Shown here: positions 1 through 64,000 of the stretch, one piece after another
Numbering within the stretch: position 1 is the first letter of the stretch
Layout: the number at the start of each line of letters is the position of its first letter
Assembly (NCBI GenBank): GCA_947574215.1
Contig: CANPIX010000002.1
Span: 4,490 to 68,489, forward strand
Length of the DNA stretch: 64,000 nt
Direction: 5' to 3'
Origin: an uncultured Mycoplasmatota bacterium
GTDB taxonomy: Bacteria; Bacillota_I; Bacilli_A; RF39; UBA660
Notes under the pieces: model-generated
The model's input: the letters and a program-made list of their open reading frames with translations, nothing else
What the model was told of the DNA's origin: nothing
The model's database searches: none
Translations under genes and position numbers: made by a program

Positions 1-1986
1 AGAAATACCTTGTAAATGGAATTTCAGCACCTGTTTTAACAACTGGCTTTTTAGCACTCATATCTTCTTCAAATTTTACTATTGCATCTGGAACATGTGG
101 CAATACTTCTTCACTCATATATTCATTAATATCTTTTTTATATTTAACTATTTCAGTATCTTTTGTAGTTTTATCAAGAATAATTTCGCCATTTTTATCT
201 CTATGTATTTCTGCAGTCTTATCCATTACAGATAAGCCATCTGCTATTTTGTCAATTAAATTTTTATTTACTTCTGTATTATCAAAGATATTTTTTAAAA
301 CATTAAGAAAATCTTTCTCATTTTTATAAATTTTATTACTTTTATTATTTTCTAAAATTTTAAAAATTAAATCATACGTATTTTTATTATTTAAGTATTT
401 ATCTAATTCTTTCTTCTCTTTATATGGAATTGGCTCTAACAATTGAATTTCATCAACTTTATCCTGATTATAAAATTTATCAAAAGTACCATTAGTTCTT
501 AATTGTTCAATTCTTTCATCATTTATAGAATAATTTCTTTGTAATGGTTGATAAACTGCATATTCTTTATACAAGAACTCCTCTTTATCGAATATTTTGC
601 TATATTTATTTTCTTTAAAATCTGCATATATCTTTACTATTTTTTCGATTTGTTTTAGAGATAATTCTTTCCTCTTTTTACCTAGTGAAGTTCTTAATTG
701 CGTCCAAAATTCTTTACCTGTTGCATTAATAAGTTGTATTTTATTTCTTCTTTCTGGTCTTTTAGTTGCTTCTTTAGAAAGAATAAATATATAAATACCA
801 ATACCAGTATTATAAAATAAATCAGTTGGTAATGCTATTATTGCTTCTATTAAATCTTGTTCTATCATCCATCTTCTTATTTGGCTTTCACCCGATGATG
901 TTCCACCAGAAAATAATGGTGATCCATTTGTAATAATAGCTGCTTTACCATTATTATCCAATTTAGAAATAGCATGTTGCATAAATAATAATTGCATATC
1001 TCCAGTAGCAGGCAATCCTGCTCCAAATCTTCCTTTAAAACCTAATTTATATTCATCTTTGACAGCTTCTTCTACACCTTCAGCAGCATCTTTCCCACCC
1101 CAAGGTTGTCCAAAAGGGGGATTCATGATAACAAACCTCATTTTTTGTTCTCGTTCATTTAATGTCGCTCTAAAACAGTCTTTAATCATTGTATCTTGAA
1201 ATTTAATATTATTAGCATTTTGACCTTTTATCATCATATCTGCCAAGCATATAGCATATGATTCAGGATTAACTTCTTGACCAAATAATTGAACATCTGC
1301 ATCTGGATTCATTTTCATAATTGTATCTCTTGCAGTGCTAAGCATTCCACCAGTACCACAAGCTGCATCTAATATAGTAATTGCTTTACCTGCTTCCATA
1401 AGATCATCACAACCTTCTGAAAGTAAAATATCTACCATCAACTTTATTACTTCTCTTGGAGTAAAATGATCACCAGCTTCAGCATTTTCTGAAAACCTTC
1501 TAATTATATCTTCAAAAATATATCCCATTTTATGATTATCAACAGTTTCAGGATTTAAATCTAAATTAGAAAATTCTTTAATAACACCTAATAATCTATT
1601 ATTTTTGTCCATTTTATCTATTTCTTTTTCAAATGATAAATTGTCAATAATTTCTTTAACATTTGGTGAAAAACCTTTTATATATGATTTAAAGTTATCA
1701 GCAATGTGATCAGCATCATTTAGTAATTCTTTTAAATCAAATTTACTAGTATTATAAAAAGAATAACCTGATTTTCTACACAACATTTTACATGGCGTTG
1801 TTTTATCGCTATTATATTCATCTAATACTGCTTTTTTAGTTTTAGCAAGTGCACACTCAAATCTTCTAATGATAACTATTGGTATTATTACATCTTTGTA
1901 TTTATCGCTTTTATATGGTCCTCTTAATTTATTTGCAATACTCCAAACTATATTTACCTCTTTTGTTACATTAATTGTATCATTCA
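1..1986 (-). CDS. hsdM: Type I restriction-modification DNA methyltransferase subunit HsdM (partial; 3' end runs off window start)
   Basis: Minus-strand ORF with ATG at 1986-1984, open to position 1. It is absent from the ORF track because the window edge truncates it. My translation shows an HsdM-type N-terminus (VWSIANKLRGPYKSDKYKDVIIPIVIIRRFE), SAM motif I LDAACGTGGML, DHFTPREV, catalytic motif IV IMNPPFG, IALPTDLF, and a C-terminal GAEIPFTRYF typical of Type I M subunits. Confidence 0.8.
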
Positions 1987-2204
1987 TCTTTTTTACCTCT
2001 CTTAACTACTGCTTGTTGCTTATTTTCATCAATTTTAATTTTGCAATCTTTTCGATTAGTCATTTTTACATCATTGTCTTCTAAATGAAATATAACCATA
2101 TCTCCTTCTTCTAGTTCCATTTTATCTCTAACAATTTTAGGAATGGTAATTTGTCCTTTTGAAGTTAATTTTGCATTTGCCAAAATTTCATTATCATTAT
2201 TCAT
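1980..2204 (-). CDS. AbrB/MazE (SpoVT_AbrB swapped-hairpin) family small DNA-binding protein. Possible antitoxin or R-M controller.
   Basis: 74 aa. The motif KGQITIPKIVRDKMELEEGDMV is a typical AbrB/MazE looped-hinge beta-barrel signature. Its stop overlaps the hsdM start (ATGAATGA, 8-nt overlap), implying translational coupling. Confidence 0.7.
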   Translation of the reverse strand: MNNDNEILANAKLTSKGQITIPKIVRDKMELEEGDMVIFHLEDNDVKMTNRKDCKIKIDENKQQAVVKRGKKDE

Positions 2205-2285
2205 AATTTTTTCCTTACTTTCCTTACTCTTAAGTATAGCATATTTTTAATTAAAGATAAATATCTGAACAAAAAAAGAAAGAAA

Positions 2286-3134
2286 TTAATCTTTCTTATC
2301 AAACAAATCTTTAACTATTAAATCCTGTGAATGTAAATTATTATTTTTACCTAATAATAAATTTTCATAAAATTTAACTAAATAGCTACTATTTTCTTTT
2401 ATTTTTAAATAGTTATTAAAGTAATTACTTCTGACTAAAGCGTTTCTAAAATATACTGATTTATCTTTAAATAAACTATTATCCACATTATAACCTAAAC
2501 TTATTAAATATTTTTCAATAAATAATGCTGTTGTTCTAGTATTACCTTCTCGAAAAGGATGCACTTGCCATATATTAGATGAAAATTTAGTTATATTGTT
2601 AATAACTTCAACTATATTCATTTCTTTATAGTTTTTTTCTTTTTCTAAAGATATATCATATTCTAATGATTGAGTTAATGTATTACAATCTCCATAAGCT
2701 ACTGAATCGTTATTTAAGATTTTTTCATGTTTAGAAAAATCAATTTTTCTAAATTCACCTGCAAATTCATAAACATCTTGAAATAAAAACTTATGAACAT
2801 ATTTTAAATAATCAACTGATAATTCAAAATTATCTTCATCTAATAATTCAACTATTCTAGCAGATACAAAATCACATTCTAATTCATTATGATTTATTTC
2901 ACTTTTATTTTCTTTTTCAATATAGTATTCTCTTAATTCTTTTTCTACTTCTTCTATAGTTAAATTGCCTTCTATGTTTTCTTCTAATAGTTTTTCTAAA
3001 TATTTAGAAGGTTTTAAATTATCTACTTCTTGAAGTCCAATAGCCATATCCCATTGTAATTGTTTTACATAGTTACTAAATTTATATTCTTCTTTATATT
3101 CATTAACACTTGAATCTAATTCTTTTTCGCTCAT
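2286..3134 (-). CDS. Fic/Doc family protein (Fic_N plus Fic core) with variant active-site motif HPFREGNTRTT
   Basis: 282 aa. The N-terminal region resembles Fic_N (LQEVDNLKPS...IEGNLTIEEV). The core motif HPFREGNTRTTALF matches the Fic consensus HPFx(D/E)GNGRxxR, with the second Gly replaced by Thr. Confidence 0.75.
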   Translation of the reverse strand: MSEKELDSSVNEYKEEYKFSNYVKQLQWDMAIGLQEVDNLKPSKYLEKLLEENIEGNLTIEEVEKELREYYIEKENKSEINHNELECDFVSARIVELLDEDNFELSVDYLKYVHKFLFQDVYEFAGEFRKIDFSKHEKILNNDSVAYGDCNTLTQSLEYDISLEKEKNYKEMNIVEVINNITKFSSNIWQVHPFREGNTRTTALFIEKYLISLGYNVDNSLFKDKSVYFRNALVRSNYFNNYLKIKENSSYLVKFYENLLLGKNNNLHSQDLIVKDLFDKKD

Positions 3135-3497
3135 AATTTATACCTCCTATTCACTTACAATTATAGCATATCTTAATATATTTTTTAATCTTTATATACT
3201 ACATTTTTACTCATTTTCATTTTTAATGTTTCAGTCCATCCAGAAAAGAGTAAAAAAATACAAAAACTCTTTTTTTAAGTCGATAAATAGGAAAAACCAA
3301 AGAAGTTACTAACAAAATAAAGTATAGATTATAAAATAATAAAGCAATGAAGTATGTAATAACAAAAAGTACTATTACATATATCAAAAAAAGTACTTAT
3401 AATTCTTTAACAACACTTTTAAATATTCAGTCTATTCCAAATATACAAAAACAAATAGAAACTATTCTATCTGCATTTTTTCGTATTTTTAATAAAT

Positions 3498-5219
3498 TTA
3501 AAGTTTATAATTAATATACATTAATTCCATACTATTATATAGCAAGTTTTGATAAATTTCTTTTAATAAATATTGGCAATACACTGATCTAGTGTCTATT
3601 TTTAAGTTTTCATTAAAACCTAAAACATATATTATTTTTTTATTTCTAAACATATCCTTAAACTCATTTTTAGAAATAATTCTTTTATCTTCTTCGTTTA
3701 ATTTATCATAATATTGTTCTAAAATATTAGGCTCATTATCCCTAGCTCTACTAATTATTGAAGATGAAGTAAATACTTGATTTTCTAAATCACGCATCCC
3801 TGGTCCATTAAATTCACTTTTATTACACATTAAATAAACCGAATCATCATCCCAAAAAATCAAGTCTGCTATTTCAACATTTTTAAAATTTTTTTTATGA
3901 GCAAAAATAACATCATCAGATTCTTTAAAGGTTTCATTGTAATCATCTTCACATTTTTCATTCTTTTTCAAATTAAACGTTTTTACAATGCTATCATCTT
4001 CGCTTAAAATTATATCGCAAATATCTTTGTATTGTTGATTTAACATAGCAAAATAAGAATCCTCAAAAACATACCATTCACCATTTAATAAATAATAACT
4101 ATCACTTTCAATTTCTAAACAACCACGTATTAATGTAATAATCTTTGTTTGTGGGATAATTGTGTGTCCATTATCATCTAGAGTTAATAAATAATTGGAA
4201 TTTAAAAAATTCTTTATAAAATTGATACTCTTTTTTTTCTTACATTGTTCTACCATTAAACTAATTAAATCATCAAAACTAATTGGTTCTTCTTTTTTCA
4301 TTATTATACTATCATTATTTTTTATGATAAATTTATCTGACGAGAAGTAAAATGTTTCAATATCATCAGCTATAACTTCAAATGTTTCTATATTATTATT
4401 CAAAATACAATCATATAACAAATTGTTCAAATCTGATTTTTTCTTTCTTTTTTTCTCAGCAGGTACAAAGTAATTTAGAATAAAGTTATCTTCTTTTTTT
4501 GAAAGTTCAGATAAAGTATTTAGTACATTTTCAAGTATTTCAATAGATATGCTTTTTCTTATAACAAAGGAATCTCCACTTGATACACCTATTAATTTTT
4601 TGCTCTCTTCTACTGGAATACCCAATTTAGGAGCAAGTTCATTAGATATTTGTATTGAAAGTTCCTTATATATGCTGCCAATGTTACTTTCAGCAACTAA
4701 ACTACTCATATTTTTTGTAACTCTTCTAGTTGTTAAATTATTTCCACTAGTATTATTTTCTACAATTCTTTTTAAAACTGGATTATTTTTTTGTATTAAT
4801 TTAGGCAATAAATATAATCCAAAATTTTTCTTAATAAATTTAGATATATAATTACTTCCATGTCCACCTGTCATAACATATATTTCATCAGCAACTATTT
4901 TAAAAATTATATATGAAGAACTATCATTAAATATCTTAAATATTGTTTCATTTTCTTCGGTCATTTCCATCAAATTTAATATCAACGACTTCCAAATTGG
5001 CTCTCTTCTACTTTTTATAAAAAATATATAATATCCATTTTTTTCGTTTTTCTTAACATGATCTCTGCCACCACTTTTATTTATATAACATTCTAAATAA
5101 AATAATAATTTGTCCAATAATTCCTCTGTGCTATTTGTTTCATCAACATTATCTAAATTATCTAATATCTGTTGTTTAGAAATTTTATAAATGCTAAATT
5201 GAATTTCCTCTTTGTCCAT
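3498..5219 (-). CDS. Hypothetical protein, 573 aa, of unknown function. Candidate defence-island gene.
   Basis: Long minus-strand ORF with AT-rich codon usage consistent with its neighbours. I see no Walker A, HTH or other recognisable catalytic motif. It lies directly upstream of fic, the abrB-like gene and hsdM on the same strand. Confidence 0.6.
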   Translation of the reverse strand: MDKEEIQFSIYKISKQQILDNLDNVDETNSTEELLDKLLFYLECYINKSGGRDHVKKNEKNGYYIFFIKSRREPIWKSLILNLMEMTEENETIFKIFNDSSSYIIFKIVADEIYVMTGGHGSNYISKFIKKNFGLYLLPKLIQKNNPVLKRIVENNTSGNNLTTRRVTKNMSSLVAESNIGSIYKELSIQISNELAPKLGIPVEESKKLIGVSSGDSFVIRKSISIEILENVLNTLSELSKKEDNFILNYFVPAEKKRKKKSDLNNLLYDCILNNNIETFEVIADDIETFYFSSDKFIIKNNDSIIMKKEEPISFDDLISLMVEQCKKKKSINFIKNFLNSNYLLTLDDNGHTIIPQTKIITLIRGCLEIESDSYYLLNGEWYVFEDSYFAMLNQQYKDICDIILSEDDSIVKTFNLKKNEKCEDDYNETFKESDDVIFAHKKNFKNVEIADLIFWDDDSVYLMCNKSEFNGPGMRDLENQVFTSSSIISRARDNEPNILEQYYDKLNEEDKRIISKNEFKDMFRNKKIIYVLGFNENLKIDTRSVYCQYLLKEIYQNLLYNSMELMYINYKL

Positions 5220-5463
5220 TCATTACACCTCACTTCAAAAAATAAGCAGTATCCATCTTAAAAAAGAATGATACTGCTGTTCTTAACTACACTATACAAC
5301 AAAATTCGACAATTTTTAATATTTGAAGCAAAATTTATTGAGAATCGTTATTTTTGTACCAATAATAGGTGCAAAAACTTAGTTTTAGTATACTTTATCA
5401 ACAAATTACTTTCGCTCAGATACAACCGTCTTAATACCCTTATAAATTTAATCCATGAGAGAG

Positions 5464-5745
5464 CTAAGTCTCTCCTCCTGCATTTATGTGATTAGATACT
5501 AAAATCACATCGCTTCCTTTTCCATAAAAACTTTGTGCCCTTCCAGGTCTCACATCAGGAGATAAAGTTTCATCAGTTGTTCTAGTCATACTGTTTTCAA
5601 TTCCTAAATCGTCCAAACGATTATGGATATATTCACTTATTTTTAATGTGTACTCTTTCTCAGTAATTCCATTTGCAATAGTTCCAGGATCTGTCCCACC
5701 ATGACCAGCATCCAAAACCACTTTTTTTGTTGCTCTTATAGACAT
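5464..5745 (-). pseudogene. N-acetylmuramoyl-L-alanine amidase (Amidase_3, CwlD-like) N-terminal remnant. Truncated after ~93 aa.
   Basis: Translation MSIRATKKVVLDAGHGGTDPGT...DVILVSNHINAGGET carries the Amidase_3 N-terminal motifs (DAGHGG, SNH.NA) but stops at roughly half the length of a functional domain. Its RBS, start and first codons are repeated at 7300-7375. Confidence 0.55.
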
Positions 5746-5790
5746 GTTTTTCACCTCTACTATAAAGTATGAAAAAAGCACAATTTTGTT
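5715..5790. repeat. Direct repeat copy A (~75 bp, ~85% identical to 7300-7375) covering the RBS and 5' end of the amidase remnant
   Basis: ccaaaaccactttttttgttgctcttatagacatgtttttcacctctactataaagtatga here versus ccgaaaccactttttttgttgatcttatagacatatttttcacctctactataagatatga at 7300-7375. Confidence 0.7.
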
Positions 5791-5966
5791 ATATTTATTT
5801 AAAATTTGAAAAAATATTTAATTTTAACGATTTCCGTTAATAAAATTAATAACACATTATTAATTCATAACCCCTTTATAAATGCTTTAATAAATTTTGT
5901 AGTTAACTATCTGCATCATAAAAAATCTGTTACAATTTAGTCGTATTTTCATAATTTTTTTACAAT

Positions 5967-6003
5967 TTAAAACCCTTAACATTTTTTCTACTAAGGGTTT
6001 TAA
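5967..6003. terminator. Perfect 12-bp stem-loop (ttaaaaccctta / taagggttttaa, 13-nt loop) in the intergenic region between the TNF-like gene B and the amidase remnant
   Basis: An inverted repeat seen directly in the sequence. It is followed on the plus strand by a T-rich tract (ttatatattattttt). It may act as a transcriptional terminator or insulator, possibly bidirectional. Confidence 0.4.
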
Positions 6004-6109
6004 TTATATATTATTTTTGATTAATTCTAGATAAACTTGCTTTTGTTTTTTTCTTATGTTATTAAGAACCCTATTTACAATAATTCTTTATTAATTTAAG
6101 TTATTGTTA

Positions 6110-6589
6110 TTAAACTTCTATTTTTTCTATTGTTAATACAAGTCCTTTCACTGTTGTATATTTTACTCCACCACTTGTAACCAGTTGAATTTGAACATTT
6201 TTTGCTTGATCTAATTTTATAGTTTTTGACATAGAAAATGTTAAATATTCCATATATTGGTTATTGTTATATAAATCTACGGAAATTAGAGTATTTCTAT
6301 CACCTGAATGAACATCTATTAATCGTAATAATAATTCTGAACTTATTCCATTTTGTGCCCATTGACCATTTAAATTAAATTCATATACTCCTGGTTCATC
6401 AATTAATACTTGATTACTACTTGCTGAAAAAATATTAGTATTCTGAGGAAATATATCACTTTGTTTAATTGTGAAAGTTCCAGACTTTCCATCATTATAT
6501 ATAACATTAATTGCTGCTTCTATACCACATGAGCCATAACAACCTTTGGGAACCACAAAATCTAGTTCATATTGCTCATTTGATTTCAT
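6110..6589 (-). CDS. Small C1q/TNF-like (BclA C-terminal-domain-like) protein, paralogue B
   Basis: 159 aa. The N-terminus YELDFVVPKGCYGSCG and the block EPGVYEFNLNGQ...LVLTIEKIEV resemble the paralogue at 6654-7112 and, by my recollection, the exosporium BclA C-terminal jelly-roll domain (ETGFYKIT...IIEKVA). Confidence 0.5.
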   Translation of the reverse strand: MKSNEQYELDFVVPKGCYGSCGIEAAINVIYNDGKSGTFTIKQSDIFPQNTNIFSASSNQVLIDEPGVYEFNLNGQWAQNGISSELLLRLIDVHSGDRNTLISVDLYNNNQYMEYLTFSMSKTIKLDQAKNVQIQLVTSGGVKYTTVKGLVLTIEKIEV

Positions 6590-6653
6590 TTTATCACCTA
6601 TAATAGATTATTCTATTTTACTAAAACTGATTGTATTGATGCACATTTTTATC

Positions 6654-7112
6654 TCATATTCTAATTTTTTTAATTGTAATATTTAACTGATTTGTAAAGG
6701 CCGTATCATTTGATGTAAGATACACTCGTAAACTTTTTATAGCGTCTATTTGTAAAATTTTTGTTTGTGAAAAAAACATTGTTGAAGATTGAAAAGCATT
6801 TGTTGTAAGTTCCACTGTTATAATATTTTCCATTACTGAAGTACCATAATCTATCATTTCTAAATATAAAGTGGCACTTTGAGCATTTTTTGATAATTTG
6901 CCACTCAAAGTAATTTCATAAAAACCTGTTTCATTTAATGCTATTTCATTATTTGCAATTGTAAAAATAGTTGTTGGATTAGGCAAAGTGTCATAACTAG
7001 TTATAGGCAACATTCCTTTTTGATTTTCTTGATAATTTGCAAATAAAATTGATTCTAAACCACAAGCTCCTTTTGGGATAACAAAATCTAGTTTATATTC
7101 ATCCAAATTCAT
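6654..7112 (-). CDS. Small C1q/TNF-like (BclA C-terminal-domain-like) protein, paralogue A
   Basis: 152 aa. YKLDFVIPKGACG, NETGFYEITLSGKL and a C-terminal ITIKKIRI. These blocks are shared with the 6110-6589 paralogue. Confidence 0.5.
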   Translation of the reverse strand: MNLDEYKLDFVIPKGACGLESILFANYQENQKGMLPITSYDTLPNPTTIFTIANNEIALNETGFYEITLSGKLSKNAQSATLYLEMIDYGTSVMENIITVELTTNAFQSSTMFFSQTKILQIDAIKSLRVYLTSNDTAFTNQLNITIKKIRI

Positions 7113-7299
7113 ATAATCACCTGTTAATATTTTATGAAATTTATTTTAATTTTGTATGGGACTTATACTATTTTTATTAAAAATTTTCATAATAAAAAAT
7201 ACTTTCCTATCGAAGTACCCTAATTCCTTGTATTTACTATTTCTTTATAACCATTTCTTTTATTTTTGAATTTAACAGATTTCTCGATGACTAGGCATC

Positions 7300-7375
7300 C
7301 GAAACCACTTTTTTTGTTGATCTTATAGACATATTTTTCACCTCTACTATAAGATATGATATTAACACAATTTAG
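7300..7375. repeat. Direct repeat copy B. A second copy of the amidase 5' end with RBS, ATG and 13 codons (MSIRSTKKVVSDA) then a stop.
   Basis: Reverse complement of 7293-7334 reads atgtctataagatcaacaaaaaaagtggtttcggatgcctag. This is ~85% identical to 5715-5790. Confidence 0.7.
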
Positions 7376-7432
7376 CAATTTTTACTTAAAGTTTTCCATT
7401 ATTAGCTAAAAAAATACAAATAAAAAACAGCT

Positions 7433-8524
7433 TTAACTCGCTGCTTTTGATAAATGAATTGTCGTTGTTTTAAGTTCACTACCGCGATAATAACTTATTT
7501 CAACTTTGTCTCCAACACTATGCTTATAAAGTTGATATTTCAAAAAAGCCAAACTCGTAATGTCTGCATCTCCAAGTTTTACAATAATATCTCTACTTTT
7601 TAACCCTGCTTTATCTGCAGGACTATCACTTTCTACTGTATCTATATACACTCCGCTCGTTACAGGAGCATCAACTCGAATTAAAATATCTGATAAATTA
7701 TACATAGAAACACCCAGATATGGTCTAGAAATACTTTCCCCCTTTTCAAATTTTTCTGCATACCACAATGCATCTTCAATTGGTATAGCAAAACCCATTC
7801 CTTCAATTTGACTGCTCGCAAGTTTCATAGACGTTATACCTATAACTTCACCATTTGAATTAGATAATGGTCCACCACTATTTCCAGAGTTAATTGCCGC
7901 GTCGGTTTGAATAACACTCATGACCCAATCACTAACATTATTATTTTTTAAACTCACCTCAACCATTCTATCTTTTCCAGATAAAATTCCTCTTGTAACA
8001 GTCCAAGAATAAGCACTGCTGTCGATTGGAGCCCCTACAGCAAACACAGTATCTCCAATTCTAGTTGCACTATTATTACCAAGTTGAGCAACACTTAAAA
8101 TATTTTTACTGTCCACTGTTAATACAGCAATATCTGCGTATTTGTCACTTCCAACAATTTTTGCCTCCACTGAACTATTATTAGTAAACACAACACGTAC
8201 GGCATCTCCACTTTCAATAACATGATTATTTGTTAAAATATAACCATTGCCATTTTCATTTTTATATACAAAACCTGTACCCGTAGCATACAATTTATCT
8301 TTTTTATAAGTTTCAATAGTTACTACTGAATCATAAACTTTCTCAACAGCGTCCGCTATGCCAGTTTCTGTTACGGTAACATCTTTAATGGTCTTAGTTA
8401 TATTTTCCGTTATATTCATTGGAGAATATTTAACTAAAGCAAACATGGAAAGAGATCCCAAAAAAAACACTCCCATTAAGACAACAACATATTTAACTAC
8501 TTTATTTATTTTATTTTCTTGCAT
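7433..8524 (-). CDS. htrA: HtrA/DegP-family trypsin-like serine protease with N-terminal TM anchor and C-terminal PDZ
   Basis: 363 aa. Catalytic triad contexts TNNHVIESG (His), DIAVLTV (Asp) and GNSGGPL (Ser). A hydrophobic N-terminal segment is present. Confidence 0.8.
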   Translation of the reverse strand: MQENKINKVVKYVVVLMGVFFLGSLSMFALVKYSPMNITENITKTIKDVTVTETGIADAVEKVYDSVVTIETYKKDKLYATGTGFVYKNENGNGYILTNNHVIESGDAVRVVFTNNSSVEAKIVGSDKYADIAVLTVDSKNILSVAQLGNNSATRIGDTVFAVGAPIDSSAYSWTVTRGILSGKDRMVEVSLKNNNVSDWVMSVIQTDAAINSGNSGGPLSNSNGEVIGITSMKLASSQIEGMGFAIPIEDALWYAEKFEKGESISRPYLGVSMYNLSDILIRVDAPVTSGVYIDTVESDSPADKAGLKSRDIIVKLGDADITSLAFLKYQLYKHSVGDKVEISYYRGSELKTTTIHLSKAAS

Positions 8525-8525
8525 T

Positions 8526-9455
8526 TCAATCTATCCTTTCTATTTCTAAATAATTAATGGGAAAACCCATTTTTTCTAAAACTTTTCCAATACTTATACT
8601 TTCTAATTTTCCATTTAATTTTTGTATTTCATAGTCAAGTTCTTTTATTAAAGAATGAAAATCATCTTTACGCAATAACTGCTTTAAAATAATAATTAAA
8701 GAAAATAAATCATCTTTACCATAAATATATTCCGATTCCAATTTAGGTATTTCTAATTTTTCATGAAATCTTGTATCATTAATTTTTCTTTGTACTCTGT
8801 GATCAAATAAAATTTCTTCATGAGCACACAAGTTTCGAAAATTAGCTAAAACGGGAAGATAAGTAGCCAAATCATTTGCATCTACCTTAAAAAACTCTGC
8901 AATGGCTTTCTGATCGCTTGGTTTCAAAATCAAAAAAAGTTCGCTAACAATCCCAAAAGACAAAACTTTCACGGCAATCCACAAAGGAATATATCCATAT
9001 CTTGAATTATAATGAGAAGTCGCTGTGTGACTATCAGCATTTGAACGAATCTGCCTTTTCATTTTATTAATCAAATCATTAATTTGCCTACGTTTCTCTG
9101 GGTGATTGTTAAAATTATTTGGATTTAAATAATCGTTTTCTTTAATACCATACGTTCTAGACAGATGGTACGAAATAAAACTTTTCAAATTATTTTCAAT
9201 AATCAGTAAATTTTTAAATAAAATATTTCGAACTTGACGATCAAAATTAAAAACGCCATACAATTGTCTAAAACTAGTTCCAGGAACAAAACTTTTATCT
9301 ATTAAAGATTTCATAAATAATGTTCGATATCCACTTATAAAGAAATAATTTTCACGTAGCAATATTTCTTTTGTCGCCGATACATCTTCAATAATCATCC
9401 CTTTGTTTTCTAAAATCAAAACCTGTTCATCTAAAGTTTTAAATATTTTATTCAC
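8526..9455 (-). CDS. Abi_2 family abortive-infection protein (AbiD/AbiF-like)
   Basis: 309 aa. The N-terminal pattern LDEQVLILENKGMIIEDVSATKEILLRENYFFISGY matches the Abi_2 (AbiD/AbiF) signature (..EQ..LL..RGL.I.D......L...NYYRLSGY). Its stop lies 1 nt from the htrA start. Confidence 0.75.
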   Translation of the reverse strand: MNKIFKTLDEQVLILENKGMIIEDVSATKEILLRENYFFISGYRTLFMKSLIDKSFVPGTSFRQLYGVFNFDRQVRNILFKNLLIIENNLKSFISYHLSRTYGIKENDYLNPNNFNNHPEKRRQINDLINKMKRQIRSNADSHTATSHYNSRYGYIPLWIAVKVLSFGIVSELFLILKPSDQKAIAEFFKVDANDLATYLPVLANFRNLCAHEEILFDHRVQRKINDTRFHEKLEIPKLESEYIYGKDDLFSLIIILKQLLRKDDFHSLIKELDYEIQKLNGKLESISIGKVLEKMGFPINYLEIERID

Positions 9456-9555
9456 ACTATCACCTTGCCCTACATTATATCATACTGGATAAGCAGAGTA
9501 TATAGTTTTCACGTGTCCTTTATGTTATAATATTGTGAAAGGAATGTGAAAATTT

Positions 9556-10524
9556 ATGCCATTAATTACAACACACAATTATTTTGCTAACGACGTTTTT
9601 TCTAAAACAAATAGTAACATTACGAAAACATTTCAAGAGAAAAAAAATATTTATGAACTTTTTGCACAAGGAACCGATCCATTTATCTTTTATGAATGCT
9701 TTCGCCCTAAAAAATCAGATTATCAACATCTTTGCCATACACAAAACACAGATATTTTTTTTCTAAGATTTATAAAAAAAATAAAAGAGAAAAAATTAAC
9801 ACAAAATCCATTGGTACTTGCGTCTCTTTATGGACAGTTAACTCACTATATACTTGATAGTACCATCCATCCTTATGTTGTTTACAAAACGGGATTTTAT
9901 AACAAAAAAGATAAAAATACTCTAAAATACAACGGTCTTCACAACCAATTCGAATTACAACTAGATGCTTATCTGTATGAACAAAGAGAAAAGAAAGCTT
10001 TTAAAAAGTTTAAAATACACAAATATTTAATTGCAAAAGAAAAATGGGATATAGAACTTATAATTTTACTAAATGAAATTTATTATGAAGTATACAATAT
10101 AAAAAATGGTGGTACAAAATTACAAAAAGGCTGTCACATAATGTATAATTCTTATAAATATTTAATAGAAGATAAAATAGGTATTAAAAAGAAAATTTAT
10201 AAATTATTAGATAAAATGACTCCTAAAAAAGTAGGTGTATACGAAAACTTTAATTCACATGTTACCAAAATAGATCTTTCTATACTAAATCAAAATCACA
10301 AAATTTGGTACAATCCTTGGGATAATTCCATAAAAAGTAAAGAATCTTTTTTTGATTTATACAATAAAGCACTAGAAGATTGTATTCTTCTATTTGAAGC
10401 CACCCATAAATTTTTAAATGATCAAATCACCGAGAAAGCATATAAAGATATATTAAAAGATAAATCTTACTTAACTGGATTATCTTGGAAATTAAATAAA
10501 GAAATTAAATATTTAGAGTTTTAA
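9556..10524 (+). CDS. Hypothetical protein, possibly zinc-dependent phospholipase C-like
   Basis: 322 aa. The N-terminus MPLITTHNYFANDVF resembles the His-containing N-terminus of zinc-dependent PLC-family proteins. It is the only plus-strand gene in the left half and overlaps the cwlD 3' end convergently by 12 nt. Weak call. Confidence 0.35.
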   Translation: MPLITTHNYFANDVFSKTNSNITKTFQEKKNIYELFAQGTDPFIFYECFRPKKSDYQHLCHTQNTDIFFLRFIKKIKEKKLTQNPLVLASLYGQLTHYILDSTIHPYVVYKTGFYNKKDKNTLKYNGLHNQFELQLDAYLYEQREKKAFKKFKIHKYLIAKEKWDIELIILLNEIYYEVYNIKNGGTKLQKGCHIMYNSYKYLIEDKIGIKKKIYKLLDKMTPKKVGVYENFNSHVTKIDLSILNQNHKIWYNPWDNSIKSKESFFDLYNKALEDCILLFEATHKFLNDQITEKAYKDILKDKSYLTGLSWKLNKEIKYLEF

Positions 10525-11172
10525 ACTACCCATAGCCTCCGCGATAATTCGAGCTAACTTTTTTTGATAATCTTCTTTCACTAAAAGGGTTCTTTCGTGT
10601 GCATTAGACAAAAAGCCACACTCAATTAAAACACCTTCTACTTTTAATTCCTTATACATATAAGTAGAACTCGGTATTAATTTTATTTCTCTATTGGTTT
10701 TTAAAGATTTATTAAGTTCATTTTGAATATGTTCCGCAATAACTTTATTATTTTCTTTTTTCTTATTATAAAAAACTTGTGGTCCATAATAATTTGAATC
10801 ATCTAAGTAATTCAAATGGATTGACAAATAATAATTTGCACCACTATTATTAATCATTTTGATTCGATTATCAAAATCACTCTTCTTACGCCAAGAAGCA
10901 TTTGGCTTAGACAAATCATAATCTTCATTGCGAATTAATATGACACTTGCCCCAAGTTTAGTAAGTTCACTCTCTAATGCTTTAGAAATAGCAAGATTAA
11001 TATCTTTTTCATAAATAGTACCAGACATTGTACCTGGGTCTGCTCCACCATGTCCAACATCAACAACTATTAATTTTCCGGATAAAGGCAAACTAGCTAG
11101 CACAATTTTATTAGCAAAGCAGAGTATCATAACAACAAATAAAATACTAATTTTATAAAAATAACTTTTCAT
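10513..11172 (-). CDS. cwlD: Germination-specific N-acetylmuramoyl-L-alanine amidase CwlD
   Basis: 219 aa with a signal/TM N-terminus and Amidase_3 motifs (VVDVGHGGADPG, YLSIHLN). It lies downstream of rpsI as in B. subtilis (rplM-rpsI-...-cwlD). Confidence 0.8.
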   Translation of the reverse strand: MKSYFYKISILFVVMILCFANKIVLASLPLSGKLIVVDVGHGGADPGTMSGTIYEKDINLAISKALESELTKLGASVILIRNEDYDLSKPNASWRKKSDFDNRIKMINNSGANYYLSIHLNYLDDSNYYGPQVFYNKKKENNKVIAEHIQNELNKSLKTNREIKLIPSSTYMYKELKVEGVLIECGFLSNAHERTLLVKEDYQKKLARIIAEAMGSLKL

Positions 11173-11430
11173 ATTAAACTATATGCAAATAAAAAGGAAA
11201 TAAACTTTAATTCTTTTCCTAATTTATTTAATATGATTCCATTCGTTTTACTTTTCTTTTAAGTTTTTAATAACCAAAAACGTATCTTTAAAATTTCTCA
11301 GATTTATAAGAAAAACAAGTAAAAAATACTTTTTACTTCCAATTCGTTTGATACTAAATTTTTATTAATATATTCTTTTTTATAAATTAAAAAAACCCAC
11401 CAAAATAGGCAAGTTTTTATGAAAATATTT

Positions 11431-11853
11431 CTAACGTTTACTAAATTGTGGTGCACGACGTGCTTTTTTAAGTCCTGGTTTCTTACGTTCTTTAATTCTC
11501 GGATCTCTTGTAACAAAACCAGCTGTTTTTAAAATCTTACGATAAGAATCATCTCTAGTTTGATCAGAATTAGCATCATACTTTAAAAGTGCACGTGTAA
11601 TTCCTAAACGAATAGCTCCTGTTTGACCAGAAAAACCTCCACCCTTAACATTAACTGTAATGTCAAATTTATTTTCATTATTGGTCATAGTTAAAGGTTG
11701 TTTCAAATCCATTACTAGCGTTTGATAAGGCATATAATCATTAACATCTACTCCATTAATAATTATGTTACCCGTTCCACCAGTAAGTGTTACTTGGGCA
11801 CTAGAACGTTTTCTACGTCCTGTTGCAGTCCAACTTTGTTTACTTGTAGCCAT
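11431..11853 (-). CDS. rpsI: 30S ribosomal protein S9
   Basis: 140 aa. GGGFSGQTGAIRLGITRAL and a C-terminal KKARRAPQFSKR. Confidence 0.9.
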   Translation of the reverse strand: MATSKQSWTATGRRKRSSAQVTLTGGTGNIIINGVDVNDYMPYQTLVMDLKQPLTMTNNENKFDITVNVKGGGFSGQTGAIRLGITRALLKYDANSDQTRDDSYRKILKTAGFVTRDPRIKERKKPGLKKARRAPQFSKR

Positions 11854-11862
11854 AATACCCTC

Positions 11863-12294
11863 CTAATCCACTTTCAATTCTATAGGTTGTTGTGCTGATT
11901 GTTTGTGTTCTGCACCAGCATAAACAAATAACTTTTTCGCCATTTGTCTTCCAAGTCTATTATGAGGAAGCATTCCTTTAATAGCTCTTTCAACCATTTC
12001 TTCTGGATAATTTTCAATCATAGTTTTGGCATTACGTTCTCTAAGTCCACCTGTATAACCACTATGATTATAATACATCTTATCGTTTAACTTATTACCA
12101 GTTAAATTAACTTTTGAAGCATTTACTATAACTACATAATCTCCACAATCAACGTGAGGAGTATATGTAACTTTGTGTTTACCTCTTAAAATTGTTGCAG
12201 CTTTTGTAGCCACACGACCTAAATTCTTACCACTTGCATCAATCACATACCACTTGCGTTCAATATTTTCTTTTTTTTGCATGAATGTTTTCAT
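11863..12294 (-). CDS. rplM: 50S ribosomal protein L13
   Basis: [20 protein letters not shown] is a canonical L13 N-terminus. The true start is probably the internal Met (12294) rather than the ORF-track start at 12312. Confidence 0.9.
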
Positions 12295-12380
12295 AGCATA
12301 TTTTCCTTTCATTAGTTATCTACAAAATTTACTTTCCCAGGGTAAACTTGTTTCGTAACAAATAAAATGTACCAGTTAAA

Positions 12381-12409
12381 ATTATATGCAACAATTAAGA
12401 AATTGTCAA
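12381..12409 (-). promoter_or_regulatory. Consensus sigma-A promoter TTGACA-17-TATAAT for the rplM-rpsI operon
   Basis: Minus-strand reading: tttgacaatttcttaattgttgcatataat. The -35 is at 12409-12404 and the -10 at 12386-12381. A ~60-nt leader precedes the rplM RBS. Confidence 0.6.
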
Positions 12410-12415
12410 ATAAAA

Positions 12416-12763
12416 TCATAGTTTTTTACAACGATTTATATACATTTCATCTAATTTATTATATTCTTGAACATTATAACCTAGAATTTCAGAAATATTT
12501 TCACTTCTAGCAAGTTTTAAACAATTCAGTACTATACACATTTCTTCTGTAGATAAAAAATTTATATATTTCCAATTTCTTCCAATTAACAAAACAATTT
12601 TTCCCAAACATTTTCTTATTAATTTTTTTCTTTTTTTTATACAATAACACAAATAATCATATTCGCTATTTAATTCCATTCGAAAGCAATAACCTGGTTG
12701 TTTACTTTCAATCTGCTTTTTTCTTAAATTCCTTATTTCTCCCAAGTCTATAATTTCATTCAT
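12416..12763 (-). CDS. Hypothetical small protein with a possible C-terminal HTH
   Basis: 115 aa. STEEMCIVLNCLKLARSENISEILGY looks like an HTH or sigma-region-4-like segment. It sits between truA and rplM, which are adjacent in B. subtilis. Confidence 0.4.
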   Translation of the reverse strand: MNEIIDLGEIRNLRKKQIESKQPGYCFRMELNSEYDYLCYCIKKRKKLIRKCLGKIVLLIGRNWKYINFLSTEEMCIVLNCLKLARSENISEILGYNVQEYNKLDEMYINRCKKL

Positions 12764-12834
12764 AAAAACCTCTCCATTTTTCCTTCAACTAATTGGTAAA
12801 AATTTTTATCTTATTGTATTATTCATACTCAAGT

Positions 12835-13557
12835 TCATTCATAATAAACACTATCTAAATAAAGTCCTCTTGCGGGAGCGCAAGACAAATGATAATCAAA
12901 ATTATCTTCTAACATTTTCTTTAATAACTGTATCTCATACTTTCCTTCATTAATATCCAACATAGCCCCTATTAAATTGCGAATCATATAACGGTAAAAA
13001 CTTTTGCCTATAAAAACAATATTTAATTCATTGTCTTTTAAAATAAATTGAATCTCTTCTATAATCATATCATAATTTTCTCTACTACCGGAAACAAAAT
13101 TATGAAAATTACGACCATACTTTAAAATATTTGCACATTCTTTTAATCTATCCAAATGAATTTTTTTATTATAGAACAAATAATAATCATACCTTTGAGG
13201 ATCATACTCTCCTAACCATATTTTATAAATATATTTTTTTCGTTTTACTGAAAAGCGAGCATGAAATTCATTAGTCATTTTTTTACATTCTTTCACATAA
13301 ATGTAAGGTCGAACAATTGAATTTAACGCAACCAATACTCTTTCCTCGGGAATATCTTGAGTCAAATCAAAATGAGCACATTGTCCATTGGCATGAACCC
13401 CAATATCAGTTCTTCCAGCGCCTTTAATTTCTACACAACTTTTATTTATAATTGTTAAAGCTTCTTCTAAAGTTTTTTGAACACTTTTACCCTCTTTTTG
13501 TCTTTGAAAACCATTAAAATGACTTCCGTCATACGAGAAACGAATCAAATAGCGCAT
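12835..13557 (-). CDS. truA: tRNA pseudouridine(38-40) synthase TruA
   Basis: 240 aa. MRYLIRFSYDGSHFNGFQRQ and GAGRTDIGVHANGQ contain the TruA catalytic-Asp motif. Confidence 0.85.
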   Translation of the reverse strand: MRYLIRFSYDGSHFNGFQRQKEGKSVQKTLEEALTIINKSCVEIKGAGRTDIGVHANGQCAHFDLTQDIPEERVLVALNSIVRPYIYVKECKKMTNEFHARFSVKRKKYIYKIWLGEYDPQRYDYYLFYNKKIHLDRLKECANILKYGRNFHNFVSGSRENYDMIIEEIQFILKDNELNIVFIGKSFYRYMIRNLIGAMLDINEGKYEIQLLKKMLEDNFDYHLSCAPARGLYLDSVYYE

Positions 13558-13560
13558 AAA

Positions 13561-14196
13561 TCACACTTCCCTAAAAATTGCCTTTAATAACTCTTTTAAA
13601 TCTGTATATGGTAATATTTTTTTATCATTTTCTCTTAAATAGTTTACAAACTCTATAATCTTAGGAGGATTCACTAAATTTAGCAATTCTTCTTCATAAA
13701 ATGTAGGTTTATCAAATATTAGAAAATTTTTTTTACTCTTTCGTACCACAATTCGATCCGCAAACTCAAGAAAAAAAGCAAGATTACTATTTAAAAACAC
13801 AAACGTTTTGTGATACTTTTTTACCAATTTTTTAAATAACTTTTTAAAAAAGAACAATTCTTTTTCCATAAAAAATTTATCAAAAGAATCAAAAACTATA
13901 CAATCTACATTTTTTATTAAAAGAATTGCAAGCTCTACTTTCAGAACTTCAGAGGAAGACAAAAAATTCATTTTCTTATCTAAGACTTCTTCGCTTAAAT
14001 GGACTAATTTTAGGCTATCTAACAATTTTTTATCTACACAAGAAGTTTCTTTTAAAATATATTTTTTGACCAATTCCGCATTGTAAGTATTTTTTAAATT
14101 TATTGCATATGTATTTTCGCTGAATACAAGTTCTTCTTTTAAAACATTAAAAAAAGCATTTATACTTTCTGTTTTACAATATTTATTTATTTCCAT
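13561..14196 (-). CDS. Degenerate ABC ATPase-like protein lacking Walker A (EcfA2 position)
   Basis: 211 aa. A signature-like LSSSEVLKVELAILL and a Walker-B-like DCIVFDSFD are present, but there is no P-loop. It occupies the ecfA2 slot upstream of truA. Confidence 0.45.
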   Translation of the reverse strand: MEINKYCKTESINAFFNVLKEELVFSENTYAINLKNTYNAELVKKYILKETSCVDKKLLDSLKLVHLSEEVLDKKMNFLSSSEVLKVELAILLIKNVDCIVFDSFDKFFMEKELFFFKKLFKKLVKKYHKTFVFLNSNLAFFLEFADRIVVRKSKKNFLIFDKPTFYEEELLNLVNPPKIIEFVNYLRENDKKILPYTDLKELLKAIFREV

Positions 14197-14912
14197 AAAG
14201 CACCCACTAACTCTTCTTTAGAACAATAAACTTTATCAATAAGATTATAAAGACGCAATTGAATTGACAAATCCACATAAAATGGAAGTCCTATTCCTAA
14301 ACGTTTTAATAATTTTTCCTGTTCCAAAACCTGTAGGGTTTTTCCTTCAATTGCAATACTTCCCTTATCAAAAACGACCATATATTGATAGTTCAAAGAA
14401 TGTTCAATATTTGTAGAAACATTAACCAATGTAATTTTTTCACTTTTCGCATACTTGTATATTTTTTGTAACATTTTTTCATTTATGTAGGAAAATAAAT
14501 TATCAACAAATAGAAGTTTCGGCTGTTTTAAAAAGGATTTACAAATCAATAGCAATTTTCTTGATTCCAAATTTATATCTTTAATCTTTTTATTCAATGT
14601 ATTTTTTGTAATAAATTTGTTTACAATCTTTTTTTGTTTTTCATCCAAAGTTTTATAATTTAAACTTTCCATTACTGTTTCTTCCTCAAACAATTTGGTA
14701 TCCAACAAAACCTCAACTTTACATAATTTATGAAGACGACCACTATATTTTTTTTCGCCTGCTATAGCTTTTAAAAATAGTGTTTTTCCAGAAGCATTGG
14801 TTCCACAAAGAAACACATTAACGCCTTCATAAAAACATAAAGAAACTTTTTGTAATAAAACTTTTTCTTTATTATGTATAGTCAAATCTTGTATTTCAAA
14901 TAATTTTTTCAT
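14187..14912 (-). CDS. ABC transporter ATP-binding protein-like (EcfA position), with degenerate signature and Walker B
   Basis: Walker A GTNASGKT. Signature LESRKLLL in place of LSGGQ. Walker B LLFVDNLFS (D-N instead of D-E). The likely start is MKKLFEIQDL (14912) rather than the ORF-track start 14954. Confidence 0.55.
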   Translation of the reverse strand: MKKLFEIQDLTIHNKEKVLLQKVSLCFYEGVNVFLCGTNASGKTLFLKAIAGEKKYSGRLHKLCKVEVLLDTKLFEEETVMESLNYKTLDEKQKKIVNKFITKNTLNKKIKDINLESRKLLLICKSFLKQPKLLFVDNLFSYINEKMLQKIYKYAKSEKITLVNVSTNIEHSLNYQYMVVFDKGSIAIEGKTLQVLEQEKLLKRLGIGLPFYVDLSIQLRLYNLIDKVYCSKEELVGALWK

Positions 14913-14969
14913 AAAACCCACCAACTTATAAAATATTATACAAAAAATGAACATTAAAAAAAAGAGTTT

Positions 14970-15278
14970 TTACTCTTTTGCACTTGGCAATTTAATAATC
15001 ACTTCATTAGGCAGAGAATACATAAACTTTTCTCGCGCGTAACGAGCCACATATTCACTATCTTGTAATTTTGTAATTTCTGATTGCAAAGATTCTTCTT
15101 CATGCAACAAAGAATTGTATCGATCCGTCAAAAGTACGATTTCATTTTTATTTTTTAACACTTGACACATATCTTTAAAAACACTTGATACAATAACACC
15201 TACAAGCAAAAGAATAATACTTGATAAAAAAGTTAAACGGCGCCTTGTTTTTTTCGTAATTCTTTTTTTCATCTGCAA
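14970..15278 (-). CDS. divIC: Septum formation initiator DivIC/FtsB-like
   Basis: 102 aa. Basic N-terminus, a single TM and a coiled-coil region. It follows yabP-yabQ as in B. subtilis. Confidence 0.6.
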   Translation of the reverse strand: MQMKKRITKKTRRRLTFLSSIILLLVGVIVSSVFKDMCQVLKNKNEIVLLTDRYNSLLHEEESLQSEITKLQDSEYVARYAREKFMYSLPNEVIIKLPSAKE

Positions 15279-15314
15279 TCCTCTATCCTTAAAAAAAATT
15301 ATAGCACTCTTAAT

Positions 15315-15620
15315 TTAGTCTTTCAATTTTTTCTTCTTAACTTTACAAAATTTCCTAAATTTTTTACAATACAACCATCCTACGTAAAAGCCTAAAAAAA
15401 GTATCCCAATAAAATAAATGTGAATAACGCCATAATTTACTTTATACATTAGTAAAACATACATTAAAGAAATATCTAAGATGTAAATAAAAGTAATTAT
15501 ATATTTAAAAAAAATACTATGTTTTTTAATAATTTTATGATTTAGTAGACTAGTAAAATAAAAGAAAATGCCGAAAAGGAAAGAAACTAAAAAAGATAAA
15601 AGTTGTAATTTATAATTCAT
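15315..15620 (-). CDS. yabQ: Spore cortex biosynthesis membrane protein YabQ
   Basis: 101 aa, multi-TM, immediately downstream of yabP with a 1-nt overlap. Confidence 0.55.
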   Translation of the reverse strand: MNYKLQLLSFLVSFLFGIFFYFTSLLNHKIIKKHSIFFKYIITFIYILDISLMYVLLMYKVNYGVIHIYFIGILFLGFYVGWLYCKKFRKFCKVKKKKLKD

Positions 15621-15919
15621 TATTTAAATAGTTTACTAAAAAAACTTTCGTGATTTTGTTTTCCTTCTCCATCTAGATAAGTAAAACTAATTATTTTTCC
15701 TTTTATTTTTACATTTCCATCATGTGTGTCTAATTTTATAATTTCCAAATTGGTCCCTTTAAGAAGAATAATACCCATGTTGCTTTCCATTAAAAATTCT
15801 TCATTATCAAAACTATCAATTTTTTTTATTCCGGTTAAATATATTTCTCTACGTTCACTTATTTTTAATTCATGTCCACCAAGTATAAGATTGTCCACTT
15901 CTTTATCCATTTCTACCAC
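15620..15919 (-). CDS. yabP: Sporulation protein YabP
   Basis: 99 aa. DSFDNEEFLMESNMGIILLKGTNLEI matches the YabP conserved core (ESFDNEEFLLETVMG...IKGQNL). Confidence 0.75.
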   Translation of the reverse strand: MVEMDKEVDNLILGGHELKISERREIYLTGIKKIDSFDNEEFLMESNMGIILLKGTNLEIIKLDTHDGNVKIKGKIISFTYLDGEGKQNHESFFSKLFK

Positions 15920-15994
15920 GCTCCTAATAAATGGTATGAAAAAAATAAAAATTTATGCAAAAAAAAATCTAGTTTCCTAGACTAATTTATGTTT

Positions 15995-16261
15995 CTATTC
16001 TTCTTCGCTAGCTTTATTATATTCTTCTATAATGGCAGTTTGAAACATATTACGAACATCGGTATTAATTGGATGAGCAATGTCTTTGTATTCGCCAGTT
16101 GCTGTTTTTCTACTAGGCATTGCGATAAACAAACCATTATCTCCTTCAATAATACGGATATCATGAATAGCAAATGCATCATCTATTACGACGGTTGCAA
16201 TTCCTTTCATTCTGTTTCCTTCTTTTTCAAATTTACGAACTGTTACTGATGTAATTTTCAT
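15995..16261 (-). CDS. spoVG: Septation protein SpoVG
   Basis: 88 aa. [50 protein letters not shown] matches the SpoVG consensus. Confidence 0.9.
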
Positions 16262-16344
16262 GTTTACTCTCCTTCTAAAGTTTTCCTTATTTTCTAGTAA
16301 CTTAATACTATTTTATGATAAATTAGAAAAGTTATCAAGAGTTT

Positions 16345-16557
16345 TTACAAATACTTGATACTTATTTCACCCGTTGCTATATCCGAATAGGTAAAACTTT
16401 TTTCAACTCCACTTTCATTTACTGTAAAAATACTAGGATATACATTAGAAATATACCCATTTACTTTATAATTTTTATTTCGCATTCCAAATACGGAAAT
16501 TGAGACTTTGTCATTTAAATGTTTTTTTACTTCTTCTTTAATTGCATCTAAATTCAT
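16345..16557 (-). CDS. veg: Veg (biofilm-stimulating small protein)
   Basis: 70 aa. YPSIFTV and SFTYSDIATGEISI match B. subtilis Veg (YPSVF..., SYSYADILTG). Confidence 0.75.
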   Translation of the reverse strand: MNLDAIKEEVKKHLNDKVSISVFGMRNKNYKVNGYISNVYPSIFTVNESGVEKSFTYSDIATGEISIKYL

Positions 16558-16568
16558 ATTTTCCCCCT

Positions 16569-17348
16569 TTATCTCGGATAGCCTACATACATAAGTCCAT
16601 TACACATAATTCCACCCATACCTTCACTTCCATATTTCGTTTTTTCTAGTAAAGATAACAAGTCAATTTCTTTATTTCTTTCAGTAAGTGATACAGAAGT
16701 TGCAATAATGGCCGGATCTAAACAGTGAATATTCACACGTTTAGGACTAGAAGCAAAATTGGCACCCGCTTTAATTAATTCTTCATAATTGCTTTGACAA
16801 GCACCAGCTATTACAACCAATTTTTCATGACTTTTTTCATATTTTCTGCACTCTTTTACAGCTTTAATAAAATTTTCCGTATTTTTATAATTATGGACAT
16901 CTTCCAAACGCCCTTTTTTCTTAAAATAAGCATCATGCCCTGTAATGATTACAATATCTGGCTTATATTCCTCCAAAAGTCCACGAATTTTCATAGGAAT
17001 TTCTACTTCGTTAACTCTTTTACCTATTGCAAAAATATTATGCTTTTTATAATACTCTAAACAACGATGTAAATATTCATTGTCGCCATCCAAATGCAAA
17101 ATTTTTGCTGGCAAATAAAAAAATTCACTTCGGTCTAAGGCATCATCCTCCGCTTCTTCCATATCCATCTTTAGTTCTTCCTGCTCTTCTTCGGAAGCTA
17201 AACTTAAATCTTCTATAGCACTATCCGCATACAAACGAACATCCATGCCTTTTAAATAGCAAGTAGTTCCTTTTACATTCATCACCTTAAATAAAGTGTC
17301 ATGATTGTAACTTTTACGCGTTACAATATCTCCCTTTTTTACTTGCAT
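16569..17348 (-). CDS. yabG: Sporulation-specific protease YabG
   Basis: 259 aa. MQVKKGDIVTRKSYNHDTLFKV...DVRLYADS matches the YabG N-terminus (MQFQIGDMVARKSYQMDVLFRI...EVRLIADS). Gene order is ksgA-yabG-veg. Confidence 0.8.
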   Translation of the reverse strand: MQVKKGDIVTRKSYNHDTLFKVMNVKGTTCYLKGMDVRLYADSAIEDLSLASEEEQEELKMDMEEAEDDALDRSEFFYLPAKILHLDGDNEYLHRCLEYYKKHNIFAIGKRVNEVEIPMKIRGLLEEYKPDIVIITGHDAYFKKKGRLEDVHNYKNTENFIKAVKECRKYEKSHEKLVVIAGACQSNYEELIKAGANFASSPKRVNIHCLDPAIIATSVSLTERNKEIDLLSLLEKTKYGSEGMGGIMCNGLMYVGYPR

Positions 17349-17390
17349 ACTATCACCAATATACTATATGCAAAAAAATAAAATTTTTGC

Positions 17391-18176
17391 CTAATCTTTA
17401 TAATGATTTGCTAATTCTTTAAAATCTTCTTTACTGATTTCTTCTGCTCGAACATTTTCTTTATAATTAAGTTCATTTAATAATTTTTTAATTCGATTCC
17501 AATCGTAACTTTTCAAATTATTTTTTAAAGTTTTTCGTTTATTCAAAAAAGCATCTTTTGTAAATTGTAAATAAAAAGGAATATCTTTAATGTTATTTTC
17601 TTCTTTTCGAGTTAATTTTATGATAGCACTATCTACTTTTGGGACAGGATAAAAATCATTTTTTGAAACATAAGAAATAAGTTTTGTTTCATAAAAAGCA
17701 TCAATGTATAAAGTAAAAGCGTTGTATTCTTTGCAATGACTTTCCGAAACCACACGCTCGGCAAATTCTTTTTGAACCAATACTACAATTTCTTTTATAG
17801 GAACTGCAAACTCAACTAGTTTAGAAAGAATCGGTGAAGTTATATAATAAGGAATGTTAGCAACTACATAAATATTTTCATAAGGTATATTTTTTATATC
17901 TTCTTCAATATTTCTTTTTAAGAAATCACCATAAAGTACTTTACTTTTTTTAGAATCGTATTTTTGTAAATAGGCTTTCATACGTTCATCTATTTCATAA
18001 CAAAGTAAAAAACTTTCTTTTTGAAATAAATATTCAGTTAACGCTCCCATACCAGGACCAATTTCAATAATTAAATCATTTTCTAAAACATCTACTGAAC
18101 ATGCTATTTTTTGTAATATTCTTTCATTTTTCAAAAAATTTTGTCCATATTTCTTTTTTGCTTGTATATATTCCAT
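17391..18176 (-). CDS. rsmA: 16S rRNA (adenine1518/1519-N6)-dimethyltransferase RsmA/KsgA
   Basis: 261 aa. KKYGQNFL, IEIGPGMGALT and VVANIPYYITSPI are KsgA motifs. Confidence 0.85.
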   Translation of the reverse strand: MEYIQAKKKYGQNFLKNERILQKIACSVDVLENDLIIEIGPGMGALTEYLFQKESFLLCYEIDERMKAYLQKYDSKKSKVLYGDFLKRNIEEDIKNIPYENIYVVANIPYYITSPILSKLVEFAVPIKEIVVLVQKEFAERVVSESHCKEYNAFTLYIDAFYETKLISYVSKNDFYPVPKVDSAIIKLTRKEENNIKDIPFYLQFTKDAFLNKRKTLKNNLKSYDWNRIKKLLNELNYKENVRAEEISKEDFKELANHYKD

Positions 18177-18203
18177 ATTTTATCCACTCACTTAAAAAAT
18201 GGC

Positions 18204-18740
18204 TTATTGCCATCCATTTCTTAAAACATCATAGGTAACTACTGAACGCCCAACCATTCTAGCGTAATCCATACTACTCGTTAATAAATCTAAATCTTGA
18301 CCTAAAACCCCTCGATCTAGCACAATAGCAAACACTGGATCGTCTGATAATTTTGTTTTATTTAAGCGTACAATAGATCCACAGGGTAAATTCTTACTTG
18401 AAGCAACAATTTGTACTTTACCATAAGAAATATCGTTATAAGTTTCCGTTCCATCTAAAACATTGTATTTAGGAAGGCAGGCAAGTTTACCACTACACAA
18501 TGGGCATGTAGGAAGATAACTAGTTAAATCTCCTGTAAAAGTATCTTTTGCACTATATAAGTCATTTGCTATATCTTCTTTTAATTTCATTGCCATAGTA
18601 GCCAAATCTATCGATTTATTATAATTATCATTTAATACTTTTGTTTCTTTACTATTGTTATTAGATTCTACAAAGATCACAAGCAAAAGAAGCAATGCGA
18701 TTTGAAGTAATTTCTTCGTCGTTTTTAAAATAGATAGCAC
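18204..18740 (-). CDS. 3D-domain (RlpA/MltA-like DPBB) cell-wall protein with N-terminal signal/TM, YabE-like
   Basis: 178 aa. The C-terminal GSIVRL...FAIVLDRGVLGQDLDL resembles a 3D/DPBB domain. It lies between tatD and ksgA like B. subtilis yabE. Confidence 0.5.
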   Translation of the reverse strand: MLSILKTTKKLLQIALLLLLVIFVESNNNSKETKVLNDNYNKSIDLATMAMKLKEDIANDLYSAKDTFTGDLTSYLPTCPLCSGKLACLPKYNVLDGTETYNDISYGKVQIVASSKNLPCGSIVRLNKTKLSDDPVFAIVLDRGVLGQDLDLLTSSMDYARMVGRSVVTYDVLRNGWQ

Positions 18741-18795
18741 TTAAACCATCACCTCGCTAGTAACTTGTTTCATAAACAGTTTAACAAAGAAAGCC

Positions 18796-19551
18796 TTAAA
18801 TGTCAAAAATTCGTTTACTATTTTCATTTGTTATTTCAGCCAACTGTGCAAAGGATATATTTTTTAATTCACAAATATACTCTGCTATATTTTTTACTTT
18901 ACTTGGATCATTTCTTTTTCCACGAAAAGGAACAGGTGTTAAATAGGGAGAATCGGTCTCTAATACAATGTTATGCAAATCAATTTCTTTTATTACTTCT
19001 TTTAAGTTACAATTTTTGAATGTAATAACTCCATTAACTCCCAATAAAAAGCCCATTTTTATATATTGATTAGCAGTTTCTAAACTTCCACTAAATGAAT
19101 GAATTACACCACGAACTTTATATTTTTTTAGACATTCAATTGTATCTTTCGTAGCCTCCCTTGAATGAACAACAATAGGCATATCGTATTTTTCTGCGAG
19201 TTTCAGTTGTTTTTCAAAAAGAAGAATTTGTTTCTCTCTATTTTCTTTCGTATAATGATAATCCAATCCTATCTCACCAATTGCAATAACTTTTTTAGTA
19301 TTCATGTTTTTTTCAATAAATTGTAAATCTTCTTCTTTATAACTTTCCACTTCTTCTGGATGTATTCCGATAGCTCCATAAATTTCTTCTTTTTGAATTA
19401 ATGACAATACTTCTTTATTGCTTTTAAAATCACAACCCGCTACAATCATACGACTTACACTATTTTCTTTGGCAAGCTTTATAACTTCATCAATATTTTC
19501 ATAATATTCTTGAAACAAATGACAATGCGTATCACAAAACATAAATATCAC
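18796..19551 (-). CDS. tatD: TatD-family metal-dependent DNase/hydrolase (YabD)
   Basis: 251 aa. FCDTHCHL and GEIGLDYHY are TatD motifs. The real start may be the internal Met of MFCDTHCHL. Confidence 0.85.
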   Translation of the reverse strand: MIFMFCDTHCHLFQEYYENIDEVIKLAKENSVSRMIVAGCDFKSNKEVLSLIQKEEIYGAIGIHPEEVESYKEEDLQFIEKNMNTKKVIAIGEIGLDYHYTKENREKQILLFEKQLKLAEKYDMPIVVHSREATKDTIECLKKYKVRGVIHSFSGSLETANQYIKMGFLLGVNGVITFKNCNLKEVIKEIDLHNIVLETDSPYLTPVPFRGKRNDPSKVKNIAEYICELKNISFAQLAEITNENSKRIFDI

Positions 19552-20396
19552 TCTTTTCCATTTAGCATTTTAGCTTGTTTATGCAAAGTTAACAATAAAG
19601 AATTACCAAACTCTTCTTCAATATTAGGATTCATAGAAGCTACAATTGCTTCATCTAAATGACTTACTAAATCTTCTTTTCTCGTTTCACAAACTATTTG
19701 GCCTTGGTAGAATTCTTTTCTTGTCTTCTCATCATACACAACTTCATTAGCTAAATCAATAAACATTCCTTCTTCATTTCTTATTATACTATGATAATAG
19801 TTTCCATCATAACAACATGGCAAAAGCTCAGTTACTAAGCTTGCATTATCTAATAAATCCATAAAGTCCCAAGAAGCAATATGACAAATACCACCATCCT
19901 TGCAATTGTCTTCATATCGCATTTTTCTTATAAATTGTTTTGCCAAAAAATCTTCTCGAAAATAATCTTGGATAGAATAAAAGGAATGTTTACCAAAATT
20001 CTCACTAGAAACTATAATTTTTCCATGGTAGTATTCTATGTTTTTTATAGAAGGAGATAACATTAAAAGATTTTTCCATTCTTTATTTAAATTTTTATTC
20101 GTTGTAGAGCCTAAATAAAACATAGCTTCTTGTATAGCGTAAATCGTATTAAATCCACTTTGTTTCAATAAATCTTCAAAAAATGGAATAAGGTTTGGAT
20201 AAAAACGATACACTACTTTTTTTAAGGAATCATAAAAATCCATAAAATCATTTTCTCTACAATCGTATATCGCTTTAACTTCTTTTTCACGAATGCCTGA
20301 CTCTTTTAAAAATAAATAAACAAATTCTTTTATTCGTTGATTGTTTCTATCTATATATTGTTCTTCGTACTGATAAAATATTTTTTCATAGTCCAT
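19548..20396 (-). CDS. Hypothetical protein of unknown function
   Basis: 282 aa. It sits between metG and tatD, overlapping the tatD start by 4 nt (ATGA). It has no recognisable motif apart from Cys/His-rich patches (CKDGGICHIASWDF). Confidence 0.5.
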   Translation of the reverse strand: MDYEKIFYQYEEQYIDRNNQRIKEFVYLFLKESGIREKEVKAIYDCRENDFMDFYDSLKKVVYRFYPNLIPFFEDLLKQSGFNTIYAIQEAMFYLGSTTNKNLNKEWKNLLMLSPSIKNIEYYHGKIIVSSENFGKHSFYSIQDYFREDFLAKQFIRKMRYEDNCKDGGICHIASWDFMDLLDNASLVTELLPCCYDGNYYHSIIRNEEGMFIDLANEVVYDEKTRKEFYQGQIVCETRKEDLVSHLDEAIVASMNPNIEEEFGNSLLLTLHKQAKMLNGKE

Positions 20397-20471
20397 AATA
20401 AAAAACCCCTTTTTTAATTAGAACAATATTATACATGAAAATAAAAAAAAGAAAAGTATTTTTTCGCTTTT

Positions 20472-21992
20472 CTATTTATCCATATCTATTCTTTGAAATA
20501 AAATTTCAGCTTCATTTAAGTCATACACAGCATTTTCATTAAATTTAAATGAAGTATCAGTCGAATGAATTTGACTTAAAATTCTTTCACTCGTTTCAGG
20601 TAAGAATGGACTTAAAAATACAGCACATACTCGAATCGCTTCTATTAAATTATAAAGTACGGTTTCAAGTCTTTCTTTTTTACTTTCTTCTTTAGCTAAC
20701 GTCCATGGTGTTGTTTCATCAATATATTTGTTACTTCTTCGTAATACTTCAAAAATTTCATCTATAGCAGATCCAATTTCTAAGTTGGTCATTTTATTAT
20801 CTATTTCACTTTCTAAAGCATTTATCATCGAAATAAGTTCATTATCCACAATTTCAATTACTTTTTTATTTTCTAAGTGACTATCAAAATATTTTTTTGC
20901 CATAGAAATGGTACGATTTACTAAATTCCCTAATATATTTACCAAATCTCCATTTATTCTCTCAATAAGTAAATCTTTAGTAAATACGCCATCACTTGCA
21001 AAAGGAATCTCGTGTAACACATAAAAACGTACTGCATCTACTCCAAATTCTTTCACTAAATCATCAGCATAGATAACATTTCCTTTTGACTTACTCATCT
21101 TTCCATCACTCATAATAAGCCAAGGATGTCCGAAAACTTGTTTTGGAAGAGGTAAATCCAAACTCATTAAAAAACAAGGCCAATAAATGGTATGAAAACG
21201 AATAATATCTTTACCAATCAAATGCAAGTCTGCTGGCCATAATTTATTAAATTCTTCACTTGAACCATCTGGGTCGTAACCTATATTGGTAATGTAATTT
21301 GTTAAAGCATCTAACCATACATAAACCACATGTTGTGGATTTTCTACTACAGGAATTCCCCAATCAAATGAAGTTCTAGAAACACATAAATCTTGTAAAC
21401 CAGGTTTTAAAAAATTATTAATCATTTCATTTTTTCGAGAAGCTGGTTGAATAAATTCTGGATGCGATTCAATATAGTCCATTAACTTTTCTTGATATTT
21501 ACTTAATTTAAAAAAATAAGATTCTTCACTTTTCAACTCTACTTCTCTTCCACAATCTGGACACTTTCCATCTACAAGTTGATTTTCAGTCCAAAAAGAT
21601 TCACAAGGAGTACAATAAAGTCCCTTGTATTCTCCTAAATAAATATCTCCTTTATCCAACATTTTTTTAAATATTTTTTGAACAATTTTCTCATGATGTT
21701 CGTCAGTCGTTCGAACAAATTTATCATAACTAGTATTCATAATATCCCAAATACTTTTAATTTCACTAGCTATCTCATCCACAAATTCTTTTGGTGTTAT
21801 ATTTTCTTCTTTCGCTTTAATTTGGATTTTTTCCCCATGCTCATCGGTTCCAGTTTGAAAATAAACTAAAAAACCTTTCAATCTTTTGTAACGAGCAATT
21901 GCATCTGCTAAAACGATCTCATAAGTATTTCCTATATGAGGTTTTCCTGATGTATATGCAATGGCTGTTGATATATAATACTTTTCTTTCAT
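20472..21992 (-). CDS. metG: Methionine--tRNA ligase (short form without C-terminal tRNA-binding domain)
   Basis: 506 aa. HIGN motif (GKPHIGNTYE), KMSKS motif (GKMSKSKGN) and a zinc knuckle (CPDCGREV). Confidence 0.9.
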   Translation of the reverse strand: MKEKYYISTAIAYTSGKPHIGNTYEIVLADAIARYKRLKGFLVYFQTGTDEHGEKIQIKAKEENITPKEFVDEIASEIKSIWDIMNTSYDKFVRTTDEHHEKIVQKIFKKMLDKGDIYLGEYKGLYCTPCESFWTENQLVDGKCPDCGREVELKSEESYFFKLSKYQEKLMDYIESHPEFIQPASRKNEMINNFLKPGLQDLCVSRTSFDWGIPVVENPQHVVYVWLDALTNYITNIGYDPDGSSEEFNKLWPADLHLIGKDIIRFHTIYWPCFLMSLDLPLPKQVFGHPWLIMSDGKMSKSKGNVIYADDLVKEFGVDAVRFYVLHEIPFASDGVFTKDLLIERINGDLVNILGNLVNRTISMAKKYFDSHLENKKVIEIVDNELISMINALESEIDNKMTNLEIGSAIDEIFEVLRRSNKYIDETTPWTLAKEESKKERLETVLYNLIEAIRVCAVFLSPFLPETSERILSQIHSTDTSFKFNENAVYDLNEAEILFQRIDMDK

Positions 21993-22019
21993 AAAAAACC
22001 TTCTTCCATTTAATCATAT

Positions 22020-22270
22020 TATTTATCCATGATTTTTTTCTAAAACAAAAAAATCACAAATTAAGGGCGAAAAATTTTCCGCGGTACCACCTTAATTCAT
22101 GATTTTAATCATGCACTCTAATTCGTAACGAGAATGAATCGATTTAACTCCAGAACCATGTTCATACTCTTATTTAGATTTACTCGCACCAAATGTAAAT
22201 TCTCTTTGCTAAACAATAAGTACTACTCTTTCCTTCTTTATTAATTGCTTTTATCTTAGCATAGAATTTT
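22020..22270 (-). promoter_or_regulatory. T-box riboswitch leader upstream of metG
   Basis: Plus-strand ccgcggtaccaccttaatt (22079-22097) is the reverse complement of the conserved T-box sequence AATTAAGGTGGTACCGCGG. On the minus strand it is followed by a stem plus U-run (terminator/antiterminator) before the metG RBS. Confidence 0.7.
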
Positions 22271-22277
22271 TATAGTT

Positions 22278-22799
22278 TCAAGAAATATCCACCTTACTTA
22301 CAATCAAATTTGAAATAAATTTTAAAAGACTATTATTGGATTCTTCAATTGGCTTTTCCGAAAACAAAATAAGTAGTCCTAAACAATCTGTAGAAGAAAT
22401 AATCGGCTGAACAAAATAATACCCACTTTTTTCTTCATTATTAAATTTAAAGGTTTGCATTTCTCTTTTAAAAACACTTTCTCGATTATGTATATAATGT
22501 ATAAATTTTGTATCTAAATCCGTACTTTCAAAAGAAGCAAATTTATTAGCATAAATAATTTTGTCACGATCACTAATCATTAAATTAAGTTCATACACTT
22601 GTGTTACTAAATTTGCAATCGTATGAATAATTTCTTTGTAATCTTTAATTTTTGAATATTTTTTTAAAATCACTTGATCTTCTTCTACAAAAATTTCTAA
22701 ATTTTCTCCTTCCCGTATTCCTAAATTACGTCGTATTTCTTTTGGTAATACAATTCTTCCTAACTCATCAATCCTACGAATTACACCAGTCGACTTCAA
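22278..22799 (-). CDS. spoVT: Stage V sporulation transcriptional regulator SpoVT (AbrB N-domain plus GAF-like C-domain)
   Basis: 173 aa. MKSTGVIRRIDELGRIVLPKEIRRNLGIREGENLEIFVEEDQVILKKYS matches the SpoVT N-terminus. It is adjacent to mfd as in B. subtilis. Confidence 0.85.
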   Translation of the reverse strand: MKSTGVIRRIDELGRIVLPKEIRRNLGIREGENLEIFVEEDQVILKKYSKIKDYKEIIHTIANLVTQVYELNLMISDRDKIIYANKFASFESTDLDTKFIHYIHNRESVFKREMQTFKFNNEEKSGYYFVQPIISSTDCLGLLILFSEKPIEESNNSLLKFISNLIVSKVDIS

Positions 22800-22928
22800 A
22801 AGATAATCACTCCTTACGTATATTAGTTTGAGTTATAGTAAAAAAAATATACAGAAGAAAATAGAGAATTTAGATTTTAGGTATATAAAATAAAATTCTA
22901 CTTCTCCTATGTAAGAAATAAGTAGAAT

Positions 22929-25900
22929 TTAATCTTCTTTTACATCTCTTAGAATCAATTCCAAAAGGGGTACAATTGAGTATAAAAAATGTTTTTCATT
23001 TCTTTTAAGAAGCAAAGAAATTGAAATTTTTTTATTCACATATTTAAAAGAAAAATTAGGATTTATATTGTACGCTTCAAAAAACAATTTATCGCCTTTT
23101 ACTTTTGAAGAATGTACTTCTGGAATTTCCACTTCAACCAAACGTTCAGTTTGTTTCACATGTGAAATATCTAATTTTTTAGCTAATTTTTCAAACCATT
23201 CTTCATACATATAAATCTCTATTTCTTCTGTTATTTTACCAAAACGATCTTCTAATATTTTTTTAACGCGTTGTAAAGAGGAATTGTCTTCTATTTCATT
23301 GATCAATTGATGAATTTCAATTTTAACGTCTTCATCACTTACATAAGTATCGCTTATGTGCGTACTAACATTAACTAAAGATTTCGCATCTAAATCTTCT
23401 TCCACTTCTTCTCCATTTAAACGTCTAATTTCTTCTTCTACCATTTTGGTATACAAAGAAATTCCAACGGAATCTATAAAACCCGCTTGTTCACTTCCTA
23501 ATATATCTCCAGCTCCACGGAGAGATAAATCTCGCATTGCTATACGATAACCACTACCAAGTTCCGTAAAATCTTTAATAGCTTGTAAACGTTTCACTGC
23601 AATATCATTTAATAATTTATGACTGTCGTACAAAAGATACGCGTAAGCTATTTTATCACTTCTACCAACACGACCACGTATTTGATAAAGTTGAGACAAA
23701 CCAAAGTGATCAGCGTCATAGATAATTAAAGTATTGGCATTAGGAATATCAATACCCGTTTCAATAATCGTTGTACAAACCAAAATATCAAACTCGTAAT
23801 TAACAAACGATTCCATAATAGCATCCAATTCTTTTTTTGTCATCTGTCCATGAGCAAAAGAGACTCTAGCTTCTGGAATTAGACGAGAGAGTTTATTGGA
23901 GAATTCTTCTATTGATGCCACTTTATTATACAAAATAAAGATTTGTCCTTTACGTGATAATTCTTTATAGATAGCGTCTTTTACAATAAGTTCATTTTCC
24001 TGTATGACATAAGTTTGTACAGGATATCGATTCACAGGGGCTGTATCAATAATAGATAAATCTCTTAAACCACTCATAGCCATTTTCATTGTTCTAGGAA
24101 TAGGAGTTGCTGAAAGTGTTAATACATTCACATCATTTTTAAAAGTTTTTATTTTTTCTTTATGTGTAACTCCAAAACGTTGCTCTTCATCCACAATAAG
24201 TAAACCTAAGTTTTTACATAAAACGTCTTCACTTAAAAGTCGATGGGTTCCAAATAAAATATCAATTTTTCCGCTTTTTAAATCTTCTAAAATACGTTTT
24301 GTTTCTTTAGAAGAAGTAAAACGATTTAATAAAGCCATTTCGATTGGATAAGAAGAAAAACGTTTCAAAGCAGAACTATATTGTTGTTTTGACAAAATGG
24401 TCGTGGGACATAAATACAACACCTGTTTATTATTTAATATCGTTTTAAAAATAGCTCGAAAAGCCACTTCTGTTTTTCCAAAGCCAACATCTCCACATAA
24501 AAGACGATCCATTGGAATAGGACTTCTTAGGTCTTTTTCTACATCTTGAATGGCTTTTAATTGATCTTTAGTTTCTTCATAAGGAAACTCCGTAGCAAAT
24601 AAATCTTCCATTGGATAATCAAGATAACTAGTTCCTTTCGTATTGGTACGAATAGCATACAGACGCATTAATTCTTCTGAGATATCTTTAATTTTCTTTT
24701 GACAAGCACGTTTCTTCAATTCCCAAGAAGTACTATTTAATTTATTAATTTTAGGTTTTACTCCATCTTTATCAGTATACTTAAAAATAGTAGTGATTTT
24801 TTCTACAGGAATATATACTTTATCATTTCCCAAGTAATTTATTTGAATAAAATCTTTTTGCATTCCCATTTGGTTTAAGGTTACAACACCATTATATATT
24901 CCAATACCATGACTACGATGTACAACGTAGTCTCCTAATTCTAAATTGTTTAATGTATTTATCTTTTTCCCTATTTTTAATGTATTTTTGTATTTAATTT
25001 CTTTGCTAGTAACTTCTTCGATATCAAATTCTGATAAAAAAACATATTCATCAAATAAAAAACCACGATTTATTTTTTTATTTAAAATATTTATTTGATT
25101 TATCTCTAATTTTTCTTTTACAAGAATAGGAACCCCAACAAATAATTCTTTGATTTCTTTTATTTGATTTTCTTTAGATAAACAAAAAACTACAGTTTTC
25201 TTCTTTTGAATCCACAACAAGACTTTTTCTTTTAATAAGGAAAAATTAGATTTAAAGTTTTCCATTTCCATCGACTGGTAAGAAACTATTTTTTTATTAT
25301 TACTATTCAAATTTGTAAATGTATCAATAAAAATTTCTTTTGCGTTTGAAAAATCTTCCATTTGGTACATATACTTTTTATTTTGATCTACTTCATTACT
25401 GGTTTTATATTCTAAAATGTCCTCTAATAATTTCTTATAAGAAACTTCAATTTGTTCATAATCATAATAAACTACAAGAGGAACTTTTAAATAATCAAGT
25501 AAAGAATTATGCCCTTTTTCGATTACTTCGTCATAAGGACCAATTGAAACTTCTTTTAACGTTTCTAGTGAAAGTTGTGAATCTTCATCAAAAGTACGAA
25601 TAGACTCAATTGTATCTCCAAAAAATTCAATTCGTATAGGGTGTTCTAAAAACGTAGGAAAAACATCTAATATAAAACCTCTCATGGCAAAAGTTCCTGT
25701 TGCAGTAACTAAAGAATCTCTTGTATAACCAAAAGCAAGTAATCGTTCAACAATTTTTTCTCGACTCATTTCCTCATTTACTTTTAGATTTATTTCTTTT
25801 TCTTCTTTTTCTTGCATAGGTGGTAAAAATTTTAAATATCCCATTAAATTAGTAACCACAATATGTTTCTTCTCTTCTATTTTTTTTAAGGTTTCTAATC

Positions 25901-26159
25901 GTTTAATTTTTAAATCTGGAGAAATTGCTAGCGCTACACTTGATAAAAAATCATCCATAGGAAAAAGAAGCACATCGTCTGTATAAGTACTTAACAAGGA
26001 ATACAATCTATTACATTCATACAAAGAATTCACTACTACTAAAATATTTTCTTTTTTCGTTTCAAAAAGATAAAGTAAATAAAATATATTTAATTCTTTT
26101 GTAAGACCTGTAACATGAATATTGAACTCACTGGAAAACTTTTCATTTAACCATTTCAT
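22929..26159 (-). CDS. mfd: Transcription-repair coupling factor Mfd
   Basis: 1076 aa. Helicase motifs (LLCGDVGFGKTEVA, DEEQRFGV) and a TRCF domain. Gene order is pth-mfd-spoVT. Confidence 0.9.
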   Translation of the reverse strand: MKWLNEKFSSEFNIHVTGLTKELNIFYLLYLFETKKENILVVVNSLYECNRLYSLLSTYTDDVLLFPMDDFLSSVALAISPDLKIKRLETLKKIEEKKHIVVTNLMGYLKFLPPMQEKEEKEINLKVNEEMSREKIVERLLAFGYTRDSLVTATGTFAMRGFILDVFPTFLEHPIRIEFFGDTIESIRTFDEDSQLSLETLKEVSIGPYDEVIEKGHNSLLDYLKVPLVVYYDYEQIEVSYKKLLEDILEYKTSNEVDQNKKYMYQMEDFSNAKEIFIDTFTNLNSNNKKIVSYQSMEMENFKSNFSLLKEKVLLWIQKKKTVVFCLSKENQIKEIKELFVGVPILVKEKLEINQINILNKKINRGFLFDEYVFLSEFDIEEVTSKEIKYKNTLKIGKKINTLNNLELGDYVVHRSHGIGIYNGVVTLNQMGMQKDFIQINYLGNDKVYIPVEKITTIFKYTDKDGVKPKINKLNSTSWELKKRACQKKIKDISEELMRLYAIRTNTKGTSYLDYPMEDLFATEFPYEETKDQLKAIQDVEKDLRSPIPMDRLLCGDVGFGKTEVAFRAIFKTILNNKQVLYLCPTTILSKQQYSSALKRFSSYPIEMALLNRFTSSKETKRILEDLKSGKIDILFGTHRLLSEDVLCKNLGLLIVDEEQRFGVTHKEKIKTFKNDVNVLTLSATPIPRTMKMAMSGLRDLSIIDTAPVNRYPVQTYVIQENELIVKDAIYKELSRKGQIFILYNKVASIEEFSNKLSRLIPEARVSFAHGQMTKKELDAIMESFVNYEFDILVCTTIIETGIDIPNANTLIIYDADHFGLSQLYQIRGRVGRSDKIAYAYLLYDSHKLLNDIAVKRLQAIKDFTELGSGYRIAMRDLSLRGAGDILGSEQAGFIDSVGISLYTKMVEEEIRRLNGEEVEEDLDAKSLVNVSTHISDTYVSDEDVKIEIHQLINEIEDNSSLQRVKKILEDRFGKITEEIEIYMYEEWFEKLAKKLDISHVKQTERLVEVEIPEVHSSKVKGDKLFFEAYNINPNFSFKYVNKKISISLLLKRNEKHFLYSIVPLLELILRDVKED

Positions 26160-26167
26160 ATAGCCTC

Positions 26168-26716
26168 CTAAGAATTGTATTTATTCATTGTTTTTTCAAG
26201 ACCATTAGAAATAAACGATTCTATGATTTCATTATAAAGTGGATAACTAGTATTTAAAAAACTTAATTCTTCTTTAGTAAATTTTCCCAATACATAGTGA
26301 ATAGTATCTTGTTTTTTATCATGAGAGATTCCTATTTTTAGTCTGGCAAAAGAATCTGTATTCAATGCATTTATAATGGATTTAATTCCATTATGTCCCC
26401 CTGCAGAACTATTTATTTTTATTTTGTGTTTTCTAAACTCGATATCCATATCGTCTTGTATTACTAAAATATCACTTGGATCTATATCATAATATTTGCT
26501 TGCTTGAACAACTGAAATCCCAGAGTTATTCATATACGTTGATGGTTTTAAAAATAACACCTTTTCTTTTCCATAATTAAGAATTTGATAAACACCATCA
26601 AATTTTTTTTGCCAAGTATTATTTTCTAAATAATGATCTAATATCATAAAACCTATATTATGACGAGTATTCTCATACTCCTTTCCCACATTTCCTAAAC
26701 CTACAATTAATTTCAT
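26168..26716 (-). CDS. pth: Peptidyl-tRNA hydrolase
   Basis: 182 aa. MKLIVGLGNVGKEYENTRHNIGF is a canonical Pth N-terminus. Confidence 0.9.
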   Translation of the reverse strand: MKLIVGLGNVGKEYENTRHNIGFMILDHYLENNTWQKKFDGVYQILNYGKEKVLFLKPSTYMNNSGISVVQASKYYDIDPSDILVIQDDMDIEFRKHKIKINSSAGGHNGIKSIINALNTDSFARLKIGISHDKKQDTIHYVLGKFTKEELSFLNTSYPLYNEIIESFISNGLEKTMNKYNS

Positions 26717-26721
26717 ATTCT

Positions 26722-27429
26722 CTACCTTCTAAATATATTTTTATAACTATTGTAATTATTTATATACAAAGGGTTCCTTACCTTTACTCCATTTTTACCA
26801 TTTTTAATACATTTTAGCAAAACCATACTTGCTTCTTTGTCATCTTTTGTATAAATAAATTGAATTTGTTTGGCAATTATGTGATATTTTTCGCATAAAT
26901 ATAAAATTTCTTCTAAACGTTCTGGGATATGCACCAAATAAAACGTTCCATATTCTTTTAAAGCGTAAAAAACGGTTCTAAATAAATCTTCTAACTGTAA
27001 ATGAATCTCATGACGTGCAATCGCTTTTTCCCTATTTTCATTTATTAAAGAACTTTCTTTGTATTTAAAATAAGGTGGATTTGCTATTACTATATCAAAA
27101 TTATTTCCCGGGAAATATTTGTGGATAACTTTTACATCATCCTGTATTACTTGTATTTGATCTTCCAAGTTATTAAGTTTTAGGCTTTCTTGGGCCAATA
27201 TAGCTATATATTCTTGTATTTCAAAAGCTACAATTTTGTTTGGGAAATAATTTGATAAGATTAATGGAATCACTCCATTTCCCGTACAGACATCTAAAAT
27301 CTTATCATTAGGTTTTACACCAGTTACAAATTCGGCAAGTAAAATGGAATCTAAAGAAAATTTAAAAACGTCACTATCTTGAACAATTTTTTTTGGTTCA
27401 TAATCGTACAAATCATTTATTATTTTCAT
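26722..27429 (-). CDS. Class I SAM-dependent methyltransferase (YabB/TrmN6-like tRNA m6A methyltransferase)
   Basis: 235 aa. SAM motif ILDVCTGNGVI and IANPPYF (an N6-adenine methyltransferase motif). Confidence 0.7.
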   Translation of the reverse strand: MKIINDLYDYEPKKIVQDSDVFKFSLDSILLAEFVTGVKPNDKILDVCTGNGVIPLILSNYFPNKIVAFEIQEYIAILAQESLKLNNLEDQIQVIQDDVKVIHKYFPGNNFDIVIANPPYFKYKESSLINENREKAIARHEIHLQLEDLFRTVFYALKEYGTFYLVHIPERLEEILYLCEKYHIIAKQIQFIYTKDDKEASMVLLKCIKNGKNGVKVRNPLYINNYNSYKNIFRR

Positions 27430-28201
27430 TATTCAAATTCACTTCTTTAATTTCATTATCACAATCTAATTTTATTTTACGATTTAATATATCCACGGAA
27501 ATTACTTTTCCTCTTGTATTTTCTATAGTAACAATATCACCAAGATTTGGTAAACCTTTTTGAGCCTCTAAGTAATTTTGATCTTCATAAGCAAGGCAAC
27601 ATAAAAGTCTACCACAACAACCATTAATTTTAGAAGGATTAAGAGCCAAATTTTGGTTTTTAGCCATATTCATTGAAACAGATTCTAAAGAATTTAAAAA
27701 AGAAGCGCAACACAATTCTCTTCCACATTGTCCTATACCACCAACACTACAGGCTTTATCTCTAGCCCCTATCTGACGTAATTCTATTCGAGTTCGATAA
27801 ATAGATGCCAGTTTACGAGTCAATTCACGAAAATCGATTCTTTCATCAGCCGTAAAACTAAGTAACAATTGTTTTTTATCAAACGTAAACTCTGAAGATA
27901 AAAAATGCATTTCTAATTTCAATTCGTTTGCTAATTCTTGTGCCTTTTTTAAAGCCTGTTCCGCATCTTTAAGATTATTTAAATGTTTTTTATAATCTTC
28001 TTTTGTTGTTAATCTTATTATATCTTTAAAATTTCCTTTATTAATGACTTCATTATCCTTAATTTTTTCTACAACTTTACCGTATTGCAAGCCCTTCTCG
28101 GTTTCTACAATAACACAAACGTTGGTATTTACTTTTAACTCATGAGCATTAAAATAATATATTTTGCCTTTATCATTAAACTTTACTCCATAAATATTCA
28201 T
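27413..28201 (-). CDS. yaaT: PSP1-domain protein YaaT/RicT (stage 0 sporulation protein)
   Basis: 262 aa. MNIYGVKFNDKGKIYYFNA...CVIVETEKGLQYGKVV matches the YaaT N-terminus. A Cys cluster CGRELCC...CCGRLLCC is present. Confidence 0.8.
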   Translation of the reverse strand: MNIYGVKFNDKGKIYYFNAHELKVNTNVCVIVETEKGLQYGKVVEKIKDNEVINKGNFKDIIRLTTKEDYKKHLNNLKDAEQALKKAQELANELKLEMHFLSSEFTFDKKQLLLSFTADERIDFRELTRKLASIYRTRIELRQIGARDKACSVGGIGQCGRELCCASFLNSLESVSMNMAKNQNLALNPSKINGCCGRLLCCLAYEDQNYLEAQKGLPNLGDIVTIENTRGKVISVDILNRKIKLDCDNEIKEVNLNNENNK

Positions 28202-28202
28202 T

Positions 28203-29030
28203 TTAATCCTCCAAACTTAATACAAAATAATCTAAAAGCAAATTAACATTTACGTTATAATTTAACCGTTCAATTATTCTATTAACTAAATCAATTCTTT
28301 TTATAAGTTCCTGCTGTGAATACTGAATTAATTGATTCATCTTTTCTGGTACTTCCTTTTTATTAATACAATTTAAGTATATTGTTAATATATTTTGAAA
28401 CAATTCCAATAAATCTTCTTTTTCTAATTTTTCTTCAAGAATAATTTTATTATATACGATACTTTGTTCTTTTTCTACTTCTATTTTATATAAATATTTT
28501 AAAGCTAAATCTAAAATATTTTGATTCTTAAAATAACTACTCTCTTTTTCATAAAAAGCTTTTATAATTTCACAACGACTTTTAATTGTATGAATTACAT
28601 TTTCTTTATTATTTGTAATTAAAAAGCCCAAAATATTTTGCTCTGGTTCTTCAATAAATTTTAACATTGTATTTGCAGAAGAAGCGTTTAACTTTTCTGC
28701 ATCATTTAAAATATAAATATTGAATTTTGTTAAATAAGGAACATTTAAAAAATCTCTTTTTAAGTCTTCCATTTGCGACTTTTTAATAGCTTGTCCATCA
28801 GGATAAATAATTTTTAATGAAGGTAAATTTGCAGTATCTATTAAATGACAAAGATTACATTTTGTACATTCAGGAATAAAACTATTTTCTGTACAATTAA
28901 TAATCTTGATCAAATTAGTAATATCTTGTAATGCCTTTTGTTTATCATTGGTTTCAATTAAAAAAACATGAGATAATTTATTCTCATTATGTTTTTTTAT
29001 TAAAGAATGAATATTTTTATTTTCAATCAA
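28203..29030 (-). CDS. holB: DNA polymerase III subunit delta' (HolB)
   Basis: 275 aa. It is AAA+-like but degenerate (LSHVFLIETND) and carries the zinc-module cysteines CTKCNLCHLI. It sits in the holB-yaaT synteny position. Confidence 0.6.
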   Translation of the reverse strand: MIENKNIHSLIKKHNENKLSHVFLIETNDKQKALQDITNLIKIINCTENSFIPECTKCNLCHLIDTANLPSLKIIYPDGQAIKKSQMEDLKRDFLNVPYLTKFNIYILNDAEKLNASSANTMLKFIEEPEQNILGFLITNNKENVIHTIKSRCEIIKAFYEKESSYFKNQNILDLALKYLYKIEVEKEQSIVYNKIILEEKLEKEDLLELFQNILTIYLNCINKKEVPEKMNQLIQYSQQELIKRIDLVNRIIERLNYNVNVNLLLDYFVLSLED

Positions 29031-29042
29031 ACTACCACCTAC

Positions 29043-29240
29043 TTACTTCGTCATAAAAAACATTGCAACTAACGAGACCAAACCAGGTACTCCTAGAAAA
29101 GTAACTGTCCCTAATGTAAAGGCATTTATAGGAATTACTACATTTATTGAATTAATACATAGATTTAAACCATACAACAATAAAAATGCAAAGATAAACT
29201 TTTTAACAAACGAGACTATTTTTTTTACCATATCTATCAC
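29043..29240 (-). CDS. bofA: BofA-like pro-sigma-K processing inhibitor (small membrane protein)
   Basis: 65 aa. VVIPINAFTLGTVTFLGVPGLVSLVAM resembles BofA (HVPINLVTTAISGILGIPGIAALVVI). Confidence 0.6.
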   Translation of the reverse strand: MIDMVKKIVSFVKKFIFAFLLLYGLNLCINSINVVIPINAFTLGTVTFLGVPGLVSLVAMFFMTK

Positions 29241-29274
29241 CTTTATAAAGTATATGGGACAAACCTAAGAATTA

Positions 29275-29877
29275 TTATTCTGAAATTTGCTTACGATCAT
29301 CTAGTGCTTTATCTAAAGTGACTGTATCCATATAATCTATATCAGCACCAATAGGTATACCATAAGATAACCTGGAAATTATAACATCCTTCTTTTCCAA
29401 AATTTTTTTAATAAAAAGAGTTGTAGTTTCTCCTTCAATATTGGACTTCAAAGCTAAAATCAATTCTGGACGTTTCAATTTTTCTATTCTTTCAATTAGA
29501 TTGGATATATTTATATCTTCATATCCTACACCTTCAGATGGAGAAATTAGCCCTCCTAACACATGATAAACGCCTTTAAAATTACCAGCTTTTTCAAAAG
29601 TGAAAACACTTTTATAATCCTCTAATACACATATAATATTTTTATCTCTACTATCATCATTACAAATATCACATATTTCTTTATCTGTAATATGTCCACA
29701 TATTTTACATGGTTTTAAAGTTATTTTGGCTTCCATCAAACTTGTACTAAAACTTTCAATTTGCTCTGTTGTTAATTCCAAAGTAGCTAAAGCCATTCTC
29801 TCTGCACTTTTTTCACCGATTCCTGGTAATTTTTTATAAGATTCAATAATGTTTTCTAACTTTTTAGGGTAAATCAT
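29275..29877 (-). CDS. recR: Recombination protein RecR
   Basis: LPGIGEKSAER (HhH), a Cys4 zinc finger CKICGHITDKEICDIC and a Toprim domain. The likely start is MIYPKKLENIIESYKKLPGIG at 29877, which abuts the ybaB stop. Confidence 0.85.
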   Translation of the reverse strand: MIYPKKLENIIESYKKLPGIGEKSAERMALATLELTTEQIESFSTSLMEAKITLKPCKICGHITDKEICDICNDDSRDKNIICVLEDYKSVFTFEKAGNFKGVYHVLGGLISPSEGVGYEDINISNLIERIEKLKRPELILALKSNIEGETTTLFIKKILEKKDVIISRLSYGIPIGADIDYMDTVTLDKALDDRKQISE

Positions 29878-29878
29878 G

Positions 29879-30172
29879 TTAGAATAATCCACCCAAACCA
29901 GCACCTAAAGATCCCATTTTATCTTCAATTTCTTGGTCAATTTTATTTGTAGCCTCTTTAGAAGCTAAAACAATCATATCTTCTAATATTTCTAAGTCAT
30001 CCTTGTCAAGGTCCCCTTTAATTTTTATAGAAACCATTTCCTTTTTACCATTATAAACGACTTCTACCATTTCAGAAGTACCTGTAAATAAAGTACTATC
30101 AATTTCTTCTTTCTTTTTTTGCATATCTCTTTGCATTTTTTGAGCTTGCGCCATTAAATTTTGCATATTCAT
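29879..30172 (-). CDS. ybaB: Nucleoid-associated protein YbaB/EbfC
   Basis: 97 aa. MQNLMAQAQKMQRDMQKKKEE...GAGLGGLF is the canonical family pattern. It sits between dnaX and recR. Confidence 0.85.
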   Translation of the reverse strand: MNMQNLMAQAQKMQRDMQKKKEEIDSTLFTGTSEMVEVVYNGKKEMVSIKIKGDLDKDDLEILEDMIVLASKEATNKIDQEIEDKMGSLGAGLGGLF

Positions 30173-30190
30173 ATTTTTTCCTTCTTTCTA

Positions 30191-31852
30191 TTATTTAACT
30201 TCTACATGTCCTTCATCAAATATAGATAATACATTCGTACAATCCAATGTTTCATTTATTTCATTAGAAGTATTTTTTAATTCATAAATAGGTTCATCTA
30301 ATATTTGATAAACATAATTTTCTTTTTTATTTTTAATATACTCTTTTTTCTTTTGTTCCCAAAATTCATTTGTTAAAGCAATAAAAGAAATTTTACAACC
30401 TGTATATTCTTCATATTTTTGTTCTATGTTAATTAAATTGCTATTAAACATTTCTACAATGCTTTCCTGTGCATCAATTATAATATTAATTTTTGGAGAG
30501 GCAAGCACCAATTGAGAATCAATAACAATTGATTTTAAAGAATCAATACTACTTAATGAATTAGTAAAATCCAACCATTTCCCCTTACTTTCTAAAAGAA
30601 TATTTTTATCAGCTTCTGCAAAGCAATTGTTAACTCGCACTCCAGTTAATTTTTCTAAATAATTTTTATATTCTTGACTTTCTTCAGAAGTAGAAAATTC
30701 AGTATTAATTTCTTTTTGATCCTTTAAAAATACTATTTCATTGTTTTCTTCTTCCATTAATTCTTTTTCAAAATCAGATGTACTTTCTTGAGTTTCTAAA
30801 TTGAACTTTTCTTTATTTGCATCATTGTTAACTGTTACATTTTTTATAATGGCTAAAAAGATTAATAAAAAAGGATCCACATTAATATTAATTTTATTTA
30901 TTAAATCATTTAATTCAAAAATAGTATCCTTAATTGCTATATATTTATCTTCCTTTTTTTCCACTTTACATTCCATAGCTTTTATAAATAATTGGTCTAT
31001 TATTTTCTTTATAAACACCTTATAATCTACTGATGATTTTTTCAAACTATCAAATATACACTTTAATTGTTCGTAATTATCTTTTATATAATTATCAGCA
31101 ATATTTTTTATTTGAATCATTGAAACAGAACCATAGTTGTTTAAAACCACTTCTAAATCAATTGAATCATTGCTTGTGGATAACTGATTTAATATACTAA
31201 GAGCGTCTCGACATCCACCTTCCGACAAATACGCAATTTCATTGATTGCCTCTTCAGTTATATGAATATTTTCTTTATCTACAATATTTTTCAAATGATT
31301 TATTAATTCTTCATCCGATAACTTCTTAAAATCATACCTTTGACATCGAGATAAAATTGTAATTGGAACGCTTTCAATATTTGTTGTTGCTAAAATAAAA
31401 ACAATATGGCTTGGTGGTTCTTCTAAAGTTAATAATAAAGCGTTAAAAGCACTTTGAGAAAGCATATGTACTTCATCAATAATATAAACCTTATATTTAC
31501 TAAAAGATGGGGCTATTTTAACATTGTTGATAAGTTCTCTTATTTCATCAACCCCATTATTAGAGGCAGCATCTATTTCAATTATATCAGCACTGTTATT
31601 TATATTTATACAAGATTTACAAGTACCACATGGAATTCCATCATGTGCATTTTCACAATTAATTGTTTTTGCAAATATTTTTGCTGTACTTGTTTTTCCT
31701 GTTCCTCTTGGACCTGTAAAAATATAAGCATGAGATATTTTATCATTTTTAACAGCATTTTTTAACATTTCAATTGAATACTTTTGACCTACAATTTCAT
31801 TAAAAGAAGATGGTCGATATTTTCTGTATAATACTTTATAATTGGATGTCAT
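30191..31852 (-). CDS. dnaX: DNA polymerase III subunits tau/gamma (DnaX)
   Basis: YRKYRPSSF, GPRGTGKTS (Walker A), DEVHML and a zinc module CGTCKSC. The likely start is MTSNYKVLYRKYRP (31852). The ORF track extends it to 31894. Confidence 0.9.
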   Translation of the reverse strand: MTSNYKVLYRKYRPSSFNEIVGQKYSIEMLKNAVKNDKISHAYIFTGPRGTGKTSTAKIFAKTINCENAHDGIPCGTCKSCININNSADIIEIDAASNNGVDEIRELINNVKIAPSFSKYKVYIIDEVHMLSQSAFNALLLTLEEPPSHIVFILATTNIESVPITILSRCQRYDFKKLSDEELINHLKNIVDKENIHITEEAINEIAYLSEGGCRDALSILNQLSTSNDSIDLEVVLNNYGSVSMIQIKNIADNYIKDNYEQLKCIFDSLKKSSVDYKVFIKKIIDQLFIKAMECKVEKKEDKYIAIKDTIFELNDLINKININVDPFLLIFLAIIKNVTVNNDANKEKFNLETQESTSDFEKELMEEENNEIVFLKDQKEINTEFSTSEESQEYKNYLEKLTGVRVNNCFAEADKNILLESKGKWLDFTNSLSSIDSLKSIVIDSQLVLASPKINIIIDAQESIVEMFNSNLINIEQKYEEYTGCKISFIALTNEFWEQKKKEYIKNKKENYVYQILDEPIYELKNTSNEINETLDCTNVLSIFDEGHVEVK

Positions 31853-31897
31853 ATAATATCTCCTCACATAAATATTATAGCATAAAAAAAACAATTA

Positions 31898-32320
31898 TTA
31901 ACGCATATTTTGAAAAAAATCAGATAATAATTGTTGATAAATATCAATTGTTTTTGGACTATTTATTTTCATTATATTTGTTTTAGAAAAGTCATGTTTA
32001 TAGTCTAATTTATCTAATAAATAATAAACATTTTGGATGCGACTTTGTTTTAGAACCTCCATACACATATTACAAGGCTTTAAAGTAACATACAAATTAC
32101 AATCAGATAAATTCCATCTTCCCAACTTCTTAGCAGCTTTTTGTAAAGCCAATATTTCAGCATGAGCAATAATATTTTTTCTTTTTTCCTTCTGATTATA
32201 CGCTTGAGAAATCCATTTACCATTCCTTTCAACTATTGCAGAAACTGGTATTTCTCCTTTTTTATAAGCAATACGAGATAATTTAATTAATAAATTTATT
32301 ATTGATTCATTTGTATTCAT
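31898..32320 (-). CDS. tadA: tRNA-specific adenosine deaminase TadA
   Basis: HAEILAL and LKPCNMC are CDA zinc-binding motifs. The ORF-track GTG start at 32356 would run into the SRP RNA hairpin. The likely start is MNTNESIINLL (ATG at 32320), 13 nt after an AGGTGG RBS. Confidence 0.8.
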   Translation of the reverse strand: MNTNESIINLLIKLSRIAYKKGEIPVSAIVERNGKWISQAYNQKEKRKNIIAHAEILALQKAAKKLGRWNLSDCNLYVTLKPCNMCMEVLKQSRIQNVYYLLDKLDYKHDFSKTNIMKINSPKTIDIYQQLLSDFFQNMR

Positions 32321-32342
32321 TCTTTTAAACATCCACCTAAAT

Positions 32343-32419
32343 AAAAAAGTGCACACGAACAGAGACTGATGTGGCTGCTATCTTCCGATCCTGACCAGAT
32401 TACAATATATTCGTTGCAC
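32343..32419 (-). ncRNA. ffs: Signal recognition particle RNA (small 4.5S-type, helix 8 / domain IV only)
   Basis: The minus strand reads gugcaacgaauauauuguaaucuGGUCAGGaucGGAAgauAGCAGCCacaucagucucuguucgugugcac followed by uuuuuu. It contains the conserved domain-IV motifs GGUCAGG...GGAA...AGCAGCC around a GNRA-type tetraloop. The ends pair (gugcaacgaa/uucgugugcac). A TTGAAA-17-TATTAT promoter sits at 32454-32426. Confidence 0.7.
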
Positions 32420-32493
32420 AAATAAATAATAACAATTTTTCTTTTATATTTCAAGAAGTTCCACGTGAAACATAGTTTATTTACACTTTCTTA

Positions 32494-32525
32494 TAAAAAA
32501 ATGTTCCACGTGGAACATTTTTTTA
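32494..32525 (-). terminator. Rho-independent terminator after gyrA (perfect palindrome atgttccacgtggaacat flanked by A/T runs; bidirectional)
   Basis: An 18-nt perfect palindrome at 32501-32518 immediately after the gyrA stop (32523-32525), followed on the minus strand by T7. Confidence 0.7.
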
Positions 32526-35024
32526 ATCACTAGAAATCTGATTTTCCTTTTCTTCTGCTGATAAACTATTTTCATTTGTTTCCAAAACAGTTTCATCTTC
32601 TTCTATCATTTCTGGAGTTTTTTCAACTAAACTTATATTCGATACTTCCTGATTTTCTTTTAAATTAATAACTCTTACTCCTTGAGTAACTCTTCCCAAA
32701 ATATTAATTTGATCAAGTGGTACTCTTATTACCATACCTGTATTCGTAATGATAACTAAGTCACTATTTTCTTGAGCTAATCGGAATGCCGCCATCGAAC
32801 CATTTTTTTCTGTGATATTAAGTGCTTTTACTCCTTTGCTTCCTCTTCTTGTTTGTCGATAATCACTAATTTTGGTTTGTTTTCCATAACCTTTTTTAGT
32901 AACAATAATTAAGGAATCATTATCTGTTGCAATTTCTGCACCAATACACTCCCCACCATCTAAGTTAATTCCACGAACTCCACTAGCAGTTCTTCCCATA
33001 ACTCGAATTTCATCTTCAATAAATTTGACCATTCTTCCATTATCTGACCCTAACAATATACAATCAGATCCTGTCGTCTTTTGAACTGAAATGAGTTCGT
33101 CATTTGGTCGTAAACTAATACAAATTTTACCATTATTACGTATACTATCAAATTCGGTAATACTAGTTCTTTTAACAATTCCTAATTTTGTAGCAAACAA
33201 TAAATATTTAGCTGTATCTTCTCTTTTTACACTTAAAATAGAATTAATTTTTTCTTCTTTTTCAATTTGCAACAAGTTGATAACTGGTAATCCTTTAGAT
33301 TGACGACTAAACTCTGGTATTTCATACCCCTTTAAACGATACACTTTTCCTTTATTCGTAAAGAATAAAATATAATCATGTGTGGATAAGTTTACCAAAT
33401 GTTCAACAAAATCTTCTTCATTGGTATTCATACCCTTAATTCCTACTCCACCACGATTTTGTAATTTAAAAGTATCAGAAGTTGTACGTTTAATATAACC
33501 ATTGTGAGTAAGTGCTATCATTATGTCTTCTTCTGGTATTAAAGATTCATCTTCAATAAATTCAATAGCGGACATATCAATATTTGTTCTTCTCTCATCT
33601 GCATATTTGTTTTTAATTTCAAGAAGTTCTTCTCTTATAATACCAAGAATTTTTTCTTCACTTGCTAAAATACTTCTTAACTCTTCTATTGATTTTAATA
33701 ATTCTGCAAGTTCATTTTCAATTTTTTCGCGTTCCAATCCAGTCAAACGACGCAATTTCATTTCTAGAATTGCATTGGCTTGAATATCATCAAGACCAAA
33801 TTTTGCCATCAATTGTTCTTTAGCAATAATATCAGTTGCAGATTCACGAATAGTTTTAATAACTTCGTCTAAATGATCCAAAGCAATTTTTAAACCTTCT
33901 AAAATATGAACTCGATCCAAAGCTTTATCTAAATCGTATTGTGTTCTTCGAATAATAATTTCTTTTTGATAATCAATATATTTCGATAAGATATCTTTAA
34001 GTCCAAGTATTTTTGGTGAACCTTGATCAATCATCAACAAATTAATACCATAAGTGGTTTGCAATTGCGTGTATTTATATAAATTATTTAATACTACATT
34101 TGCGTTAGCATCACGTTTTAAATAAATAACCACACGAACTGGATTTTCTAAATTTGATTCTTCATGAAGTTCACTAATTCCATCAATAATTTTGTCACGA
34201 ACCAGTTCTCCAATACGAGACTGAAATTCTGCTTTATTTACTTTATAAGGTAAAGCTGTAACCACAATTCGAGTTTTGCCACCATCTTCTTCAATATCAG
34301 CCTGTCCACGAATCGTAATAGAACCTTTACCTGTTTCGTAAGCCTTTCTAATACCGCTATTCCCTAAAATAGAGGCTCCAGTTGGAAAATCAGGTCCTTT
34401 AATGTATTGCATTAATCCATCCGTATCAATTTCATGATTATCAATATAGGCAACACAACCATCAATGACTTCTCCTAAATTATGTGGTGGTATATTAGTA
34501 GCCATACCAACAGCTATTCCCATTGTTCCATTTACTAAAATATTAGGAAATCGACTCGGTAAAATAACAGGTTCACTTTCTGTTTCATCAAAATTTGGGA
34601 CAAAATCAACAGTATTCTTATTTAAATCACGAGTCATTTCCAAAGCAAGTTTTGAAAGTCTTGCTTCCGTATAACGCATGGCAGCTGCACCATCACCATC
34701 CATATTACCAAAGTTCCCATGACCATCCACAAGCATATGTCGATAAGTAAAATCTTGAGCCATTCCCACCATAGCTTCATAAATAGATGAATCACCATGA
34801 GGATGATATTTACCCATTACATCTCCAACAATTCTGGCACTTTTACGATGTGGTTTATCGGGAGTATATCCAGATTCATACATGGAATACAAAATACGAC
34901 GATGAACTGGTTTTAAACCATCACGAAGGTCTGGAATCGCACGAGCGGTAATAACACTCATAGAATAATCTAAAAAGGATTTTTGTACTTCTTGTACGAT
35001 ATTATTTTCTATAATTCTTTCCAT
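32523..35024 (-). CDS. gyrA: DNA gyrase subunit A
   Basis: 833 aa. [18 protein letters not shown], the active-site Tyr region ([10 protein letters not shown]), the QRDR ([13 protein letters not shown]) and C-terminal beta-pinwheel repeats. Confidence 0.95.
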
Positions 35025-35033
35025 ATAAACCTC

Positions 35034-38049
<3,016 letters not shown>

Positions 38050-38155
38050 ATTTAGCCTCTTTTACGCCCGTATAATAAAATAATAGGTATTTATGTACTC
38101 CTATACCTATTAAAATTATATCATAAAAAACACACTATTTGTAATTTTTTTCTGT

Positions 38156-38641
38156 TTATTTTTGAATTTTTCGATCTTTCAATACGGATTCTAATCTTGT
38201 TGCTCTCAATATTTGATTATTAATCGTTTCATAAGAAATATTTAATAAAATTTTATCCCCATTTTTAAATTCTACTACTAAGTGATTGTTTTGGTAATAA
38301 TAATTTTTAATTTTATTAGAACGCAACCAAGAACAATTTTTTTGTTTTGGACTAGATGTAGGAAAAAAAATTAAATCTTTACTTTCTTCTACGATTATTG
38401 GAACTTTATAGGTGACACCAATTAAATTATTTGTCCCTTTCTTTCTTCCATCCATAGAACTTCCAAAATAAGAACAACTGGTTTCCATAATTTCATTTGC
38501 AGATTGATCTACCACAAAATTTTTATCTTCCTCATAAATTCTTGTTTTATTAGACATAGAAAATAATGCAACCGTATTTTCATTGATCTCATACTTTTCC
38601 ATAGTTTCACCTCCCACCTGATTAAAATTGTTTTCTATCAT
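38156..38641 (-). CDS. comK: ComK-family competence transcription factor homologue
   Basis: 161 aa. SCSYFGSSMDGRKKGT, LIFFPTSSPKQKNCSWL and NNQILRATRLESVLKDR align with B. subtilis ComK blocks (SCRFFGSSYAGRKAGT, IFLFPTLSSTRPQCGWI, ENQVYRTAWLRTKFQDR) as I recall them. Confidence 0.6.
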   Translation of the reverse strand: MIENNFNQVGGETMEKYEINENTVALFSMSNKTRIYEEDKNFVVDQSANEIMETSCSYFGSSMDGRKKGTNNLIGVTYKVPIIVEESKDLIFFPTSSPKQKNCSWLRSNKIKNYYYQNNHLVVEFKNGDKILLNISYETINNQILRATRLESVLKDRKIQK

Positions 38642-38692
38642 AAAACCTTAAAAAGAAAAATTTTGTCGGAAAATGAAAAAACTTACTATTTT

Positions 38693-39811
38693 TTAGTAAG
38701 TTTTAATTGGTAGAATAAGTTGAATTAAAGATTCATCACTGATTGATTTTATTACAATTGGTTTTACATCATCAGTCATTAATAACAAGATTTCCTCTTC
38801 TTTAATAGTTTTTAAAGCCTCTAACATATACTTTGAACTAAAAGAAATATCTATAGCAGAACTTGTATCTGTATCTACGATAAGTTTTTCTTCTACTTTT
38901 CCAATTTCTGAAGCATAGGAATTAATCGTAATCACTTTATTCTCTAATTTCATTTTTATAATATTTTTATCTTTTCCTTGAGTAAGTAATGCAGCTCTAT
39001 CTACACTAGCAGAATACTCATCTTTATTAACTTTTACTATAATGCCGTACTCTGTAGGAATTAAATTGGAAGTGTTGGGATAAGTTCCTGATAAAAGATT
39101 GGTTTGAAATTTTATATTTTTATATTTAAATAATACTTTATTATTGAAAATATGCATTTCTACTTCCTCTTCGTCCGTAATTATTTTTTCCAATTCAATA
39201 ATATTTTTTCCTGGTATAACAATATTCACGTCCGTAGATATAGGACTATCTAATTTAACATTTTTCTTGGCCAATCGATAAGAATCTGTTGCAATAAATA
39301 GAAGCTCATCTCCAATAATTGAAACATTTACCCCAGTTAATAAAGGACGAAGTTCTTGATTGGATATGGCAAAAACCGTTTGATTAATTAAAGATTTTAA
39401 TACATCCCCTTTTAAAAGAATTGGATCCTTATGTTCTTCTAACTTTAAATTAGGATAATCATTTGCGTCTAAACAATTTAAGTTAAATTGAGCATTTTCT
39501 GTATAAATTCTTATTTTTAAACGATCAATTACTTCAAAATTAATTGTGTCACTAGGTAGTTTTCTAACTATATCTAATAAAAATTTACTTTGAATAATTA
39601 TTGTTCCTGTTGTCCCTATATTTTGAATTTCTTTTTCTTCAATATAAGAGGTAATGGTAAGTTCACTATCACTCGCGGTTAGAAAAAGTCCTTTATTCGT
39701 TAATTCAAATTTAATTCCATTTAAAACTGGAATAACATTTTTTGTAGATACCCCTTTTATTACATTGTTTAAGTTTTCTAATAAAATAGTTTTCGAAATT
39801 GTAAATTTCAT
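38693..39811 (-). CDS. dnaN: DNA polymerase III beta sliding clamp
   Basis: MKFTISKTILLENLNNVIKGVS is a typical DnaN N-terminus, and the protein has three-domain length. The likely start is 39811. The ORF track extends it to 39838. Confidence 0.9.
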   Translation of the reverse strand: MKFTISKTILLENLNNVIKGVSTKNVIPVLNGIKFELTNKGLFLTASDSELTITSYIEEKEIQNIGTTGTIIIQSKFLLDIVRKLPSDTINFEVIDRLKIRIYTENAQFNLNCLDANDYPNLKLEEHKDPILLKGDVLKSLINQTVFAISNQELRPLLTGVNVSIIGDELLFIATDSYRLAKKNVKLDSPISTDVNIVIPGKNIIELEKIITDEEEVEMHIFNNKVLFKYKNIKFQTNLLSGTYPNTSNLIPTEYGIIVKVNKDEYSASVDRAALLTQGKDKNIIKMKLENKVITINSYASEIGKVEEKLIVDTDTSSAIDISFSSKYMLEALKTIKEEEILLLMTDDVKPIVIKSISDESLIQLILPIKTY

Positions 39812-39854
39812 TTGTTTTTCCTTCTTTCTTTTTTTCAATTTTTTTATTTTTATT

Positions 39855-39960
39855 ATAGTGTGGATAACGTGTATAAGTCGTTTTTCTATTGAAATAACTG
39901 AAAAATTTGTAGTGGATAACTTTTTCTTTTGTCTTTCTTTTTTTTAAACTTATCCACTTT
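39855..39960. promoter_or_regulatory. oriC segment 2: DnaA-box cluster in the dnaA-dnaN intergenic region plus an AT-rich putative unwinding element
   Basis: tgtggataa (39859-39867, perfect), agtggataa (39911-39919) and ttatccact (39950-39958), with T/A-rich tracts between them. Confidence 0.7.
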
Positions 39961-39961
39961 T

Positions 39962-41317
39962 TTAAAATTTACTTTTTATTTCATTAATTTCCAACTCCAA
40001 TTGTTTATTGTTCTTTAAATCTTCTGTAATTTTATCACATCCATGAATCACAGTAGAATGATCTCTTCCACCAAATTCAAGACCGATTCGAGAAACGGTT
40101 TCATCGGTAAGCATTCTAGATAAATACATTCCAATTTGCCGCGAATAAGCAATTTTAGCACTTCGTTTTTTCCCTTTTAAATCTTCAATAGTAATGTGAT
40201 AATAATCCGCTACCGCTTTTTGAATGTTTTCTATAGAACTATCAGAGTAAATATTCACATTTAAATAATCTTTGAGCGCCTCATTTGCAAATTCTAAGTC
40301 AATTCGATCGGGAACAATCATCGCTGTATACGCCATAAGTCGATTTAAGGTCCCTTCTAAAAATCGCACATCGTTTTGACAACTATTAGCAATAAACTGG
40401 ATTACATTTTCATCAATTTTATCCTCTATACTCTTGCCCTTTAGTTTTTCTTTAATTATACGTACTCTAAGTTCAAAATCTGGAGGATCAATATTAACTG
40501 GAAGTCCCCACATAAAGCGACTTCTTAAACGTTCTTCTATCTTTTTTAAATCATCAGGGCTTCTATCCGAGCTAATAATAATTTGTTTGTTTGCTTGATG
40601 AAGTGCATTAAAGGTGTAAAAGAATTCCTCTTGTGTTTTGTCTGCCCCCACTAGATATTGAATGTCATCTATAATTAAGACATCAACATTCCGATATTTA
40701 TTTTTAAAATTATTTGAATAATCAATGGCATTTTTTCCTTTTTCCATTCCTGCAATACCAATGTATTCATTCATAAACATGTCACTTGTTGTGTATAAAA
40801 CTTTTTTATTTGTCGTTTCGGTAATAAAATTCCCGATGGCATGCATTAAATGAGTTTTACCAAGTCCACTTTTTCCATAGATAAATAATGGATTGTGAAT
40901 TTTCCCAGGTTGTTCTGCAACAGCCATTCCCGCTACTTTAGCAAAACGGTTTGTGTTTCCAACTATATAATTATCAAAATTTAAAGATTTATCTAAATTA
41001 TTTTCCCATAAATCATCTACTTTAGTAGTTTCAAAGTTTGATGTTTCCATCTCTTTAATTATTTTTTGTTGTTCTTCTTCTAAAACAAATTTAATATTGT
41101 AAGTAATTCCTGATAAATTAAATAGAATTTCTTCCATTAAAGAATAATAATTATCCCCTAATATTTTTTTGTGGATTTCCATAGGAACTTGTATTGTCAA
41201 GGAATCATTTTCCACAAGAATTAATTTTAAATCATTAAACCAAGCATTATAAGAAGCAGAATTGATCTCATTTTTTACATTACTTAAAAAAGTAGTCCAT
41301 AATTCTTCAACTAGCAA
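39962..41317 (-). CDS. dnaA: Chromosomal replication initiator protein DnaA
   Basis: 451 aa. AAA+ motifs (NPLFIYGKSGLGKTHLMHAIGN, LIIDDIQYL) and a C-terminal DNA-binding domain (AKIAYSRQIGMYLSRMLT). Confidence 0.95.
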   Translation of the reverse strand: MLVEELWTTFLSNVKNEINSASYNAWFNDLKLILVENDSLTIQVPMEIHKKILGDNYYSLMEEILFNLSGITYNIKFVLEEEQQKIIKEMETSNFETTKVDDLWENNLDKSLNFDNYIVGNTNRFAKVAGMAVAEQPGKIHNPLFIYGKSGLGKTHLMHAIGNFITETTNKKVLYTTSDMFMNEYIGIAGMEKGKNAIDYSNNFKNKYRNVDVLIIDDIQYLVGADKTQEEFFYTFNALHQANKQIIISSDRSPDDLKKIEERLRSRFMWGLPVNIDPPDFELRVRIIKEKLKGKSIEDKIDENVIQFIANSCQNDVRFLEGTLNRLMAYTAMIVPDRIDLEFANEALKDYLNVNIYSDSSIENIQKAVADYYHITIEDLKGKKRSAKIAYSRQIGMYLSRMLTDETVSRIGLEFGGRDHSTVIHGCDKITEDLKNNKQLELEINEIKSKF

Positions 41318-41379
41318 ATTCCATCACCCCACTCTTTGCTACTTTATGTAATTTCATTTTATCTCAATAAATTTGGATT

Positions 41380-41610
41380 GAAAAGTAAAAAAACATATCC
41401 ACATAACTATCCACAAGTTATCCACTAAAATTTCCATTATAATATCTTACTTTTTGTTATTTATCAACATTATCCACAAATTTCGTTTTTTTTCATTGTC
41501 CACATGTTACTATCTTATATTAAAAAAAGTGGACTTGGTTTATAACTCTCTTTCTTTTAGATATAGATTAAAAAATTATCCACATAGAATTATGATTTAT
41601 AAGAAAGGAA
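41380..41610. promoter_or_regulatory. oriC segment 1: DnaA-box cluster upstream of dnaA
   Basis: atatccaca (41415-41423), ctatccaca (41427-41435), ttatccact (41438-41446), ttatccaca (41490-41498, perfect), ttgtccaca (41516-41524) and ttatccaca (41596-41604, perfect). All are in the same orientation. Confidence 0.8.
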
Positions 41611-41747
41611 AATAATTTTAAAGTAAAAACTGGTATATATATTTTTATCGTTGCATTTAATAAATGGATAAACATATGATTGTAATAGTTCAGACAAAAT
41701 AGAAAAAATTTTAAAGAAAAATTAAATTAAAGAAATTATCTTATTTC

Positions 41748-41777
41748 TTGACAATTCTATTTTCCTAATATTATAAT
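41748..41777 (+). promoter_or_regulatory. Sigma-A promoter for the rpmH-rnpA operon (TTGACA-18-TATAAT)
   Basis: cttgacaattctattttcctaatattataat. A strong RBS aaaggagg precedes the rpmH ATG. Confidence 0.55.
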
Positions 41778-41809
41778 AAGGAGACTTTAAATTTAAAGGA
41801 GGAACGATT

Positions 41810-41938
41810 ATGAAAATAGGTACTTATCAACCAAATAAAAGAAAAAAAGCAAAAAAACATGGATTTTTTGCACGTAAAGAAACAAAAATTTTAAAAAATA
41901 GAAGAAAAAAAGGTCGTAAAAATTTAATTACAAAATAA
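41810..41938 (+). CDS. rpmH: 50S ribosomal protein L34
   Basis: 42 aa, MKIGTYQPNKRKKAKKHGFFARKETKILKNRRKKGRKNLITK. It is below the ORF-track length cutoff. It is typical L34 (very basic, with HGF.AR). Confidence 0.85.
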   Translation: MKIGTYQPNKRKKAKKHGFFARKETKILKNRRKKGRKNLITK

Positions 41939-41987
41939 ACCACACATTGTGGTTTTTTTGCTCTATTCTAATAAGGAAGGGATTTTC

Positions 41988-42314
41988 ATGAAAAAACACG
42001 AAGTAGTTAAATCAAAGTTAGAATTTAATGACATTATTAAAAATTGTCCATTTCGAAAAAATGCAAGTTATGTTATATATATAAGGAAAAAAGAGGAACC
42101 AAAAAAAAGGTTTGGAATCGCTGTATCTAAAAAACTTGGAAATGCTGTAGTAAGAAATAAATTAAAAAGAAGAGTAAGAGCAATTATAGATGAATTAAAG
42201 ATAAACTTTCCAAATGGGCAAGATTATATTATAATGATAAAAAAAAGTTGTGTAGAATTATCATTTTCTAAAATGAAAAAAGATTTAGAAAGTCTAATAA
42301 AGGAGATTCAATGA
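41988..42314 (+). CDS. rnpA: Ribonuclease P protein component
   Basis: MKKHEVVKSKLEFNDIIKN...RFGIAVSKKLGNAVVRNKLKRRVRA matches the RnpA basic RNR-like motif. It overlaps the yidC start (ATGA). Confidence 0.85.
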   Translation: MKKHEVVKSKLEFNDIIKNCPFRKNASYVIYIRKKEEPKKRFGIAVSKKLGNAVVRNKLKRRVRAIIDELKINFPNGQDYIIMIKKSCVELSFSKMKKDLESLIKEIQ

Positions 42315-43264
42315 AAACAAAAAAAATAATTGTATTATTAAGTGCTGTAATGTTAGTAACCGGTTGTGGAAATAAAACGTATTTGAAAGAAGATAAAAAC
42401 ATAGTAACTTATGAAAGTACGGGTCAAAGTTTACAAAATAATATTTTATGTAAACCAGAGGAAGTCGAGTTATATGAATTGTATGAAAAGTACAACGATC
42501 AATTAAGTACAAAATTAGAAGAACTTCCAATATGTAGAGATTTTAAGCCAAGTGATATCAAATATCATAGTTTATGGGAATCTTTGTTTGTAAAACCACT
42601 TGCTTGGCTTATATTAAAATTAGGAATTTTAATTCAGAACTTTGGTATATCTGTTATGCTTATAGGATTAGGAATTCGTTTGGTGTTATTACCATTTTCT
42701 AAAAAGACAATGGATCAATCTGAAAATATGAAAAAAGCTCAACCTGAAATTAAAAAGATAGAAAAAAAATACGCTGGCAAAACCGATAGTGATTCTATGA
42801 TGATGAAAAGTCAAGAAACCATGTTAATCTATAAAAAGTATAAAATCAATCCTGTATCAGGATGTTTAATTGCTTTTATTCAGTTACCTTTGTTCTTTGC
42901 ATTCTTGCAAGCAATAAACAGAGTTCCTGCAATCTTTGAAGATAGTTTGTTTGGGATGAAACTTGGAATGACACCTTGGGTTGGTATTAGCCAAGGAAAA
43001 TATATTTATATAGTATTAATCGTTTTAATTATATTATCTACTTATTTTTCATTTAAAAACGCGATGCAGAATCAAAATACAAATAGTGAAATGGAACGTC
43101 AAATGCAATTTACATTAAAATTTATGATTATTATGATTTCTATAGCATCCTTTAGTCTTCCAACAGCCATTGCTTTGTACTGGGTGGTAACCAATGGATT
43201 TGTAGTAGTACAAAATTTTATATTTAAAAAATTAAGAGAAGGATCTATGAAAAGAGGTAAGTAG
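42311..43264 (+). CDS. yidC: Membrane protein insertase YidC/SpoIIIJ (lipoprotein type)
   Basis: 317 aa. Lipobox LVTGC and a YidC/Oxa1 core with multiple TM segments. Gene order is rnpA-yidC-jag. Confidence 0.85.
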   Translation: MKTKKIIVLLSAVMLVTGCGNKTYLKEDKNIVTYESTGQSLQNNILCKPEEVELYELYEKYNDQLSTKLEELPICRDFKPSDIKYHSLWESLFVKPLAWLILKLGILIQNFGISVMLIGLGIRLVLLPFSKKTMDQSENMKKAQPEIKKIEKKYAGKTDSDSMMMKSQETMLIYKKYKINPVSGCLIAFIQLPLFFAFLQAINRVPAIFEDSLFGMKLGMTPWVGISQGKYIYIVLIVLIILSTYFSFKNAMQNQNTNSEMERQMQFTLKFMIIMISIASFSLPTAIALYWVVTNGFVVVQNFIFKKLREGSMKRGK

Positions 43265-43266
43265 TA

Positions 43267-43881
43267 ATGAAGGAAGTAATATTAGAAGCAAAATCAAAAG
43301 AAGAAGCGATACGTCTTGCTTGTGAAAAACTAAATGCAAGTGAAAGTGAAATCATTTATTCAATTAAAGAAGAAACTACTGGCCGTTTGTTTAAATCTTC
43401 AACTTTTAAAATTAAAGCAACCCCTTTAATCGATTTAGTAGAAGAAATAAAAAATTATTTAAAAGAGGTAATTACAAACTTAGGATTAGAAGTTCAATTT
43501 GAATCTTCTATAAGAGATAGAGTGATAAATATTGCAATGTATGCTGATAATAATGCTATCTTAATTGGTAAAGAGGGAAAAACCTTAAAGGCTTTAGAAA
43601 CATTAGTAAAACAAAAAGTATTGAACGATTACAATGTTTATATTAATATCTCTTTAGATGTAGAGAATTATAAAGAAAAAAGAATTAAAAATTTAGAATT
43701 TTTAGCTAAAAAAGTAGCAAGAGAAGTAAGGAATACAAAAGTAGAAGCAACTCTTGAAAATATGAATTCTTTTGAAAGAAGAATCGTTCACAACATATTA
43801 ACGGATTTTAAAGGAGTTACAACAACCAGTGAAGGTGATGAACCAAATCGTCACGTTATAATAAAACCTACGGATAATTAA
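43267..43881 (+). CDS. jag: Jag/KhpB RNA-binding protein (KH plus R3H)
   Basis: 204 aa. A KH-like segment IGKEGKTLKALETLV and an R3H segment MNSFERRIVHNILTDF. Confidence 0.85.
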   Translation: MKEVILEAKSKEEAIRLACEKLNASESEIIYSIKEETTGRLFKSSTFKIKATPLIDLVEEIKNYLKEVITNLGLEVQFESSIRDRVINIAMYADNNAILIGKEGKTLKALETLVKQKVLNDYNVYINISLDVENYKEKRIKNLEFLAKKVAREVRNTKVEATLENMNSFERRIVHNILTDFKGVTTTSEGDEPNRHVIIKPTDN

Positions 43882-44006
43882 AAAGTAGGTTTTTTTAAAT
43901 TCTCATTGTTTCTAAGAAATAAAAATTTTATATTTTTAGATTTACAATTTTTTTTATAAGAACCTTTATATTTATGCTATAATAACGAGCGAAAGAAGGT
44001 TTCTTT

Positions 44007-45356
44007 ATGGAAGATACGATAGTAGCTATTTCTACTTCTTTAGGAGTAGGAGCTATTTCCATCCTACGTGTAAGTGGAAAAGAATCAATTCCTTTAGTAA
44101 ATTCTATTTTTAAAGGCAAAGATTTAGCAAAAGTAAAAAGTCATACAATACATTATGGTTTTATAAAAGATAAAGAAGAAATAATTGATGAAGTTTTAGT
44201 AAGTGTTATGTTATCTCCTAAAACTTTTACCACTGAAGATATTGTAGAAATCAATTGTCATGGTGGAATAGCAACTACCAATCGTATTTTAGAGTTATTA
44301 ATAGAAAATGGTGGAAGACTTGCAGAACCTGGAGAGTTTACAAAGAGAGCATTTTTAAATGGTCGCATTAGTTTATTAGAAGCCGAATCCGTAAGTGATC
44401 TAATTGAATCAAAGAGTGAAAGTCAAAGAAGAATGGCCATTTCAGGGGTGAATGGAAGACTGACAGCCATTATTAAAAAAATAAGAGAAGATATTTTAAA
44501 CATTATTGCCAATATAGAAGTAAACATTGATTATCCAGAATATGAAGATGCTTTAGAAATTACCCATGAATATTTAAAAGAAAAAGGAAAAATGATAAAA
44601 CAAGATTTAGAACTATTAGTATCCAATGCAAAAGTTGGAAAACTAATAAAATCTGGAATCGATATTGCCTTAGTAGGTAGACCAAACGTTGGAAAAAGCA
44701 GTATTTTAAATGCTTTATTAAATGAAGAGAGAGCCATTGTAACTGACATTTCTGGAACAACAAGAGATGTAATAGAAGCTCATATGACTCTTAATGGTAT
44801 TGAAATCAATTTAATTGATACAGCTGGAATAAGAGAAACAGAAGACGTCGTTGAAAAAATAGGTGTTGATAAAAGTAAACAAATAATAGATTCTGCAGAT
44901 TTAATCATTTTAGTTTTAAATAATAATGAAAAACAAACAGAAGAAGATCAAAGATTATTAAAACAAATAAATGATAAAAAATATATTGTTTTTGTTAACA
45001 AAGATGATTTAGAAACAAAATTAATTTTAGAAAATAATCTAAACGTTATAAAAGGAAATACTAAAGAATTAGAAGGTCTTGAAAAATTAAAACAAAAAAT
45101 AATTGAGATGTACAATTTAGATCAAATTAATGAAAAGGATTTAACCTATTTATCCAATGTACGCCAAATAAACTTAGTGAGTGAATCCTTAAAAAGTATA
45201 GAAAAATCATTAGAAGATATAGAAAAAGAAATTCCAATAGATATGCTTGAAATTCATTTAAGACACGCATTTGATGTTTTAGGTACTTTAATTGGAGAAA
45301 CTTATGAAGATGAACTTGTAGATAAATTATTTAAAAATTTTTGTTTAGGAAAGTAA
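44007..45356 (+). CDS. mnmE: tRNA modification GTPase MnmE
   Basis: 449 aa. The G domain (GRPNVGKSS, DTAGIRET, NKDD) and a C-terminal CLGK tetrapeptide. Confidence 0.9.
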   Translation: MEDTIVAISTSLGVGAISILRVSGKESIPLVNSIFKGKDLAKVKSHTIHYGFIKDKEEIIDEVLVSVMLSPKTFTTEDIVEINCHGGIATTNRILELLIENGGRLAEPGEFTKRAFLNGRISLLEAESVSDLIESKSESQRRMAISGVNGRLTAIIKKIREDILNIIANIEVNIDYPEYEDALEITHEYLKEKGKMIKQDLELLVSNAKVGKLIKSGIDIALVGRPNVGKSSILNALLNEERAIVTDISGTTRDVIEAHMTLNGIEINLIDTAGIRETEDVVEKIGVDKSKQIIDSADLIILVLNNNEKQTEEDQRLLKQINDKKYIVFVNKDDLETKLILENNLNVIKGNTKELEGLEKLKQKIIEMYNLDQINEKDLTYLSNVRQINLVSESLKSIEKSLEDIEKEIPIDMLEIHLRHAFDVLGTLIGETYEDELVDKLFKNFCLGK

Positions 45357-45400
45357 GAATGTTAAAAATGCATACAAGAGAAATAACAAAGAATTAGGAA

Positions 45401-47269
45401 GTGATACATATGAAATACGACGTTATTGTTGTAGGTGGTGGACATGCGGGATGTGAATCGGCTCACATAAGCGCATTTATGGGTAAAAAAACATTACTTG
45501 TAACTATGAATAAAAATAATATTGCGGATATGCCATGTAATCCTTCAATTGGTGGAACAGCAAAAGGGGTAATTGTTCGTGATATTGATGCTTTAGGTGG
45601 CTTAATGGGAAAAGTCGCAGACGAAAGTCATTTTCAAATCAAAATGTTAAATAGCAAAAAAGGACCTGCAGTACGTTCCTTACGTTGCCAAGCGGATAAA
45701 ACAACTTACCCTAAAAATATGTTAAAGAGATTAGAAAGTACCAAAAATCTTACAATTCTTGAAGCTACGGTAGAGAATATTTTAGTAGAAAATAAAAAAG
45801 TAAAAGGTATTGTACTTGCAAATGACGATGAAATAGATTGTGACTCTCTCATTTTAACAACAGGTACTTACTTAAAAAGTAATATTTTAAGAGGGTCTAC
45901 AAATAGAGAAGGTGGTCCTCATGGTGAAGCACGAAGCAACTTTTTAAGCGACAATTTAAGAAAATTGGGATTTACGATTCAACGCTTAAAAACAGGAACA
46001 CCCCCTCGTATAAAAAAGGAATCAATCGATTTTTCTGTATGTAGTGAAGAATACGGTGATACTACTTTCTTTACATTTTCTCATGACGATGCTCCAAAAT
46101 ACAAAATCGAAGAACAACAAAAATGCTATTTAGTTTATACAAATGAAGTAACCCATCAAATTATATTAGATAATTTAGACAAGTCAAGTATGTATGGTGG
46201 TTATGTTACGGGTGTAGGACCTAGATATTGTCCATCAATTGAAGATAAAATTGTTCGTTTTAAAGATAAGTTGCGACATCAACTTTTTTTAGAACCAGAA
46301 AGTATGTATTACGATGAATGGTATTTACAAGGATTTTCTACAAGTATGCCAGAAGAAGTACAAGAAGAGATGGTACACAGCTTAAAGGGACTTGAAAAAG
46401 CGATAATTACAAAATACGCCTACGCTATAGAATACGATGCAATTGATCCCCTACAACTAAAGCCATCTTTAGAAACAAAAATAATAGAAAACTTATTCAC
46501 CGCAGGACAAATTAATGGTACTAGCGGGTATGAAGAAGCTGCAGGACAAGGATTAATTGCAGGAATCAACGCCGTACGAAAATTAGACAATAAAGAAGCT
46601 TTTGTATTAAAACGAAATGAATCGTATTTAGGAGTTCTTATTGATGACTTAGTAACAAAAGGAACAAAAGAACCATATAGAATGCTTACATCACGTGCAG
46701 AATATCGTCTTTTATTACGTCACGATAACTCTGATTTACGTCTACGTGAATATGGCCATCAATTAGGAACTCTAACAAATCAAATGTATGAGAATTATTT
46801 AAACCATCTAAAGGAAATAGAAGAATTAAAATCATTTTTAAAATCAACAAAATTAGAAATAAATGACAAAATAAAAACGTATTTTTTAGAAAAAAATTAT
46901 TCGATTCCTTTAAATAAAACATCTCTATTTGAACTTTTAAAAAGACCAGAAATTACAATGGAATTTTTAGAACCCATTCAAGAAATTCCTTTTAATGAAA
47001 GTTGCAAAGAAATCGTAAGTATAGAAATTAAATACGAGGGATATATTAAAAAAACGGAAAAAGAAATAGAACGTATGCTAAAATTAGAAGAAAAACAAAT
47101 CCCAAAAGACATTGATTATAAAAAAGTTAAAAATTTAGCTAGCGAAGCTAGACAAAAATTGGAAATTGTTCGTCCTTTATCTATAGGACAAGCTTCGAGA
47201 ATTAGCGGAGTAAATCCTGCAGATATTTCAATATTAACTATTTACTTAAAAAAGGAATATGGAAAATGA
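45401..47269 (+). CDS. mnmG: tRNA uridine 5-carboxymethylaminomethyl modification enzyme MnmG (GidA)
   Basis: FAD-binding YDVIVVGGGHAGCE. Full-length GidA. The likely start is MKYDVIVV at ~45410. Confidence 0.9.
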   Translation: MIHMKYDVIVVGGGHAGCESAHISAFMGKKTLLVTMNKNNIADMPCNPSIGGTAKGVIVRDIDALGGLMGKVADESHFQIKMLNSKKGPAVRSLRCQADKTTYPKNMLKRLESTKNLTILEATVENILVENKKVKGIVLANDDEIDCDSLILTTGTYLKSNILRGSTNREGGPHGEARSNFLSDNLRKLGFTIQRLKTGTPPRIKKESIDFSVCSEEYGDTTFFTFSHDDAPKYKIEEQQKCYLVYTNEVTHQIILDNLDKSSMYGGYVTGVGPRYCPSIEDKIVRFKDKLRHQLFLEPESMYYDEWYLQGFSTSMPEEVQEEMVHSLKGLEKAIITKYAYAIEYDAIDPLQLKPSLETKIIENLFTAGQINGTSGYEEAAGQGLIAGINAVRKLDNKEAFVLKRNESYLGVLIDDLVTKGTKEPYRMLTSRAEYRLLLRHDNSDLRLREYGHQLGTLTNQMYENYLNHLKEIEELKSFLKSTKLEINDKIKTYFLEKNYSIPLNKTSLFELLKRPEITMEFLEPIQEIPFNESCKEIVSIEIKYEGYIKKTEKEIERMLKLEEKQIPKDIDYKKVKNLASEARQKLEIVRPLSIGQASRISGVNPADISILTIYLKKEYGK

Positions 47270-47979
47270 ATAAAGAAGAATTTATACAAGAACTTAATAA
47301 ACTCAATATAGAAATTAACGAAGAACAATTAAAATATTTAGAAATTTATAAAACGTTTTTATTGGATTACAATAAACATACAAATTTAACAGCAATCAAA
47401 GAAGAAAAAGAAATATACTTAAAACACTTTTATGATTCCTTGACAATAAGTAATTTTTTAGAAAAAGAAAACAAAGTTTTAGATATTGGAACAGGTGCTG
47501 GTTTTCCAGGTATGGTTCTTGCTTTATTTCATCCAAATATCAATTTTGTCTTATTGGATTCCAATAACAAGAAAACAACTTTTTTAAATTTATTAAAAGA
47601 AAAACTTAGTTTAAAAAATGTTGAAGTTGTGCATGCTCGAGCAGAAAATTATGTAAAAGAGCATTTAGAAGAATTTGACATTGTAACTTCAAGAGCGGTG
47701 GCGGAATTAAGAATTTTAGCAGAACTTTCTCTTCCCGCTTTGAAAATAAAAGGAAAATTTATACCTCTTAAAGCCAATATTGAAAAAGAAATGCCCCTAT
47801 TTTTGGATGCTTTAAAAGAACTAAACGGCCAATTAATTGAAAAAAAAGAATTTTATCTACCTATTGAAAATAGCAAAAGATCCGTATTGATCATAGAACA
47901 TTTTTTGAAAACAAATTCAATTTATCCAAGAAGTTATGACAAAATTCTAAAAAAGCCATTGAAAATAAAAAAGAAATAA
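47266..47979 (+). CDS. rsmG: 16S rRNA m7G527 methyltransferase RsmG (GidB)
   Basis: 237 aa. VLDIGTGAGFPG is the SAM motif. It overlaps the mnmG stop. Confidence 0.9.
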   Translation: MNKEEFIQELNKLNIEINEEQLKYLEIYKTFLLDYNKHTNLTAIKEEKEIYLKHFYDSLTISNFLEKENKVLDIGTGAGFPGMVLALFHPNINFVLLDSNNKKTTFLNLLKEKLSLKNVEVVHARAENYVKEHLEEFDIVTSRAVAELRILAELSLPALKIKGKFIPLKANIEKEMPLFLDALKELNGQLIEKKEFYLPIENSKRSVLIIEHFLKTNSIYPRSYDKILKKPLKIKKK

Positions 47980-48014
47980 GGTATATTAATAATAGGCTAA
48001 AGGGGCTGATTAGT

Positions 48015-49751
48015 ATGAATATCGATAAAAATATTCTAGAAGTACCAATTGAGGATATTATTCCCAATCGTTTTCAACCAAGACTTGCATTTAATGAAGA
48101 AGGAATCAATGAATTGTCTGAATCTATAAAAGAGCATGGGATTATTCAACCCCTTGTTGTAAGAAAATTAGGAGACAAATACGAAATTATTGCTGGGGAA
48201 CGTCGATACAAAGCATCTACGATGGCAGGTCTTACAAAAGTTCCAGTAATTATTTCAGATATAGATGATAATAAAAGTGCAGAGGTGGCTTTAGTGGAAA
48301 ACATTCAAAGAAGAAATCTAACCGCAATTGAAGAAGCAAAATCTTATAAAAATTTATTAGACAGAGGTTATTTAACACAAGAACAACTTGCTAACAAAAT
48401 GGGTGTTAGTCAAAGTGCTATTGCAAATAAATTACGTCTTTTAAATTTAGATGAAGAAGTACAAGAAGCTTTATTAAACGAAAAAATTTCGGAACGCCAT
48501 GCAAGATCATTACTTACTTTAGAAGATAAAGAAGATCAAAAAAAATGGTTAAAGCGCATAATTGAAGAAAGATTGACTGTAAGACAATTGGATTTAAAAT
48601 TAAAAAAACAACAAGAAGATGGAGAAGAGGATGAAATTCCATTAGTAAATATTAATCCGAATTTGGATGAAATCGTATCTCACGCTGAAGATATTCATGT
48701 TGAACGTACACCACATGACGTAGCTAGTATGTTAATACCCGAAGGAGGAATTTCTCTTCCAGAACAAAAAGAAGCCATTGAAACTGTAAAATCGACTAAT
48801 AAATTTTTTAATTTTTTAGAAGATGAACAAGCAAATATGAGCGTTGTGGAACCGGATGAGATTTTTAATTCCTTTATTGAAGAACCAAAAAATGAACCAC
48901 AAGAAATAAAAGAGGAAATAAAACCTACATCTGTATCATTAGATGAAATTTTAAATCCAAATCCAGCGACACAAAGTATAGAACCAAATAAAGAAAAAGA
49001 AGAAACTATTTTGGAACCTTTAGAAATTTTAGATGATTTGGATATTCCAATATTTGAATCAATCAAAGAAGAAACTCCAGAAAAATTGGATAGTTTAGAC
49101 AATACTTTTTTAAAAGAAAATATTGAAGAAAATAATTTCTCTGAAATACCGTTAATAGAAGACTTACAAGAGAAAGAACCTATTTTTAATGAAATATCTA
49201 CAATAGAAAATAAAGATCCAATAGAAACTTCTCCAGAAGATTTAAAAATCAGTATAGAAGATCAAAAAGATAATAATCCGTTACCAATTGTAGAAGAAGT
49301 TGTTCCAACTTTTATAAAAAATGATAGAGTGGAAGAACAAGAAGTAACTTCAAATAATCAACTGATTGAAGAAAAAATATTCCAAAATGATGAAAATATT
49401 GATGAGGATAACGAAGAAGCAAAACCATTTAAATCTATATTTTTTCATAATGAAGAAGAGGATGAAACTGCTCCAATTGTAGAAAATCCTATTTTAGCGA
49501 ATCAAATACAAGAAATAGAACCAGTTATTGAGGAACCAATAGTGGATCCTCTAGATCGTATTGTTACTTTAGAACCAGGTTATGAGCAAAAACAACAAGA
49601 ACTTGCAGGTACAGATTTAAAAACGGCAATTAATATTGTTAGAACTACAGTTAAAGACTTAGAAGACCGTGGATTTATTGTAGAAAGTGAAGAAGCCGAT
49701 TTGGAAGAAATTTATCATATTACGATAAAAATTAATAAAGAAAATAAATAA
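48015..49751 (+). CDS. ParB/Noc-family protein with a ~370-aa acidic low-complexity C-terminal extension
   Basis: The N-terminal ~200 aa is ParB-like (IQPLVVRK, GERRYKAS, an HTH QEQLANKMGVSQSAIANKLRLL). The remainder is E/D/P/I-rich repeats ending in a short ordered segment (TAINIVRTTVKDLEDRGFIV). No parA/soj is adjacent. Confidence 0.8.
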   Translation: MNIDKNILEVPIEDIIPNRFQPRLAFNEEGINELSESIKEHGIIQPLVVRKLGDKYEIIAGERRYKASTMAGLTKVPVIISDIDDNKSAEVALVENIQRRNLTAIEEAKSYKNLLDRGYLTQEQLANKMGVSQSAIANKLRLLNLDEEVQEALLNEKISERHARSLLTLEDKEDQKKWLKRIIEERLTVRQLDLKLKKQQEDGEEDEIPLVNINPNLDEIVSHAEDIHVERTPHDVASMLIPEGGISLPEQKEAIETVKSTNKFFNFLEDEQANMSVVEPDEIFNSFIEEPKNEPQEIKEEIKPTSVSLDEILNPNPATQSIEPNKEKEETILEPLEILDDLDIPIFESIKEETPEKLDSLDNTFLKENIEENNFSEIPLIEDLQEKEPIFNEISTIENKDPIETSPEDLKISIEDQKDNNPLPIVEEVVPTFIKNDRVEEQEVTSNNQLIEEKIFQNDENIDEDNEEAKPFKSIFFHNEEEDETAPIVENPILANQIQEIEPVIEEPIVDPLDRIVTLEPGYEQKQQELAGTDLKTAINIVRTTVKDLEDRGFIVESEEADLEEIYHITIKINKENK

Positions 49752-49788
49752 AAACTTATCAACAAAATGATTGATAAGTTTTTTTATT
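49752..49788. terminator. Bidirectional rho-independent terminator between the parB-like gene and the convergent PBP gene
   Basis: aacttatcaa-caaaatga-ttgataagtt is a 10-bp perfect stem followed by T7, with an A-run on the other side. Confidence 0.7.
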
Positions 49789-51730
49789 CAGTGGTATTTA
49801 CATCAGGACTTATAGAATTTCCTTCGCTACCTTTTACATAATAAAATACACTAGCATTTCCATTTGTAACAGGCTTACCAGTTACAGGATCTTGTAAAAT
49901 GCCAACAATGTTACTAGGGGTTTCGTACCAATTGTCTTCCTTATCTTTTAAAAAATCTTCAATTGTATTGATCCAAATACTTTTTGCCCACTTACTTGCT
50001 TCATTTGTTATGTCACTTGCATCATCATATCCAAGCCATACCATTAATAAAGCATCCTTATTATACCCTACCGTCCAATAATCCGTTTTGGTTGTGCCAG
50101 TTTTCAAAGCGTATTTTTTACTCATTTTACTTGCTATAGAAAGAGCGGTTGGAGTTGTATAACTTTGAAATTTAACGTTGCTTGTATTGGATAGCATTTC
50201 ATTTAGTATATATACATAATTAGAATTTAATACCATTTTCTTTTTATTTTTATGTTCATACAAAATATGCCCATTTAAATCTTCTACTCTTTCAATGAAA
50301 TAATTATCCGTTAAATATCCCCCATTTGCTAAAGTCGTATATCCATTAGCAAAATGTAGCATTGACATCTCACTTGTTCCTAAAGCCAAAGAAGGATTAG
50401 CAATTAATTCATCTTTTATTCCCATCTTTTCTGCAGTGTTTACTAAGGTTTCTTCTCCTAAAAATAAATGTGTTTTTACAGCATAAATATTATCAGAATA
50501 GGCAAGAGCAGCAGCCATCGTTATATTTTTGTTTGCATATACATCGTTATAGTTATTAGGATGATAAGTTTGATTATTAGCAAAAACAAAATTGGTAGGT
50601 TCACTTACAAAAGTTGAAGAAGAAGTCATTCCATTTTCTAAAGCTGCATAGTAAAGAAAAGGCTTCATAGTTGATCCAACTTGTCTTTTTGCTTGTATTG
50701 CACGATTAAATTGCGTTTCAGCGTAGTTTGTACCACCTGTTAAAGCCCTAACCGCTCCACTTTCTGGATCCACTAAAATACTAGCAACTTGTAATTTATC
50801 ATCTTTTATGTTTTCAAGTATTTCTTCTTCTAATTTTGTTTGAGCATTCAAATCCAAACTAGTATAAATTTTCAAACTTCCAGAATCAAGTAATGAAGTA
50901 GGAATTCCATTTAAAGTTTCTAATTCTTTTAAAACAGCGTCTTGGTAATACATTAGCATTTGTAAATTGTTTGTTTCTCGTTTTCCATAAATTTCAATTT
51001 TTTCTTTAAATAAGTTGTTGTAAGTGTCTTCTTCCATTACCCCATTATTTTTCATAGATAAGGCAACAATTTTTGCACGTTCAATACATTTATCATAATT
51101 TTTTACTGGATTGTAGTTACTAGGATTTTTAGGAATTCCAGCAAGCATTAAAGATTCCTCTAAGGTAAGATCACTTGCTCTTTTATTAAAATAATATTTA
51201 CTAGCGTTTAAAACTCCATAATTCCCAGCACCAAAATTAATTGTATTTAGATACCCTTCTAAAATTTCATCTTTATCATAATGTACTTCTAATTCTAAAG
51301 TTAAAAAAGCTTCTTCTATTTTTCTTTTCCAAGTTTGATTGAAGTCCAAATACATATTTTTAATATATTGTTGACTGATAGTAGAAGCGCCTTGCACAAT
51401 GCTCTTATTTTTGATATTAAGTGCCATAGCTTTAGCGATTCGTAAATAATCAAATCCTTGGTGTTTGTAAAAATTTTTATCTTCCACATTTATAACCGCA
51501 TCAATTAAATAAGGAGAAATTTCATTTAAATTTACCCATTCGCTACTTCCGCTTCCTTGATAAACCAAATTTTCATCTTTATCATAAATATACATTTGGC
51601 CTATACTTGTAAGCTCTAATTTGGGGCTAAAATAGGCATAAGTATAAAGACCTGTCATTACAATTACAAAAGCTAAAAATAAAAAAACTCCAAATTTTAA
51701 TAAAAAGCGTATTTTTCGCATAGTATTCAC
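49784..51730 (-). CDS. Class A penicillin-binding protein (transglycosylase plus transpeptidase)
   Basis: 648 aa. An N-terminal TM. GT51 motifs (EDKNFYKHQGFD, GASTISQQ) and a transpeptidase SxxK (GSTMKPF) with downstream KTG. Confidence 0.8.
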   Translation of the reverse strand: MNTMRKIRFLLKFGVFLFLAFVIVMTGLYTYAYFSPKLELTSIGQMYIYDKDENLVYQGSGSSEWVNLNEISPYLIDAVINVEDKNFYKHQGFDYLRIAKAMALNIKNKSIVQGASTISQQYIKNMYLDFNQTWKRKIEEAFLTLELEVHYDKDEILEGYLNTINFGAGNYGVLNASKYYFNKRASDLTLEESLMLAGIPKNPSNYNPVKNYDKCIERAKIVALSMKNNGVMEEDTYNNLFKEKIEIYGKRETNNLQMLMYYQDAVLKELETLNGIPTSLLDSGSLKIYTSLDLNAQTKLEEEILENIKDDKLQVASILVDPESGAVRALTGGTNYAETQFNRAIQAKRQVGSTMKPFLYYAALENGMTSSSTFVSEPTNFVFANNQTYHPNNYNDVYANKNITMAAALAYSDNIYAVKTHLFLGEETLVNTAEKMGIKDELIANPSLALGTSEMSMLHFANGYTTLANGGYLTDNYFIERVEDLNGHILYEHKNKKKMVLNSNYVYILNEMLSNTSNVKFQSYTTPTALSIASKMSKKYALKTGTTKTDYWTVGYNKDALLMVWLGYDDASDITNEASKWAKSIWINTIEDFLKDKEDNWYETPSNIVGILQDPVTGKPVTNGNASVFYYVKGSEGNSISPDVNTTE

Positions 51731-51865
51731 CTTTTTTTAGTATGAGAAAAAGCTAAATAATTTATGCCTTTATAAATAGACATTGTCTTTTCATTTCCTC
51801 TTTTTTTGCAATTGCTATGTTGTAAAGCCTATGTTATAATGTCCTAGAAAAAAGAGGTAATATTA

Positions 51866-52228
51866 ATGAATTTTATAGAATTTACTTGTACCTTGTATAA
51901 AAATAGTATAGAAGAATATAAAGAACATTTTAAGAATAAAAGTAAAAATAAAAATAAATTGAATTTTAGAATGTTAAACTTTGACACAACAATTGATAAA
52001 GTAGAGCAAACTTTTTTAAGAGAAAATGAAGAGTATATTTTTTTCTTAGATATTAAAAATAAAAAATGTAAAGTGGTACTCAAAAAAGAAAATATAGATT
52101 TTAACGTTATGGTTGAAGAAGCTACTATGGAGGTATTGAACAATCAAATTATTATAGAGTACTTTATAGAAACAGATGAAGCTAGAAATAAAATTAAAAT
52201 ACAAGAAAGTGGATATGATTATGAATAA
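51866..52228 (+). CDS. DUF1934 (YwiB-like) beta-barrel protein
   Basis: 120 aa, immediately upstream of and overlapping argS, as ywiB is in B. subtilis. The composition is consistent with DUF1934. Confidence 0.55.
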   Translation: MNFIEFTCTLYKNSIEEYKEHFKNKSKNKNKLNFRMLNFDTTIDKVEQTFLRENEEYIFFLDIKNKKCKVVLKKENIDFNVMVEEATMEVLNNQIIIEYFIETDEARNKIKIQESGYDYE

Positions 52229-53906
52229 AGAATTAAAAGAAACAATAAAAAAACTATTTAAACTTGAAAATACTGCTGATATTACTCTATCCAATCGTCC
52301 AGATTTATGTGATTATCAATTCAATGGTACCTTTGAGATAGCTAAACTTTTGCATCAAAACCCTTATGAAATTGGCTTAAAAATAACTGAAGAATTACAA
52401 AAGAAGGAAGAAATACAAAATAAATTTTCTAAAATTGAATGTATAAGACCAGGTTTTATTAATTTTACATTGTCTGATTGTTATATAAATACTTTATTAA
52501 AAGAAATGATAGAAAAAGAAAAATTTAATATTACTTTACCGAAAAAAGAAACCATTATAATAGATTATGGAGGTGCAAATGTTGCAAAACCACTTCATGT
52601 GGGGCATTTAAGACCAGCCATAGTGGGAGAAAGTATCAAACGATTATTAATTTACATGAACCAAAATGTTCTATCTGATGTTCATTTAGGAGATTATGGA
52701 TTACAAATTGGGCAAGTTATATATGGACTAAAGGAAGAAAATATTCATCCAGATGCTATAACTTTAGAAAAACTGTCTGAAATTTATCCTAAAATGAGTA
52801 CGCTTTGTAAGGAATTTGAAAATATAAAAGAAAGTTGTGCAACGATCACTAAAGATTTACAAGATGGTAATGTAGAATATCAAGAGTATTTTAAGAAAAT
52901 TTTGGAAATTTCTAAAAAAGATATTAAAAAAATGTATGATTATTTAGGAGTAAGTTTTGATTATTGGTTGGGAGAATCCGACGCCTATAAGTTTATTCCA
53001 GAAGTAACCAAAAGTTTAGAAGAGGAAAATTTACTAAAAGTGAGTGATGGGGCTAAAATTGTTGCTGTGGAAGAAGAAAAAGATAAATTAACTATCCCTC
53101 CACTAATCTATCAAAAATCCAATGGAGCCTACCTTTATGGCACAACCGATTTAGCAACACTTTGGCAAAGACAAAAAGAAATTCATCCCAATAAAGTATT
53201 GTATGTCACCGATAGTCGCCAAAATCTTCATTTTACACAAGTATTTCGTACCGCAAAAAAAATAAATTTTCTAAAAAATATAGATTGTGAATTTTTAGGA
53301 CTTGGAACTATCAATGGAAATGATGGAAAACCTTTTAAAACACGTGCTGGAAATACACCACGATTAGAAGAGTTATTTCAAGAAACTAAAGAAAACTTTT
53401 TAAATAATGAAAATTACAGTACTGATTATGAAAATGATGACTTAGAAAAAATCATTGGTTCTATTATAAAATTTGCAGATTTACAAAACAATCGTGAAAA
53501 AGAATACATTTTTGACATTGCTAAATTTTCTAAGACTATTGGAAAAACAGGACCTTATATTCTTTATACATACGTTAGAACCCAAAAAATTGTTAAAAAT
53601 AATGATTCTTTTATAGACAACTTATCAAAAACAATATATAATGTTCACGACCGAGAATTAAGATTAAAAATTTTAGAATTAAATGAAATTCTAAACTATG
53701 CCTTTAAAACAAGGATGCCATCGGTAATTGCCAATTATTTGTATGAAATTTGTGTTTTAGTGAATGCATTTTACGAAAACAATCATATTAATAATTTAGA
53801 AGAGATTGAAAAGAAAAAAGATTGGGTTACTCTACTGAATTTAACTCTAGAAGTAATAAAAGATTTACTTGATATATTGATAATAGAAATCCCATCAAAA
53901 ATGTAG
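52221..53906 (+). CDS. argS: Arginine--tRNA ligase
   Basis: The HIGH-class motif ANVAKPLHVGHLR and a DALR anticodon-binding C-terminus. The likely start is MNKELKE (52221), overlapping the ywiB stop. Confidence 0.9.
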   Translation: MNKELKETIKKLFKLENTADITLSNRPDLCDYQFNGTFEIAKLLHQNPYEIGLKITEELQKKEEIQNKFSKIECIRPGFINFTLSDCYINTLLKEMIEKEKFNITLPKKETIIIDYGGANVAKPLHVGHLRPAIVGESIKRLLIYMNQNVLSDVHLGDYGLQIGQVIYGLKEENIHPDAITLEKLSEIYPKMSTLCKEFENIKESCATITKDLQDGNVEYQEYFKKILEISKKDIKKMYDYLGVSFDYWLGESDAYKFIPEVTKSLEEENLLKVSDGAKIVAVEEEKDKLTIPPLIYQKSNGAYLYGTTDLATLWQRQKEIHPNKVLYVTDSRQNLHFTQVFRTAKKINFLKNIDCEFLGLGTINGNDGKPFKTRAGNTPRLEELFQETKENFLNNENYSTDYENDDLEKIIGSIIKFADLQNNREKEYIFDIAKFSKTIGKTGPYILYTYVRTQKIVKNNDSFIDNLSKTIYNVHDRELRLKILELNEILNYAFKTRMPSVIANYLYEICVLVNAFYENNHINNLEEIEKKKDWVTLLNLTLEVIKDLLDILIIEIPSKM

Positions 53907-53917
53907 GAGGAAAATTT

Positions 53918-54346
53918 ATGAAATTAAAAGATTTAAGTCAAGAAGAATTGGAAAATATGTCTTATGACGATATTGCCTTTGTTATTCTTACAGAAAAAAA
54001 TGAGAAAATGAAAATTATTGATTTGTTTCAAGAAATAGGAAAACTAATTCATTTATCACAATCCGTAATCGAAGATAAAATTGGAGATTTTTTTGAAATG
54101 TTAACTTTAGATAAGCGTTTTATTATGCTGGATGACGGTTCGTGGGATTTAAAAACACGTCATGCTCAAAATGTGATCATTGAAGAGGAAGAAGATGACA
54201 TAAGTGTAGAAGAAGTTGAAGATTCTGAAGAAGAAAATGAAGACGAAGAAGTTTTTTATGATGAAAGTGAAGATGACGAAGCAGAAGACGATTTAAAAGA
54301 TTTAGTTGTAATAAGTGATGATGAAGACGAAGAATCCATGTTATAG
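53918..54346 (+). CDS. rpoE: DNA-directed RNA polymerase subunit delta
   Basis: 142 aa. The N-terminal LSQEELENMSYDDIAFVIL...RFIMLDDGSWDL resembles B. subtilis RpoE, and there is a polyacidic C-terminal tail. Confidence 0.75.
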   Translation: MKLKDLSQEELENMSYDDIAFVILTEKNEKMKIIDLFQEIGKLIHLSQSVIEDKIGDFFEMLTLDKRFIMLDDGSWDLKTRHAQNVIIEEEEDDISVEEVEDSEEENEDEEVFYDESEDDEAEDDLKDLVVISDDEDEESML

Positions 54347-54390
54347 CTATTCTTTTTCTTTATAAAACATTATAGAAAGAGGAAAGTACA

Positions 54391-55446
54391 ATGGAAGAAA
54401 GATTAGAGGCTATTTTAAAAAGGTATAAAGAAATTGAAACTGAACTTATGGACCCTAACACGATTGGAGACTTTAAAAAAGTTAGTAAATTATCCAAAGA
54501 ACAAAGTAATTTGGAAGAAATAGTAAAAAAATACGAAGAATACAAAGATGCAAATGAAAAAATAGCAGAAGCTAAATCATTGATGAGCGACGTAGAACTT
54601 CGTGAAATGGCAGAATTAGAGTTAGAAGAACAAACAGAAAGATTCACCAAAATTACAAGTGAGTTGGAAATCTTATTAATACCGAAAGATGAAAACGATG
54701 GTAAAAATGTAATTATGGAAATACGTGGGGCTGCTGGGGGAGATGAAGCAAATATATTTGCTGGAGATCTGTTTAGAATGTATACGTATTATGCAGAAAA
54801 AAATAATTGGAAAATAGAAGTAACGAATGAAATTGCTGGTTCAAGCGGAGGATTTTCTCAAGTAGAATGTATGATTAAGGGAGAAAATGTTTATTCAAAA
54901 TTAAAATATGAAAGTGGAGCGCATCGTGTTCAAAGAGTTCCTGAAACAGAATCGCAAGGTAGAGTACATACATCTACAGCTACAGTAGTAGTTATGCCAG
55001 AGGCAAATGATATCGATATCGAAATAAAAGAAAGCGATTTAAAAATAGATGTTTATCACTCTAGTGGAGCTGGGGGTCAATCTGTAAATACTTCAAATTC
55101 TGCGGTTCGAATTACACATTTACCCACCAATACAGTAGTTACATGTCAAAATGAACGTAGTCAAATGAAAAATAAAGAGCAAGCTATGTCCATATTAAAA
55201 GCGAAAATATATGATAATTTAGAACAGCAGAAAAACAAAGAACTCACTGAAACACGTAAAAGTAAAGTAGGAAGTGGAGATCGTTCGGAAAAAATTAGAA
55301 CTTATAATTATCCTCAAAATCGAGTAACTGATCATCGTATAAATTTTTCTATCATGGAACTTGATCGTGTGATGGATGGTGGATTAGAGCCTATTGTTAC
55401 GGCTTTAATTACAGAAGACCAAAGAAGAAAACTTGAGGGAAAATAA
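54391..55446 (+). CDS. prfA: Peptide chain release factor 1
   Basis: 351 aa. GGQ motif (SSGAGGQSVNT) and a PxT-type recognition region. Confidence 0.9.
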   Translation: MEERLEAILKRYKEIETELMDPNTIGDFKKVSKLSKEQSNLEEIVKKYEEYKDANEKIAEAKSLMSDVELREMAELELEEQTERFTKITSELEILLIPKDENDGKNVIMEIRGAAGGDEANIFAGDLFRMYTYYAEKNNWKIEVTNEIAGSSGGFSQVECMIKGENVYSKLKYESGAHRVQRVPETESQGRVHTSTATVVVMPEANDIDIEIKESDLKIDVYHSSGAGGQSVNTSNSAVRITHLPTNTVVTCQNERSQMKNKEQAMSILKAKIYDNLEQQKNKELTETRKSKVGSGDRSEKIRTYNYPQNRVTDHRINFSIMELDRVMDGGLEPIVTALITEDQRRKLEGK

Positions 55447-56168
55447 TGTTAAAAAACAGGACTTTAACTGATTTAGATATAAAACTTTTAAAAGAAAAAT
55501 ACCCTAATACATATAAAAAGAAAATAGAGAAAGTTGAAAACGGCTATCCAATACAATATATTCTTGGGAATGTCGCTTTTTTAAATGTAGAGATTAAAGT
55601 AAATGAAAAAGTTTTAATACCTCGTTTTGAAACTGAGTATTTTGTAGAAAAAATATTAAAGAAAGTTGATTTAATCCCCAAAAAAAATTTGAAAATGATT
55701 GATATTTGTACTGGTAGTGGATGTATTGCTGTTGCAATAGCCAAAAATACAAAATTTGACTGTGTAGGGATAGATATATGCAAAGAAGCTTTAAAAATAG
55801 CAAAAGAAAATGCTAAGAATAATAATGTGAGTGTAGAATTTAAACAATTAGATATATTAAAAGAAAGCTTAAAAAAAGAATATGACGTTGTCATTGCCAA
55901 TCCACCTTACATTGCCCGAAATGAAAAAGTGGACCCTTCCATAGAATATGAACCTTCTATTGCATTATACGCTGAAGAAGATGGAATACTATTTTATAAA
56001 AAGATATTAGATAAAATAAAAAATAAACCAAAATTAGTCGCGTTTGAAATAGGAGAAAATCAAAGTGAAATTTTATTAGAACTATGTAACCAAAAATTTC
56101 CAACAGGGCGAATCTCTCTAGAAAAAGATTTATGTGAAAAAAAACGTTATATTTTTATAGAACACTAG
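55446..56168 (+). CDS. prmC: Release factor glutamine methyltransferase PrmC (HemK)
   Basis: 240 aa. DICTGSGCIAV and NPPY. It overlaps the prfA stop. Confidence 0.85.
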   Translation: MLKNRTLTDLDIKLLKEKYPNTYKKKIEKVENGYPIQYILGNVAFLNVEIKVNEKVLIPRFETEYFVEKILKKVDLIPKKNLKMIDICTGSGCIAVAIAKNTKFDCVGIDICKEALKIAKENAKNNNVSVEFKQLDILKESLKKEYDVVIANPPYIARNEKVDPSIEYEPSIALYAEEDGILFYKKILDKIKNKPKLVAFEIGENQSEILLELCNQKFPTGRISLEKDLCEKKRYIFIEH

Positions 56169-56284
56169 ATAAACTAAGAATAGAAAAGTGTGTAACATCT
56201 GAAAAACTTGACATTTTAGTCTATAAACTATAAAATGGAATAGAATTAATAACAAAAGTCACATTCCAGTCACATAAAATACAT

Positions 56285-57547
56285 ATGATGTTATTAAATA
56301 AAGGAGTAAATAGTATGATACAATGGATTTACTATATATTATTTATTATTACACTTTTATATGGATTATATTTTGTAATTACAGGATTGTTTGCCTTTAA
56401 AAAAGAGGATGCAAGAAAAATACGTTCATTTAGAGCTAGAGTAAAATTTGCTATTGTAATCGCGGCTAGGAATGAAGCTCAGGTAGTAGGGGATTTAATA
56501 AAAAGTCTGAAAGAGCAAAATTATCCAGAAAATTTGTATGATATTTATACTTTTGTAAATAATAGCAATGACGATACCTTTGCTGTTGCAAAAAAAGCAG
56601 GTGCAAAAACAATTAATGTAACGGTGCCCGTTAAGTCAAAAGGAGATGTTTTAAAATTTGCCTTTTCAAAATTAAAGAAAAAAGATTATGATGCTTACAT
56701 CATTTTTGATGCCGATAATGTTGTTCATCCTGATTTTTTAAAATTAATGAATAACACTTATTTATCTGGTTATAAAGTAGCGCAAGGAAGAAAAGATAGT
56801 AAAAATATTGAAGACAATTGGTTAAGTGCAAGTCATTCTATATTTTATTATATTCAAAATTTTTTCTTCAACAAAGCACGTATGAAAATTGATTCTGCTG
56901 CTGCTATAAATGGAACAGGATTTATGGTAGCTAAAACCATTATAGATGAAGGATTTGAACCAAAGACAATAACTGAAGATATTGAATTGTCTATACAATG
57001 CGTTTTAAAAGGTTATAAAATTGCTTATATAGAAGATGCAATTACTTACGATGAACAAGTTTTAAAATTCATGGATTCTTGGAATCAAAGAAGTCGCTGG
57101 AGTAAAGGGATAATTGAATGTTTTCGTATCTATAGAAAACCATTACTTAAAAAAATTATAAAAGAAAGAGATTTTGCAAGTCTTGATAAATTTATGTTTG
57201 CGATCGCGCCATATTTTCAAGTTTTGGCAGTGGGTCTAATACTTACTTTAGGTGTATTTAATATATTAGGAATAGAATTAAACGATTTATTCTCTTATTT
57301 CTTTTCATTAGGCTATATTTGTTTCATGATTGGATATTTGTGTTGTATTATTATGAATATGTTTGTAATTTTATACTATAAAAGAGATATTGAAACAACA
57401 TTACATGGTATACTATTATTTATGATTTTCTTAATTTCATGGATTCCAATAAATATAATATGTTTATTTAGAAAAGAATTAAAATGGGTATATATTGAAC
57501 ACAATAGAAAGGCCAACATAGATACTTTGGTAAACGAAAACCAATAA
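56285..57547 (+). CDS. Membrane-bound family 2 glycosyltransferase
   Basis: 420 aa. An N-terminal TM and a GT-A domain (AIVIAARNEAQVV, FDADN, a QxxRW-like RSRWSKG) followed by C-terminal TM helices. The real start may be the internal Met at ~56315. Confidence 0.7.
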   Translation: MMLLNKGVNSMIQWIYYILFIITLLYGLYFVITGLFAFKKEDARKIRSFRARVKFAIVIAARNEAQVVGDLIKSLKEQNYPENLYDIYTFVNNSNDDTFAVAKKAGAKTINVTVPVKSKGDVLKFAFSKLKKKDYDAYIIFDADNVVHPDFLKLMNNTYLSGYKVAQGRKDSKNIEDNWLSASHSIFYYIQNFFFNKARMKIDSAAAINGTGFMVAKTIIDEGFEPKTITEDIELSIQCVLKGYKIAYIEDAITYDEQVLKFMDSWNQRSRWSKGIIECFRIYRKPLLKKIIKERDFASLDKFMFAIAPYFQVLAVGLILTLGVFNILGIELNDLFSYFFSLGYICFMIGYLCCIIMNMFVILYYKRDIETTLHGILLFMIFLISWIPINIICLFRKELKWVYIEHNRKANIDTLVNENQ

Positions 57548-57586
57548 AGTGTATAAAAAATTAATAAATAAGACATAATTATTTAG

Positions 57587-58102
57587 GTGAAAAAAATGAA
57601 AAAAATAATTATTGTCTTATTTTTATTTACATTTGTATTTCTCATTTTACACGGAGAAGAAGAATATATTATTCCAAACAACGCGATTCGATTGAGAGTA
57701 GTAGCGAATAGCAATACGTTTGAAGATCAAGCAACAAAAATGGAAATAAAAAATAATATAGAGTCAATTTTAAAAAAAGATTTGATTGATATAAAAAGCG
57801 ATGTAGAAGCTGATCATATAATTAATCAAAAAATTCCTGAAATTAAAACAATGATTGACAACTATGATGTATCCTATAAATTAAATTATGGCCAAAATTA
57901 TTTTCCTGAAAAAAGTTACAAGGGAATTAAATATGAAGAAGGAAACTACGAATCGCTTGTAGTAACACTGGGAAAAGGAAAAGGTGATAATTGGTGGTGT
58001 GTTTTATTTCCTCCACTTTGCTTAATGGATGCCTCTACATCTAGTATGGAAGAAGTAGATTATAAATGGTTTGTACAAGATATATTTAAAAAATATATGT
58101 AA
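57587..58102 (+). CDS. spoIIR: Stage II sporulation protein R
   Basis: 171 aa. IPNNAIRLRVVANSN and GDNWWCVLFPPLC match the SpoIIR conserved blocks. It follows prfA-prmC as in B. subtilis. Confidence 0.85.
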   Translation: MKKMKKIIIVLFLFTFVFLILHGEEEYIIPNNAIRLRVVANSNTFEDQATKMEIKNNIESILKKDLIDIKSDVEADHIINQKIPEIKTMIDNYDVSYKLNYGQNYFPEKSYKGIKYEEGNYESLVVTLGKGKGDNWWCVLFPPLCLMDASTSSMEEVDYKWFVQDIFKKYM

Positions 58103-58148
58103 TTTTATCTTTATCTTCTTAGTATATTTTTACTAGGAGGATTTTTTT

Positions 58149-58685
58149 ATGAAAGAAATTATTACAATAATAACTATAGCTATTGCTTTGAGTATGGATA
58201 CATTTTCTTTGTCTTTAGGAATTGGAACAGGAAAAATATCTAAAAAACGTTGCTTCCTTTTTTCTATAATTGTAGGAATTATGCATTTTTGTATGCCTTT
58301 ACTAGGCAATATAATTGGTCAAAAAATTGTTCAAATTTTTATGCTAAAAAGCAATTTTTTATTGGGAATCATATTAATATATTTAGCATTAACAATGCTC
58401 ATAGAAATAATAAAACCAGAGGAAAAAAACAAAAATATGAATGTAATCAATATGTTTTTGTTTGCTATCGGTGTCTCTATTGATAGTTTTTCTACAGGAA
58501 TTGGACTTTCTGCAATTACAACTAATATGTTTTTGGCTGTTTTCATTTTTTCTGTAACTAGTTTCTGTTTTACTTACATAGGATTATTAATTGGCAAATA
58601 TGCTAATCGTTTATTAGGAGTGTATGCCACTATTTTTGGTGCTATTTTATTAATTATTATTGGAATCTTTCATCTTTTCAAATAG
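58149..58685 (+). CDS. mntP: Manganese efflux pump MntP (UPF0059/DUF204)
   Basis: 178 aa. Six TM segments and the duplicated motif ALSMDTFSLS / GVSIDSFSTG. Confidence 0.8.
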   Translation: MKEIITIITIAIALSMDTFSLSLGIGTGKISKKRCFLFSIIVGIMHFCMPLLGNIIGQKIVQIFMLKSNFLLGIILIYLALTMLIEIIKPEEKNKNMNVINMFLFAIGVSIDSFSTGIGLSAITTNMFLAVFIFSVTSFCFTYIGLLIGKYANRLLGVYATIFGAILLIIIGIFHLFK

Positions 58686-58753
58686 TAAATAATCATGAAC
58701 TCGACAAACCTTTCATAAAATTATATAATTAAATAATAAAGGATCGTGAAAAA

Positions 58754-60010
58754 ATGCAAAAATTAGTAATACAAGGTGGAAACAAATTATCTGGTACAAT
58801 TAAAATAAACGGTGCTAAAAATAGTGTAGTTGCGCTTCTTCCCGCTGCAATATTATCTGATGAAGAGACAACTATCTATAATGTGCCTCAAATTACAGAT
58901 GTTGATGTTTTAAAAGAAATTATAGAATTATTAAATGGGCATTTAGAAGTTTCTAAAGATTCTATTAAAATAGATGCAAAAAATATAAAAAATACTGTGA
59001 TTCCAGAAAATTTATCCAATAAACTTCGTGCTTCCTACTATTTTATGGGAGCTTTACTTTCAAAATTTAAACATGTAGAAATTTATTTTCCAGGAGGATG
59101 CAATTTTGGAGCAAGACAAATAGATTATCATTTAAAAGGATTTGAATCTCTTGGTGCAACAATTACTATGGAAGAAAATAAATTTATAATTGACGCAAAA
59201 GAATTAAAAGGTTGTGAAATTGCTTTAAACTTTGCTAGTGTAGGTGCAACCATTAATTTAATGCTAGCTTCTGTAAAAGCAGAAGGAGAAACTACTATTT
59301 ACAATGCAGCCAAAGAGCCAGAAATTGTAAATGTTGCCTCTTTCTTAAACAATATGGGTGCAAAAATAAGGGGCGCAGGAACAAGTACAATAAAAATAAC
59401 AGGAGTCGAGAAATTAGGATCAGCTATTGTAGATGTTATTCCTGATCGAATTGAAGCTGGTACTTATATAATTGCAGGAGCCTTATTAGGAGATAATTTA
59501 AAAATAACCAACATTATTCCAGAACATCTATCCAGCTTATTAGTTAAGTTAAAAGAAATGAATGTAAAATATGAAGAAACTTCTAATGAAATCACAATTA
59601 GCAAATGTGAGAATCTTCGTGCTACAGATATTAAAACACAAGTGTATCCCGGATATCCAACGGATCTTGCACAACCAATATGTGTTCTTCTAGCAAGCGC
59701 ATTGGGAACCTCGCATTTAACAGAAACGATTTATACAAAAAGAATGGGGCACGTAGAATATCTAAAATGGATGGGAGCTCATATAGAAATTTTAGACAAT
59801 ACAGAAATTATTACGGGTCCTACAAAATTTTATGGGACAGAAGTCGAAGCAAGTGACTTGCGAGCTGGTGCAACACTTTTTCTTGCTGCTTTAGTTGCTG
59901 AAGGAAAGACCTATATTACAAATATTCAATATATTCTCCGAGGCTATGAAAATATCGTAAAAAAATTATCGAATGTTGGTGCTAATATTCATATAGAAGA
60001 AATAGAATAG
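58754..60010 (+). CDS. murA: UDP-N-acetylglucosamine 1-carboxyvinyltransferase
   Basis: 418 aa. KIxGGxxLSGxVxISGAKN is a typical MurA N-terminus and the active-site Cys region (GGCNFGARQID) is present. Confidence 0.9.
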   Translation: MQKLVIQGGNKLSGTIKINGAKNSVVALLPAAILSDEETTIYNVPQITDVDVLKEIIELLNGHLEVSKDSIKIDAKNIKNTVIPENLSNKLRASYYFMGALLSKFKHVEIYFPGGCNFGARQIDYHLKGFESLGATITMEENKFIIDAKELKGCEIALNFASVGATINLMLASVKAEGETTIYNAAKEPEIVNVASFLNNMGAKIRGAGTSTIKITGVEKLGSAIVDVIPDRIEAGTYIIAGALLGDNLKITNIIPEHLSSLLVKLKEMNVKYEETSNEITISKCENLRATDIKTQVYPGYPTDLAQPICVLLASALGTSHLTETIYTKRMGHVEYLKWMGAHIEILDNTEIITGPTKFYGTEVEASDLRAGATLFLAALVAEGKTYITNIQYILRGYENIVKKLSNVGANIHIEEIE

Positions 60011-60012
60011 TA

Positions 60013-60744
60013 ATGAAATTACTATTTTTTAATGGGGGAATTATGAAATACAAAATATTTATTATTATAATTTTAGGAACAATTTTTACGTCGATTATTT
60101 ATTTTCATACAGATAAAGATAATTTAAATGTATTAGCTTTAGGAGATGGAATATCAACTGGTATGACACCTTATCATATTGAAGGATACGATTACAATGA
60201 TTATTTAATTGAATTCTTAAATGAAAATAAACAACTTGAAAACTATTACAAAGGGTACAATGAAGTGGATGAAACAGCAACCAATCTGCTAATCAAAATA
60301 AATAATAATATAGAAAGTATTAATAAAAAAATTAAACTAAAACAAGCCATTAAAGAAGCTGATATCATAACAATTTCTATAGGAATGGATGAACTAAATA
60401 ATTATGCCAAAAAAAATAATTTAGGTTCAACAAAAATAAATGGATATTTAAAAAAATATGAGGAAGTATTAAAAACTTTAAGAAAGTTAAACAATAAAAA
60501 GATTTATATAATAGGTCTTTACGAAACTAATTTTATTAGTTATTCAAAAATAAACAAATTAAACGAAATGTTACAAAATTTGTCAAAGCAATACAATGCA
60601 ATATTTATCGATATTGAAGACATTAAAAAATACAATGAATATTTTGTGAATGAAAAAGATTATTATTTAAATTATAAAGGTCAAGAATATATTTTTAATA
60701 AAATAAGATCTAATTTAGAACAACCAACTATAAAAATTATATAA
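60013..60744 (+). CDS. Membrane-anchored SGNH/GDSL-like hydrolase (possibly degenerate)
   Basis: 243 aa. An N-terminal TM. Block I-like LALGDGIS (GDS to GDG) and a block III-like SIGMDE. No clear DxxH block. Weak call. Confidence 0.4.
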   Translation: MKLLFFNGGIMKYKIFIIIILGTIFTSIIYFHTDKDNLNVLALGDGISTGMTPYHIEGYDYNDYLIEFLNENKQLENYYKGYNEVDETATNLLIKINNNIESINKKIKLKQAIKEADIITISIGMDELNNYAKKNNLGSTKINGYLKKYEEVLKTLRKLNNKKIYIIGLYETNFISYSKINKLNEMLQNLSKQYNAIFIDIEDIKKYNEYFVNEKDYYLNYKGQEYIFNKIRSNLEQPTIKII

Positions 60745-60889
60745 GTAGGTAATATAAAATTTTTAATAGAGAAAATACTTTCAAAATCATAAAATAAATT
60801 AGGGATTGCCAATTCCTTTAAATATGATATAATACTTAAGACAAAGAAATTACTATGCCTAAAAATAGGTATGGCGAAAGGAGCGAATT

Positions 60890-61108
60890 ATGAGAGCAAA
60901 TATTCATCCAGAAATGAAAGAAGCAATGGTAAAATGTGCATGTGGAGCTACTTTTAAAACAAGATCAACTAAAGAAAATATTGAAGTTGAAATTTGTAGC
61001 GAATGTCATCCTTTTTATACAGGAAAACAAGGAAACGCAAAAAGAACTGGAAATATTGAAAAATTTAATCGTAAATACGGCTTAAACAATGATAATAAGA
61101 CTGCATAA
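60890..61108 (+). CDS. rpmE: 50S ribosomal protein L31 (zinc-binding type A)
   Basis: 72 aa. [22 protein letters not shown]...[12 protein letters not shown] carries the Cys motifs. Confidence 0.9.
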
Positions 61109-61137
61109 GTCGTTTTTTTATGCTATAATTTGAATGT

Positions 61138-61902
61138 GTGAGAATTATGAGAAAAATAAGATATCTTTTTAAATTGATTAATAAACTAAATGAAAAAACA
61201 AAAAAAAGAAAAATAATTTTATTTTTTGACATTTTATTTTGCAAAATATGTTATAAAGCCACTAGTAAAGATTATGATTATTTTGATATGGTAAATTTAA
61301 CAAATTTTGAAAGAAAAACGATTATTACTAGTGGAATTAACAAAGAATATATAAGAAAATACAACAATCCAAAACACGTAAAAAATTTTAATACGATGTT
61401 ATTTACAAAAACTTTTGAAAAGTATTTAAAAAAAGATGAACTTGAGTTGAAACAATGTCAATCTTTATTAGAAATTTGTCCTAACAGTTTGAATACTGTA
61501 TTGGTGGTTTTATTACTCGGTCAAGTGATTGTAGCTTATCTCCAAGCAGGGGAAGAAAAATTAATGGCTCCAATTGATGTAGAGACTGGATTGGTAACTT
61601 CAAACTTTTATGATAAAAAGAAAAATAGTTATAAAAAACATCCTAATTCTCAAAAAGAAGTTCAAGGTTTTTCTATTCCAAATTGGGATAAAGTAATTGC
61701 ACTTGCTGAACAAGCTGCTTTAGAAGTTCCAGCAATAGGGTATGTTAGTTTTGAAATTGCTATTGAAGAAAATAAATGCTATTTAATTGATGGAAGTTTA
61801 AAACCTAATCATAATTATTACAAACTGGTTCCTCATAAAAACAATAATATAGGATTGTTGCCATTATTTAAAAAGAAAGAAAAAAGGAAAGTGAAAGAAT
61901 GA
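61138..61902 (+). CDS. Hypothetical protein (possible sugar-transfer-associated ATP-grasp-like)
   Basis: 254 aa with no recognisable catalytic motif. It overlaps the rpiB start. The family assignment is a guess. Confidence 0.35.
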   Translation: MRIMRKIRYLFKLINKLNEKTKKRKIILFFDILFCKICYKATSKDYDYFDMVNLTNFERKTIITSGINKEYIRKYNNPKHVKNFNTMLFTKTFEKYLKKDELELKQCQSLLEICPNSLNTVLVVLLLGQVIVAYLQAGEEKLMAPIDVETGLVTSNFYDKKKNSYKKHPNSQKEVQGFSIPNWDKVIALAEQAALEVPAIGYVSFEIAIEENKCYLIDGSLKPNHNYYKLVPHKNNNIGLLPLFKKKEKRKVKE

Positions 61903-62342
61903 AAATATTTATTGGTTGTGATCACCAAGGAGTTGAATTGAAAAAAGAAATTATTAAGCTATTGCAAGAGGATGGCTTTTCTGTTTTTGATACAAAATTA
62001 GAAAATAATGCATTAGATGATTATCCAGATTTTGCTTTTGAAGTAGGTAAGAATATTATAAATAATGAATCTTCTCTTGGGATTTTAATATGTGGAAATG
62101 GAATTGGAATCAGTATTGCTGCTAACAAGATAAAAGGAATACGTTGCGCAAGAGTTTTAAATGAAGAAGATGCTTTTCGTTCCAAAAATCATAATGGGGC
62201 AAATGTGATTGCATTAGGGTCCGATATTTCCTTAGAAAAAGCAATGGAAATCATAAATGTATTTATTAGTACAAAATCGGCAAGTGAAGAAAGACATTTA
62301 AAAAGAATAGAAAAAATCATAAAATACGAAAATGGTGAATAA
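61899..62342 (+). CDS. rpiB: Ribose-5-phosphate isomerase B (RpiB/LacAB family)
   Basis: 147 aa. MKIFIGCDHQG and ILICGNGIGISIAANK. Confidence 0.85.
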   Translation: MKIFIGCDHQGVELKKEIIKLLQEDGFSVFDTKLENNALDDYPDFAFEVGKNIINNESSLGILICGNGIGISIAANKIKGIRCARVLNEEDAFRSKNHNGANVIALGSDISLEKAMEIINVFISTKSASEERHLKRIEKIIKYENGE

Positions 62343-62541
62343 AATGAATTATAAACTTTTAATATATATATTTAATATAATGTTATGTATGTTTTGTTTA
62401 AGTGGAATTCATTATGAAAAAATTATAAAAAAAGATAGAGTTTGGGAAACTAGAATATTAGTTATGATTCTATCTTTTATACTTGCTTATTTACTCACTA
62501 ATTTTTTATGGGATTTTTTAAATGTTAGTAAAATAACGTAA
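62332..62541 (+). CDS. Small hypothetical membrane protein
   Basis: 69 aa with two hydrophobic segments. It overlaps the rpiB stop. Coding status is uncertain. Confidence 0.3.
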   Translation: MVNKMNYKLLIYIFNIMLCMFCLSGIHYEKIIKKDRVWETRILVMILSFILAYLLTNFLWDFLNVSKIT

Positions 62542-62552
62542 GGAGCCTTTTT

Positions 62553-63464
62553 ATGAAAAACAAAATACTATTAGCAGTAGTAGTTGTTTTAAGTATTATA
62601 GCGTTAGGAGTGATAAGTAGTAAAAATACCAATCACTCTTTTTTTGATAAAGACGATACCATTAAAGTTAAAACAAAAGAAGAAAAAATCGAAGAGTTAA
62701 AAATTGAAGATTATTTGGTTGGAGTTCTAGCGGCTGAAATGCCAGCTTCTTTTGAAGTTGAAGCGCTAAAAGCTCAAGCAGTAGCTTCTCGTAGTTATGC
62801 AATGTATAAAATTTTACACAATGAAAGCGAAGAATATGATATTTTAACAGATGTAACCAATCAATCCTATATAACGAAAGAAGAGATGAAAAATAAGTGG
62901 GGAACTCATTATGATTTTTATTTAAATAAAATAACGAACGCTGTAAAAGATACTGAAAAAGAAGTCCTTTATTATGATGATGCAATTATTGAGGCATTTT
63001 ATTTTGCTATGAGTAATGGTGCAACAGAAGACGCTAAAAGCGTTTTTCAAAGTGATCTCCCTTACATAAAAGCTACAACTTCTTCATGGGATAATGAAAC
63101 TTTAAATAATTTTAAGGTAACAACGAAATTTCCAAAAAAAGCGTTTTGTGAAAGTTTAAAATTAGAAGAATGTAATAAAATTCAAATTGATAAAATCAAT
63201 CGAAGCGCTAGTCAAAGAGTAAATAGCCTAGTTATCAACAATCAAGAATTTTTAGGTACTGAAGTAAGAAAACTTTTAAATTTACGTTCTACCGATTTTG
63301 AAATAGATGTAAATAATGATGAAATTATTATTACAACAAAAGGATATGGCCATGGAGTAGGGATGAGTCAGTACGGTGCGAATGGTATGGCGAAGGAGGG
63401 GTACAACTACAAAGATATACTTGCACACTATTATAATGATATAACAATAAATAAAATGGTATAA
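62553..63464 (+). CDS. spoIID: Stage II sporulation protein D (lytic transglycosylase)
   Basis: 303 aa. ALKAQAVASRSYA and GYGHGVGMSQYGANGMA are SpoIID signature blocks. It follows murA as in B. subtilis. Confidence 0.85.
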   Translation: MKNKILLAVVVVLSIIALGVISSKNTNHSFFDKDDTIKVKTKEEKIEELKIEDYLVGVLAAEMPASFEVEALKAQAVASRSYAMYKILHNESEEYDILTDVTNQSYITKEEMKNKWGTHYDFYLNKITNAVKDTEKEVLYYDDAIIEAFYFAMSNGATEDAKSVFQSDLPYIKATTSSWDNETLNNFKVTTKFPKKAFCESLKLEECNKIQIDKINRSASQRVNSLVINNQEFLGTEVRKLLNLRSTDFEIDVNNDEIIITTKGYGHGVGMSQYGANGMAKEGYNYKDILAHYYNDITINKMV

Positions 63465-63508
63465 AAGATTTTCTTTTGGGCGAAACTATCTAACAGGAAG
63501 GTGATTAG

Positions 63509-64000
63509 ATGACGAAAAGAAAATTGAAAGGAAGCGTAAAACGAGTATTGTGTGTTGCAAGTATAAGTGTTATATTCATTTCACTATTCTTTGTAACAAA
63601 AAATTTAAAGCCAACAAATGAAAGTGATGGTTCTTATGTAATGAACTCCATTTTAGAGCCAATTGAACCTGTTACAAATATCACAGAAACACCAAAGTTA
63701 ACAAGACCCTATACTAGTGATAAAGTAAAAATTAGCAAATATTTTTATGAAAAAGACGCTACAAATGAAGAACAAGAAAGATCTCTAATTTATTACGAAA
63801 ACACATATTTACAGAATAGTGGAGTTGTTTATAGTAGTGAAGAAGAATTTGATATAGTTTCTGTTTTTGATGGAACTGTAATTGATGTAAAAAAAGACGA
63901 TTTATTAAATAATATTGTATACGTATCTCACAACAGTAGTCTTACCACAATATATTATGGTCTTAAAGATGTAAAAGTAAAAGTAAATGATACAATAACA
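63509..64000 (+). CDS. M23/LytM-like (SpoIIQ-like) membrane protein, partial (runs off window end)
   Basis: The ATG at 63509 follows an aggaaggtga RBS. It has an N-terminal TM and a C-terminal region (VVYSSEEEFDIVSVFDGTVIDV...VYVSHNSSLTTIYYGL) resembling a degenerate M23 peptidase fold. Confidence 0.5.
   Translation, partial: MTKRKLKGSVKRVLCVASISVIFISLFFVTKNLKPTNESDGSYVMNSILEPIEPVTNITETPKLTRPYTSDKVKISKYFYEKDATNEEQERSLIYYENTYLQNSGVVYSSEEEFDIVSVFDGTVIDVKKDDLLNNIVYVSHNSSLTTIYYGLKDVKVKVNDTIT

Follow-up and report, generated by a model that had tools for sequence, protein, structure and literature searches.

What a large protein without familiar sequence motifs does beside a Type I restriction–modification (R-M) locus is the question raised by the window, i.e., the whole stretch of 64,000 nucleotides from an uncultured Mycoplasmatota bacterium that was analyzed here. 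An earlier note, made from the letters alone, took this 573-aa protein for an uncharacterized defense component in the R-M locus—a proposal that is strongly backed by its genomic context and a predicted nuclease fold. The reading favored here, to which we give about an even chance, is that this member of the DUF6119/TIGR04141 family is an immunity nuclease that targets DNA and works on its own.

Gene content of the locus

The four minus-strand ORFs described in the earlier note are all present in the order given there, namely the 573-aa gene, fic, the abrB-like gene, and hsdM. Together with two genes farther upstream, they are listed as follows.

1–1987, minus strand: hsdM, first 662 aa, partial (continuing beyond the window edge); Type I R-M methyltransferase
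1980–2204, minus strand: AbrB/MazE-fold gene, 74 aa (Pfam MazE_antitoxin, TIGR01439 AbrB)
2286–3134, minus strand: Fic-domain gene, 282 aa (Pfam Fic, E = 1e-11), PADLOC candidate PDC-S72
3498–5219, minus strand: DUF6119/TIGR04141 gene, 573 aa (ORF, Pfam, and NCBIfam); candidate defense nuclease
5464–5781, minus strand: truncated N-acetylmuramoyl-L-alanine amidase (Pfam profile positions 1–78 of 174)
8526–9455, minus strand: AbiD (Abi_2) abortive-infection gene (Pfam Abi_2, E = 5e-41; PADLOC AbiD, E = 7e-58)

The assignment of hsdM as a Type I methyltransferase is borne out by its HsdM_N and N6_Mtase domains and by a PADLOC MTase_I match of 744 bits; it is indeed a partial minus-strand gene, with its ATG at 1987 and not at 1986. 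The Type I system is represented in the window by HsdM, the positions of hsdS and hsdR falling past the edge. In L017/L043, a 93% identical copy of 696 aa is followed by hsdS and hsdR. By its overlap of 8 nt with hsdM (ATGAATGA), the abrB gene fits the translational coupling suggested earlier. It co-occurs only with this hsdM allele (in the window and L017/L043), not with Fic, and is probably either the first gene of the Type I R-M operon or its regulator.

Fic belongs to PDC-S72 (PDLC05078; E = 1.4e-80, 269 bits, profile positions 6–274 of 377). It carries the variant motif HPFREGNTRTTA, where the canonical form would be HxFx(D/E)GNGRxxR, and this variant is kept in the homologs that follow DUF6119, including one of 43% identity (L008). 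A toxin–antitoxin pair of Fic and AbrB was considered and is unlikely, since AbrB travels with hsdM and Fic occurs without AbrB (L001, L021, and L025); the Fic motif is also noncanonical. Fic is a neighbor of DUF6119, not a demonstrated partner.

On the other side, the truncated amidase marks the upstream edge of a variable slot. About 12 MAGs have such a fragment directly upstream of DUF6119 (best protein identity to that of the window, 73%). The AbiD gene, 3.3 kb upstream of the 573-aa gene, adds to the defense context. No tRNA was found at positions 1–12500.

A member of the DUF6119/TIGR04141 family

The guess of the earlier note at TIGR04141/DUF6119 proved right. The protein matches Pfam DUF6119 (PF19614) with E = 7e-26 and 91.4 bits over profile positions 27–502 of 524, and NCBIfam TIGR04141 with E = 1e-21 and 77.1 bits over positions 18–459 of 516, thus exceeding both curated cutoffs (27 and 35 bits, respectively). 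A word search yielded 237 homologs; at 50% identity, the family falls into 895 clusters among 1.84e9 representatives. With lengths of 560 to 610 aa, typically about 575 aa, and no extra Pfam domains, DUF6119 is a full-length family of a single architecture, to which the 573-aa protein conforms. Its members are rare and patchily spread over Bacilli, Clostridia, Bacteroidaceae, and others, as befits the "sporadically distributed protein" TIGR04141, from which the 573-aa protein shows no noted difference.

The family has no assigned fold or function, and no literature on it was found. The 573-aa protein matches no PADLOC v2.0.0 family at E ≤ 0.1, PADLOC having no model for it, and none of the PHROGs, and searches of the PDB sequences with the protein and the family profiles gave chance matches only. 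A match to a housekeeping enzyme, which would have spoken against a defense role, was looked for and not found. Pfam matches to DUF3800 (E = 0.025) and, in two of 54 family members, to Tox-REase-2 were too weak for use.

The predicted C-terminal nuclease domain

3501–4199, minus strand: C-terminal region, residues 341–573, within which a PD-(D/E)xK restriction-endonuclease-like domain is predicted
3777–3950, minus strand: putative active-site segment, residues 424–481 (conservation and secondary structure)

The earlier note saw no recognizable motif and no obvious PD-(D/E)xK signature. The latter statement holds at the level of sequence and fails in the predicted structure, since the AF2 model (pLDDT 85.5) has a PD-(D/E)xK fold at residues ~420–570; a catalytic domain is therefore recognizable after modeling. 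The modeled chain displays the α-β-β-β-α-β core of the superfamily. Hence, the C-terminal domain is predicted to adopt the restriction-endonuclease fold and to be a nuclease, and the structure prediction proposed in the note backs its defense idea.

The putative active site comprises E424, H441, E449, D452, C465, N466, K467, R476, D477, and Q481. In an alignment of 58 sequences with identities down to 19%, E449, D452, K467, and Q481 are invariant, E424 and R476 are conserved in at least 98%, and position 465 is either H or C. Position 441 is more variable: of the 58 sequences, 38 have D, 19 have H (the residue of the 573-aa protein), and one has N. The C-terminal domain of the family thus features the invariant constellation E...ExxD...(H/C)xK...R(D/E)xxxQ. 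The predicted α-β-β-β-α succession of segment 424–481 fits the nuclease core, and D452 and K467 are placed as expected for D...(D/E)xK on strands 2 and 3, as judged from secondary structure. Herein, H or C occupies the (D/E) position of the canonical (D/E)xK motif, which hints at a softer metal ion. By analogy with Cfr10I-type sites, E449 and D/E477, which are invariant or nearly so, could replace the missing acidic residue.

The N-terminal half

4200–5219, minus strand: N-terminal half, residues ~1–340, α/β modules with an RdgC/CENP-L-like fold; putative DNA-binding clamp

The N-terminal half carries a conserved TGGxG loop (residues 117–121) and an invariant K/R140. According to the model, it appears to share the fold of RdgC and CENP-L, with low TM-scores. 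RdgC is a recombination-associated ring of Escherichia coli that binds DNA nonspecifically, and CENP-L is a kinetochore protein, Iml3/Chl4 being eukaryotic CENP-L/N proteins. The RexA protein of phage λ, the sensor of the Rex exclusion system, has reportedly been put in the same fold class in its published structure; it is absent among the listed fold matches of the 573-aa protein. Pfam RdgC (PF04381) is matched by none of 54 family members, and hhalign of the family profile against single-sequence templates gave probabilities of 0.1% for E. coli RdgC and 0.2% for λ RexA. Homology to RdgC or RexA is not claimed because these values do not exceed 0.2%. As no RexB-like gene adjoins the 573-aa gene among the window ORFs and the family contexts either, membership in the Rex system is not supported.

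A putative DNA-binding N terminus joined to a FokI/N.BspD6I-like cleavage domain, with no ATPase, is also what a Type IV (modification-dependent) enzyme could look like. In such an enzyme, the N-terminal modules would read a foreign modification, the FokI-like domain would cut nearby, and allele swaps would alter specificity. We consider this fairly improbable: the N-terminal fold matches no known modification reader (SRA, PUA/EVE/ASCH, the Mrr-N winged helix, or DUF262), the structures nearest to it bind the DNA backbone nonspecifically, and neither the Type IV domains of Pfam nor those of PADLOC match the protein.

Transcription signals

5291–5319, minus strand: promoter-like site TTAAAA-17-TATAGT (consensus match), upstream of the leader hairpin
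5237–5276, minus strand: 5′ leader hairpin and U-tract (CAGUAUC...GAUACUG-CUUAUUUUUU), 17–19 nt upstream of the start codon
3443–3486, minus strand: intrinsic-terminator-like hairpin with a 10-bp stem and T-run, directly after the DUF6119 stop codon
3143–3188, minus strand: fic promoter TTAAAA-17-TGcTATAAT (extended –10) and AGGAGG RBS (consensus scan)

The four-gene operon of the earlier note is unsupported in the window. The gap of 363 bp between the 573-aa gene and fic holds, in this order, the terminator-like hairpin, a promoter with an extended –10 element (TGCTATAAT, 3188–3160), and the AGGAGG RBS. The hairpin has a dG of –15.8 kcal/mol and a z of –4.4, none of 200 shuffles being equally stable; it is kept in L001 (z = –6.6), and L008 has a GC-rich canonical terminator in its place. 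Promoter and RBS of fic are kept in L001/L002. The gap was also considered as the decayed remnant of a 220-aa membrane extension borne by the Fic of L017, to which tblastn finds no similarity.

Upstream of the gene, the leader hairpin (dG –21.8, z –3.7) is found in exactly one copy and in identical placement in 16 related loci, which comprise all three alleles and, with L027, a different genomic context, and its stem displays a compensatory C-G/U-A change. An Rfam search of positions 1–6200 gave no match. The role of the hairpin could be that of a terminator or attenuator in the leader, or that of a 5′ stabilizer. Because of the terminator-like hairpin after its stop codon and the promoter and RBS ahead of fic, the 573-aa gene is its own transcription unit in the window, with its own leader and terminator.

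This arrangement bears on the possibility that the protein is an accessory or guardian coupled to R-M or Fic, which would degrade restriction products or fire upon inhibition of R-M by a phage, in the manner of PrrC and RloC—both of which are located in hsd loci. The terminator and promoter between the 573-aa gene and fic argue against such coupling, and so does the variation of partners described in the next section; we regard it as quite improbable. Of all the alternatives, it is the nearest to the operon idea of the earlier note.

Genomic contexts of the family

In about 20 independent contexts, DUF6119 lies beside Type I or II R-M, AbiD, pAgo, Schlafen-like helicases, TIR proteins, or integrases. 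Type I R-M is near in the window and in L001, L007, L008, L010, L017, L021, and L033, and Dcm or Type II systems in L003-6, L014, L022/23, L036, L037-42, L046-48, and L054. Other neighbors include AbiD, pAgo, DUF3427, SLFN helicase, MazG-like, NERD, ThsB-TIR, AAA_15, ApeA, and serine or tyrosine recombinases. The family hence recurs beside R-M and other antiphage genes in many independent lineages, and the contrary outcome, homologs that never sit in defense islands, was looked for and is not what the survey found. This recurrence and the predicted clamp and nuclease domains make the protein a credible new candidate for an immunity nuclease.

Within 10 kb, a methylase is missing in about half of the contexts, so DUF6119 is not an obligate R-M endonuclease; the rest already have a candidate endonuclease. 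For a Type IV enzyme, the lack of an obligate cognate methylase along with frequent linkage to several R-M types would be fitting, and the arrangement resembles that of Mrr and McrBC, which adjoin hsdRMS in the immigration control region of E. coli.

For an accessory of R-M or Fic speaks the tight packing in some relatives. In L017/L043, DUF6119 is followed after a 12-nt gap by a 502-aa Fic and then by MazE-HsdM-HsdS-HsdR; in L010, it comes directly after hsdR; it closes an HTH-methylase-306aa-167aa array in L054 and a pAgo array in L056; and the order DUF6119-then-Fic returns in a Clostridia MAG (L008) at 44% and 43% identity. However, most loci lack Fic, and the partners vary (Type I, several Type II, pAgo, or none); a specific protein partner common to the loci is thus missing.

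Cassette exchange and mobility

In related gut Bacilli, the DUF6119 coding sequence is swapped between conserved flanks, its alleles being 97%, 50%, or 33% identical. DNA identity across the swap amounts to 90% in hsdM-abrB-fic and 71 to 86% in the leader, and there is none in the coding sequence. Judged from these alignments, the coding sequence is exchanged as a cassette in this lineage. Divergent alleles in one slot would also suit a Type IV enzyme. Interrupted copies occur in four of 36 loci and fit a dispensable or costly gene.

Such a gene could instead serve a mobile element or DNA metabolism, as a recombination modulator of the RdgC kind that carries a nuclease, or as a selfish homing-type nuclease, and merely hitchhike in variable islands. 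Integrases, serine recombinases, and replication genes often adjoin DUF6119, its distribution is sporadic, the 573-aa gene borders a truncated amidase gene, and RdgC is itself recombination-associated. Yet the neighbors are overwhelmingly defense genes and not transfer or replication genes, and in the gut Bacilli lineage DUF6119 keeps to one fixed slot of the chromosome, which lacks an integrase. Searched with tblastn, 50,697 phage and 72,556 plasmid records showed no relatives of this clade, nor did a pattern scan of IMG/VR viral contigs, and the base composition of the gene is host-like, with no distinctive sign of recent transfer. A role outside defense is hence improbable.

Proposed mode of action

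RdgC/RexA dimers and FokI suggest by analogy that the 573-aa protein, as a stand-alone immunity nuclease, may act as a dimer. The RdgC-like halves would then clamp or scan DNA and place two FokI-like nuclease domains for cutting. Self and nonself would be told apart by the nature of the bound DNA—an invader's free ends, its replication or recombination intermediates, or foreign modification—and not by a partner methylase. The terminator-like leader hairpin would keep basal expression low, and Fic, AbrB, and the Type I R-M genes next to it would be independent neighbors, instead of subunits, in a defense hot spot downstream of rplM-rpsI-cwlD.

A more specific version is put forward only tentatively. 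It is possible that DUF6119 constitutes a new single-gene immune system, in which the RdgC/CENP-L-fold clamp senses invader DNA structures and gates the fused FokI-like nuclease, with throttling by the leader terminator and specificity diversified by cassettes that are swapped between conserved flanks at an R-M hot spot of the chromosome. Put briefly, a sensor resembling that of Rex would be joined to an effector resembling a restriction enzyme.

If true, a catalogued and uncharacterized protein family would gain a function, and bacterial immune nucleases a new sensor–effector combination. The RdgC-type fold, common to the published RexA structure, would be tied to direct DNA destruction, and a compact DNA clamp with a FokI-like nuclease may interest enzymologists. 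The locus also illustrates how cassette exchange can affect a defense gene beside variable R-M modules, here in gut Bacilli that are very AT-rich and little studied.

Comparison with known systems

Defense nucleases that consist of one protein and bear their sensor at the N terminus offer a comparison, namely the Shedu SduA, Hachiman HamA, Upx, and Hna nuclease domains. The Pfam and PADLOC models for DUF4263/Shedu, HamA, Upx, and Hna do not match the 573-aa protein, which has a different N-terminal fold and no helicase partner. Mrr and McrBC, the hsd-linked Type IV enzymes, are likewise solitary and without a methylase of their own beside Type I R-M, as is this predicted nuclease; however, Mrr_cat, McrB, or another Type IV domain is not found in it. 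RdgC and Iml3/Chl4 resemble the N-terminal half with low TM-scores and show no sequence-profile similarity to DUF6119.

The modeled C-terminal fold is like that of FokI and N.BspD6I (Type IIS enzymes and nickases) and of NucS, with no detectable sequence similarity. In contrast to these, the 573-aa protein has neither a cognate methyltransferase requirement nor recognizable sequence-recognition domains, and it displays ExxD...(H/C)xK instead of the canonical D...(D/E)xK. Whereas RexA of the Rex system signals to a membrane channel, DUF6119 has no RexB-like partner and would carry its putative sensor fused directly to a predicted nuclease.

Locus layout and family assignment

The 573-aa protein belongs to the DUF6119/TIGR04141 family, scoring 91.4 bits against Pfam DUF6119 (curated threshold 27) and 77.1 bits against NCBIfam TIGR04141 (curated threshold 35), which bears out a tentative suggestion in the earlier note. 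The family is small (895 clusters at 50% identity among 1.84 billion representatives), its members are almost always 560–610 aa long, and none of 54 members scanned carries an extra Pfam domain. The window protein has no PADLOC or PHROGs match and no sequence relative among solved structures; its closest match, with 97% protein identity, comes from a Hadza-gut MAG. Although catalogued, the family has no assigned function, and no functional work on it was found in the literature. The genes concerned are as follows.

Genes of the locus (ORF calls)
3498–5219, minus strand: DUF6119/TIGR04141 ORF, 573 aa
2286–3134, minus strand: Fic-domain ORF, 282 aa
1980–2204, minus strand: AbrB/MazE-fold ORF, 74 aa
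Start codon at 1987, minus strand: hsdM, first 662 codons, continuing past the window edge

HsdM, with HsdM_N and N6_Mtase domains and a PADLOC MTase_I score of 744 bits, is the clear Type I methyltransferase it had been taken for; the gene is partial as described, its start lying one base beyond the 1986 first assigned. Translational coupling to abrB fits as well, the end of abrB and the start of hsdM overlapping by 8 nt (ATGAATGA).

The source genome, from uncultured gut Bacilli, is very AT-rich (27.5% GC). Upstream of the genes of interest lie rplM-rpsI-cwlD. The replication origin region is found at 32523–47269, where gyrA, gyrB, dnaN and dnaA (minus) diverge from mnmE and mnmG (plus); the defence slot is located ~36 kb from oriC and is co-oriented with replication. 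Directly upstream of DUF6119, a truncated Amidase_3 gene (5464–5781) covers only profile positions 1–78 of 174, a truncation kept in ~12 MAGs. A 100-nt direct repeat of the amidase 5' end (5708–5807 and 7295–7394, 85% identical) brackets two paralogous genes without known function (6110–6589 and 6654–7112); the pair is missing from L024 (L-numbers denote other genomic loci with a DUF6119 gene), which suggests an insertion with duplication. Further on, an AbiD/Abi_2 abortive-infection gene (8526–9455; PADLOC E 7e-58) directly adjoins the gene for an HtrA-like protease with Trypsin_2 and PDZ domains (7433–8524), a pair syntenic in eight related MAGs.

Predicted fold and conserved residues

From 54 homologues, AlphaFold2 gave a confident model (pLDDT 85.5). 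Foldseek ranks RdgC (E 1e-4, prob 1.0) and CENP-L at the top, and it is the N-terminal half that resembles them. The crystal-structure paper on lambda RexA (PMC11077077) puts RexA and Iml3/Chl4 into the same class of folds, whose members bind DNA non-specifically; lambda RexA itself is absent from the fold matches listed for the model. The predicted RdgC/RexA-type resemblance is structural only, since hhalign probabilities are just 0.1–0.2% for E. coli RdgC and lambda RexA. The same half contains a glycine-rich strand–TGGxG–helix loop (residues 117–121, window 4857–4871) with G119 invariant in 58/58 sequences and an invariant K/R140 further along; this element may serve to bind phosphate or a nucleotide.

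In an alignment of 58 sequences with identities down to 19%, E449, D452, K467 and Q481 are invariant, and conservation reaches 98% or more at E424 and R476. Position 465 is H or C only, 54/58 sequences have D or E at position 477, and position 441 is occupied by D (38 sequences), H (19) or N (one). In the predicted structure, these residues map to the helix–strand–strand–strand–helix elements expected for a nuclease core. Hence, the view that the protein has no obvious PD-(D/E)xK holds for the sequence motif and fails for the fold. The putative site looks functional, in a variant form: ExxD...(H/C)xK...R(D/E)xxxQ.

Transcription units and 5' leader

The minus-strand order of the four genes stands as first described, but a single operon in the window is rejected. 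A hairpin of 10 bp and its T-run (dG −15.8 kcal/mol, z −4.4) directly follow the DUF6119 stop codon; the hairpin is kept in L001, and in L008 a canonical, GC-rich terminator occupies this position. The remainder of the 363-bp gap before fic holds an extended −10 promoter (TGCTATAAT) and an AGGAGG RBS, a region kept in L001 and L002. The 81-bp fic–abrB gap contains a −10-like TGCTATACT and no hairpin. In L017/L043, only 12 nt separate DUF6119 from a Fic of 502 aa whose N terminus carries a hydrophobic extension; MazE-HsdM-HsdS-HsdR come next, so the operon picture may hold there. AbrB tracks the hsdM allele of the window (shared with L017/L043, there with HsdM-HsdS-HsdR next), and Fic occurs without AbrB in L001, L021 and L025. 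This distribution makes AbrB a likelier leading gene or regulator of the R-M operon than antitoxin of Fic.

The Fic proteins after DUF6119 match PADLOC candidate PDC-S72. The variant motif HPF(R/C)EGNTRTTA is present in all of those compared (window 2286–3134, L008:11969-13027, L017:11726-13234) and differs from the canonical AMPylation motif in having neither its second Gly nor its final Arg. In L017, L021 and L025, the Fic ORF reaches ~500 aa, with 3–4 hydrophobic segments at the N terminus.

Upstream of DUF6119, a leader element is placed between a promoter-like TATAGT and a GAGGTG RBS.

5237–5276, minus strand: leader hairpin followed by a U-tract (dG −21.8, z −3.7)

It occurs once per locus, ending 17–19 nt 5' of the start codon, in 16 related loci (L001–L006, L017, L021–L024, L026, L027, L035, L043, L044), with no further copy in these loci or the 64-kb window. 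It spans all three DUF6119 protein alleles and, in L027, a different genomic context; one stem position covaries (C-G versus U-A), and no Rfam family resembles it. Transcription of the gene must cross this terminator-like structure, which we infer to be an attenuator or 5' stabiliser.

Cassette exchange

Within the gut Bacilli lineage, a slot is kept that consists of the truncated amidase, DUF6119 and a variable R-M/Fic module. Three DUF6119 protein classes (91–97%, 50% and 32–35% identity) occupy it, whereas the flanking Fic remains 88–90% identical. Window and L017 DNA are 90% identical over hsdM-abrB-fic up to 3187; leader identity to the window, including the first ~35 nt of the coding sequence, is 71% for L017 and 83–86% for L021 and L024, and nothing is alignable with L017 over the rest of the coding sequence. 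Against L017, L021, L024 and L025, the non-alignable cassette spans 3188–5184, with 32–35% protein identity between flanks of 71–94% DNA identity. One DUF6119 allele has thus replaced another while the flanks stayed conserved, as is typical of loci under diversifying selection. In 4/36 reference loci (L008, L020, L031, L032), a stop codon or frameshift breaks the gene, which may be real decay or MAG assembly errors.

Genomic context

Context was sampled from 36 reference-genome loci plus metagenome contigs. Type I R-M stands beside DUF6119 in the window, L001, L007, L008, L010 (directly after hsdR), L017, L021 and L033; Type II/Dcm modules do so in L003-6, L014, L022/23, L036, L037-42, L046 (AlwI), L047 (NgoFVII), L048 (Dcm + HNH) and L054 (a controller-methylase array). 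A DNA methyltransferase lies within 10 kb in about half of ~22 independent contexts, an enrichment judged against general knowledge of R-M density. Since the other half lacks a methyltransferase over that distance, an obligate R-M endonuclease is rejected. Two rival readings are a Type IV modification-dependent enzyme, which is unlikely, and a component that assists or guards Fic or the adjacent R-M system, which, with DUF6119 transcribed separately in the window, is improbable. Integrases or serine recombinases are also among the neighbours; relatives of the window protein's clade were not found in sequenced phages, plasmids or IMG/VR, and the gene's base composition is host-like. A non-defence mobile-element or DNA-metabolism function is improbable.

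A MazG-like protein (104 aa) and a Schlafen-group-3-like helicase (~640 aa) recur upstream of DUF6119 in L037-L042, L046 and L047, where the R-M modules that precede them are of three kinds. After the helicase, L037-L042 and L047 encode an identical 62-aa protein, whereas L046 has other small ORFs. This block may be a separate multi-gene defence system. A tight array in L056 (534-6327) encodes pAgo (763 aa; PADLOC pAgo_II E 1e-27), 150-aa and 406-aa proteins and DUF6119 (589 aa), which hints that DUF6119 may be an Argonaute-associated effector in one lineage. In L054 (3525-8803), an HTH controller, a fused D12/N6_N4 methyltransferase, two uncharacterised proteins (306 and 167 aa; no PADLOC match) and DUF6119 are joined by overlaps or 8-nt gaps.

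Proposed function and comparison with known systems

The best-supported reading, to which we give an even chance, is a stand-alone DNA-targeting immunity nuclease. Beyond the predicted fold and the observed conservation, separate transcription unit, context and cassette behaviour, its mechanism would follow from an analogy to RdgC/RexA dimers and to FokI: a dimeric clamp would be formed, self and non-self would be told apart by sensing DNA structure or modification, and the leader hairpin would limit expression. In the searchable literature and PADLOC v2, the predicted architecture and the association with defence are both absent. Similar defence candidates are numerous; DUF6119 is distinguished by a predicted RdgC-type fold fused to a putative nuclease, by allele swapping in place and by a conserved leader element. 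It is placed beside the known sensor-plus-PD-(D/E)xK defence nucleases as a putative variant.

Follow-up and report, generated by a model that had tools for sequence, protein, structure and literature searches.

Classical Type II C proteins are Xre-type helix-turn-helix (HTH) proteins that act on inverted-repeat C-boxes (GACT...AGTC) and usually precede and delay the endonuclease gene. To our knowledge, the only dedicated transcriptional controllers of Type I restriction-modification (R-M) described so far are of the HsdC and RptR kinds, both of them helical. The classical picture of Type I R-M is one of post-translational control, exerted through ClpXP-dependent restriction alleviation or through assembly (reviewed in PMC12707154). 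HsdC, from Mycoplasma gallisepticum and other Mollicutes, is a small repressor encoded first in the hsdC-hsdM-hsdS-hsdR operon that binds direct repeats in the promoter (Fisunov et al., 2017, PMC5282649). RptR of enteropathogenic E. coli is likewise a small repressor that heads a Type I R-M defence island and binds promoter direct repeats (Zhang et al., 2025, PMC12255303).

Our results indicate a third, unrelated solution, a putative AbrB-fold repressor that shares its core and its operator with the antitoxins of toxin-antitoxin (TA) modules. The locus lies in the window, by which we mean the whole 64-kb stretch of DNA that was analysed, and its host belongs to a group of uncultured gut Bacilli that has received little study. 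Three genes follow one another on the minus strand: fic (3134..2286), a 74-aa AbrB/MazE-fold gene (2204..1980, hereafter abrB) and hsdM (from 1987). The domain calls made in the initial annotation (Fic, AbrB/MazE-type and hsdM) agree with the Pfam, NCBIfam and PADLOC matches and with their coordinates, and the small gene does lie just downstream of fic, 81 nt away on the same strand. The features of the locus are as follows:

3160..3188, minus strand: fic promoter-like site (TTAAAA, 17 nt, TATAAT with a TG extension; 10/12 with TG in the consensus scan)
2286..3134, minus strand: fic, coding for a 282-aa Fic-domain protein (Pfam Fic PF02661, 1.2e-11; PADLOC PDC-S72, 1.4e-80)
2271..2297, minus strand: terminator-like hairpin 3' of fic, overlapping the fic stop (AAGAAAGA / TCTTTCTT, then a T-run)
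2233..2241, minus strand: predicted promoter of the abrB-hsd operon, extended -10 TGcTATACT (5-7 nt 5' of the repeat in the aligned loci)
2212..2227, minus strand: putative AbrB operator, the tandem direct repeat GTAAGGAAAGTAAGGA (2 x GTAAGGA, 9-bp period)
1980..2204, minus strand: abrB-like gene, 74 aa (PF04014, TIGR01439, AF2 and Foldseek)
1995..2003, minus strand: Shine-Dalgarno-like AAGAGAGGT for hsdM, within the conserved abrB codons K68-R69-G70
1980..1987, minus strand: 8-nt abrB/hsdM overlap ATGAATGA (sequence read directly)
1..1987, minus strand: hsdM, coding for a Type I methyltransferase subunit and truncated at the window edge (662 of 696 codons; HsdM_N and N6_Mtase)

The hsdM reading frame matched HsdM_N (PF12161, 4.8e-23) and N6_Mtase (PF02384, 3.6e-60) in Pfam and MTase_I in PADLOC (3e-224). 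The window itself ends inside this gene; in loci L011 and L013, whose 696-aa HsdM proteins are 93-95% identical to that of the window, hsdS (446 or 425 aa) and hsdR (991 aa) directly follow hsdM. Judging from the comparison of loci, abrB is probably the promoter-proximal cistron of an abrB-hsdM-hsdS-hsdR operon and no partner of fic, and its product is most likely a transcriptional autorepressor that controls the operon. Control of the Type I system by the AbrB protein was the second of two hypotheses put forward in the initial annotation, and it agrees with all the comparative evidence, namely the linkage, the promoter and its repeat, and purifying selection.

Like hsdC, abrB is a small regulator gene that heads an hsd operon in low-GC hosts. 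Unlike HsdC, a helix-turn-helix C-protein homologue, the protein has the AbrB swapped-hairpin fold, the repeat differs in sequence, and its core is shared with TA antitoxins, whereas descent from a TA module is not reported for HsdC (PMC5282649). RptR too is the product of a head-of-island repressor gene and, across genomes, shows a strong association with Type I R-M, but it is all-helical and HTH-like, has a TAGCTA core site, belongs to Gammaproteobacteria and is unrelated in sequence and fold to the AbrB-like protein; the available part of the report makes no mention of an overlap with hsdM, in contrast to the abrB loci (PMC12255303). With the classical C proteins the system shares a small protein, presumably DNA-binding and autoregulatory, that is encoded in the R-M cluster and co-transcribed with an enzyme gene; it differs from them in the AbrB fold, the direct repeat GTAAGGA x 2 and a methyltransferase as the partner gene. 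A literature search for AbrB-, SpoVT- or MazE-headed hsd operons, or for the 16-mer, found nothing relevant.

The 74-aa protein scored 41.4 bits against Pfam MazE_antitoxin PF04014 (cutoff 24.7) and 44.9 bits against NCBIfam TIGR01439 AbrB (cutoff 28.3); no HTH family was matched in Pfam, NCBIfam or Foldseek, and no PADLOC model either. An N-terminal extension precedes its swapped-hairpin DNA-binding core, which covers residues ~11-50; the tail that follows, NRKDCK..Q.VVKRG, is conserved. The best Foldseek matches of the AF2 model were AbrB, SpoVT, Sso7c4 and MazE N-domains (rmsd 1.5-1.9 A over ~42 residues, probability 0.97-1.0), with E-values that are weak because the AbrB domain is small. 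Residues 11-50 are thus predicted to form the AbrB/SpoVT/MazE fold. AbrB-PIN (VapBC-like) antitoxins of gut and anaerobic Firmicutes (L149-L268) have the same core, AK(V/L/I)TSKGQ(I/V)T(I/L)P, the same extended -10 and 16-mer, and a tight or overlapping junction with the next gene. However, they are 80-94 aa long, with a helical C-domain for toxin binding and a ~132-aa PIN toxin encoded next, whereas the R-M-linked clade spans 72-75 aa and has an N-terminal extension, another short tail and then an R-M methyltransferase gene. In the alignment, the helical toxin-binding C-domain of the TA group is absent from this clade, which has a different ~24-residue tail instead.

The 8-nt stop/ATG overlap noticed in the initial annotation was borne out: ATGAATGA is common to the abrB stop TGA (1982..1980) and the hsdM ATG (1987..1985), which is the sole start codon after an in-frame stop at 2008..2006. 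A methyltransferase gene follows the abrB stop in every locus of three sets, and its start overlaps that stop by 8 nt (ATGNNTRR) or 1 nt (TAATG) in 29/29 loci retrieved by protein similarity (from 17 uncultured gut Bacilli species and from metagenome contigs), likewise in 13/13 further loci retrieved by DNA motif, and by a 4-nt ATGA in 6/6 loci of a BcgI-like branch. Since an overlapping methyltransferase gene follows this type of abrB in 48/48 loci with readable downstream DNA (8, 4 or 1 nt), the overlap is not due to chance. The idea that hsdM is translationally coupled to abrB appears right; of the proposed 8-nt overlap in homologues, the overlap itself stood in 48/48 loci and the length did not. 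Furthermore, an AGAGGT or AAAGGT element lies 8-10 nt before the methyltransferase ATG in 13/13 distinct loci examined. No PIN, MazF or Doc gene adjoins abrB at the window, and the gene downstream was an R-M methyltransferase in 48/48 loci. As a case against its proposals the initial annotation had named a small gene away from both fic and hsdM: fic is absent from most abrB loci, and absence of an R-M methyltransferase was found in none of the 48 loci.

The partners themselves are diverse. The HsdM proteins measure 522, 530, 575, 696, 777 or 797 aa and are 25-95% identical to that of the window, and a further partner is a 682-aa fused nuclease-methyltransferase with a separate S subunit (a BcgI-like R-M/S pair). 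Because the methyltransferases behind abrB differ so widely, the regulator seems to have been kept while Type I and BcgI-like enzymes were exchanged behind it. Starting a protein search from the most divergent R-M-type member brought up only 8 relatives and no exception to the R-M linkage. We also considered abrB as a part of the island's conserved landing pad, and rejected this given that the three-gene BcgI-like cassette (abrB-RM-S) occurs in six unrelated contexts and always includes abrB.

These data bear on whether abrB does anything at all. The gene is clearly of TA-family descent and has lost the toxin-binding domain, as would be expected of an orphan antitoxin that came to lie beside an R-M operon by chance insertion and is now a decaying, functionless remnant. 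However, its dN/dS of 0.05-0.42 shows that abrB is under purifying selection, the length and the tail of the protein are kept across 258 clusters, the overlap with the methyltransferase start is intact in 48/48 loci and several methyltransferase lineages, and abrB travels with the cassette. A remnant is therefore strongly disfavoured, to the point of being hardly credible.

The conserved tail deserves separate consideration. Its invariant or near-invariant residues are N50, K52, D53, C54, Q64, V67, K68, R69 and G70, and in the AF2 monomer model it is predicted to be disordered, with a pLDDT of 45-57 as compared with 82-85 in the core. Counting against the main model, a conserved C-terminal tail that is predicted to be disordered hints at a partner. 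The tail might bind HsdM or the M2S complex in the way an antitoxin tail contacts its toxin, making the protein an antitoxin or co-repressor at the protein level, so that restriction is held in check or the methyltransferase becomes a co-repressor; this would be compatible with DNA binding and add a step to the main model. The near-invariance of a tail of such low pLDDT fits this idea, as does an architecture that is exactly that of an antitoxin-toxin pair, with a shared operator and overlapping stop and start. On the other hand, the tail is conserved across partners of ~25% identity and the BcgI-like fusion enzyme, which argues against a specific, co-evolving interface, and its K-R-G codons are under a further constraint as DNA because they carry the hsdM Shine-Dalgarno. 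We consider tail binding unlikely.

Upstream of abrB, each of the 35 R-M-type loci retrieved by protein has a single exact copy of the 16-mer GTAAGGAAAGTAAGGA; none of 63 control loci has one, and the 64-kb window contains just one. Across the R-M-type loci the 16-mer does not vary, unlike the -35 region, the spacers and the coding DNA, which have diverged. The extended -10 is conserved in the aligned loci except L028 (TAAAAT), and the -35 region and the flanks are not conserved. We found no GTAAGGA half-sites elsewhere in the operons, nor did the rest of the operon or the fic promoter contain a second operator. A scan for the -10 box plus the 16-mer yielded 120 metagenome loci; in ~105 of them an AbrB homologue comes immediately 3' of the motif, usually with a PIN toxin as its partner. 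Having been chosen through the motif, these loci cannot alone measure how often it accompanies the protein. A scan of viral contigs with the bare 16-mer gave 41 matches, about the chance number by a rough estimate, and only one was informative, the phage contig L141, in which the 16-mer accompanies an AbrB-VbhA fusion and a Fic toxin.

The 16-mer spans the predicted transcription start and the 5' UTR, and its second GTAAGGA copy contains the abrB Shine-Dalgarno, so part of the conservation of the repeat has another cause. The repeat could work as RNA, as a double Shine-Dalgarno or standby site or another 5'-UTR element, with no DNA operator and with the small protein otherwise employed; its position in the predicted 5' UTR and the AAGGA in each copy, the second being the abrB Shine-Dalgarno, are in line with this. 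Against it, the first copy has no start codon at a usable distance and no Rfam family matched the abrB leader. Relatives found by protein alone provide a further argument: those with AKVM(S/A)KGQ in place of AK(L/V)TSKGQ have GTAGG(G/A)A repeats instead, tandem or inverted and in some cases upstream of the Shine-Dalgarno, so that in these relatives the half-site covaries with the DNA-binding loop of the AbrB protein. In L272-L275 the half-site is inverted (CCTACTT) and stands upstream of a separate Shine-Dalgarno; inversion preserves a DNA site but not an RNA sequence, which speaks against an RNA-level role. We regard such a role as quite improbable.

A DNA operator for an autorepressor, our preferred reading, would operate as follows. 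The extended -10 promoter (TGcTATACT, 2241..2233) would start transcription at GTAAGGAAAGTAAGGA (2227..2212) or no more than one or two bases away. We infer that the AbrB-fold protein, presumably as a dimer or a dimer of dimers, binds both GTAAGGA half-sites and so prevents initiation or promoter escape; negative feedback would then set how much of all the operon's products is made. hsdM would be translated by coupling, its ATG overlapping the abrB stop and its Shine-Dalgarno lying in the abrB K-R-G codons. Candidate physiological roles are a copy-number-independent dosage or induction upon repressor depletion. As all the genes belong to one operon, autorepression alone cannot delay HsdR relative to HsdM, unlike the action of classical C proteins.

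As for its origin, the DNA-binding core and the operator belong to a family of AbrB-type antitoxins found in PIN and Fic TA modules; in this branch the short conserved tail has replaced the toxin-binding C-domain, and the methyltransferase gene of an R-M cassette has taken the place of the toxin. With core and operator shared and a methyltransferase gene next, abrB therefore looks like the DNA-binding module of an antitoxin with an R-M operon in the toxin position, and the locus links regulatory parts of two classic types of addiction module. It is tempting, though rather speculative and on balance doubtful, to extend this to an R-M operon run by TA logic, in which the antitoxin-derived repressor is labile or titratable via its disordered tail, possibly with the methyltransferase as co-repressor (conditional cooperativity). 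If so, loss of the element or host shut-off by a phage would de-repress or unbalance the R-M system, giving inducible restriction and stronger addiction, and promoter, operator and abrB would form a portable cassette onto which different R-M systems exchange. The autorepressor model is simple to test: the system comprises one 16-bp site, one 74-aa protein and an operon with a single promoter.

Finally, we weighed the first hypothesis of the initial annotation, a TA pair in reversed order in which the Fic toxin is neutralised by the downstream AbrB protein. The window Fic has a non-canonical motif, HPFREGNTRTT, and its nearest solved relatives are the class I Fic proteins VbhT and Bep, with similarity to E. 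coli Fic as well. Its AF2 model was poor (mean pLDDT 61.9) and no inference was drawn from it; a Pfam VbhA match at residues 31-68, the place of a possible intramolecular inhibitory domain, was not significant (E = 0.21). A pairing is suggested by 8 loci (the window, L011-L014, L026, L028 and L029) in which fic precedes abrB at a distance of at most 1.5 kb, by a weak, below-cutoff match of the AbrB-like protein to NCBIfam doc_partner (E = 0.002), and by L141, which, resembling the class I VbhA/VbhT system, joins the same AbrB core and operator to Fic in a genuine module. Yet the L141 fusion antitoxin contains SLNMEG, the SxxxEG helix expected to inhibit Fic, whereas the (S/T)xxxE(G/N) motif is absent from the 74-aa sequence, read directly. 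The window also differs from VbhA/VbhT and L141 in that fic precedes abrB, appears to be transcribed separately and occurs elsewhere without AbrB.

Fic proteins 88-90% identical to that of the window were found in 15 places (L093-L107), in two architectures, without AbrB (tblastn, E up to 10) and without the 16-mer. Conversely, more than 25 loci (L002-L010, L015-L024, L027 and L297-L302) have abrB but no fic, and in L029 fic is split into two fragments beside an intact abrB-hsd operon; homologue clusters number >8000 for Fic versus 258 for AbrB. Loci that have abrB and loci that lack it alike keep a tatgctataat box 5' of fic, and the fic leader lacks the operator 16-mer. The A/T-rich hairpin downstream of fic was spotted by eye; its computed folding energy is about -7.5 to -8.4 kcal/mol, and it recurs after fic in the abrB-less L099. 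A consensus terminator scan of 1700..3600 found none, since it requires 3 G-C pairs and the stem has fewer. Fic and AbrB thus occur independently, and fic is, by its signals, a putative transcription unit of its own and an independent neighbour or passenger outside the abrB-hsd unit. On this co-occurrence and transcription-unit evidence we rejected the reversed pair, which is very improbable. A small AbrB/MazE gene is accordingly not always an antitoxin, nor is the nearest toxin-like gene necessarily its partner, a caution for annotation.

A historical basis for the idea of a Fic/AbrB pairing can be seen in L141, where the same AbrB module and operator belong to an antitoxin-first AbrB-VbhA/Fic pair.

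The three genes under study all lie on the minus strand, in a region of 22–29% G+C, and were delimited as follows.

fic, 3134..2286, minus strand: 282 aa, with a Pfam Fic match, the motif HPFREGNTRTT and a PADLOC single-gene candidate hit (PDC-S72) at 1.4e-80
fic-abrB spacer: 81 nt
abrB, 2204..1980, minus strand: 74-aa ORF matching MazE_antitoxin (PF04014) and the AbrB model TIGR01439, both above cutoff
hsdM, from 1987 and past the window edge after 662 codons, minus strand: HsdM_N and N6_Mtase, PADLOC MTase_I at 3e-224
abrB stop/hsdM start overlap ATGAATGA, minus strand: TGA 1982..1980, ATG 1987..1985
Shine-Dalgarno-like AGAGAGGT for hsdM: inside the conserved abrB codons K68-R69-G70

The overlap of the abrB stop with the hsdM ATG, described in the initial annotation, was borne out and ATGAATGA read as stated; this ATG is the sole start codon after the in-frame stop at 2008..2006. 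The window edge falls inside hsdM, which is therefore incomplete; in L011 and L013, two comparison loci whose HsdM is 93–95% identical to the window's, hsdS and hsdR follow hsdM. An AF2 model of the abrB product gave an AbrB-like core (pLDDT 82–85) that superposes on the N-domains of AbrB, SpoVT, Sso7c4 and MazE, and the protein belongs to the AbrB/MazE/SpoVT superfamily. Its tail (residues 51–74) is modelled with low confidence yet is conserved, and part of it is doubly constrained, as the hsdM ribosome-binding site. A conserved disordered tail may serve oligomerisation, turnover or the binding of a partner, for example the methyltransferase (MTase).

A protein search outlined a tight abrB family of 258 clusters, ~60% identical and conserved over the whole length, in which all but three of the members listed have 72–76 aa. 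When one genome per species was scanned, full-length members were confined to 17 MAGs, of which 14 carry the label uncultured Bacilli; the 63 other matches shared the generic N-domain only and were used as controls. An MTase gene lies directly 3' of full-length abrB in 29 of 29 loci and in none of the 63 controls, and the abrB stop overlaps its start every time, by 8 nt (ATGNNTRR) or 1 nt (TAATG). The partner HsdM proteins (522, 530, 575, 696, 777 or 797 aa) are 25–95% identical to the window's, and each is accompanied by an hsdS and hsdR of its own, sometimes with an extra AAA_13, GmrSD-like or M48-like gene (the last two labels being sequence readings by eye, not profile scans). Both overlap types are scattered over very different HsdM lineages, so regulator and enzyme genes have recombined repeatedly and still stay joined. 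In a BcgI-like branch, the overlap is 4 nt and the next gene encodes 682 aa, in which a nuclease-like motif (PD...ESK) is joined to N6_Mtase/Eco57I; the gene of a 386-aa Methylase_S subunit comes third, and this three-gene cassette was found in six unrelated genomic contexts. The overlap, whose conservation the initial annotation proposed to check, is thus always present, but its length of 8 nt is not constant. As to whether homologues of the small gene occur without fic and hsdM, fic is mostly missing, but the overlapping MTase gene is there in all 48 loci with readable downstream DNA, 13 of them retrieved by motif. The dN/dS of abrB ranged from 0.05 to 0.42, and the gene is under purifying selection. 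So far, uncultured gut Bacilli and their metagenomes are almost the only source of this R-M-type clade (abrB heading an MTase operon).

Upstream of abrB, every locus carries an extended −10 box (TGnTATACT or TATAAT; TAAAAT in one aligned locus), 5–7 nt, and then an invariant 16-mer, GTAAGGAAAGTAAGGA, made of two GTAAGGA units with a 9-bp period and located 6–10 nt before the abrB ATG.

abrB −10 box, 2238..2233, minus strand: with the TG at 2241..2240
16-mer, putative AbrB operator, 2227..2212, minus strand: repeat match in the window

The −35 region, spacers and flanks are not conserved across loci. Each of the 35 protein-retrieved loci contains the 16-mer exactly once, as does the 64-kb window, and it is absent from the 63 controls; no further GTAAGGA half-sites were found elsewhere within the operons. 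Judging from the position of the −10 box, transcription would begin on the first repeat base or beside it. Three loci (L226, L251 and L142) have three consecutive GTAAGGAAA units where others have two, so the number of units 5' of the AbrB gene varies. In L015–L018 and L021–L024, a conserved gene of 111–118 aa lies on the opposite strand, ~100–455 nt upstream of abrB and divergent from its promoter region; it has no Pfam match. Farther out come HNH and replication-like genes, so this divergent gene may belong to a phage-like element.

In viral contigs the 16-mer was matched 41 times, roughly the chance level by our own estimate. One of these matches is on a phage contig of 46% G+C (L141, IMGVR_UViG_3300049638_000960), which carries TATAAT, the 16-mer, an AbrB protein gene and a Fic gene in succession.

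L141 toxin-antitoxin (TA) pair, 1049..1995, minus strand: AbrB-VbhA-like fusion antitoxin, then class I Fic toxin

This antitoxin (103 aa) joins an AbrB DNA-binding domain to a C-terminal half with the VbhA inhibitory motif SLNMEG, and the adjoining 200-aa toxin has the canonical HPFREGNGRAIR motif. A metagenome scan for the −10 box plus 16-mer gave at least 120 loci; being picked by the motif, they do not measure its frequency. Among the matches listed, an AbrB homologue is the next gene downstream in ~105, and ~90 of these homologues are 80–94-aa antitoxins with a helical C-domain; of the 83 loci with a readable second gene, 61 have one from a single cluster, and the member of it that was scanned is a PIN toxin. 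Fourteen of the listed loci are of the 72–75-aa R-M type, with an overlapping MTase gene next in 13 of 13 with visible downstream DNA. Aligned, the R-M and TA types share the core AK(V/L/I)TSKGQ(I/V)T(I/L)P..(I/V)R and have two different C-termini. Among proteins retrieved without the motif, L269, with a TSKGQ protein, retains a single GTAAGGAA copy, while seven M(S/A)KGQ proteins have GTAGG(G/A)A repeats, in tandem at 9 bp in L271 and L276 and at 18 bp in L270; in L272–L275, inverted CCTACTT copies lie upstream of a separate Shine-Dalgarno sequence. The covariation of site and protein, together with the inverted copies, argues against the 16-mer being merely a ribosome-binding leader and for a DNA site read by the AbrB domain. 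The window AbrB protein descends from a TA antitoxin family.

The abrB product most likely represses its own operon by occupying the tandem repeat across the predicted transcription start. Translation of hsdM would be coupled to abrB through the Shine-Dalgarno-like sequence in the K68-R69-G70 codons, and hsdS and hsdR would follow on the same transcript, as in L011 and L013. Such negative feedback would keep R-M expression steady at any copy number and yield a burst of expression on entering a naive cell, and depletion of the repressor would de-repress the operon. Autorepression alone cannot delay HsdR relative to HsdM.

Classical C proteins have an HTH and inverted C-boxes, whereas the window protein has an AbrB fold and a direct repeat. 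The suggestion that AbrB is a C-protein-like controller of the Type I system thus holds for its place, always at the head of an R-M operon, and probably for its mode of action, but not for its family. Among the small repressors documented at the start of Type I operons, with direct repeats in the promoter as their binding sites, are HsdC of Mollicutes (PMC5282649) and RptR of E. coli (PMC12255303); both are helical and unrelated to the AbrB-fold protein. In function the window AbrB would resemble C proteins, HsdC and RptR, without being in any of those families. Neither an AbrB-fold regulator of an R-M operon nor the 16-mer turned up in the literature searched, a 2025 R-M biology review among it. 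The window AbrB does not qualify as an antitoxin, since it lacks both a toxin-binding domain and a toxin gene next to it.

The initial annotation had also proposed a Fic toxin and AbrB antitoxin in reversed gene order. Fic homologues form >8000 clusters, far outnumbering the AbrB family, and the best 120 all have 278–283 aa. In islands of this kind, Fic proteins 88–90% identical to the window's are encoded immediately upstream of either of two other modules, hsdR-hsdM or two Dcm-type methylases followed by a McrB-like gene; in these architectures neither an AbrB homologue (tblastn, E up to 10) nor the 16-mer was found. Most abrB loci lack fic, and in L029 fic is broken and the abrB-hsd operon intact. 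Whether or not a locus holds abrB, fic is preceded by an extended −10 promoter of its own; the GTAAGGA repeat was not found in the fic leader, and a hairpin follows the gene.

A/T-rich hairpin and T-run after the fic stop, 2297..2271, minus strand: about −7.5 kcal/mol, also in an abrB-less locus

Given the independent occurrence, the separate fic promoter, the repeat-less leader and the hairpin, we rejected the reversed pair for the window locus; fic looks to be a passenger beside the abrB-hsd operon. The 282-aa Fic directly precedes an R-M-type module in three architectures (abrB-hsdMSR, hsdR-hsdM, and Dcm x 2 plus McrB-like). Its motif HPFREGNTRTT is invariant in L093–L107 and non-canonical (compared with HPFx[D/E]GNGRxxR, it has T for G and T for the last R), and N-terminal residues 31–68 bear a weak, non-significant likeness to VbhA. 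In L011 (3482..4990) and L013 the fic frame stays open for 502 codons, across the fic promoter into upstream sequence; in the window a 363-nt non-coding gap (3135..3497) replaces this extension. Since the 120 best homologues are all 278–283 aa, the longer ORF probably reflects either an artefact of gene calling or the fusion of an upstream remnant.

A variable defence island (window 1..5781, minus strand; compare L002–L011, L025–L027, L094 and L099–L107) houses the R-M operon.

Truncated Amidase_3 fragment, 5781..5464, minus strand: 105 aa, island edge
DUF6119/TIGR04141 'sporadically distributed' protein, 3498..5219, minus strand: 573 aa, beside fic
Two tandem paralogous ORFs, 6110..6589 and 6654..7112, minus strand: 159 and 152 aa, both starting ..DFV(V/I)PKG.CG..
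AbiD/Abi_2 abortive-infection gene, 8526..9455, minus strand: PADLOC AbiD at 7.2e-58, outside the island, adjoining an HtrA-like gene

Related loci have a large serine recombinase at one island end, and the cargo between amidase fragment and R-M module varies by locus: DUF6119, Fic, reverse transcriptases, RnlAB, HamA with a DEAD helicase, an AAA ATPase with an S8 peptidase, and DUF262-type proteins. The island looks like an integrative element targeting an amidase gene. The window DUF6119 protein is only 34–35% identical to its L011/L013 counterparts, against >90% for the flanking genes, and has no PADLOC match; it is a candidate fast-diversifying defence gene. The tandem paralogous ORFs sit between the amidase fragment and the HtrA-like protease gene. 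The AbiD/Abi_2 gene, syntenic with L002 and L007, is apparently conserved chromosome backbone near rplM-rpsI.

Follow-up and report, generated by a model that had tools for sequence, protein, structure and literature searches.

A duplicated amidase gene start as the probable scar of a serine recombinase mobile element in an uncultured gut bacterium

The window, the whole stretch of 64,000 nucleotides analyzed here, comes from an uncultured Mycoplasmatota bacterium (contig CANPIX010000002.1). All features described below lie on its minus strand and are read from higher to lower positions. The HtrA-like protease gene at 7433-8524 and its intrinsic terminator, found by terminator scan at 7423-7448, form the native chromosomal left flank of an amidase locus; in L037 and L097, the amidase gene directly follows the HtrA gene. 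In uncultured gut Bacilli that form spores, this chromosomal gene follows an HtrA-like protease gene and, judged by the domains of the intact orthologues (Amidase_3 and four LysM domains), encodes a cell-wall amidase of about 400 aa. Two points within it are important in this study. Site 1 (codon 15; target sequence GGTCATGG) is the CA within the His codon of D-A-G-H-G-G, and site 2 lies just after H-I-N-A-G-G (codon 91).

The start of this gene occurs twice in the window. The original prediction placed the two copies at 5715-5790 and 7300-7375 with about 85% identity. The repeat withstood careful alignment and became longer: 5708-5807 (copy A) and 7295-7394 (copy B) are 85% identical over 100 nt with no gaps, and the homology extends to 5701 and 7287 if one gap is allowed. 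The 50-nt core pattern of the repeat has exactly two matches in the 64-kb window and none in 100 shuffles. Copy A (5701-5807) comprises the amidase promoter, the RBS, the ATG at 5745, and codons 1-15; its reading frame continues for 93 codons to a stop codon at 5464-5466. Copy B (7287-7394) comprises a promoter, the RBS, an ATG at 7332, and only 13 codons (MSIRSTKKVVSDA) before a stop codon, as had been predicted. As the source is uncultured and assemblies of repeat regions can be chimeric, one might propose that the repeat has no link to a mobile element and was either simply duplicated in tandem on the spot or produced as an artefact by assembly or binning. This proposal is scarcely credible, because at least ten contigs, assembled independently from several samples, show the arrangement of the repeats and the module between them, as does a second species (L027), and because the repeat boundary matches the junctions of four element types to the base. 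All the HtrA-bearing contigs that we read, from several independent samples, carry the module; thus, the arrangement is not an assembly artefact.

The DNA between the copies begins with a left end at 7113-7286, which consists of a P' arm (AGAAATCTGTTAAATTCAAAAAT...) and a non-coding region conserved in the alignment with L012, L015, and L019. It contains a sigma-K-like promoter, recognized by its pattern (AC at 7155-7154, and CATAAAATA ending at 7128), for the next gene. This region may hold an oriT, because in L078 the MobV relaxase gene directly follows the equivalent stretch; in the insert (7287-5893), neither an oriT nor a nic site was recognized. Then follow two small genes, which encode a 152-aa protein (6654-7112, paralog 1) and a 159-aa protein (6110-6589, paralog 2), and the hairpin terminator of the pair at 5967-6003. 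The predicted stem-loop at this position is real and folds at -15.7 kcal/mol (z = -5.3). It is kept in L012, L015, and L019, in which one stem pair appears, by eye, to have changed on both sides. The last recognizable piece is an interior fragment of a MobV (Mob_Pre) relaxase gene at 5893-5961, with 78.6% identity to positions 2311-2380 of L029, which fall inside a split relaxase ORF. The remaining 85 nt up to copy A (5808-5892) are unassigned; they match only L027 and contain the junction that created the duplication.

The small genes had been described as paralogs with a C1q/TNF-like jelly-roll fold, and both points held. The TNF-like jelly-roll was found in the model of the 159-aa protein; a first model, based on an alignment of six sequences, had too low a pLDDT (58.5) and was replaced by one made after a profile search. 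TNF/C1q-like proteins of the spore surface are known in the Bacillus cereus group, namely the C-terminal domain of BclA, ExsFA/BxpB, and F-BclA at the tip of endospore appendages. The proteins of the window resemble the C-terminal domain of BclA, with an identity to BclA of about 13%. Unlike the BclA group, they are a paralogous pair on a mobile element, lack a collagen region, and have no Pfam BclA_C match. Neither gave any Pfam match, so both are outside PF18573 (BclA_C); one distant relative gave a weak, sub-threshold match to this family, and the paired neighbor of P0126 is marked 'weak'. In place of collagen-like GXY repeats, only a degenerate PKGxxGxxG is present in the window proteins, while several of their distant relatives do have collagen repeats. 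NCBIfam and PADLOC scans matched neither protein, and none of 50,697 phage records or 72,556 plasmid records matched the 159-aa protein in a tblastn search. A phage origin of the module was also considered; PHROGs gave a single, marginal match, to a minor tail protein (E 0.008), which was not used. The two products are probably trimeric surface proteins, plausibly located on the spore surface. The same left end and gene pair are found at another chromosomal site, the interval between pheT and yabP (L015-L020), where they are again joined at CATG. Because they recur at that site, and because relaxase pseudogenes come after the module in L012 and L015, we regard the module as mobile cargo.

Comparison of related loci reveals the elements to which such cargo belongs. 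Two clades of large serine recombinases (LSRs), carried on integrative mobilizable elements (IMEs), target the amidase gene at the two fixed points, as judged from their junctions; LSR identities are 38-88% in the site-1 group, 46-57% in the site-2 group, and 27-35% between the groups. The site-1 element of L012 is 8.4 kb long and encodes Rep, FtsK, and a 632-aa LSR, and the amidase resumes at residue 14, 20 nt past the LSR stop codon. The site-1 LSRs of L087 and L078 (542 and 535 aa) contain Resolvase, Recombinase, Zn_ribbon, and DUF4368 domains, and that of L029 has 532 aa; the L078 element also carries a Mob_Pre relaxase. At their right end, complete relatives have the LSR gene and a short inverted-repeat arm, not an amidase-like repeat, and inverted-repeat arms were also read by eye in the reconstructed attP sites. 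Joining attL and attR in silico gave ...DAGHGG... at site 1 (L012, L087, and L029) and ...NAGGGDGAE... at site 2 (L043, L053, L069, L072, and L092), in both cases as in the intact genes. All att sites were assigned by comparison, and the crossover dinucleotide was deduced from shared bases only.

Copy B aligns with the left junction of such an element. Its CA is at 7289-7288, the same CA as that used by four independent element types, and its junction GTCATCG|AGAAATCTGTTAAATTC aligns with the attL GACATGG|AGAAATCGGTTAAATCC of the complete L087 element. On its right side, positions 7314-7183 share 75% identity with the left ends of the L087 and L078 elements (BLAST matches at 1351-1477 and 680-844, respectively). 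Several changes have accumulated in the copy: CATGG has become CATCG, a 1-nt insertion has produced the TAG stop codon, and the AC of the -35 element is gone. On this comparison, copy B is a decayed, dead site-1 attL with the fossil native promoter of the amidase. The assignment is based on about 170 nt of left-end homology at 75% identity and on the coinciding position of the junction, because the window lacks the recombinase and right arm of this element and most of its relaxase.

Copy A has a different nature. It has a sigma-K-like promoter (AC at 5789-5788 and CATACTTTA at 5771-5763), and its site-1 attB (crossover CA at 5703-5702, in GGT CAT GGT) is intact and unoccupied in the window. 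Ten contigs of this species share 99% identity with the window from 11200 to exactly 5700-5702 and then diverge. Every junction lies directly after ...GGATGCTGGTCA, and four continuations were found: the amidase (the window and L003), TGACAGATAC (L001 and L006), CCCGAGG or CCCAAGG (L002, L004, and L008-L010), and CCCAAGTTTGG (L007). At least three other elements, as read from these junctions, occupy the copy A target in sister strains. By the same comparison, copy A is a working gene start and a complete, usable attB with its own promoter. The two copies are therefore not the bracketing ends of one insert, as originally supposed. The module does not vary in copy number among the contigs of the species either; it is fixed, with one copy per contig in all contigs with this HtrA, and what is polymorphic is the copy A site.

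No LSR gene (Resolvase, Recombinase, and Zn_ribbon) is present between the repeats, and the LSR gene is present in L087 and L078, the complete relatives with a homologous left end. Because the LSR gene is absent, we classify the insert at 7287-5893 as a remnant rather than as an element. Its junction lies at the fixed dinucleotide; inverted-repeat arms were seen in the relatives only, and the window has no right arm. A candidate right arm at about 5925-5950, which resembles the inverted left arm, was rejected since it is homologous to the relaxase coding interior of L029 and L030. The 70-nt MobV gene fragment is the only trace of mobilization functions in the insert, and longer relaxase pseudogenes lie downstream of the module in L012 and L015. 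The rest of the relaxase and the recombinase of the copy-B element have been lost by deletion, and only the left part survives. An Rfam scan of positions 1-12000 and a tRNA scan of the whole window gave no matches, which indicates that the site is not an attachment site of the tRNA or ncRNA type.

The ICE families of Streptococcus thermophilus include cis-mobilizable elements (CIMEs), which have decayed but still have an attL and an attR on their two sides and can take part in accretion through recombination with one of these sites. The 1.6-kb module might likewise be a small integrated element, with copy B as attL and copy A as attR, that is, a tyrosine-recombinase island or a CIME that brings a replacement 5' end and could still be mobilized in trans. 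Direct repeats of about 100 nt do flank a discrete gene pair, the same pair is present at another locus in another species, and copy A restores the start codon and promoter. This explanation is nevertheless improbable: neither the module nor its surroundings contain an integrase, and complete relatives end in the LSR gene and short arm described above; at the other locus (L015), no amidase-like repeat flanks the module and a relaxase pseudogene follows it. Moreover, every contig of the species has the module and none shows an empty site, and the core of copy B is mutated and contains a stop codon. The right boundary of the insert is a complete amidase promoter and attB without an element right arm, so the insert is not att-flanked as a CIME is. 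Like a CIME, the insert is a remnant without recombination or transfer genes, located at an integration site beside a site used by new elements; unlike a CIME, it retains a dead attL only, and the neighboring site is a complete duplicated attB.

The duplication of the amidase start is, with good probability, the fossil scar of an LSR mobile element, the module is its cargo, and copy A is the re-targeted gene start. The initial interpretation, a recombination or insertion scar in an amidase gene that brought in the small-protein module, is right in this respect; the process, however, was a site-specific integration of an LSR element at a single dinucleotide of the GHGG codon rather than a generic recombination. 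We propose a likely history of five steps, of which the first, second, fourth, and fifth are those that the comparisons show. An IME of the L087/L078 type integrated at site 1, giving an attL that consists of the native promoter, 14 codons, and the left arm. The element was then immobilized by deletion of the relaxase and recombinase, and its attL decayed into copy B, leaving as a remnant the left arm, the non-coding stretch, the gene pair with its terminator, and the 70-nt relaxase fragment. In the third step, a second amidase promoter and 5' end (copy A) would have been placed behind the remnant, so that the gene again had a start from which it could be expressed and a new target for site-1 elements. 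The resulting structure is seen in the window, and this step requires an additional event because LSR integration itself does not duplicate 100 nt. Perhaps a tandem duplication took in the promoter as well, and the LSR later excised the complete element copy downstream; a one-sided, homology-facilitated illegitimate recombination with an intact allele is another possibility. Fourth, in sister strains, at least three other types of IME have since inserted at copy A, which is empty in the window. Finally, an independent site-2 IME with defence genes split the gene after codon 91.

The third step has a possible, if somewhat doubtful, alternative, in which copy A is of foreign origin: once the first element was immobile, DNA from another strain or species whose amidase was intact recombined in by one crossover in the amidase body and one illegitimate crossover inside the remnant, so that the right part of the element was deleted and a foreign promoter and 5' end were installed. 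In agreement with import, old elements keep their left and lose their right parts in the window as well as in L090; L027, L021, L026, and L029 form a group with copy A, while copy B is as close to L028 as to copy A; and the 85 nt upstream of copy A have no counterpart upstream of copy B. However, decay of a non-functional copy can also produce 15% divergence, no donor lineage is identifiable, and L090 fits an in-situ duplication at least as well. That locus combines a fossil attL and a remnant with a new promoter and 5' part, and its duplication measures 233 nt at 98.3% identity; by these features, the same architecture has arisen again there independently. Each pair among copy A, copy B, and the orthologue in L028 shows nearly the same identity (84-85%), so identities do not separate in-situ duplication from an imported allele. 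In related genomes, a search for the same arrangement with a full-length amidase, which would speak against a disrupted gene, found none.

The truncation of the amidase is another matter. The predicted remnant of about 93 aa is a real ORF (5464-5745), which contains codons 1-91, two read-through codons, and the stop codon; its end was attributed to the repeat scar and is instead due to a separate insertion at site 2. The junction is at about 5473/5472, just after ...HINAGG, and by comparison the stop after 93 aa is the left junction (attL) of a second, unrelated LSR element. The ORF covers positions 1-78 of 174 of Pfam Amidase_3 (E 4e-18); the rest of the domain is absent from the window, so no frame contains it completely, and the 3' half of the gene, encoding the C-terminal part, was not found in the window or the same-species contigs. 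The fragment has 440 homologues, of which the best 120 are all 88-163 aa long and all have the same split as the window. In all 20 of the homologues that we read, the sequence ends in ...NHINAGG and then continues into one of at least seven tail families. Among 80 genomes of related species, 31 are split at site 2 and 45 read on as ...NAGGGDGAEVIY to about 400-455 aa. The five complete site-2 elements (L043, L053, L069, L072, and L092) are 6.5-9.7 kb long with the LSR near the right end. In the window, the left part of the site-2 element occupies 1-5472 and runs off the end, so that its right end, its recombinase, and the 3' part of the amidase are outside. It carries defence-type cargo: DUF6119/TIGR04141 (3498-5219), Fic (2286-3134, PADLOC PDC-S72), a MazE-like antitoxin (1980-2204), and HsdM, which extends from about 1999 past position 1. 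The stretch from the amidase fragment to DUF6119 is 87% identical to L060. When the site-2 left arm of the window was joined to the intact continuation (attB2 junction ...AATGCAGGAGG+TGGTGATGG...) and used as the query in one metagenome scan, no empty site 2 was found in this species; the matches were to distant species only (67-71% identity).

Among related known systems are also the recombinases of the TnpX/TndX type. IMEs of Firmicutes with LSRs and MobV relaxases have been catalogued in streptococci (PMC5357655, PMC5704250). Like them, the relatives of the remnant are small (6-10 kb), have the LSR gene at one end and a Mob_Pre relaxase or a Rep/FtsK module, integrate inside a conserved protein-coding gene, and have short att sites, inverted-repeat arms, and defence or accessory cargo. 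They differ from the catalogued IMEs in that the target is an Amidase_3-LysM gene and that two recombinase clades use two motifs of one gene; the copy in the window, in addition, is a recombinase-less fossil. Our literature search found no report of an amidase as a target of an LSR or an intervening element.

Elements that interrupt sporulation genes and are excised by serine recombinases in the mother cell include skin/sigK, SPbeta/spsM, gin/gerE, vfbin, and vrin (PMC4191935, PMC5595907, PMC5025042). The amidase locus shares several properties with the skin type: an LSR element interrupts a gene of a spore former, in-silico joining restores the frame exactly, and the promoter is of the sigma-K type. 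Scored by script with the sigma-K consensus of PMC3416734, a KCACM-N16/17-CATANNNTA promoter abuts the amidase RBS in 57 of 66 species. Such conservation suggests that the amidase is probably expressed late in the mother cell. Sporulation genes are located near the amidase locus, and the only other sigma-K-like promoter-RBS arrangement within the window is that of the TNF/BclA-like pair. In contrast to the skin type, the elements here are diverse, polymorphic IMEs with relaxases and defence cargo rather than one domesticated prophage, and the gene is uninterrupted in many related species. A bolder reading, which we consider rather unlikely, is that the LysM amidase is a late mother-cell enzyme controlled by sigma-K and that up to two unrelated LSR elements (at GHGG and NAGG) would stay in its germ-line copy but be excised in the terminally differentiating mother cell, like skin from sigK. 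Lineages whose gene is trapped by an element without its recombinase would then re-duplicate the promoter and 5' part behind the fossil, and the TNF/BclA-like pair would be a horizontally transferred spore-surface module.

With the probable history proposed above, the repeat becomes a readable record of one chromosomal hotspot. Hundreds of 'truncated amidases' reported by gene callers in gut Bacilli would be halves of one gene split by mobile elements. The locus appears to be a recurrent landing pad for defence cargo, such as type I restriction-modification, Dcm methyltransferases, Fic, and DUF6119. It also offers two natural LSR/attB families with many attP variants for the same two motifs, which are candidate recombinase systems. 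If the sigma-K reading is true, the amidase would be a further case among the few sporulation genes under the control of DNA excision, and the gene pair would point to mobile spore-surface proteins in uncultured gut spore-formers.

In the amidase-side part of the window, every gene lies on the minus strand. In transcription order, an HtrA-like protease (7433-8524) with its terminator (7423-7448) is followed by copy B of the amidase gene start, ORFs of 152 aa (6654-7112) and 159 aa (6110-6589), a hairpin, and copy A with a 93-codon Amidase_3 fragment (ATG at 5745, stop at 5464-5466). Next come DUF6119/TIGR04141 (3498-5219), Fic (2286-3134; PADLOC PDC-S72, E 1e-80), a MazE-like antitoxin gene (1980-2204), and HsdM (N6_Mtase + HsdM_N), which continues past the left end of the window. 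Without gaps, 5708-5807 and 7295-7394 align over 100 nt at 85% identity, and one gap extends the homology to 5701 and 7287; the 50-nt repeat core is found at exactly two places in the window and nowhere in shuffles. Copy B has 13 codons and then a stop, the two small ORFs are paralogous to each other at 32% identity (E 4e-28), and the hairpin folds at -15.7 kcal/mol (z -5.3). These measurements therefore confirm what the original prediction had described here: a repeated amidase gene start, a short reading frame at copy B, two paralogous small genes and a stem-loop.

The exact 159-aa protein is present on 13 metagenome contigs, 10 of which were aligned against the window. Identity is about 99% from 11200 to exactly 5700-5702, and beyond this point most of them diverge. 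Read from its ATG, copy A runs ...GTGGTTTTGGATGCTGGTCA in every compared contig and then takes one of four continuations: TGGTGGGACA, by which the amidase reads on, in the window and the strain contig L003; TGACAGATACAG, followed by sortase, Rep, FtsK and a 624-aa gene, in L001 and L006; CCCGAGG or CCCAAGG, followed by Fic, Mob_Pre and others, in L002, L004, L008, L009 and L010; and CCCAAGTTTGG in L007. Copy B reads ...GGATGCCTAGTCA/TCGAGAAATCTG (slash, junction), and its homology with copy A stops at the identical base. Several different DNAs have thus been joined to the amidase gene at the repeat's right edge, and a joining point of this kind is the signature of a site-specific attachment site.

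Complete elements occupy this point, the His codon of DAGHGG (site 1), in other genomes. In a related species (L011/L012), the amidase start ...GATGCAGGCCATGG is followed by TAGATACTCTTATACCAAGAC and then by an 8.4-kb element encoding Rep, FtsK and a 632-aa large serine recombinase (LSR); 20 nt past the recombinase stop, the sequence reads ...TTGGTATAGCAGTATCAAGGGCATGG, and the amidase goes on from residue 14. LSR attP sites form imperfect inverted repeats, and the ends of this element, read by eye, form one. Further complete site-1 elements came from a scan of GTDB species genomes. The left side of L087 consists of HtrA, the amidase start, GACATGG/AGAAATCGGTTAAATCCAAAAATGG... and cargo, and its right junction, ...TTTTGGATTTTTCCTATTCCTCCACATGG/GGGTACAGATCC, comes after a 542-aa LSR with Resolvase, Recombinase, Zn_ribbon and DUF4368 domains. 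The L078 element is of the L087 type, with a Mob_Pre relaxase immediately after the left end, and the L029 and L030 elements are of the L002 type, with a 532-aa LSR. Judging from the bases common to the sites, a single crossover dinucleotide, CA of the His codon in GGT-CAT-GG, would fit all the site-1 junctions. In the case of L078, the recombinase stop at 9965 is followed by an in-frame ATG at 9974 that opens a 457-aa amidase ORF (region 9965-10001); this element may provide a replacement start codon for the amidase, whose translation is possibly coupled to that of the recombinase. The L087 and L029 elements provide none.

Directly right of the junction in copy B, 7314-7183 matches the left ends of the L087 and L078 elements at 75% identity, and the junctions align base for base. 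Compared with a live attL (left element-host junction), copy B has CATCG in place of CATGG, has a 1-nt insertion that gives a TAG stop, and has lost the 'AC' of the -35 region. The element left end (from 8 nt off the junction) and the 152/159 gene pair recur in two other lineages, upstream of the amidase in L012 and between pheT and yabP/yqfD in L015-L020 (e.g., L015 3819-5822). In the latter, the module meets host DNA at a CATG within a 97-aa ORF resembling a secreted protein, and the module's element family has apparently used this locus as a secondary integration site. After the hairpin, L012 and L015 carry a decayed MobV relaxase gene, identified by the motif MDELKPHIHCVALPL; all that survives of the relaxase in the window is a 70-nt piece of its interior (5893-5961, 78.6% identity to L029 2311-2380). 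The left-end homology, the module at other loci and the relaxase remnants thus point to the region from 7287 to about 5893 as the left part of an integrative mobilizable element (IME) without its former relaxase and recombinase. The module is fixed in the species, with one copy on every contig that has the exact HtrA protein, and no variation in copy number was seen. The 1.6-kb insert lacks a recombinase and so does not qualify as an LSR element, and it lacks an attR and so does not qualify as a CIME (an att-flanked decayed element) either; the most fitting name is fossil attL plus IME remnant. We have high confidence in reading the locus as attL, remnant and attB, the empty target.

The amidase at copy A is truncated after 93 aa, as originally predicted; the stop is not part of the repeat scar, and marks a second, separate insertion just after HINAGG (site 2). 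A homologue search with the 93-aa fragment (cut-off E < 1e-10) gave 440 proteins, the best 120 of which are all 88-163 aa long, and 20 of the 20 homologues that were read end in ...SNHINAGG followed by at least seven families of tails. Among 80 species genomes, the amidase continues ...NAGGGDGAEVIY... to about 400-455 aa in 45 and ends within a few codons of NAGG in 31; 11 loci start at residue 13-15, where an insertion at site 1 has its right junction (four were checked by eye), and three cases hold both kinds of insertion. Intact amidases have Amidase_3 and four LysM domains, and the gene is uninterrupted in many related species. Five loci hold a whole site-2 element (6.5-9.7 kb), with type I restriction-modification genes, cytosine methyltransferases and Fic among the cargo. 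Near the right end of each is a 488-535-aa gene that is LSR-like by sequence similarity and N-terminal motifs read by eye, and the amidase picks up again at GDGAE. The recombinases are 38-88% identical among themselves at site 1 and 46-57% at site 2, and only 27-35% between the groups. In the window, the site-2 junction is at about 5473/5472, and the element reaches left past position 1; its first 2.3 kb are 87% identical to L060, a species whose amidase is only 74% identical to the window's at the protein level. The 3' half of the amidase was not found within the 64-kb window. Positions 1-5472 (minus strand) are a defence-type island borne by the site-2 element. In other species, many of the elements at site 2 and site 1 carry Fic genes related to the window's.

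Copy A combines a promoter, an RBS and an ATG with an intact GGTCATGGTGG target, which is unoccupied in the window and L003 and holds three other element types in sister strains; it is a live site-1 target. LSR integration produces no 100-nt duplication, so an extra event must have placed a second promoter and 5' end behind the fossil. A tandem duplication may have run from the promoter into part of the element, and excision of the complete downstream element copy by the recombinase would then leave exactly the observed structure. One-sided recombination with an intact allele would equally produce it. The pairwise identities (85% between copies A and B, and 84% between either copy and the L028 orthologue) do not decide between the two, and our confidence in the mechanism is moderate to low. 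In L090 (1-1800), a site-1 attR, amidase codons 15-91, a site-2 attL and a 1.1-kb remnant with a DUF3800 gene are followed by a fresh sigma-K-like promoter, codons 1-91 and then a site-2 attL unlike the first; the duplication spans 233 nt at 98.3% identity. This architecture has arisen independently of the window's; the process that rebuilds the 5' part of the amidase, whatever its nature, is recurrent at the locus.

For the small proteins, a word-based search found only four close clusters, and a profile search of 1.84 billion representatives gave 70 matches. Most of these proteins are 150-170 aa long and stand alone; in several, collagen-like GXY repeats precede the domain, and one gives a weak hit to BclA_C. 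Comparison values were 13-14.4 for TNF-family ligands, 13.1-13.2 for the BclA C-terminal domain (1wck, 3twi), 12.0 for the F-BclA tip of endospore appendages, 11.8 for ExsFA and about 11 for C1q domains, and BxpB was also among the Foldseek matches; the predicted label "C1q/TNF-like" is therefore correct. For the 159-aa protein, there was no match among 50,697 phage or 72,556 plasmid records. Two distant homologues examined (L106-L109) are both in adjacent pairs (157+164 aa and 159+165 aa), and the second member of one pair is marked by a weak BclA_C hit. One pair adjoins a 709-aa serine recombinase, and another is flanked by genes for a MurD-like Mur ligase and an enolase.

Elsewhere in the window, an AbiD/Abi_2 abortive-infection gene (8526-9455; PADLOC AbiD, E 7e-58) lies between a phospholipase-C-like gene and HtrA. 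This position is kept in L011, L022, L028 and other related species, so the gene resembles stable core neighbourhood rather than island cargo. At about 32500-42000, ORF orientation turns from minus to plus at about 41.3-41.9 kb, and the minus-side ORF sizes fit a dnaA, dnaN, recF, gyrB, gyrA series; judged from ORF sizes and orientation alone, the replication origin may therefore lie within the window.

LSR-driven mobilizable elements that integrate within a conserved gene are of a known kind (PMC5357655, PMC5704250), and the amidase-targeting elements are ordinary in this respect. What appears to be new is the amidase as target gene (no report was found in the literature searched, which does not in itself prove novelty), the targeting of two different motifs in a single gene by two clades of recombinases, the high level of occupancy (about 39% of species genomes have an insertion at site 2, about 14% at site 1), and the recurrent reconstruction of the amidase 5' part behind a fossil.

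The host organisms, uncultured gut Bacilli, are filed as Tenericutes, Erysipelotrichaceae, Candidatus Onthocola or Candidatus Ventrenecus, and their sporulation genes include spoVG, yabP, yabQ, cwlD and yqfD. Directly upstream of the amidase RBS, AC-N16/17-CATANNNTA is found in 57 of 66 species (scored by script; loci within L026-L105), and in the other nine the start codons, inspected by eye, are apparently misplaced. This motif agrees with KCACM / GCATANNNTA, the sigma-K consensus tabulated for B. subtilis (PMC3416734). Within the 64-kb window, it abuts an RBS and start codon only at copy A (5763-5789) and gene 152 (7128-7155), both on the minus strand, as against 0.08 such sites in shuffles. 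Together, the sigma-K-like promoter and the host sporulation genes make a late mother-cell role for the amidase plausible, and on the same grounds it is conceivable, at low confidence, that the inserted elements are excised during development in a skin-like manner.

Follow-up and report, generated by a model that had tools for sequence, protein, structure and literature searches.

Genes A and B, a tandem pair within the 64-kb stretch of DNA analysed here (the window), which comes from an uncultured spore-forming gut bacterium, are on balance best read as encoding spore-surface proteins that belong to the BclA family but have diverged from it and have almost no stalk; the sequence evidence suggests that the two proteins probably decorate the surface of the spore.

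The two open reading frames on which an earlier note on this DNA was based, together with every motif quoted there, are present in the sequence (Table 1). Gene A lies upstream of gene B on the same strand, separated from it by a 64-nt spacer in which no terminator-like site was found, and an AGGTGA ribosome-binding site precedes gene B as well as gene A. The N-termini of the A and B proteins are MNLDEYKLDFVIPKG and MKSNEQYELDFVVPKG; before its C-terminal strand the gene A protein carries YKLDFVIPKGACG and then NETGFYEITLSG, and the gene B protein YELDFVVPKGCYG and then DEPGVYEFNLNG. That A and B are paralogs is confirmed by BLASTP (E=4e-28, 32% identity across the full length), far beyond what chance would produce. 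Orthologues from three host contexts give dN/dS values of 0.21–0.28 for gene A and 0.27–0.37 for gene B: both are real, maintained genes under purifying selection. An ancient split into A-type and B-type lineages common to all tandem pairs was rejected on the basis of an NJ tree, which indicates lineage-specific duplications. Neither sequence shows a signal peptide, an LPXTG motif or a wall-binding motif. A single-sequence, word-indexed search for homologues retrieved only relatives at least 84% identical; a locus search with alignment A1 returned mainly the same species, plus three weak matches.

Table 1. Positions of the features discussed in the text, numbered from the first letter of the window.
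Feature	Position	Strand	Description
Gene A	6654..7112	minus	152 aa; predicted TNF/C1q-like jelly roll ending LNITIKKIRI, preceded by the head and one vestigial triplet
Gene B	6110..6589	minus	159 aa, paralogous to A; predicted jelly roll ending LVLTIEKIEV, preceded by two vestigial triplets
A residues 6-18	7059..7097	minus	Head YKLDFVIPKG and vestigial triplet ACG (C17)
B residues 7-22	6524..6571	minus	Head YELDFVVPKG and vestigial triplets CYG-SCG (C17, C21)
Ribosome-binding site of gene A	7117..7122	minus	AGGTGA; direct sequence reading
Candidate sigma-K-type promoter	7128..7155	minus	AC-N17-CATAAAATA; -10 box 7128-7136; from sequence and conservation
Sigma-E-like -10 box	7151-7158	minus	CATACAAA; overlaps the candidate sigma-K-type promoter
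Small hairpin and T-run	7194..7220	minus	GGGTACTTCGATAGGAAAGTATTTTTT; upstream of promoter, conserved
Terminator-like hairpin after gene B	5967..6003	minus	12-bp perfect stem; inverted repeat I24
Terminator of upstream htrA-like gene	7423..7448	minus	Terminator scan
Laterally mobile cassette	5946..7280	minus	~1.3 kb; hairpin, promoter, A, B, terminator
Direct repeat, left copy	7295..7394	unassigned	~100 nt; repeat D1
Direct repeat, right copy	5708..5807	unassigned	Runs into truncated Amidase_3 ORF (5464-5781)

The earlier note had likened both proteins to a stand-alone BclA C-terminal (C1q/TNF-like) domain, and both profile homology and structural matches of predicted models support the comparison. 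The AF2 models (A, pLDDT 77.7 and pTM 0.76; B, pLDDT 85.3, with residues 23–157 confident and residues 1–20 of low confidence) are ten-strand jelly-roll beta-sandwiches, as in the TNF/C1q structural superfamily, and a Foldseek search of the PDB gave TNF ligands at E of about 1e-6. A TNF/C1q-type jelly-roll fold is thus supported for A and B at the level of prediction. Given this fold, and because collagen, an obligate trimer, lies directly N-terminal of the domain in relatives, we infer that the proteins trimerise, whether into homotrimers or into heterotrimers of A and B.

The path from A to BclA depends on an intermediate. The family profile, A3, retrieves proteins labelled PF18573 (BclA_C) by Pfam with E=1e-17 to 1e-10, and a profile of such proteins, A5, aligns with A3 over 152 columns, the full length including the N-terminal head described below (hhalign, 99.4%, E=6.3e-22). 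The significant PDB matches of A5 are exclusively exosporium proteins, all from Bacillus: ExsFA (6.6e-6), BclA (1wck, 1.9e-5), BxpB (5.2e-5) and ExsF (3.3e-4). At the profile level, A and B are homologous to bona fide BclA_C members. PDB sequence searches with A, B or a joint profile returned noise only, A3 gave a single marginal match, to OX40L (E=0.043), and Pfam and NCBIfam scans of both proteins yielded sub-threshold matches alone (BclA_C, DUF7308 and a spurious FabF). The Pfam BclA_C HMM scores A at 13.5 bits (E=0.069) against a gathering threshold of 38, leaves B unmatched and, at E<=0.1, matches 5 of 36 family members. On these profiles the BclA-like family reaches uncultured low-GC gut spore-formers, below current Pfam thresholds. 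The BclA motifs given in the earlier note are accurate – the 1wck alignment shows '...ISETGFYKIT...' and '...SASIIIEKV' – and the C-terminal domain of BclA (PF18573; 1wck/3twi), the tip of the exosporium nap in B. anthracis/cereus, shares with A and B the strand E-T/P-G-F/V-Y-E/K-I and a C-terminal strand ...I-I/E-K-K/V.

Both proteins had been described as lacking a collagen stalk. A functional stalk is indeed missing, since neither protein matches Pfam Collagen or contains a long GXY region; however, a remnant is kept (PKG-ACG in A, PKG-CYG-SCG in B). Read from the sequences, the stalk is vestigial, comprising one or two Cys-containing XYG triplets, and not simply absent. Relatives hold 0–28 GXY triplets at this site, where A and B differ in length by exactly one triplet. 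C17-G18 is invariant throughout the orthologues of both, and cysteines are confined to the N-terminus, one in A (C17) and two in B (C17, C21). A common architecture, consisting of a head, (GXY)0-28 and a jelly roll ending ...IKK[LIF], extends across 78 family representatives, with Y-x-LDF-x-IP-x-G as the family-wide N-terminal head motif. The claim that the exosporium leader is missing holds: TIGR03720 (LIGPTLPPIPP-type) is absent, with no NCBIfam match at E<=10. A different conserved head, Y-x-LDF-x-IP-x-G, evidently stands where the Bacillus leader would be, and only its last residues, F-V-I-P-K-G, resemble the end of that leader (...P-F-T-L-P-T-G or ...I-Y-I-P-T-G).

In relatives the head motif makes up one half of a module linking one collagen segment to another. 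Fused relatives carry ...IGTVTTGAPGTNASVTN-xGTxxxA-x-LDFxIPxG as a contiguous unit, repeated between collagen segments; in some operons (L031 and L034, the latter with proteins of 213, 128 and 172 aa) the split falls precisely between two genes, the tail half closing one product at its C-terminus and the head half opening the following one at its N-terminus. A search with P0057 for a solved structure of the tail-plus-head module gave nothing meaningful, and no tail-bearing or collagen-like partner, docking partner or Cys-rich layer gene was found within the window. It is conceivable, although we hold the idea with little confidence, that the head is half of a split joining module, that spore (or fibre) filaments are built from several separate trimeric proteins clicking head-to-tail, and that A and B are minimal, stalk-less caps. 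If so, then A and B would dock either with each other or with a partner that bears a tail, B might be cross-linked to the spore through its two cysteines with A stacked upon it, and the spore surface could be re-tipped in a modular, laterally exchangeable manner.

A sigma-K or sigma-E promoter had been suggested as a check, and a candidate, conserved sigma-K-type element is present upstream of gene A, overlapped by the sigma-E-like box. The sigma-K consensus is AC / CATATAAT, and bclA1-3, yabG, bclA, bclB and bxpB are all sigma-K-dependent (PMC3789822; PMC4750369). The candidate is conserved in all three host contexts; among the 79 window ORFs of at least 80 aa, gene A alone has the full AC-N17-CATAAAATA in promoter position, and yabG, in the same window, has the same promoter geometry. 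A CATAnnnT[A/G] -10 element lies 24–60 nt upstream of the start codon in all seven independent family operons, compared with 4–7% per locus in shuffled sequence and 10% of control ORFs; the T[A/G] relaxation was picked after seeing the data, the strict -10 form being found in five of the seven loci. AC at -35 occurs in only three of the seven, and the -10 element, which includes the generic sigma-A TAnnnT, is also found upstream of dnaA and of a PBP gene in the window. Use of the CATAAAATA box would leave a leader of only about 8–12 nt; a 10-nt leader is on record for one sigma-K-dependent promoter (PMC3789822; PMC4750369). We infer late-sporulation, mother-cell timing for the expression of A and B.

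Upstream of the promoter, the small hairpin GGGTACTTCGATAGGAAAGTATTTTTT keeps both stem arms and its T-run in three unrelated host contexts while the loop varies, and a similar element recurs in repeats at L002; its role could be that of an operator or of an insulating terminator. The hairpin after gene B, which has an RNA fold z-score of -3.28 and is kept in L009 and L013, also closes the mobile cassette on its downstream side. The htrA-like gene upstream has a terminator of its own, which shows A–B to be a separate transcription unit.

The cassette shares 88–91% identity with its counterparts at L009, L013 and L016; backbone genes reach 65–72% or are unalignable. This contrast indicates lateral movement between species. 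The left copy of the direct repeat, 85% identical to the right, comprises a ribosome-binding site and the opening ~13 codons of an amidase gene, followed by a stop; the repeat is also found in L001 and L002, and the outer end of its right copy is the point at which strains of the host species diverge. Derivation of the truncated amidase beside B from a duplicated piece of cwlD was rejected, identity being only 35%. In the window the pair sits between AbiD-HtrA and DUF6119/Fic, and PADLOC recognises AbiD (7e-58) and a Fic candidate (PDC-S72, 1e-80) among the neighbours; no PADLOC defence-protein model matches A or B. In another genome pheST and yqfCD flank the cassette, and the nearness of yqfC and yqfD there counts in favour of the spore reading; at L009 the pair comes after a DUF1848 protein and a helicase. 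The pair is cargo adjoining Mob_Pre or serine-recombinase elements; neighbours vary from context to context and only A and B, with their own promoter, are conserved. Given the pheST/yqfCD location and the PADLOC result, the defence-island setting mentioned in the earlier note proves incidental; the cassette lies in a mobile-element hotspot, without functional tie to defence genes. Carriage by mobile elements is also compatible with functions unconnected to spores. The host's sporulation genes include yabG, yabP, yabQ, a cwlD-like amidase and spoVG.

If A and B are BclA-family proteins of the spore surface, then the following sequence of events may be envisaged. Late in sporulation the mother cell would transcribe both genes as one operon from the sigma-K-type (possibly sigma-E-type) promoter and, the proteins having no export signal, they would pass straight from the mother-cell cytoplasm to the forming spore. 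Each would fold as a TNF/C1q-type jelly roll and assemble into trimers, which the N-terminal extension (head strand plus one or two Cys triplet remnants) would anchor on the outer spore layer, the head docking onto a partner and the cysteines forming cross-links with a layer rich in Cys, the arrangement put forward for BxpB and ExsFB. Spores built in this way would bear a low covering of knobs in place of a hairy nap. The operon would be an accessory trait, its 1.3-kb cassette moving between species with small mobilisable elements.

Surface location, head docking and disulfide anchoring are proposed here, and the nearest known systems compare with A and B as follows. With BclA the two proteins share homology through PF18573-labelled intermediates, lack of a signal peptide and a candidate sigma-K-type promoter like that of bclA genes; they differ in holding one or two Cys-containing triplets where BclA has dozens (its stalk has 40; PMC12357932), in having no Bacillus exosporium leader, in falling below the Pfam threshold and in being encoded as tandem paralogs within a mobile cassette. 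The exosporium basal layer contains BxpB/ExsFA and ExsFB (8d02, 7r1m, 9h3d), TNF-fold trimers that are, like A and B, stand-alone and stalk-less, ~155–167 aa long, with a jelly roll resembling the BclA C-terminal domain and a ~20-residue disordered or low-confidence N-terminus that contains the only cysteines. BxpB has two cysteines and ExsFB one, all N-terminal, for which a disulfide link to ExsY/CotY has been proposed (PMC10470788); B and A likewise have two and one. The sequence relation is indirect (A5 to ExsFA, E=6.6e-6), BxpB has no head motif, and a tandem arrangement such as that of A and B is not described for BxpB and ExsFB in PMC10470788. The predicted resemblance to BxpB/ExsF is one of architecture and does not imply orthology. 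In the F-BclA/F-ENA endospore appendages of Bacillus (9h38; PMC12357932) a short N-terminal peptide docks trimer on trimer, as proposed for A and B, and the F-Anchor exosporium leader ends ...PPIYIPTG before the collagen (PMC12357932), similar to ...DFVIPKG in A; the F-BclA collagen stalk, however, is about 700 residues long, compared with one or two triplets here. Membership among F-ENA hooks was rejected: M-P-psi1-psi2-$-P-psi3 is unmatched and there is no DUF4183 receiver in or near the cassette or its neighbours.

The same likeness admits another reading, which we think rather unlikely: that A and B are themselves BxpB/ExsF-like anchors, whose trimer clefts receive the heads of collagen-like filament proteins encoded elsewhere, as BxpB receives BclA. 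Stand-alone, stalk-less TNF-fold proteins of ~155 aa (BxpB has 167), paralogs with two and one cysteines at the N-terminus only, and an A5 profile that matches ExsFA slightly better than BclA would all be expected of such anchors, but A and B retain the head that precedes the stalk in relatives, a feature more suggestive of a protein that docks than of one that receives, and no filament gene lies nearby.

Readings that dispense with the spore are less probable still. A and B could descend from a phage fibre tip that a mobile element has retained as a receptor-binding remnant, decoy or superinfection-exclusion factor, an origin we consider improbable. Collagen-like phage tail fibres (phrog_5073, phrog_4120; cyanophage A-1(L)/A4, 8ke9 and 9k09) have the same tip fold, the top Foldseek matches include cyanophage tail-fibre tips, and BFVD matches are collagen-like fibre tips of phage or giant viruses. 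Long family members have collagen repeats and a repeated ...GxTxTGxxGTxASVTNxGTxxxAxLDFxIPxG module in common with phage minor tail proteins and match tail-fibre PHROGs, phrog_5073 reaching into the C-terminal domain; A itself weakly matches phrog_746 (minor tail protein, E=0.008), and the cassette is tied to mobile elements, with AbiD and Fic as neighbours. However, A, B and their short relatives have no detectable sequence match in phage genomes: tblastn of A, P0020 and the C-terminal domain of a long relative against 50,697 phage genomes (INPHARED) found none, and IMG/VR holds no close relatives of the family; a plasmid search for relatives also gave no match. No prophage or phage structural genes occur in the seven distinct gene contexts inspected, the associated elements are of relaxase or serine-recombinase type and not prophages, and a cell-surface decoy would need the export signal that A and B lack. 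The phage-tip and decoy options of the earlier note thus find no support. We give as little credence to a function for the mobile element in vegetative cells, whether as a cytoplasmic sensor or effector in phage defence or as an adhesin that aids transfer. The flanking AbiD-HtrA and DUF6119/Fic genes, the DUF1848 protein and helicase at L009, and carriage beside Mob_Pre or serine-recombinase elements are in keeping with it; against it stand the shifting neighbourhood, the want of PADLOC matches, a promoter scan that found no sigma-70-type site upstream of A, and the fact that every sequence link leads to exosporium proteins.

BclA-type proteins govern spore adhesion, immune recognition and spread in pathogens and gut commensals; knowledge of them derives, as far as we are aware, almost entirely from the Bacillus cereus group and C. 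difficile. Read as BclA-family proteins, A and B would represent a minimal BclA-like form, in which the collagen stalk is down to one or two Cys-bearing triplets and the architecture converges on that of the BxpB/ExsF anchors. The head motif, which is not the exosporium leader of Bacillus, may serve generally as a means of docking, and it offers a candidate tag for display on the spore surface. Finally, a spore-surface trait may pass between species as a self-contained 1.3-kb cassette of one promoter and two genes.

Both members of the tandem pair described in the earlier note are genuine minus-strand genes (A and B, see table), and every motif quoted for them is found in their sequences. The two products are related along their full length (BLASTP, E=4e-28, 32% identity). 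For either gene, orthologues drawn from three host contexts give dN/dS values between 0.21 and 0.37, which indicates that selection maintains both. A terminator scan found no terminator-like site in the 64 nt between them and, on this basis, A and B probably form a single two-gene operon.

Features of the window and of related loci (window coordinates unless a locus is named)
Feature	Position	Strand	Remarks
Accessory block 3' of cassette	1980-5219	minus	DUF6119, Fic and 74-aa ORF
Truncated Amidase_3 ORF	5464-5781	minus	covers only profile positions 1-78 of 174
Direct repeat, ~100 nt	5708-5807 and 7295-7394		flanks cassette; copies 85% identical
Cassette	5946-7280		hairpin, promoter, A, B, terminator; 1.3 kb
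Hairpin 3' of B	5967-6003		perfect 12-bp stem; RNA fold z-score -3.28
Gene B	6110-6589	minus	159 aa; downstream member of pair
Gene A	6654-7112	minus	152 aa; upstream member of pair
Candidate promoter of A	7128-7136 (-10 box)		AC-N17-CATAAAATA; 15 nt ahead of ATG
Second candidate box			CATACAAA; farther upstream of A than 7128-7136
Small hairpin and T-run	7194-7220	minus	GGGTACTTCGATAGGAAAGTATTTTTT; ~85-110 nt upstream of A
Terminator of htrA-like gene	7423-7448		upstream of A; terminator scan
HtrA-like protease gene (Trypsin_2+PDZ)	7433-8524	minus	directly abuts AbiD gene
AbiD-family gene	8526-9455	minus	PADLOC 7e-58
T-box leader	22060-22247	minus	117.8 bits; upstream of 506-aa ORF 20472-21992
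Small SRP RNA gene	32333-32430	minus	57.4 bits
dnaN	38693-39838	minus	
dnaA	39962-41317	minus	
Decayed Mob_Pre	L013 5357-5902; L016 10148-10450		pheST/yqfCD context
Split-module operons	L031 5499-6483; L034 4871-6519		two or three genes

The earlier note likened the proteins to the BclA C-terminal (C1q/TNF-like) domain. Against A the Pfam BclA_C model scores only 13.5 bits (cutoff 38). A profile of 36 family members finds many proteins of ~160 aa with precomputed PF18573 labels (E=1e-17 to 1e-10), and profile-profile comparison of the family with this labelled group gives 99.4% probability (E=6e-22) over 152 columns that include the N-terminal motif, or head. Searched with the labelled group's own profile, the PDB yields four significant matches, all exosporium proteins: ExsFA (6.6e-6), BclA (1.9e-5), BxpB (5.2e-5) and ExsF (3.3e-4). 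The main reading, a BclA C-terminal-like domain, holds on this evidence, and the BclA motifs cited in the note appear in the PDB alignment as 'ISETGFYKIT' and 'SASIIIEKV'. AlphaFold2 models A as an all-beta sandwich (pLDDT 77.7, pTM 0.76), which Foldseek matches in the PDB to TNF-family ligands and to two fibre tips from cyanophages (E ~1e-6); the model of B, built with a deeper alignment (pLDDT 85.3), has a confident jelly roll at residues 23-157 and a low-confidence stretch over its first 20 residues. Because collagen-like fibres of phages and giant viruses often end in this fold too, the fold by itself leaves function undecided.

An exhaustive HMMER search with an A+B profile yielded 78 cluster representatives (E<=1e-3), nearly all sharing one architecture: a few N-terminal residues, the head (Y-x-[LI]-[DN]-F-x-[IL]-P-x-G), a run of collagen GXY triplets and a jelly roll ending ...L-I-I-K-K-[LIF]. 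The triplets number 0-8 in forms of 150-175 aa and up to 28 in longer ones. At the collagen position A has PKG-ACG and B has PKG-CYG-SCG, and the sole indel there in their alignment is exactly one triplet. The remnants and the one-triplet indel argue that, while a full stalk is indeed missing as had been claimed, the stalk is vestigial rather than simply absent. Tandem pairs occur also in the distant lineages L022 and L029; the tree indicates that such pairs arose by separate, lineage-specific duplications, and their recurrence suggests that assembly from two components, as heterotrimers or as stacked trimers, is favoured.

The cysteines of A and B have a parallel in the exosporium. BxpB is a stand-alone trimeric jelly roll of 167 aa, similar to the BclA C-terminal domain, with its only two cysteines in disordered residues 1-19; ExsFB, a paralog of BxpB, has one cysteine, also N-terminal, and these cysteines are proposed to form disulfide links to the Cys-rich ExsY/CotY scaffold (PMC10470788). 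Of the three cysteines in the pair, two belong to B (C17 and C21) and one to A (C17), and each of them lies in a vestigial triplet; in both systems, then, the paralogs carry two and one N-terminal cysteines. The Cys-Gly shared by A and B is invariant across all orthologues.

The Bacillus exosporium leader is missing, as previously stated: the head has no match in NCBIfam, nor does it match the F-ENA hook signature. Its last residues, F-V-I-P-K-G, resemble the leader ends of BclA and F-Anchor (...PFTLPTG, ...PIYIPTG), which contact ExsF. In long relatives the head forms the latter half of a module that occurs in repeats (in P0068 and P0057, for instance, ...VGTTTTGAPGTNASVTNTGTESNAVLNFVIPAG) and which has no Pfam model and is also present in phage minor tail proteins. 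At two loci in other genomes, L031 and L034, this module is divided between genes, the upstream ones ending ...IGTVTTGAPGTNASVTI(NPV)* and the following one beginning M..GY.LNFVIPQG. The upstream products there contain a collagen-like region and end in the tail ...IGTVTTGAPGTNASVTI, with a head only in that of the second gene of each operon; the product of the last gene combines a BclA_C domain with a head and a short stretch of collagen. Collagen length in the middle gene differs by sample (85, 100 and 134 aa in L031, L032 and L033). The division of the module suggests that separate trimers may dock head-to-tail; within the 64-kb window no tail-bearing or collagen-like partner gene was found.

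In C. difficile the sigma-K consensus is AC at -35 and CATATAAT at -10, and bclA1-3 and a YabG-like protease are under its control (PMC3789822). Sigma-K-dependent genes of B. thuringiensis include bclA (CAC-N16-CATATGTTA), bclB, bxpB and other exosporium genes, and the iunH leader is only 10 nt (PMC4750369). The earlier note proposed looking for a sigma-K or sigma-E promoter, and a candidate sigma-K element is present upstream of A and conserved in the family: CATAnnnT[A/G] stands 24-60 nt ahead of the start codon in all seven independent family operons (strict CATAnnnTA in five), against 4-7% per locus in shuffled upstream regions and 10% of 144 control ORFs. Among the 79 window ORFs of at least 80 aa, A is the sole one preceded by the complete AC-N16/17-CATAnnnTA at the right place; a -10 box by itself also precedes yabG and spoVG, and likewise dnaA and a PBP gene. 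A promoter scan detected no sigma-70-type site upstream of A. The support that these findings lend to mother-cell transcription of A-B is good but indirect.

The window is origin-proximal chromosome from a bacterium of 27% GC and carries dnaA, dnaN, mfd and pth together with the sporulation genes yabG, yabP, yabQ, spoVG and a cwlD-like amidase. The replication origin lies at ~38.7-43 kb, and gene orientation and GC skew both flip sign near 41-42 kb. The nearest reference MAG (L017, CANPIH010000073.1) is labelled 'uncultured Tenericutes bacterium'; given the sporulation genes, this label probably misnames a low-GC lineage of spore-forming Bacillota.

A-B travels as a unit and occurs in three neighbourhoods: cwlD-PLPC-AbiD-HtrA-A-B in the window, cwlD-AbiD-HtrA-DUF1848-helicase-A-B, and pheS-pheT-A-B-yqfC-yqfD. 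Across host genomes the cassette is 88-91% identical, far more alike than the backbone genes (65-72% or unalignable), and has thus moved laterally, taking ~190 nt 5' of A along. In L013 and L016 the cassette is directly followed by a Mob_Pre relaxase gene that has decayed and is frameshifted (E=1e-37 in tblastn with the intact protein of L002); Rep/FtsK elements follow it in L009 and L001, with a serine recombinase also in L009, and the single-copy relative P0087 adjoins a serine recombinase. Read on the minus strand, each copy of the flanking repeat comprises an amidase gene's RBS and its first ~13 codons (MSIR[A/S]TKKVV...). The point at which strains of the window's species part is precisely the outer edge of the right copy (5708-5807), which suggests that the site is an att-like integration hotspot where mobile elements pile up in tandem. 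In the GGGTACTTCGATAGGAAAGTATTTTTT element the loop varies among three host contexts while the stem arms and the T-run are kept; a similar element occurs in the mobile-element repeats of L002 (5781-5853 and 7679-7751). It may serve as an insulating terminator or as a site for a regulator or recombinase. The truncated Amidase_3 ORF was considered as a cwlD duplication and rejected (only 35% identity to the intact cwlD-like gene, 10513-11172); judged by its sequence, it is a separate disrupted gene.

The defence-island setting proposed earlier stands in part. Defence-type neighbours are real, namely AbiD, a Fic protein matching PADLOC candidate system PDC-S72 (1e-80) and a DUF6119 protein (573 aa; Pfam 6.8e-26; no PADLOC match), but they are not conserved partners of A and B, which themselves match no PADLOC model. 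The 74-aa ORF is immediately 3' of the Fic gene. In other strains of the species (L001, L002, L004) different mobile elements replace the accessory block of DUF6119, Fic and 74-aa ORF. The AbiD/HtrA-like adjacency beside cwlD is kept in the diverged genome L009.

We lean, modestly, towards A and B being mother-cell-expressed, stalk-less BclA-family spore-surface trimers on a laterally mobile cassette; they would be held on the spore surface through the N-terminal head and the cysteines. The chief rival that still places A and B on the spore, a BxpB-like receiver role, is unlikely, if worth bearing in mind. Neither phage relatives nor phage contexts were found for A and B, and both are without any export signal, which makes a phage-derived function, such as the phage tips suggested in the earlier note, quite improbable, and a vegetative mobile-element function equally so. 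To the biology of the family the locus adds a vestigial stalk, a head motif that runs through the whole family and may dock by a split-module mechanism, and evidence of a probable spore-surface trait exchanged as a compact cassette.
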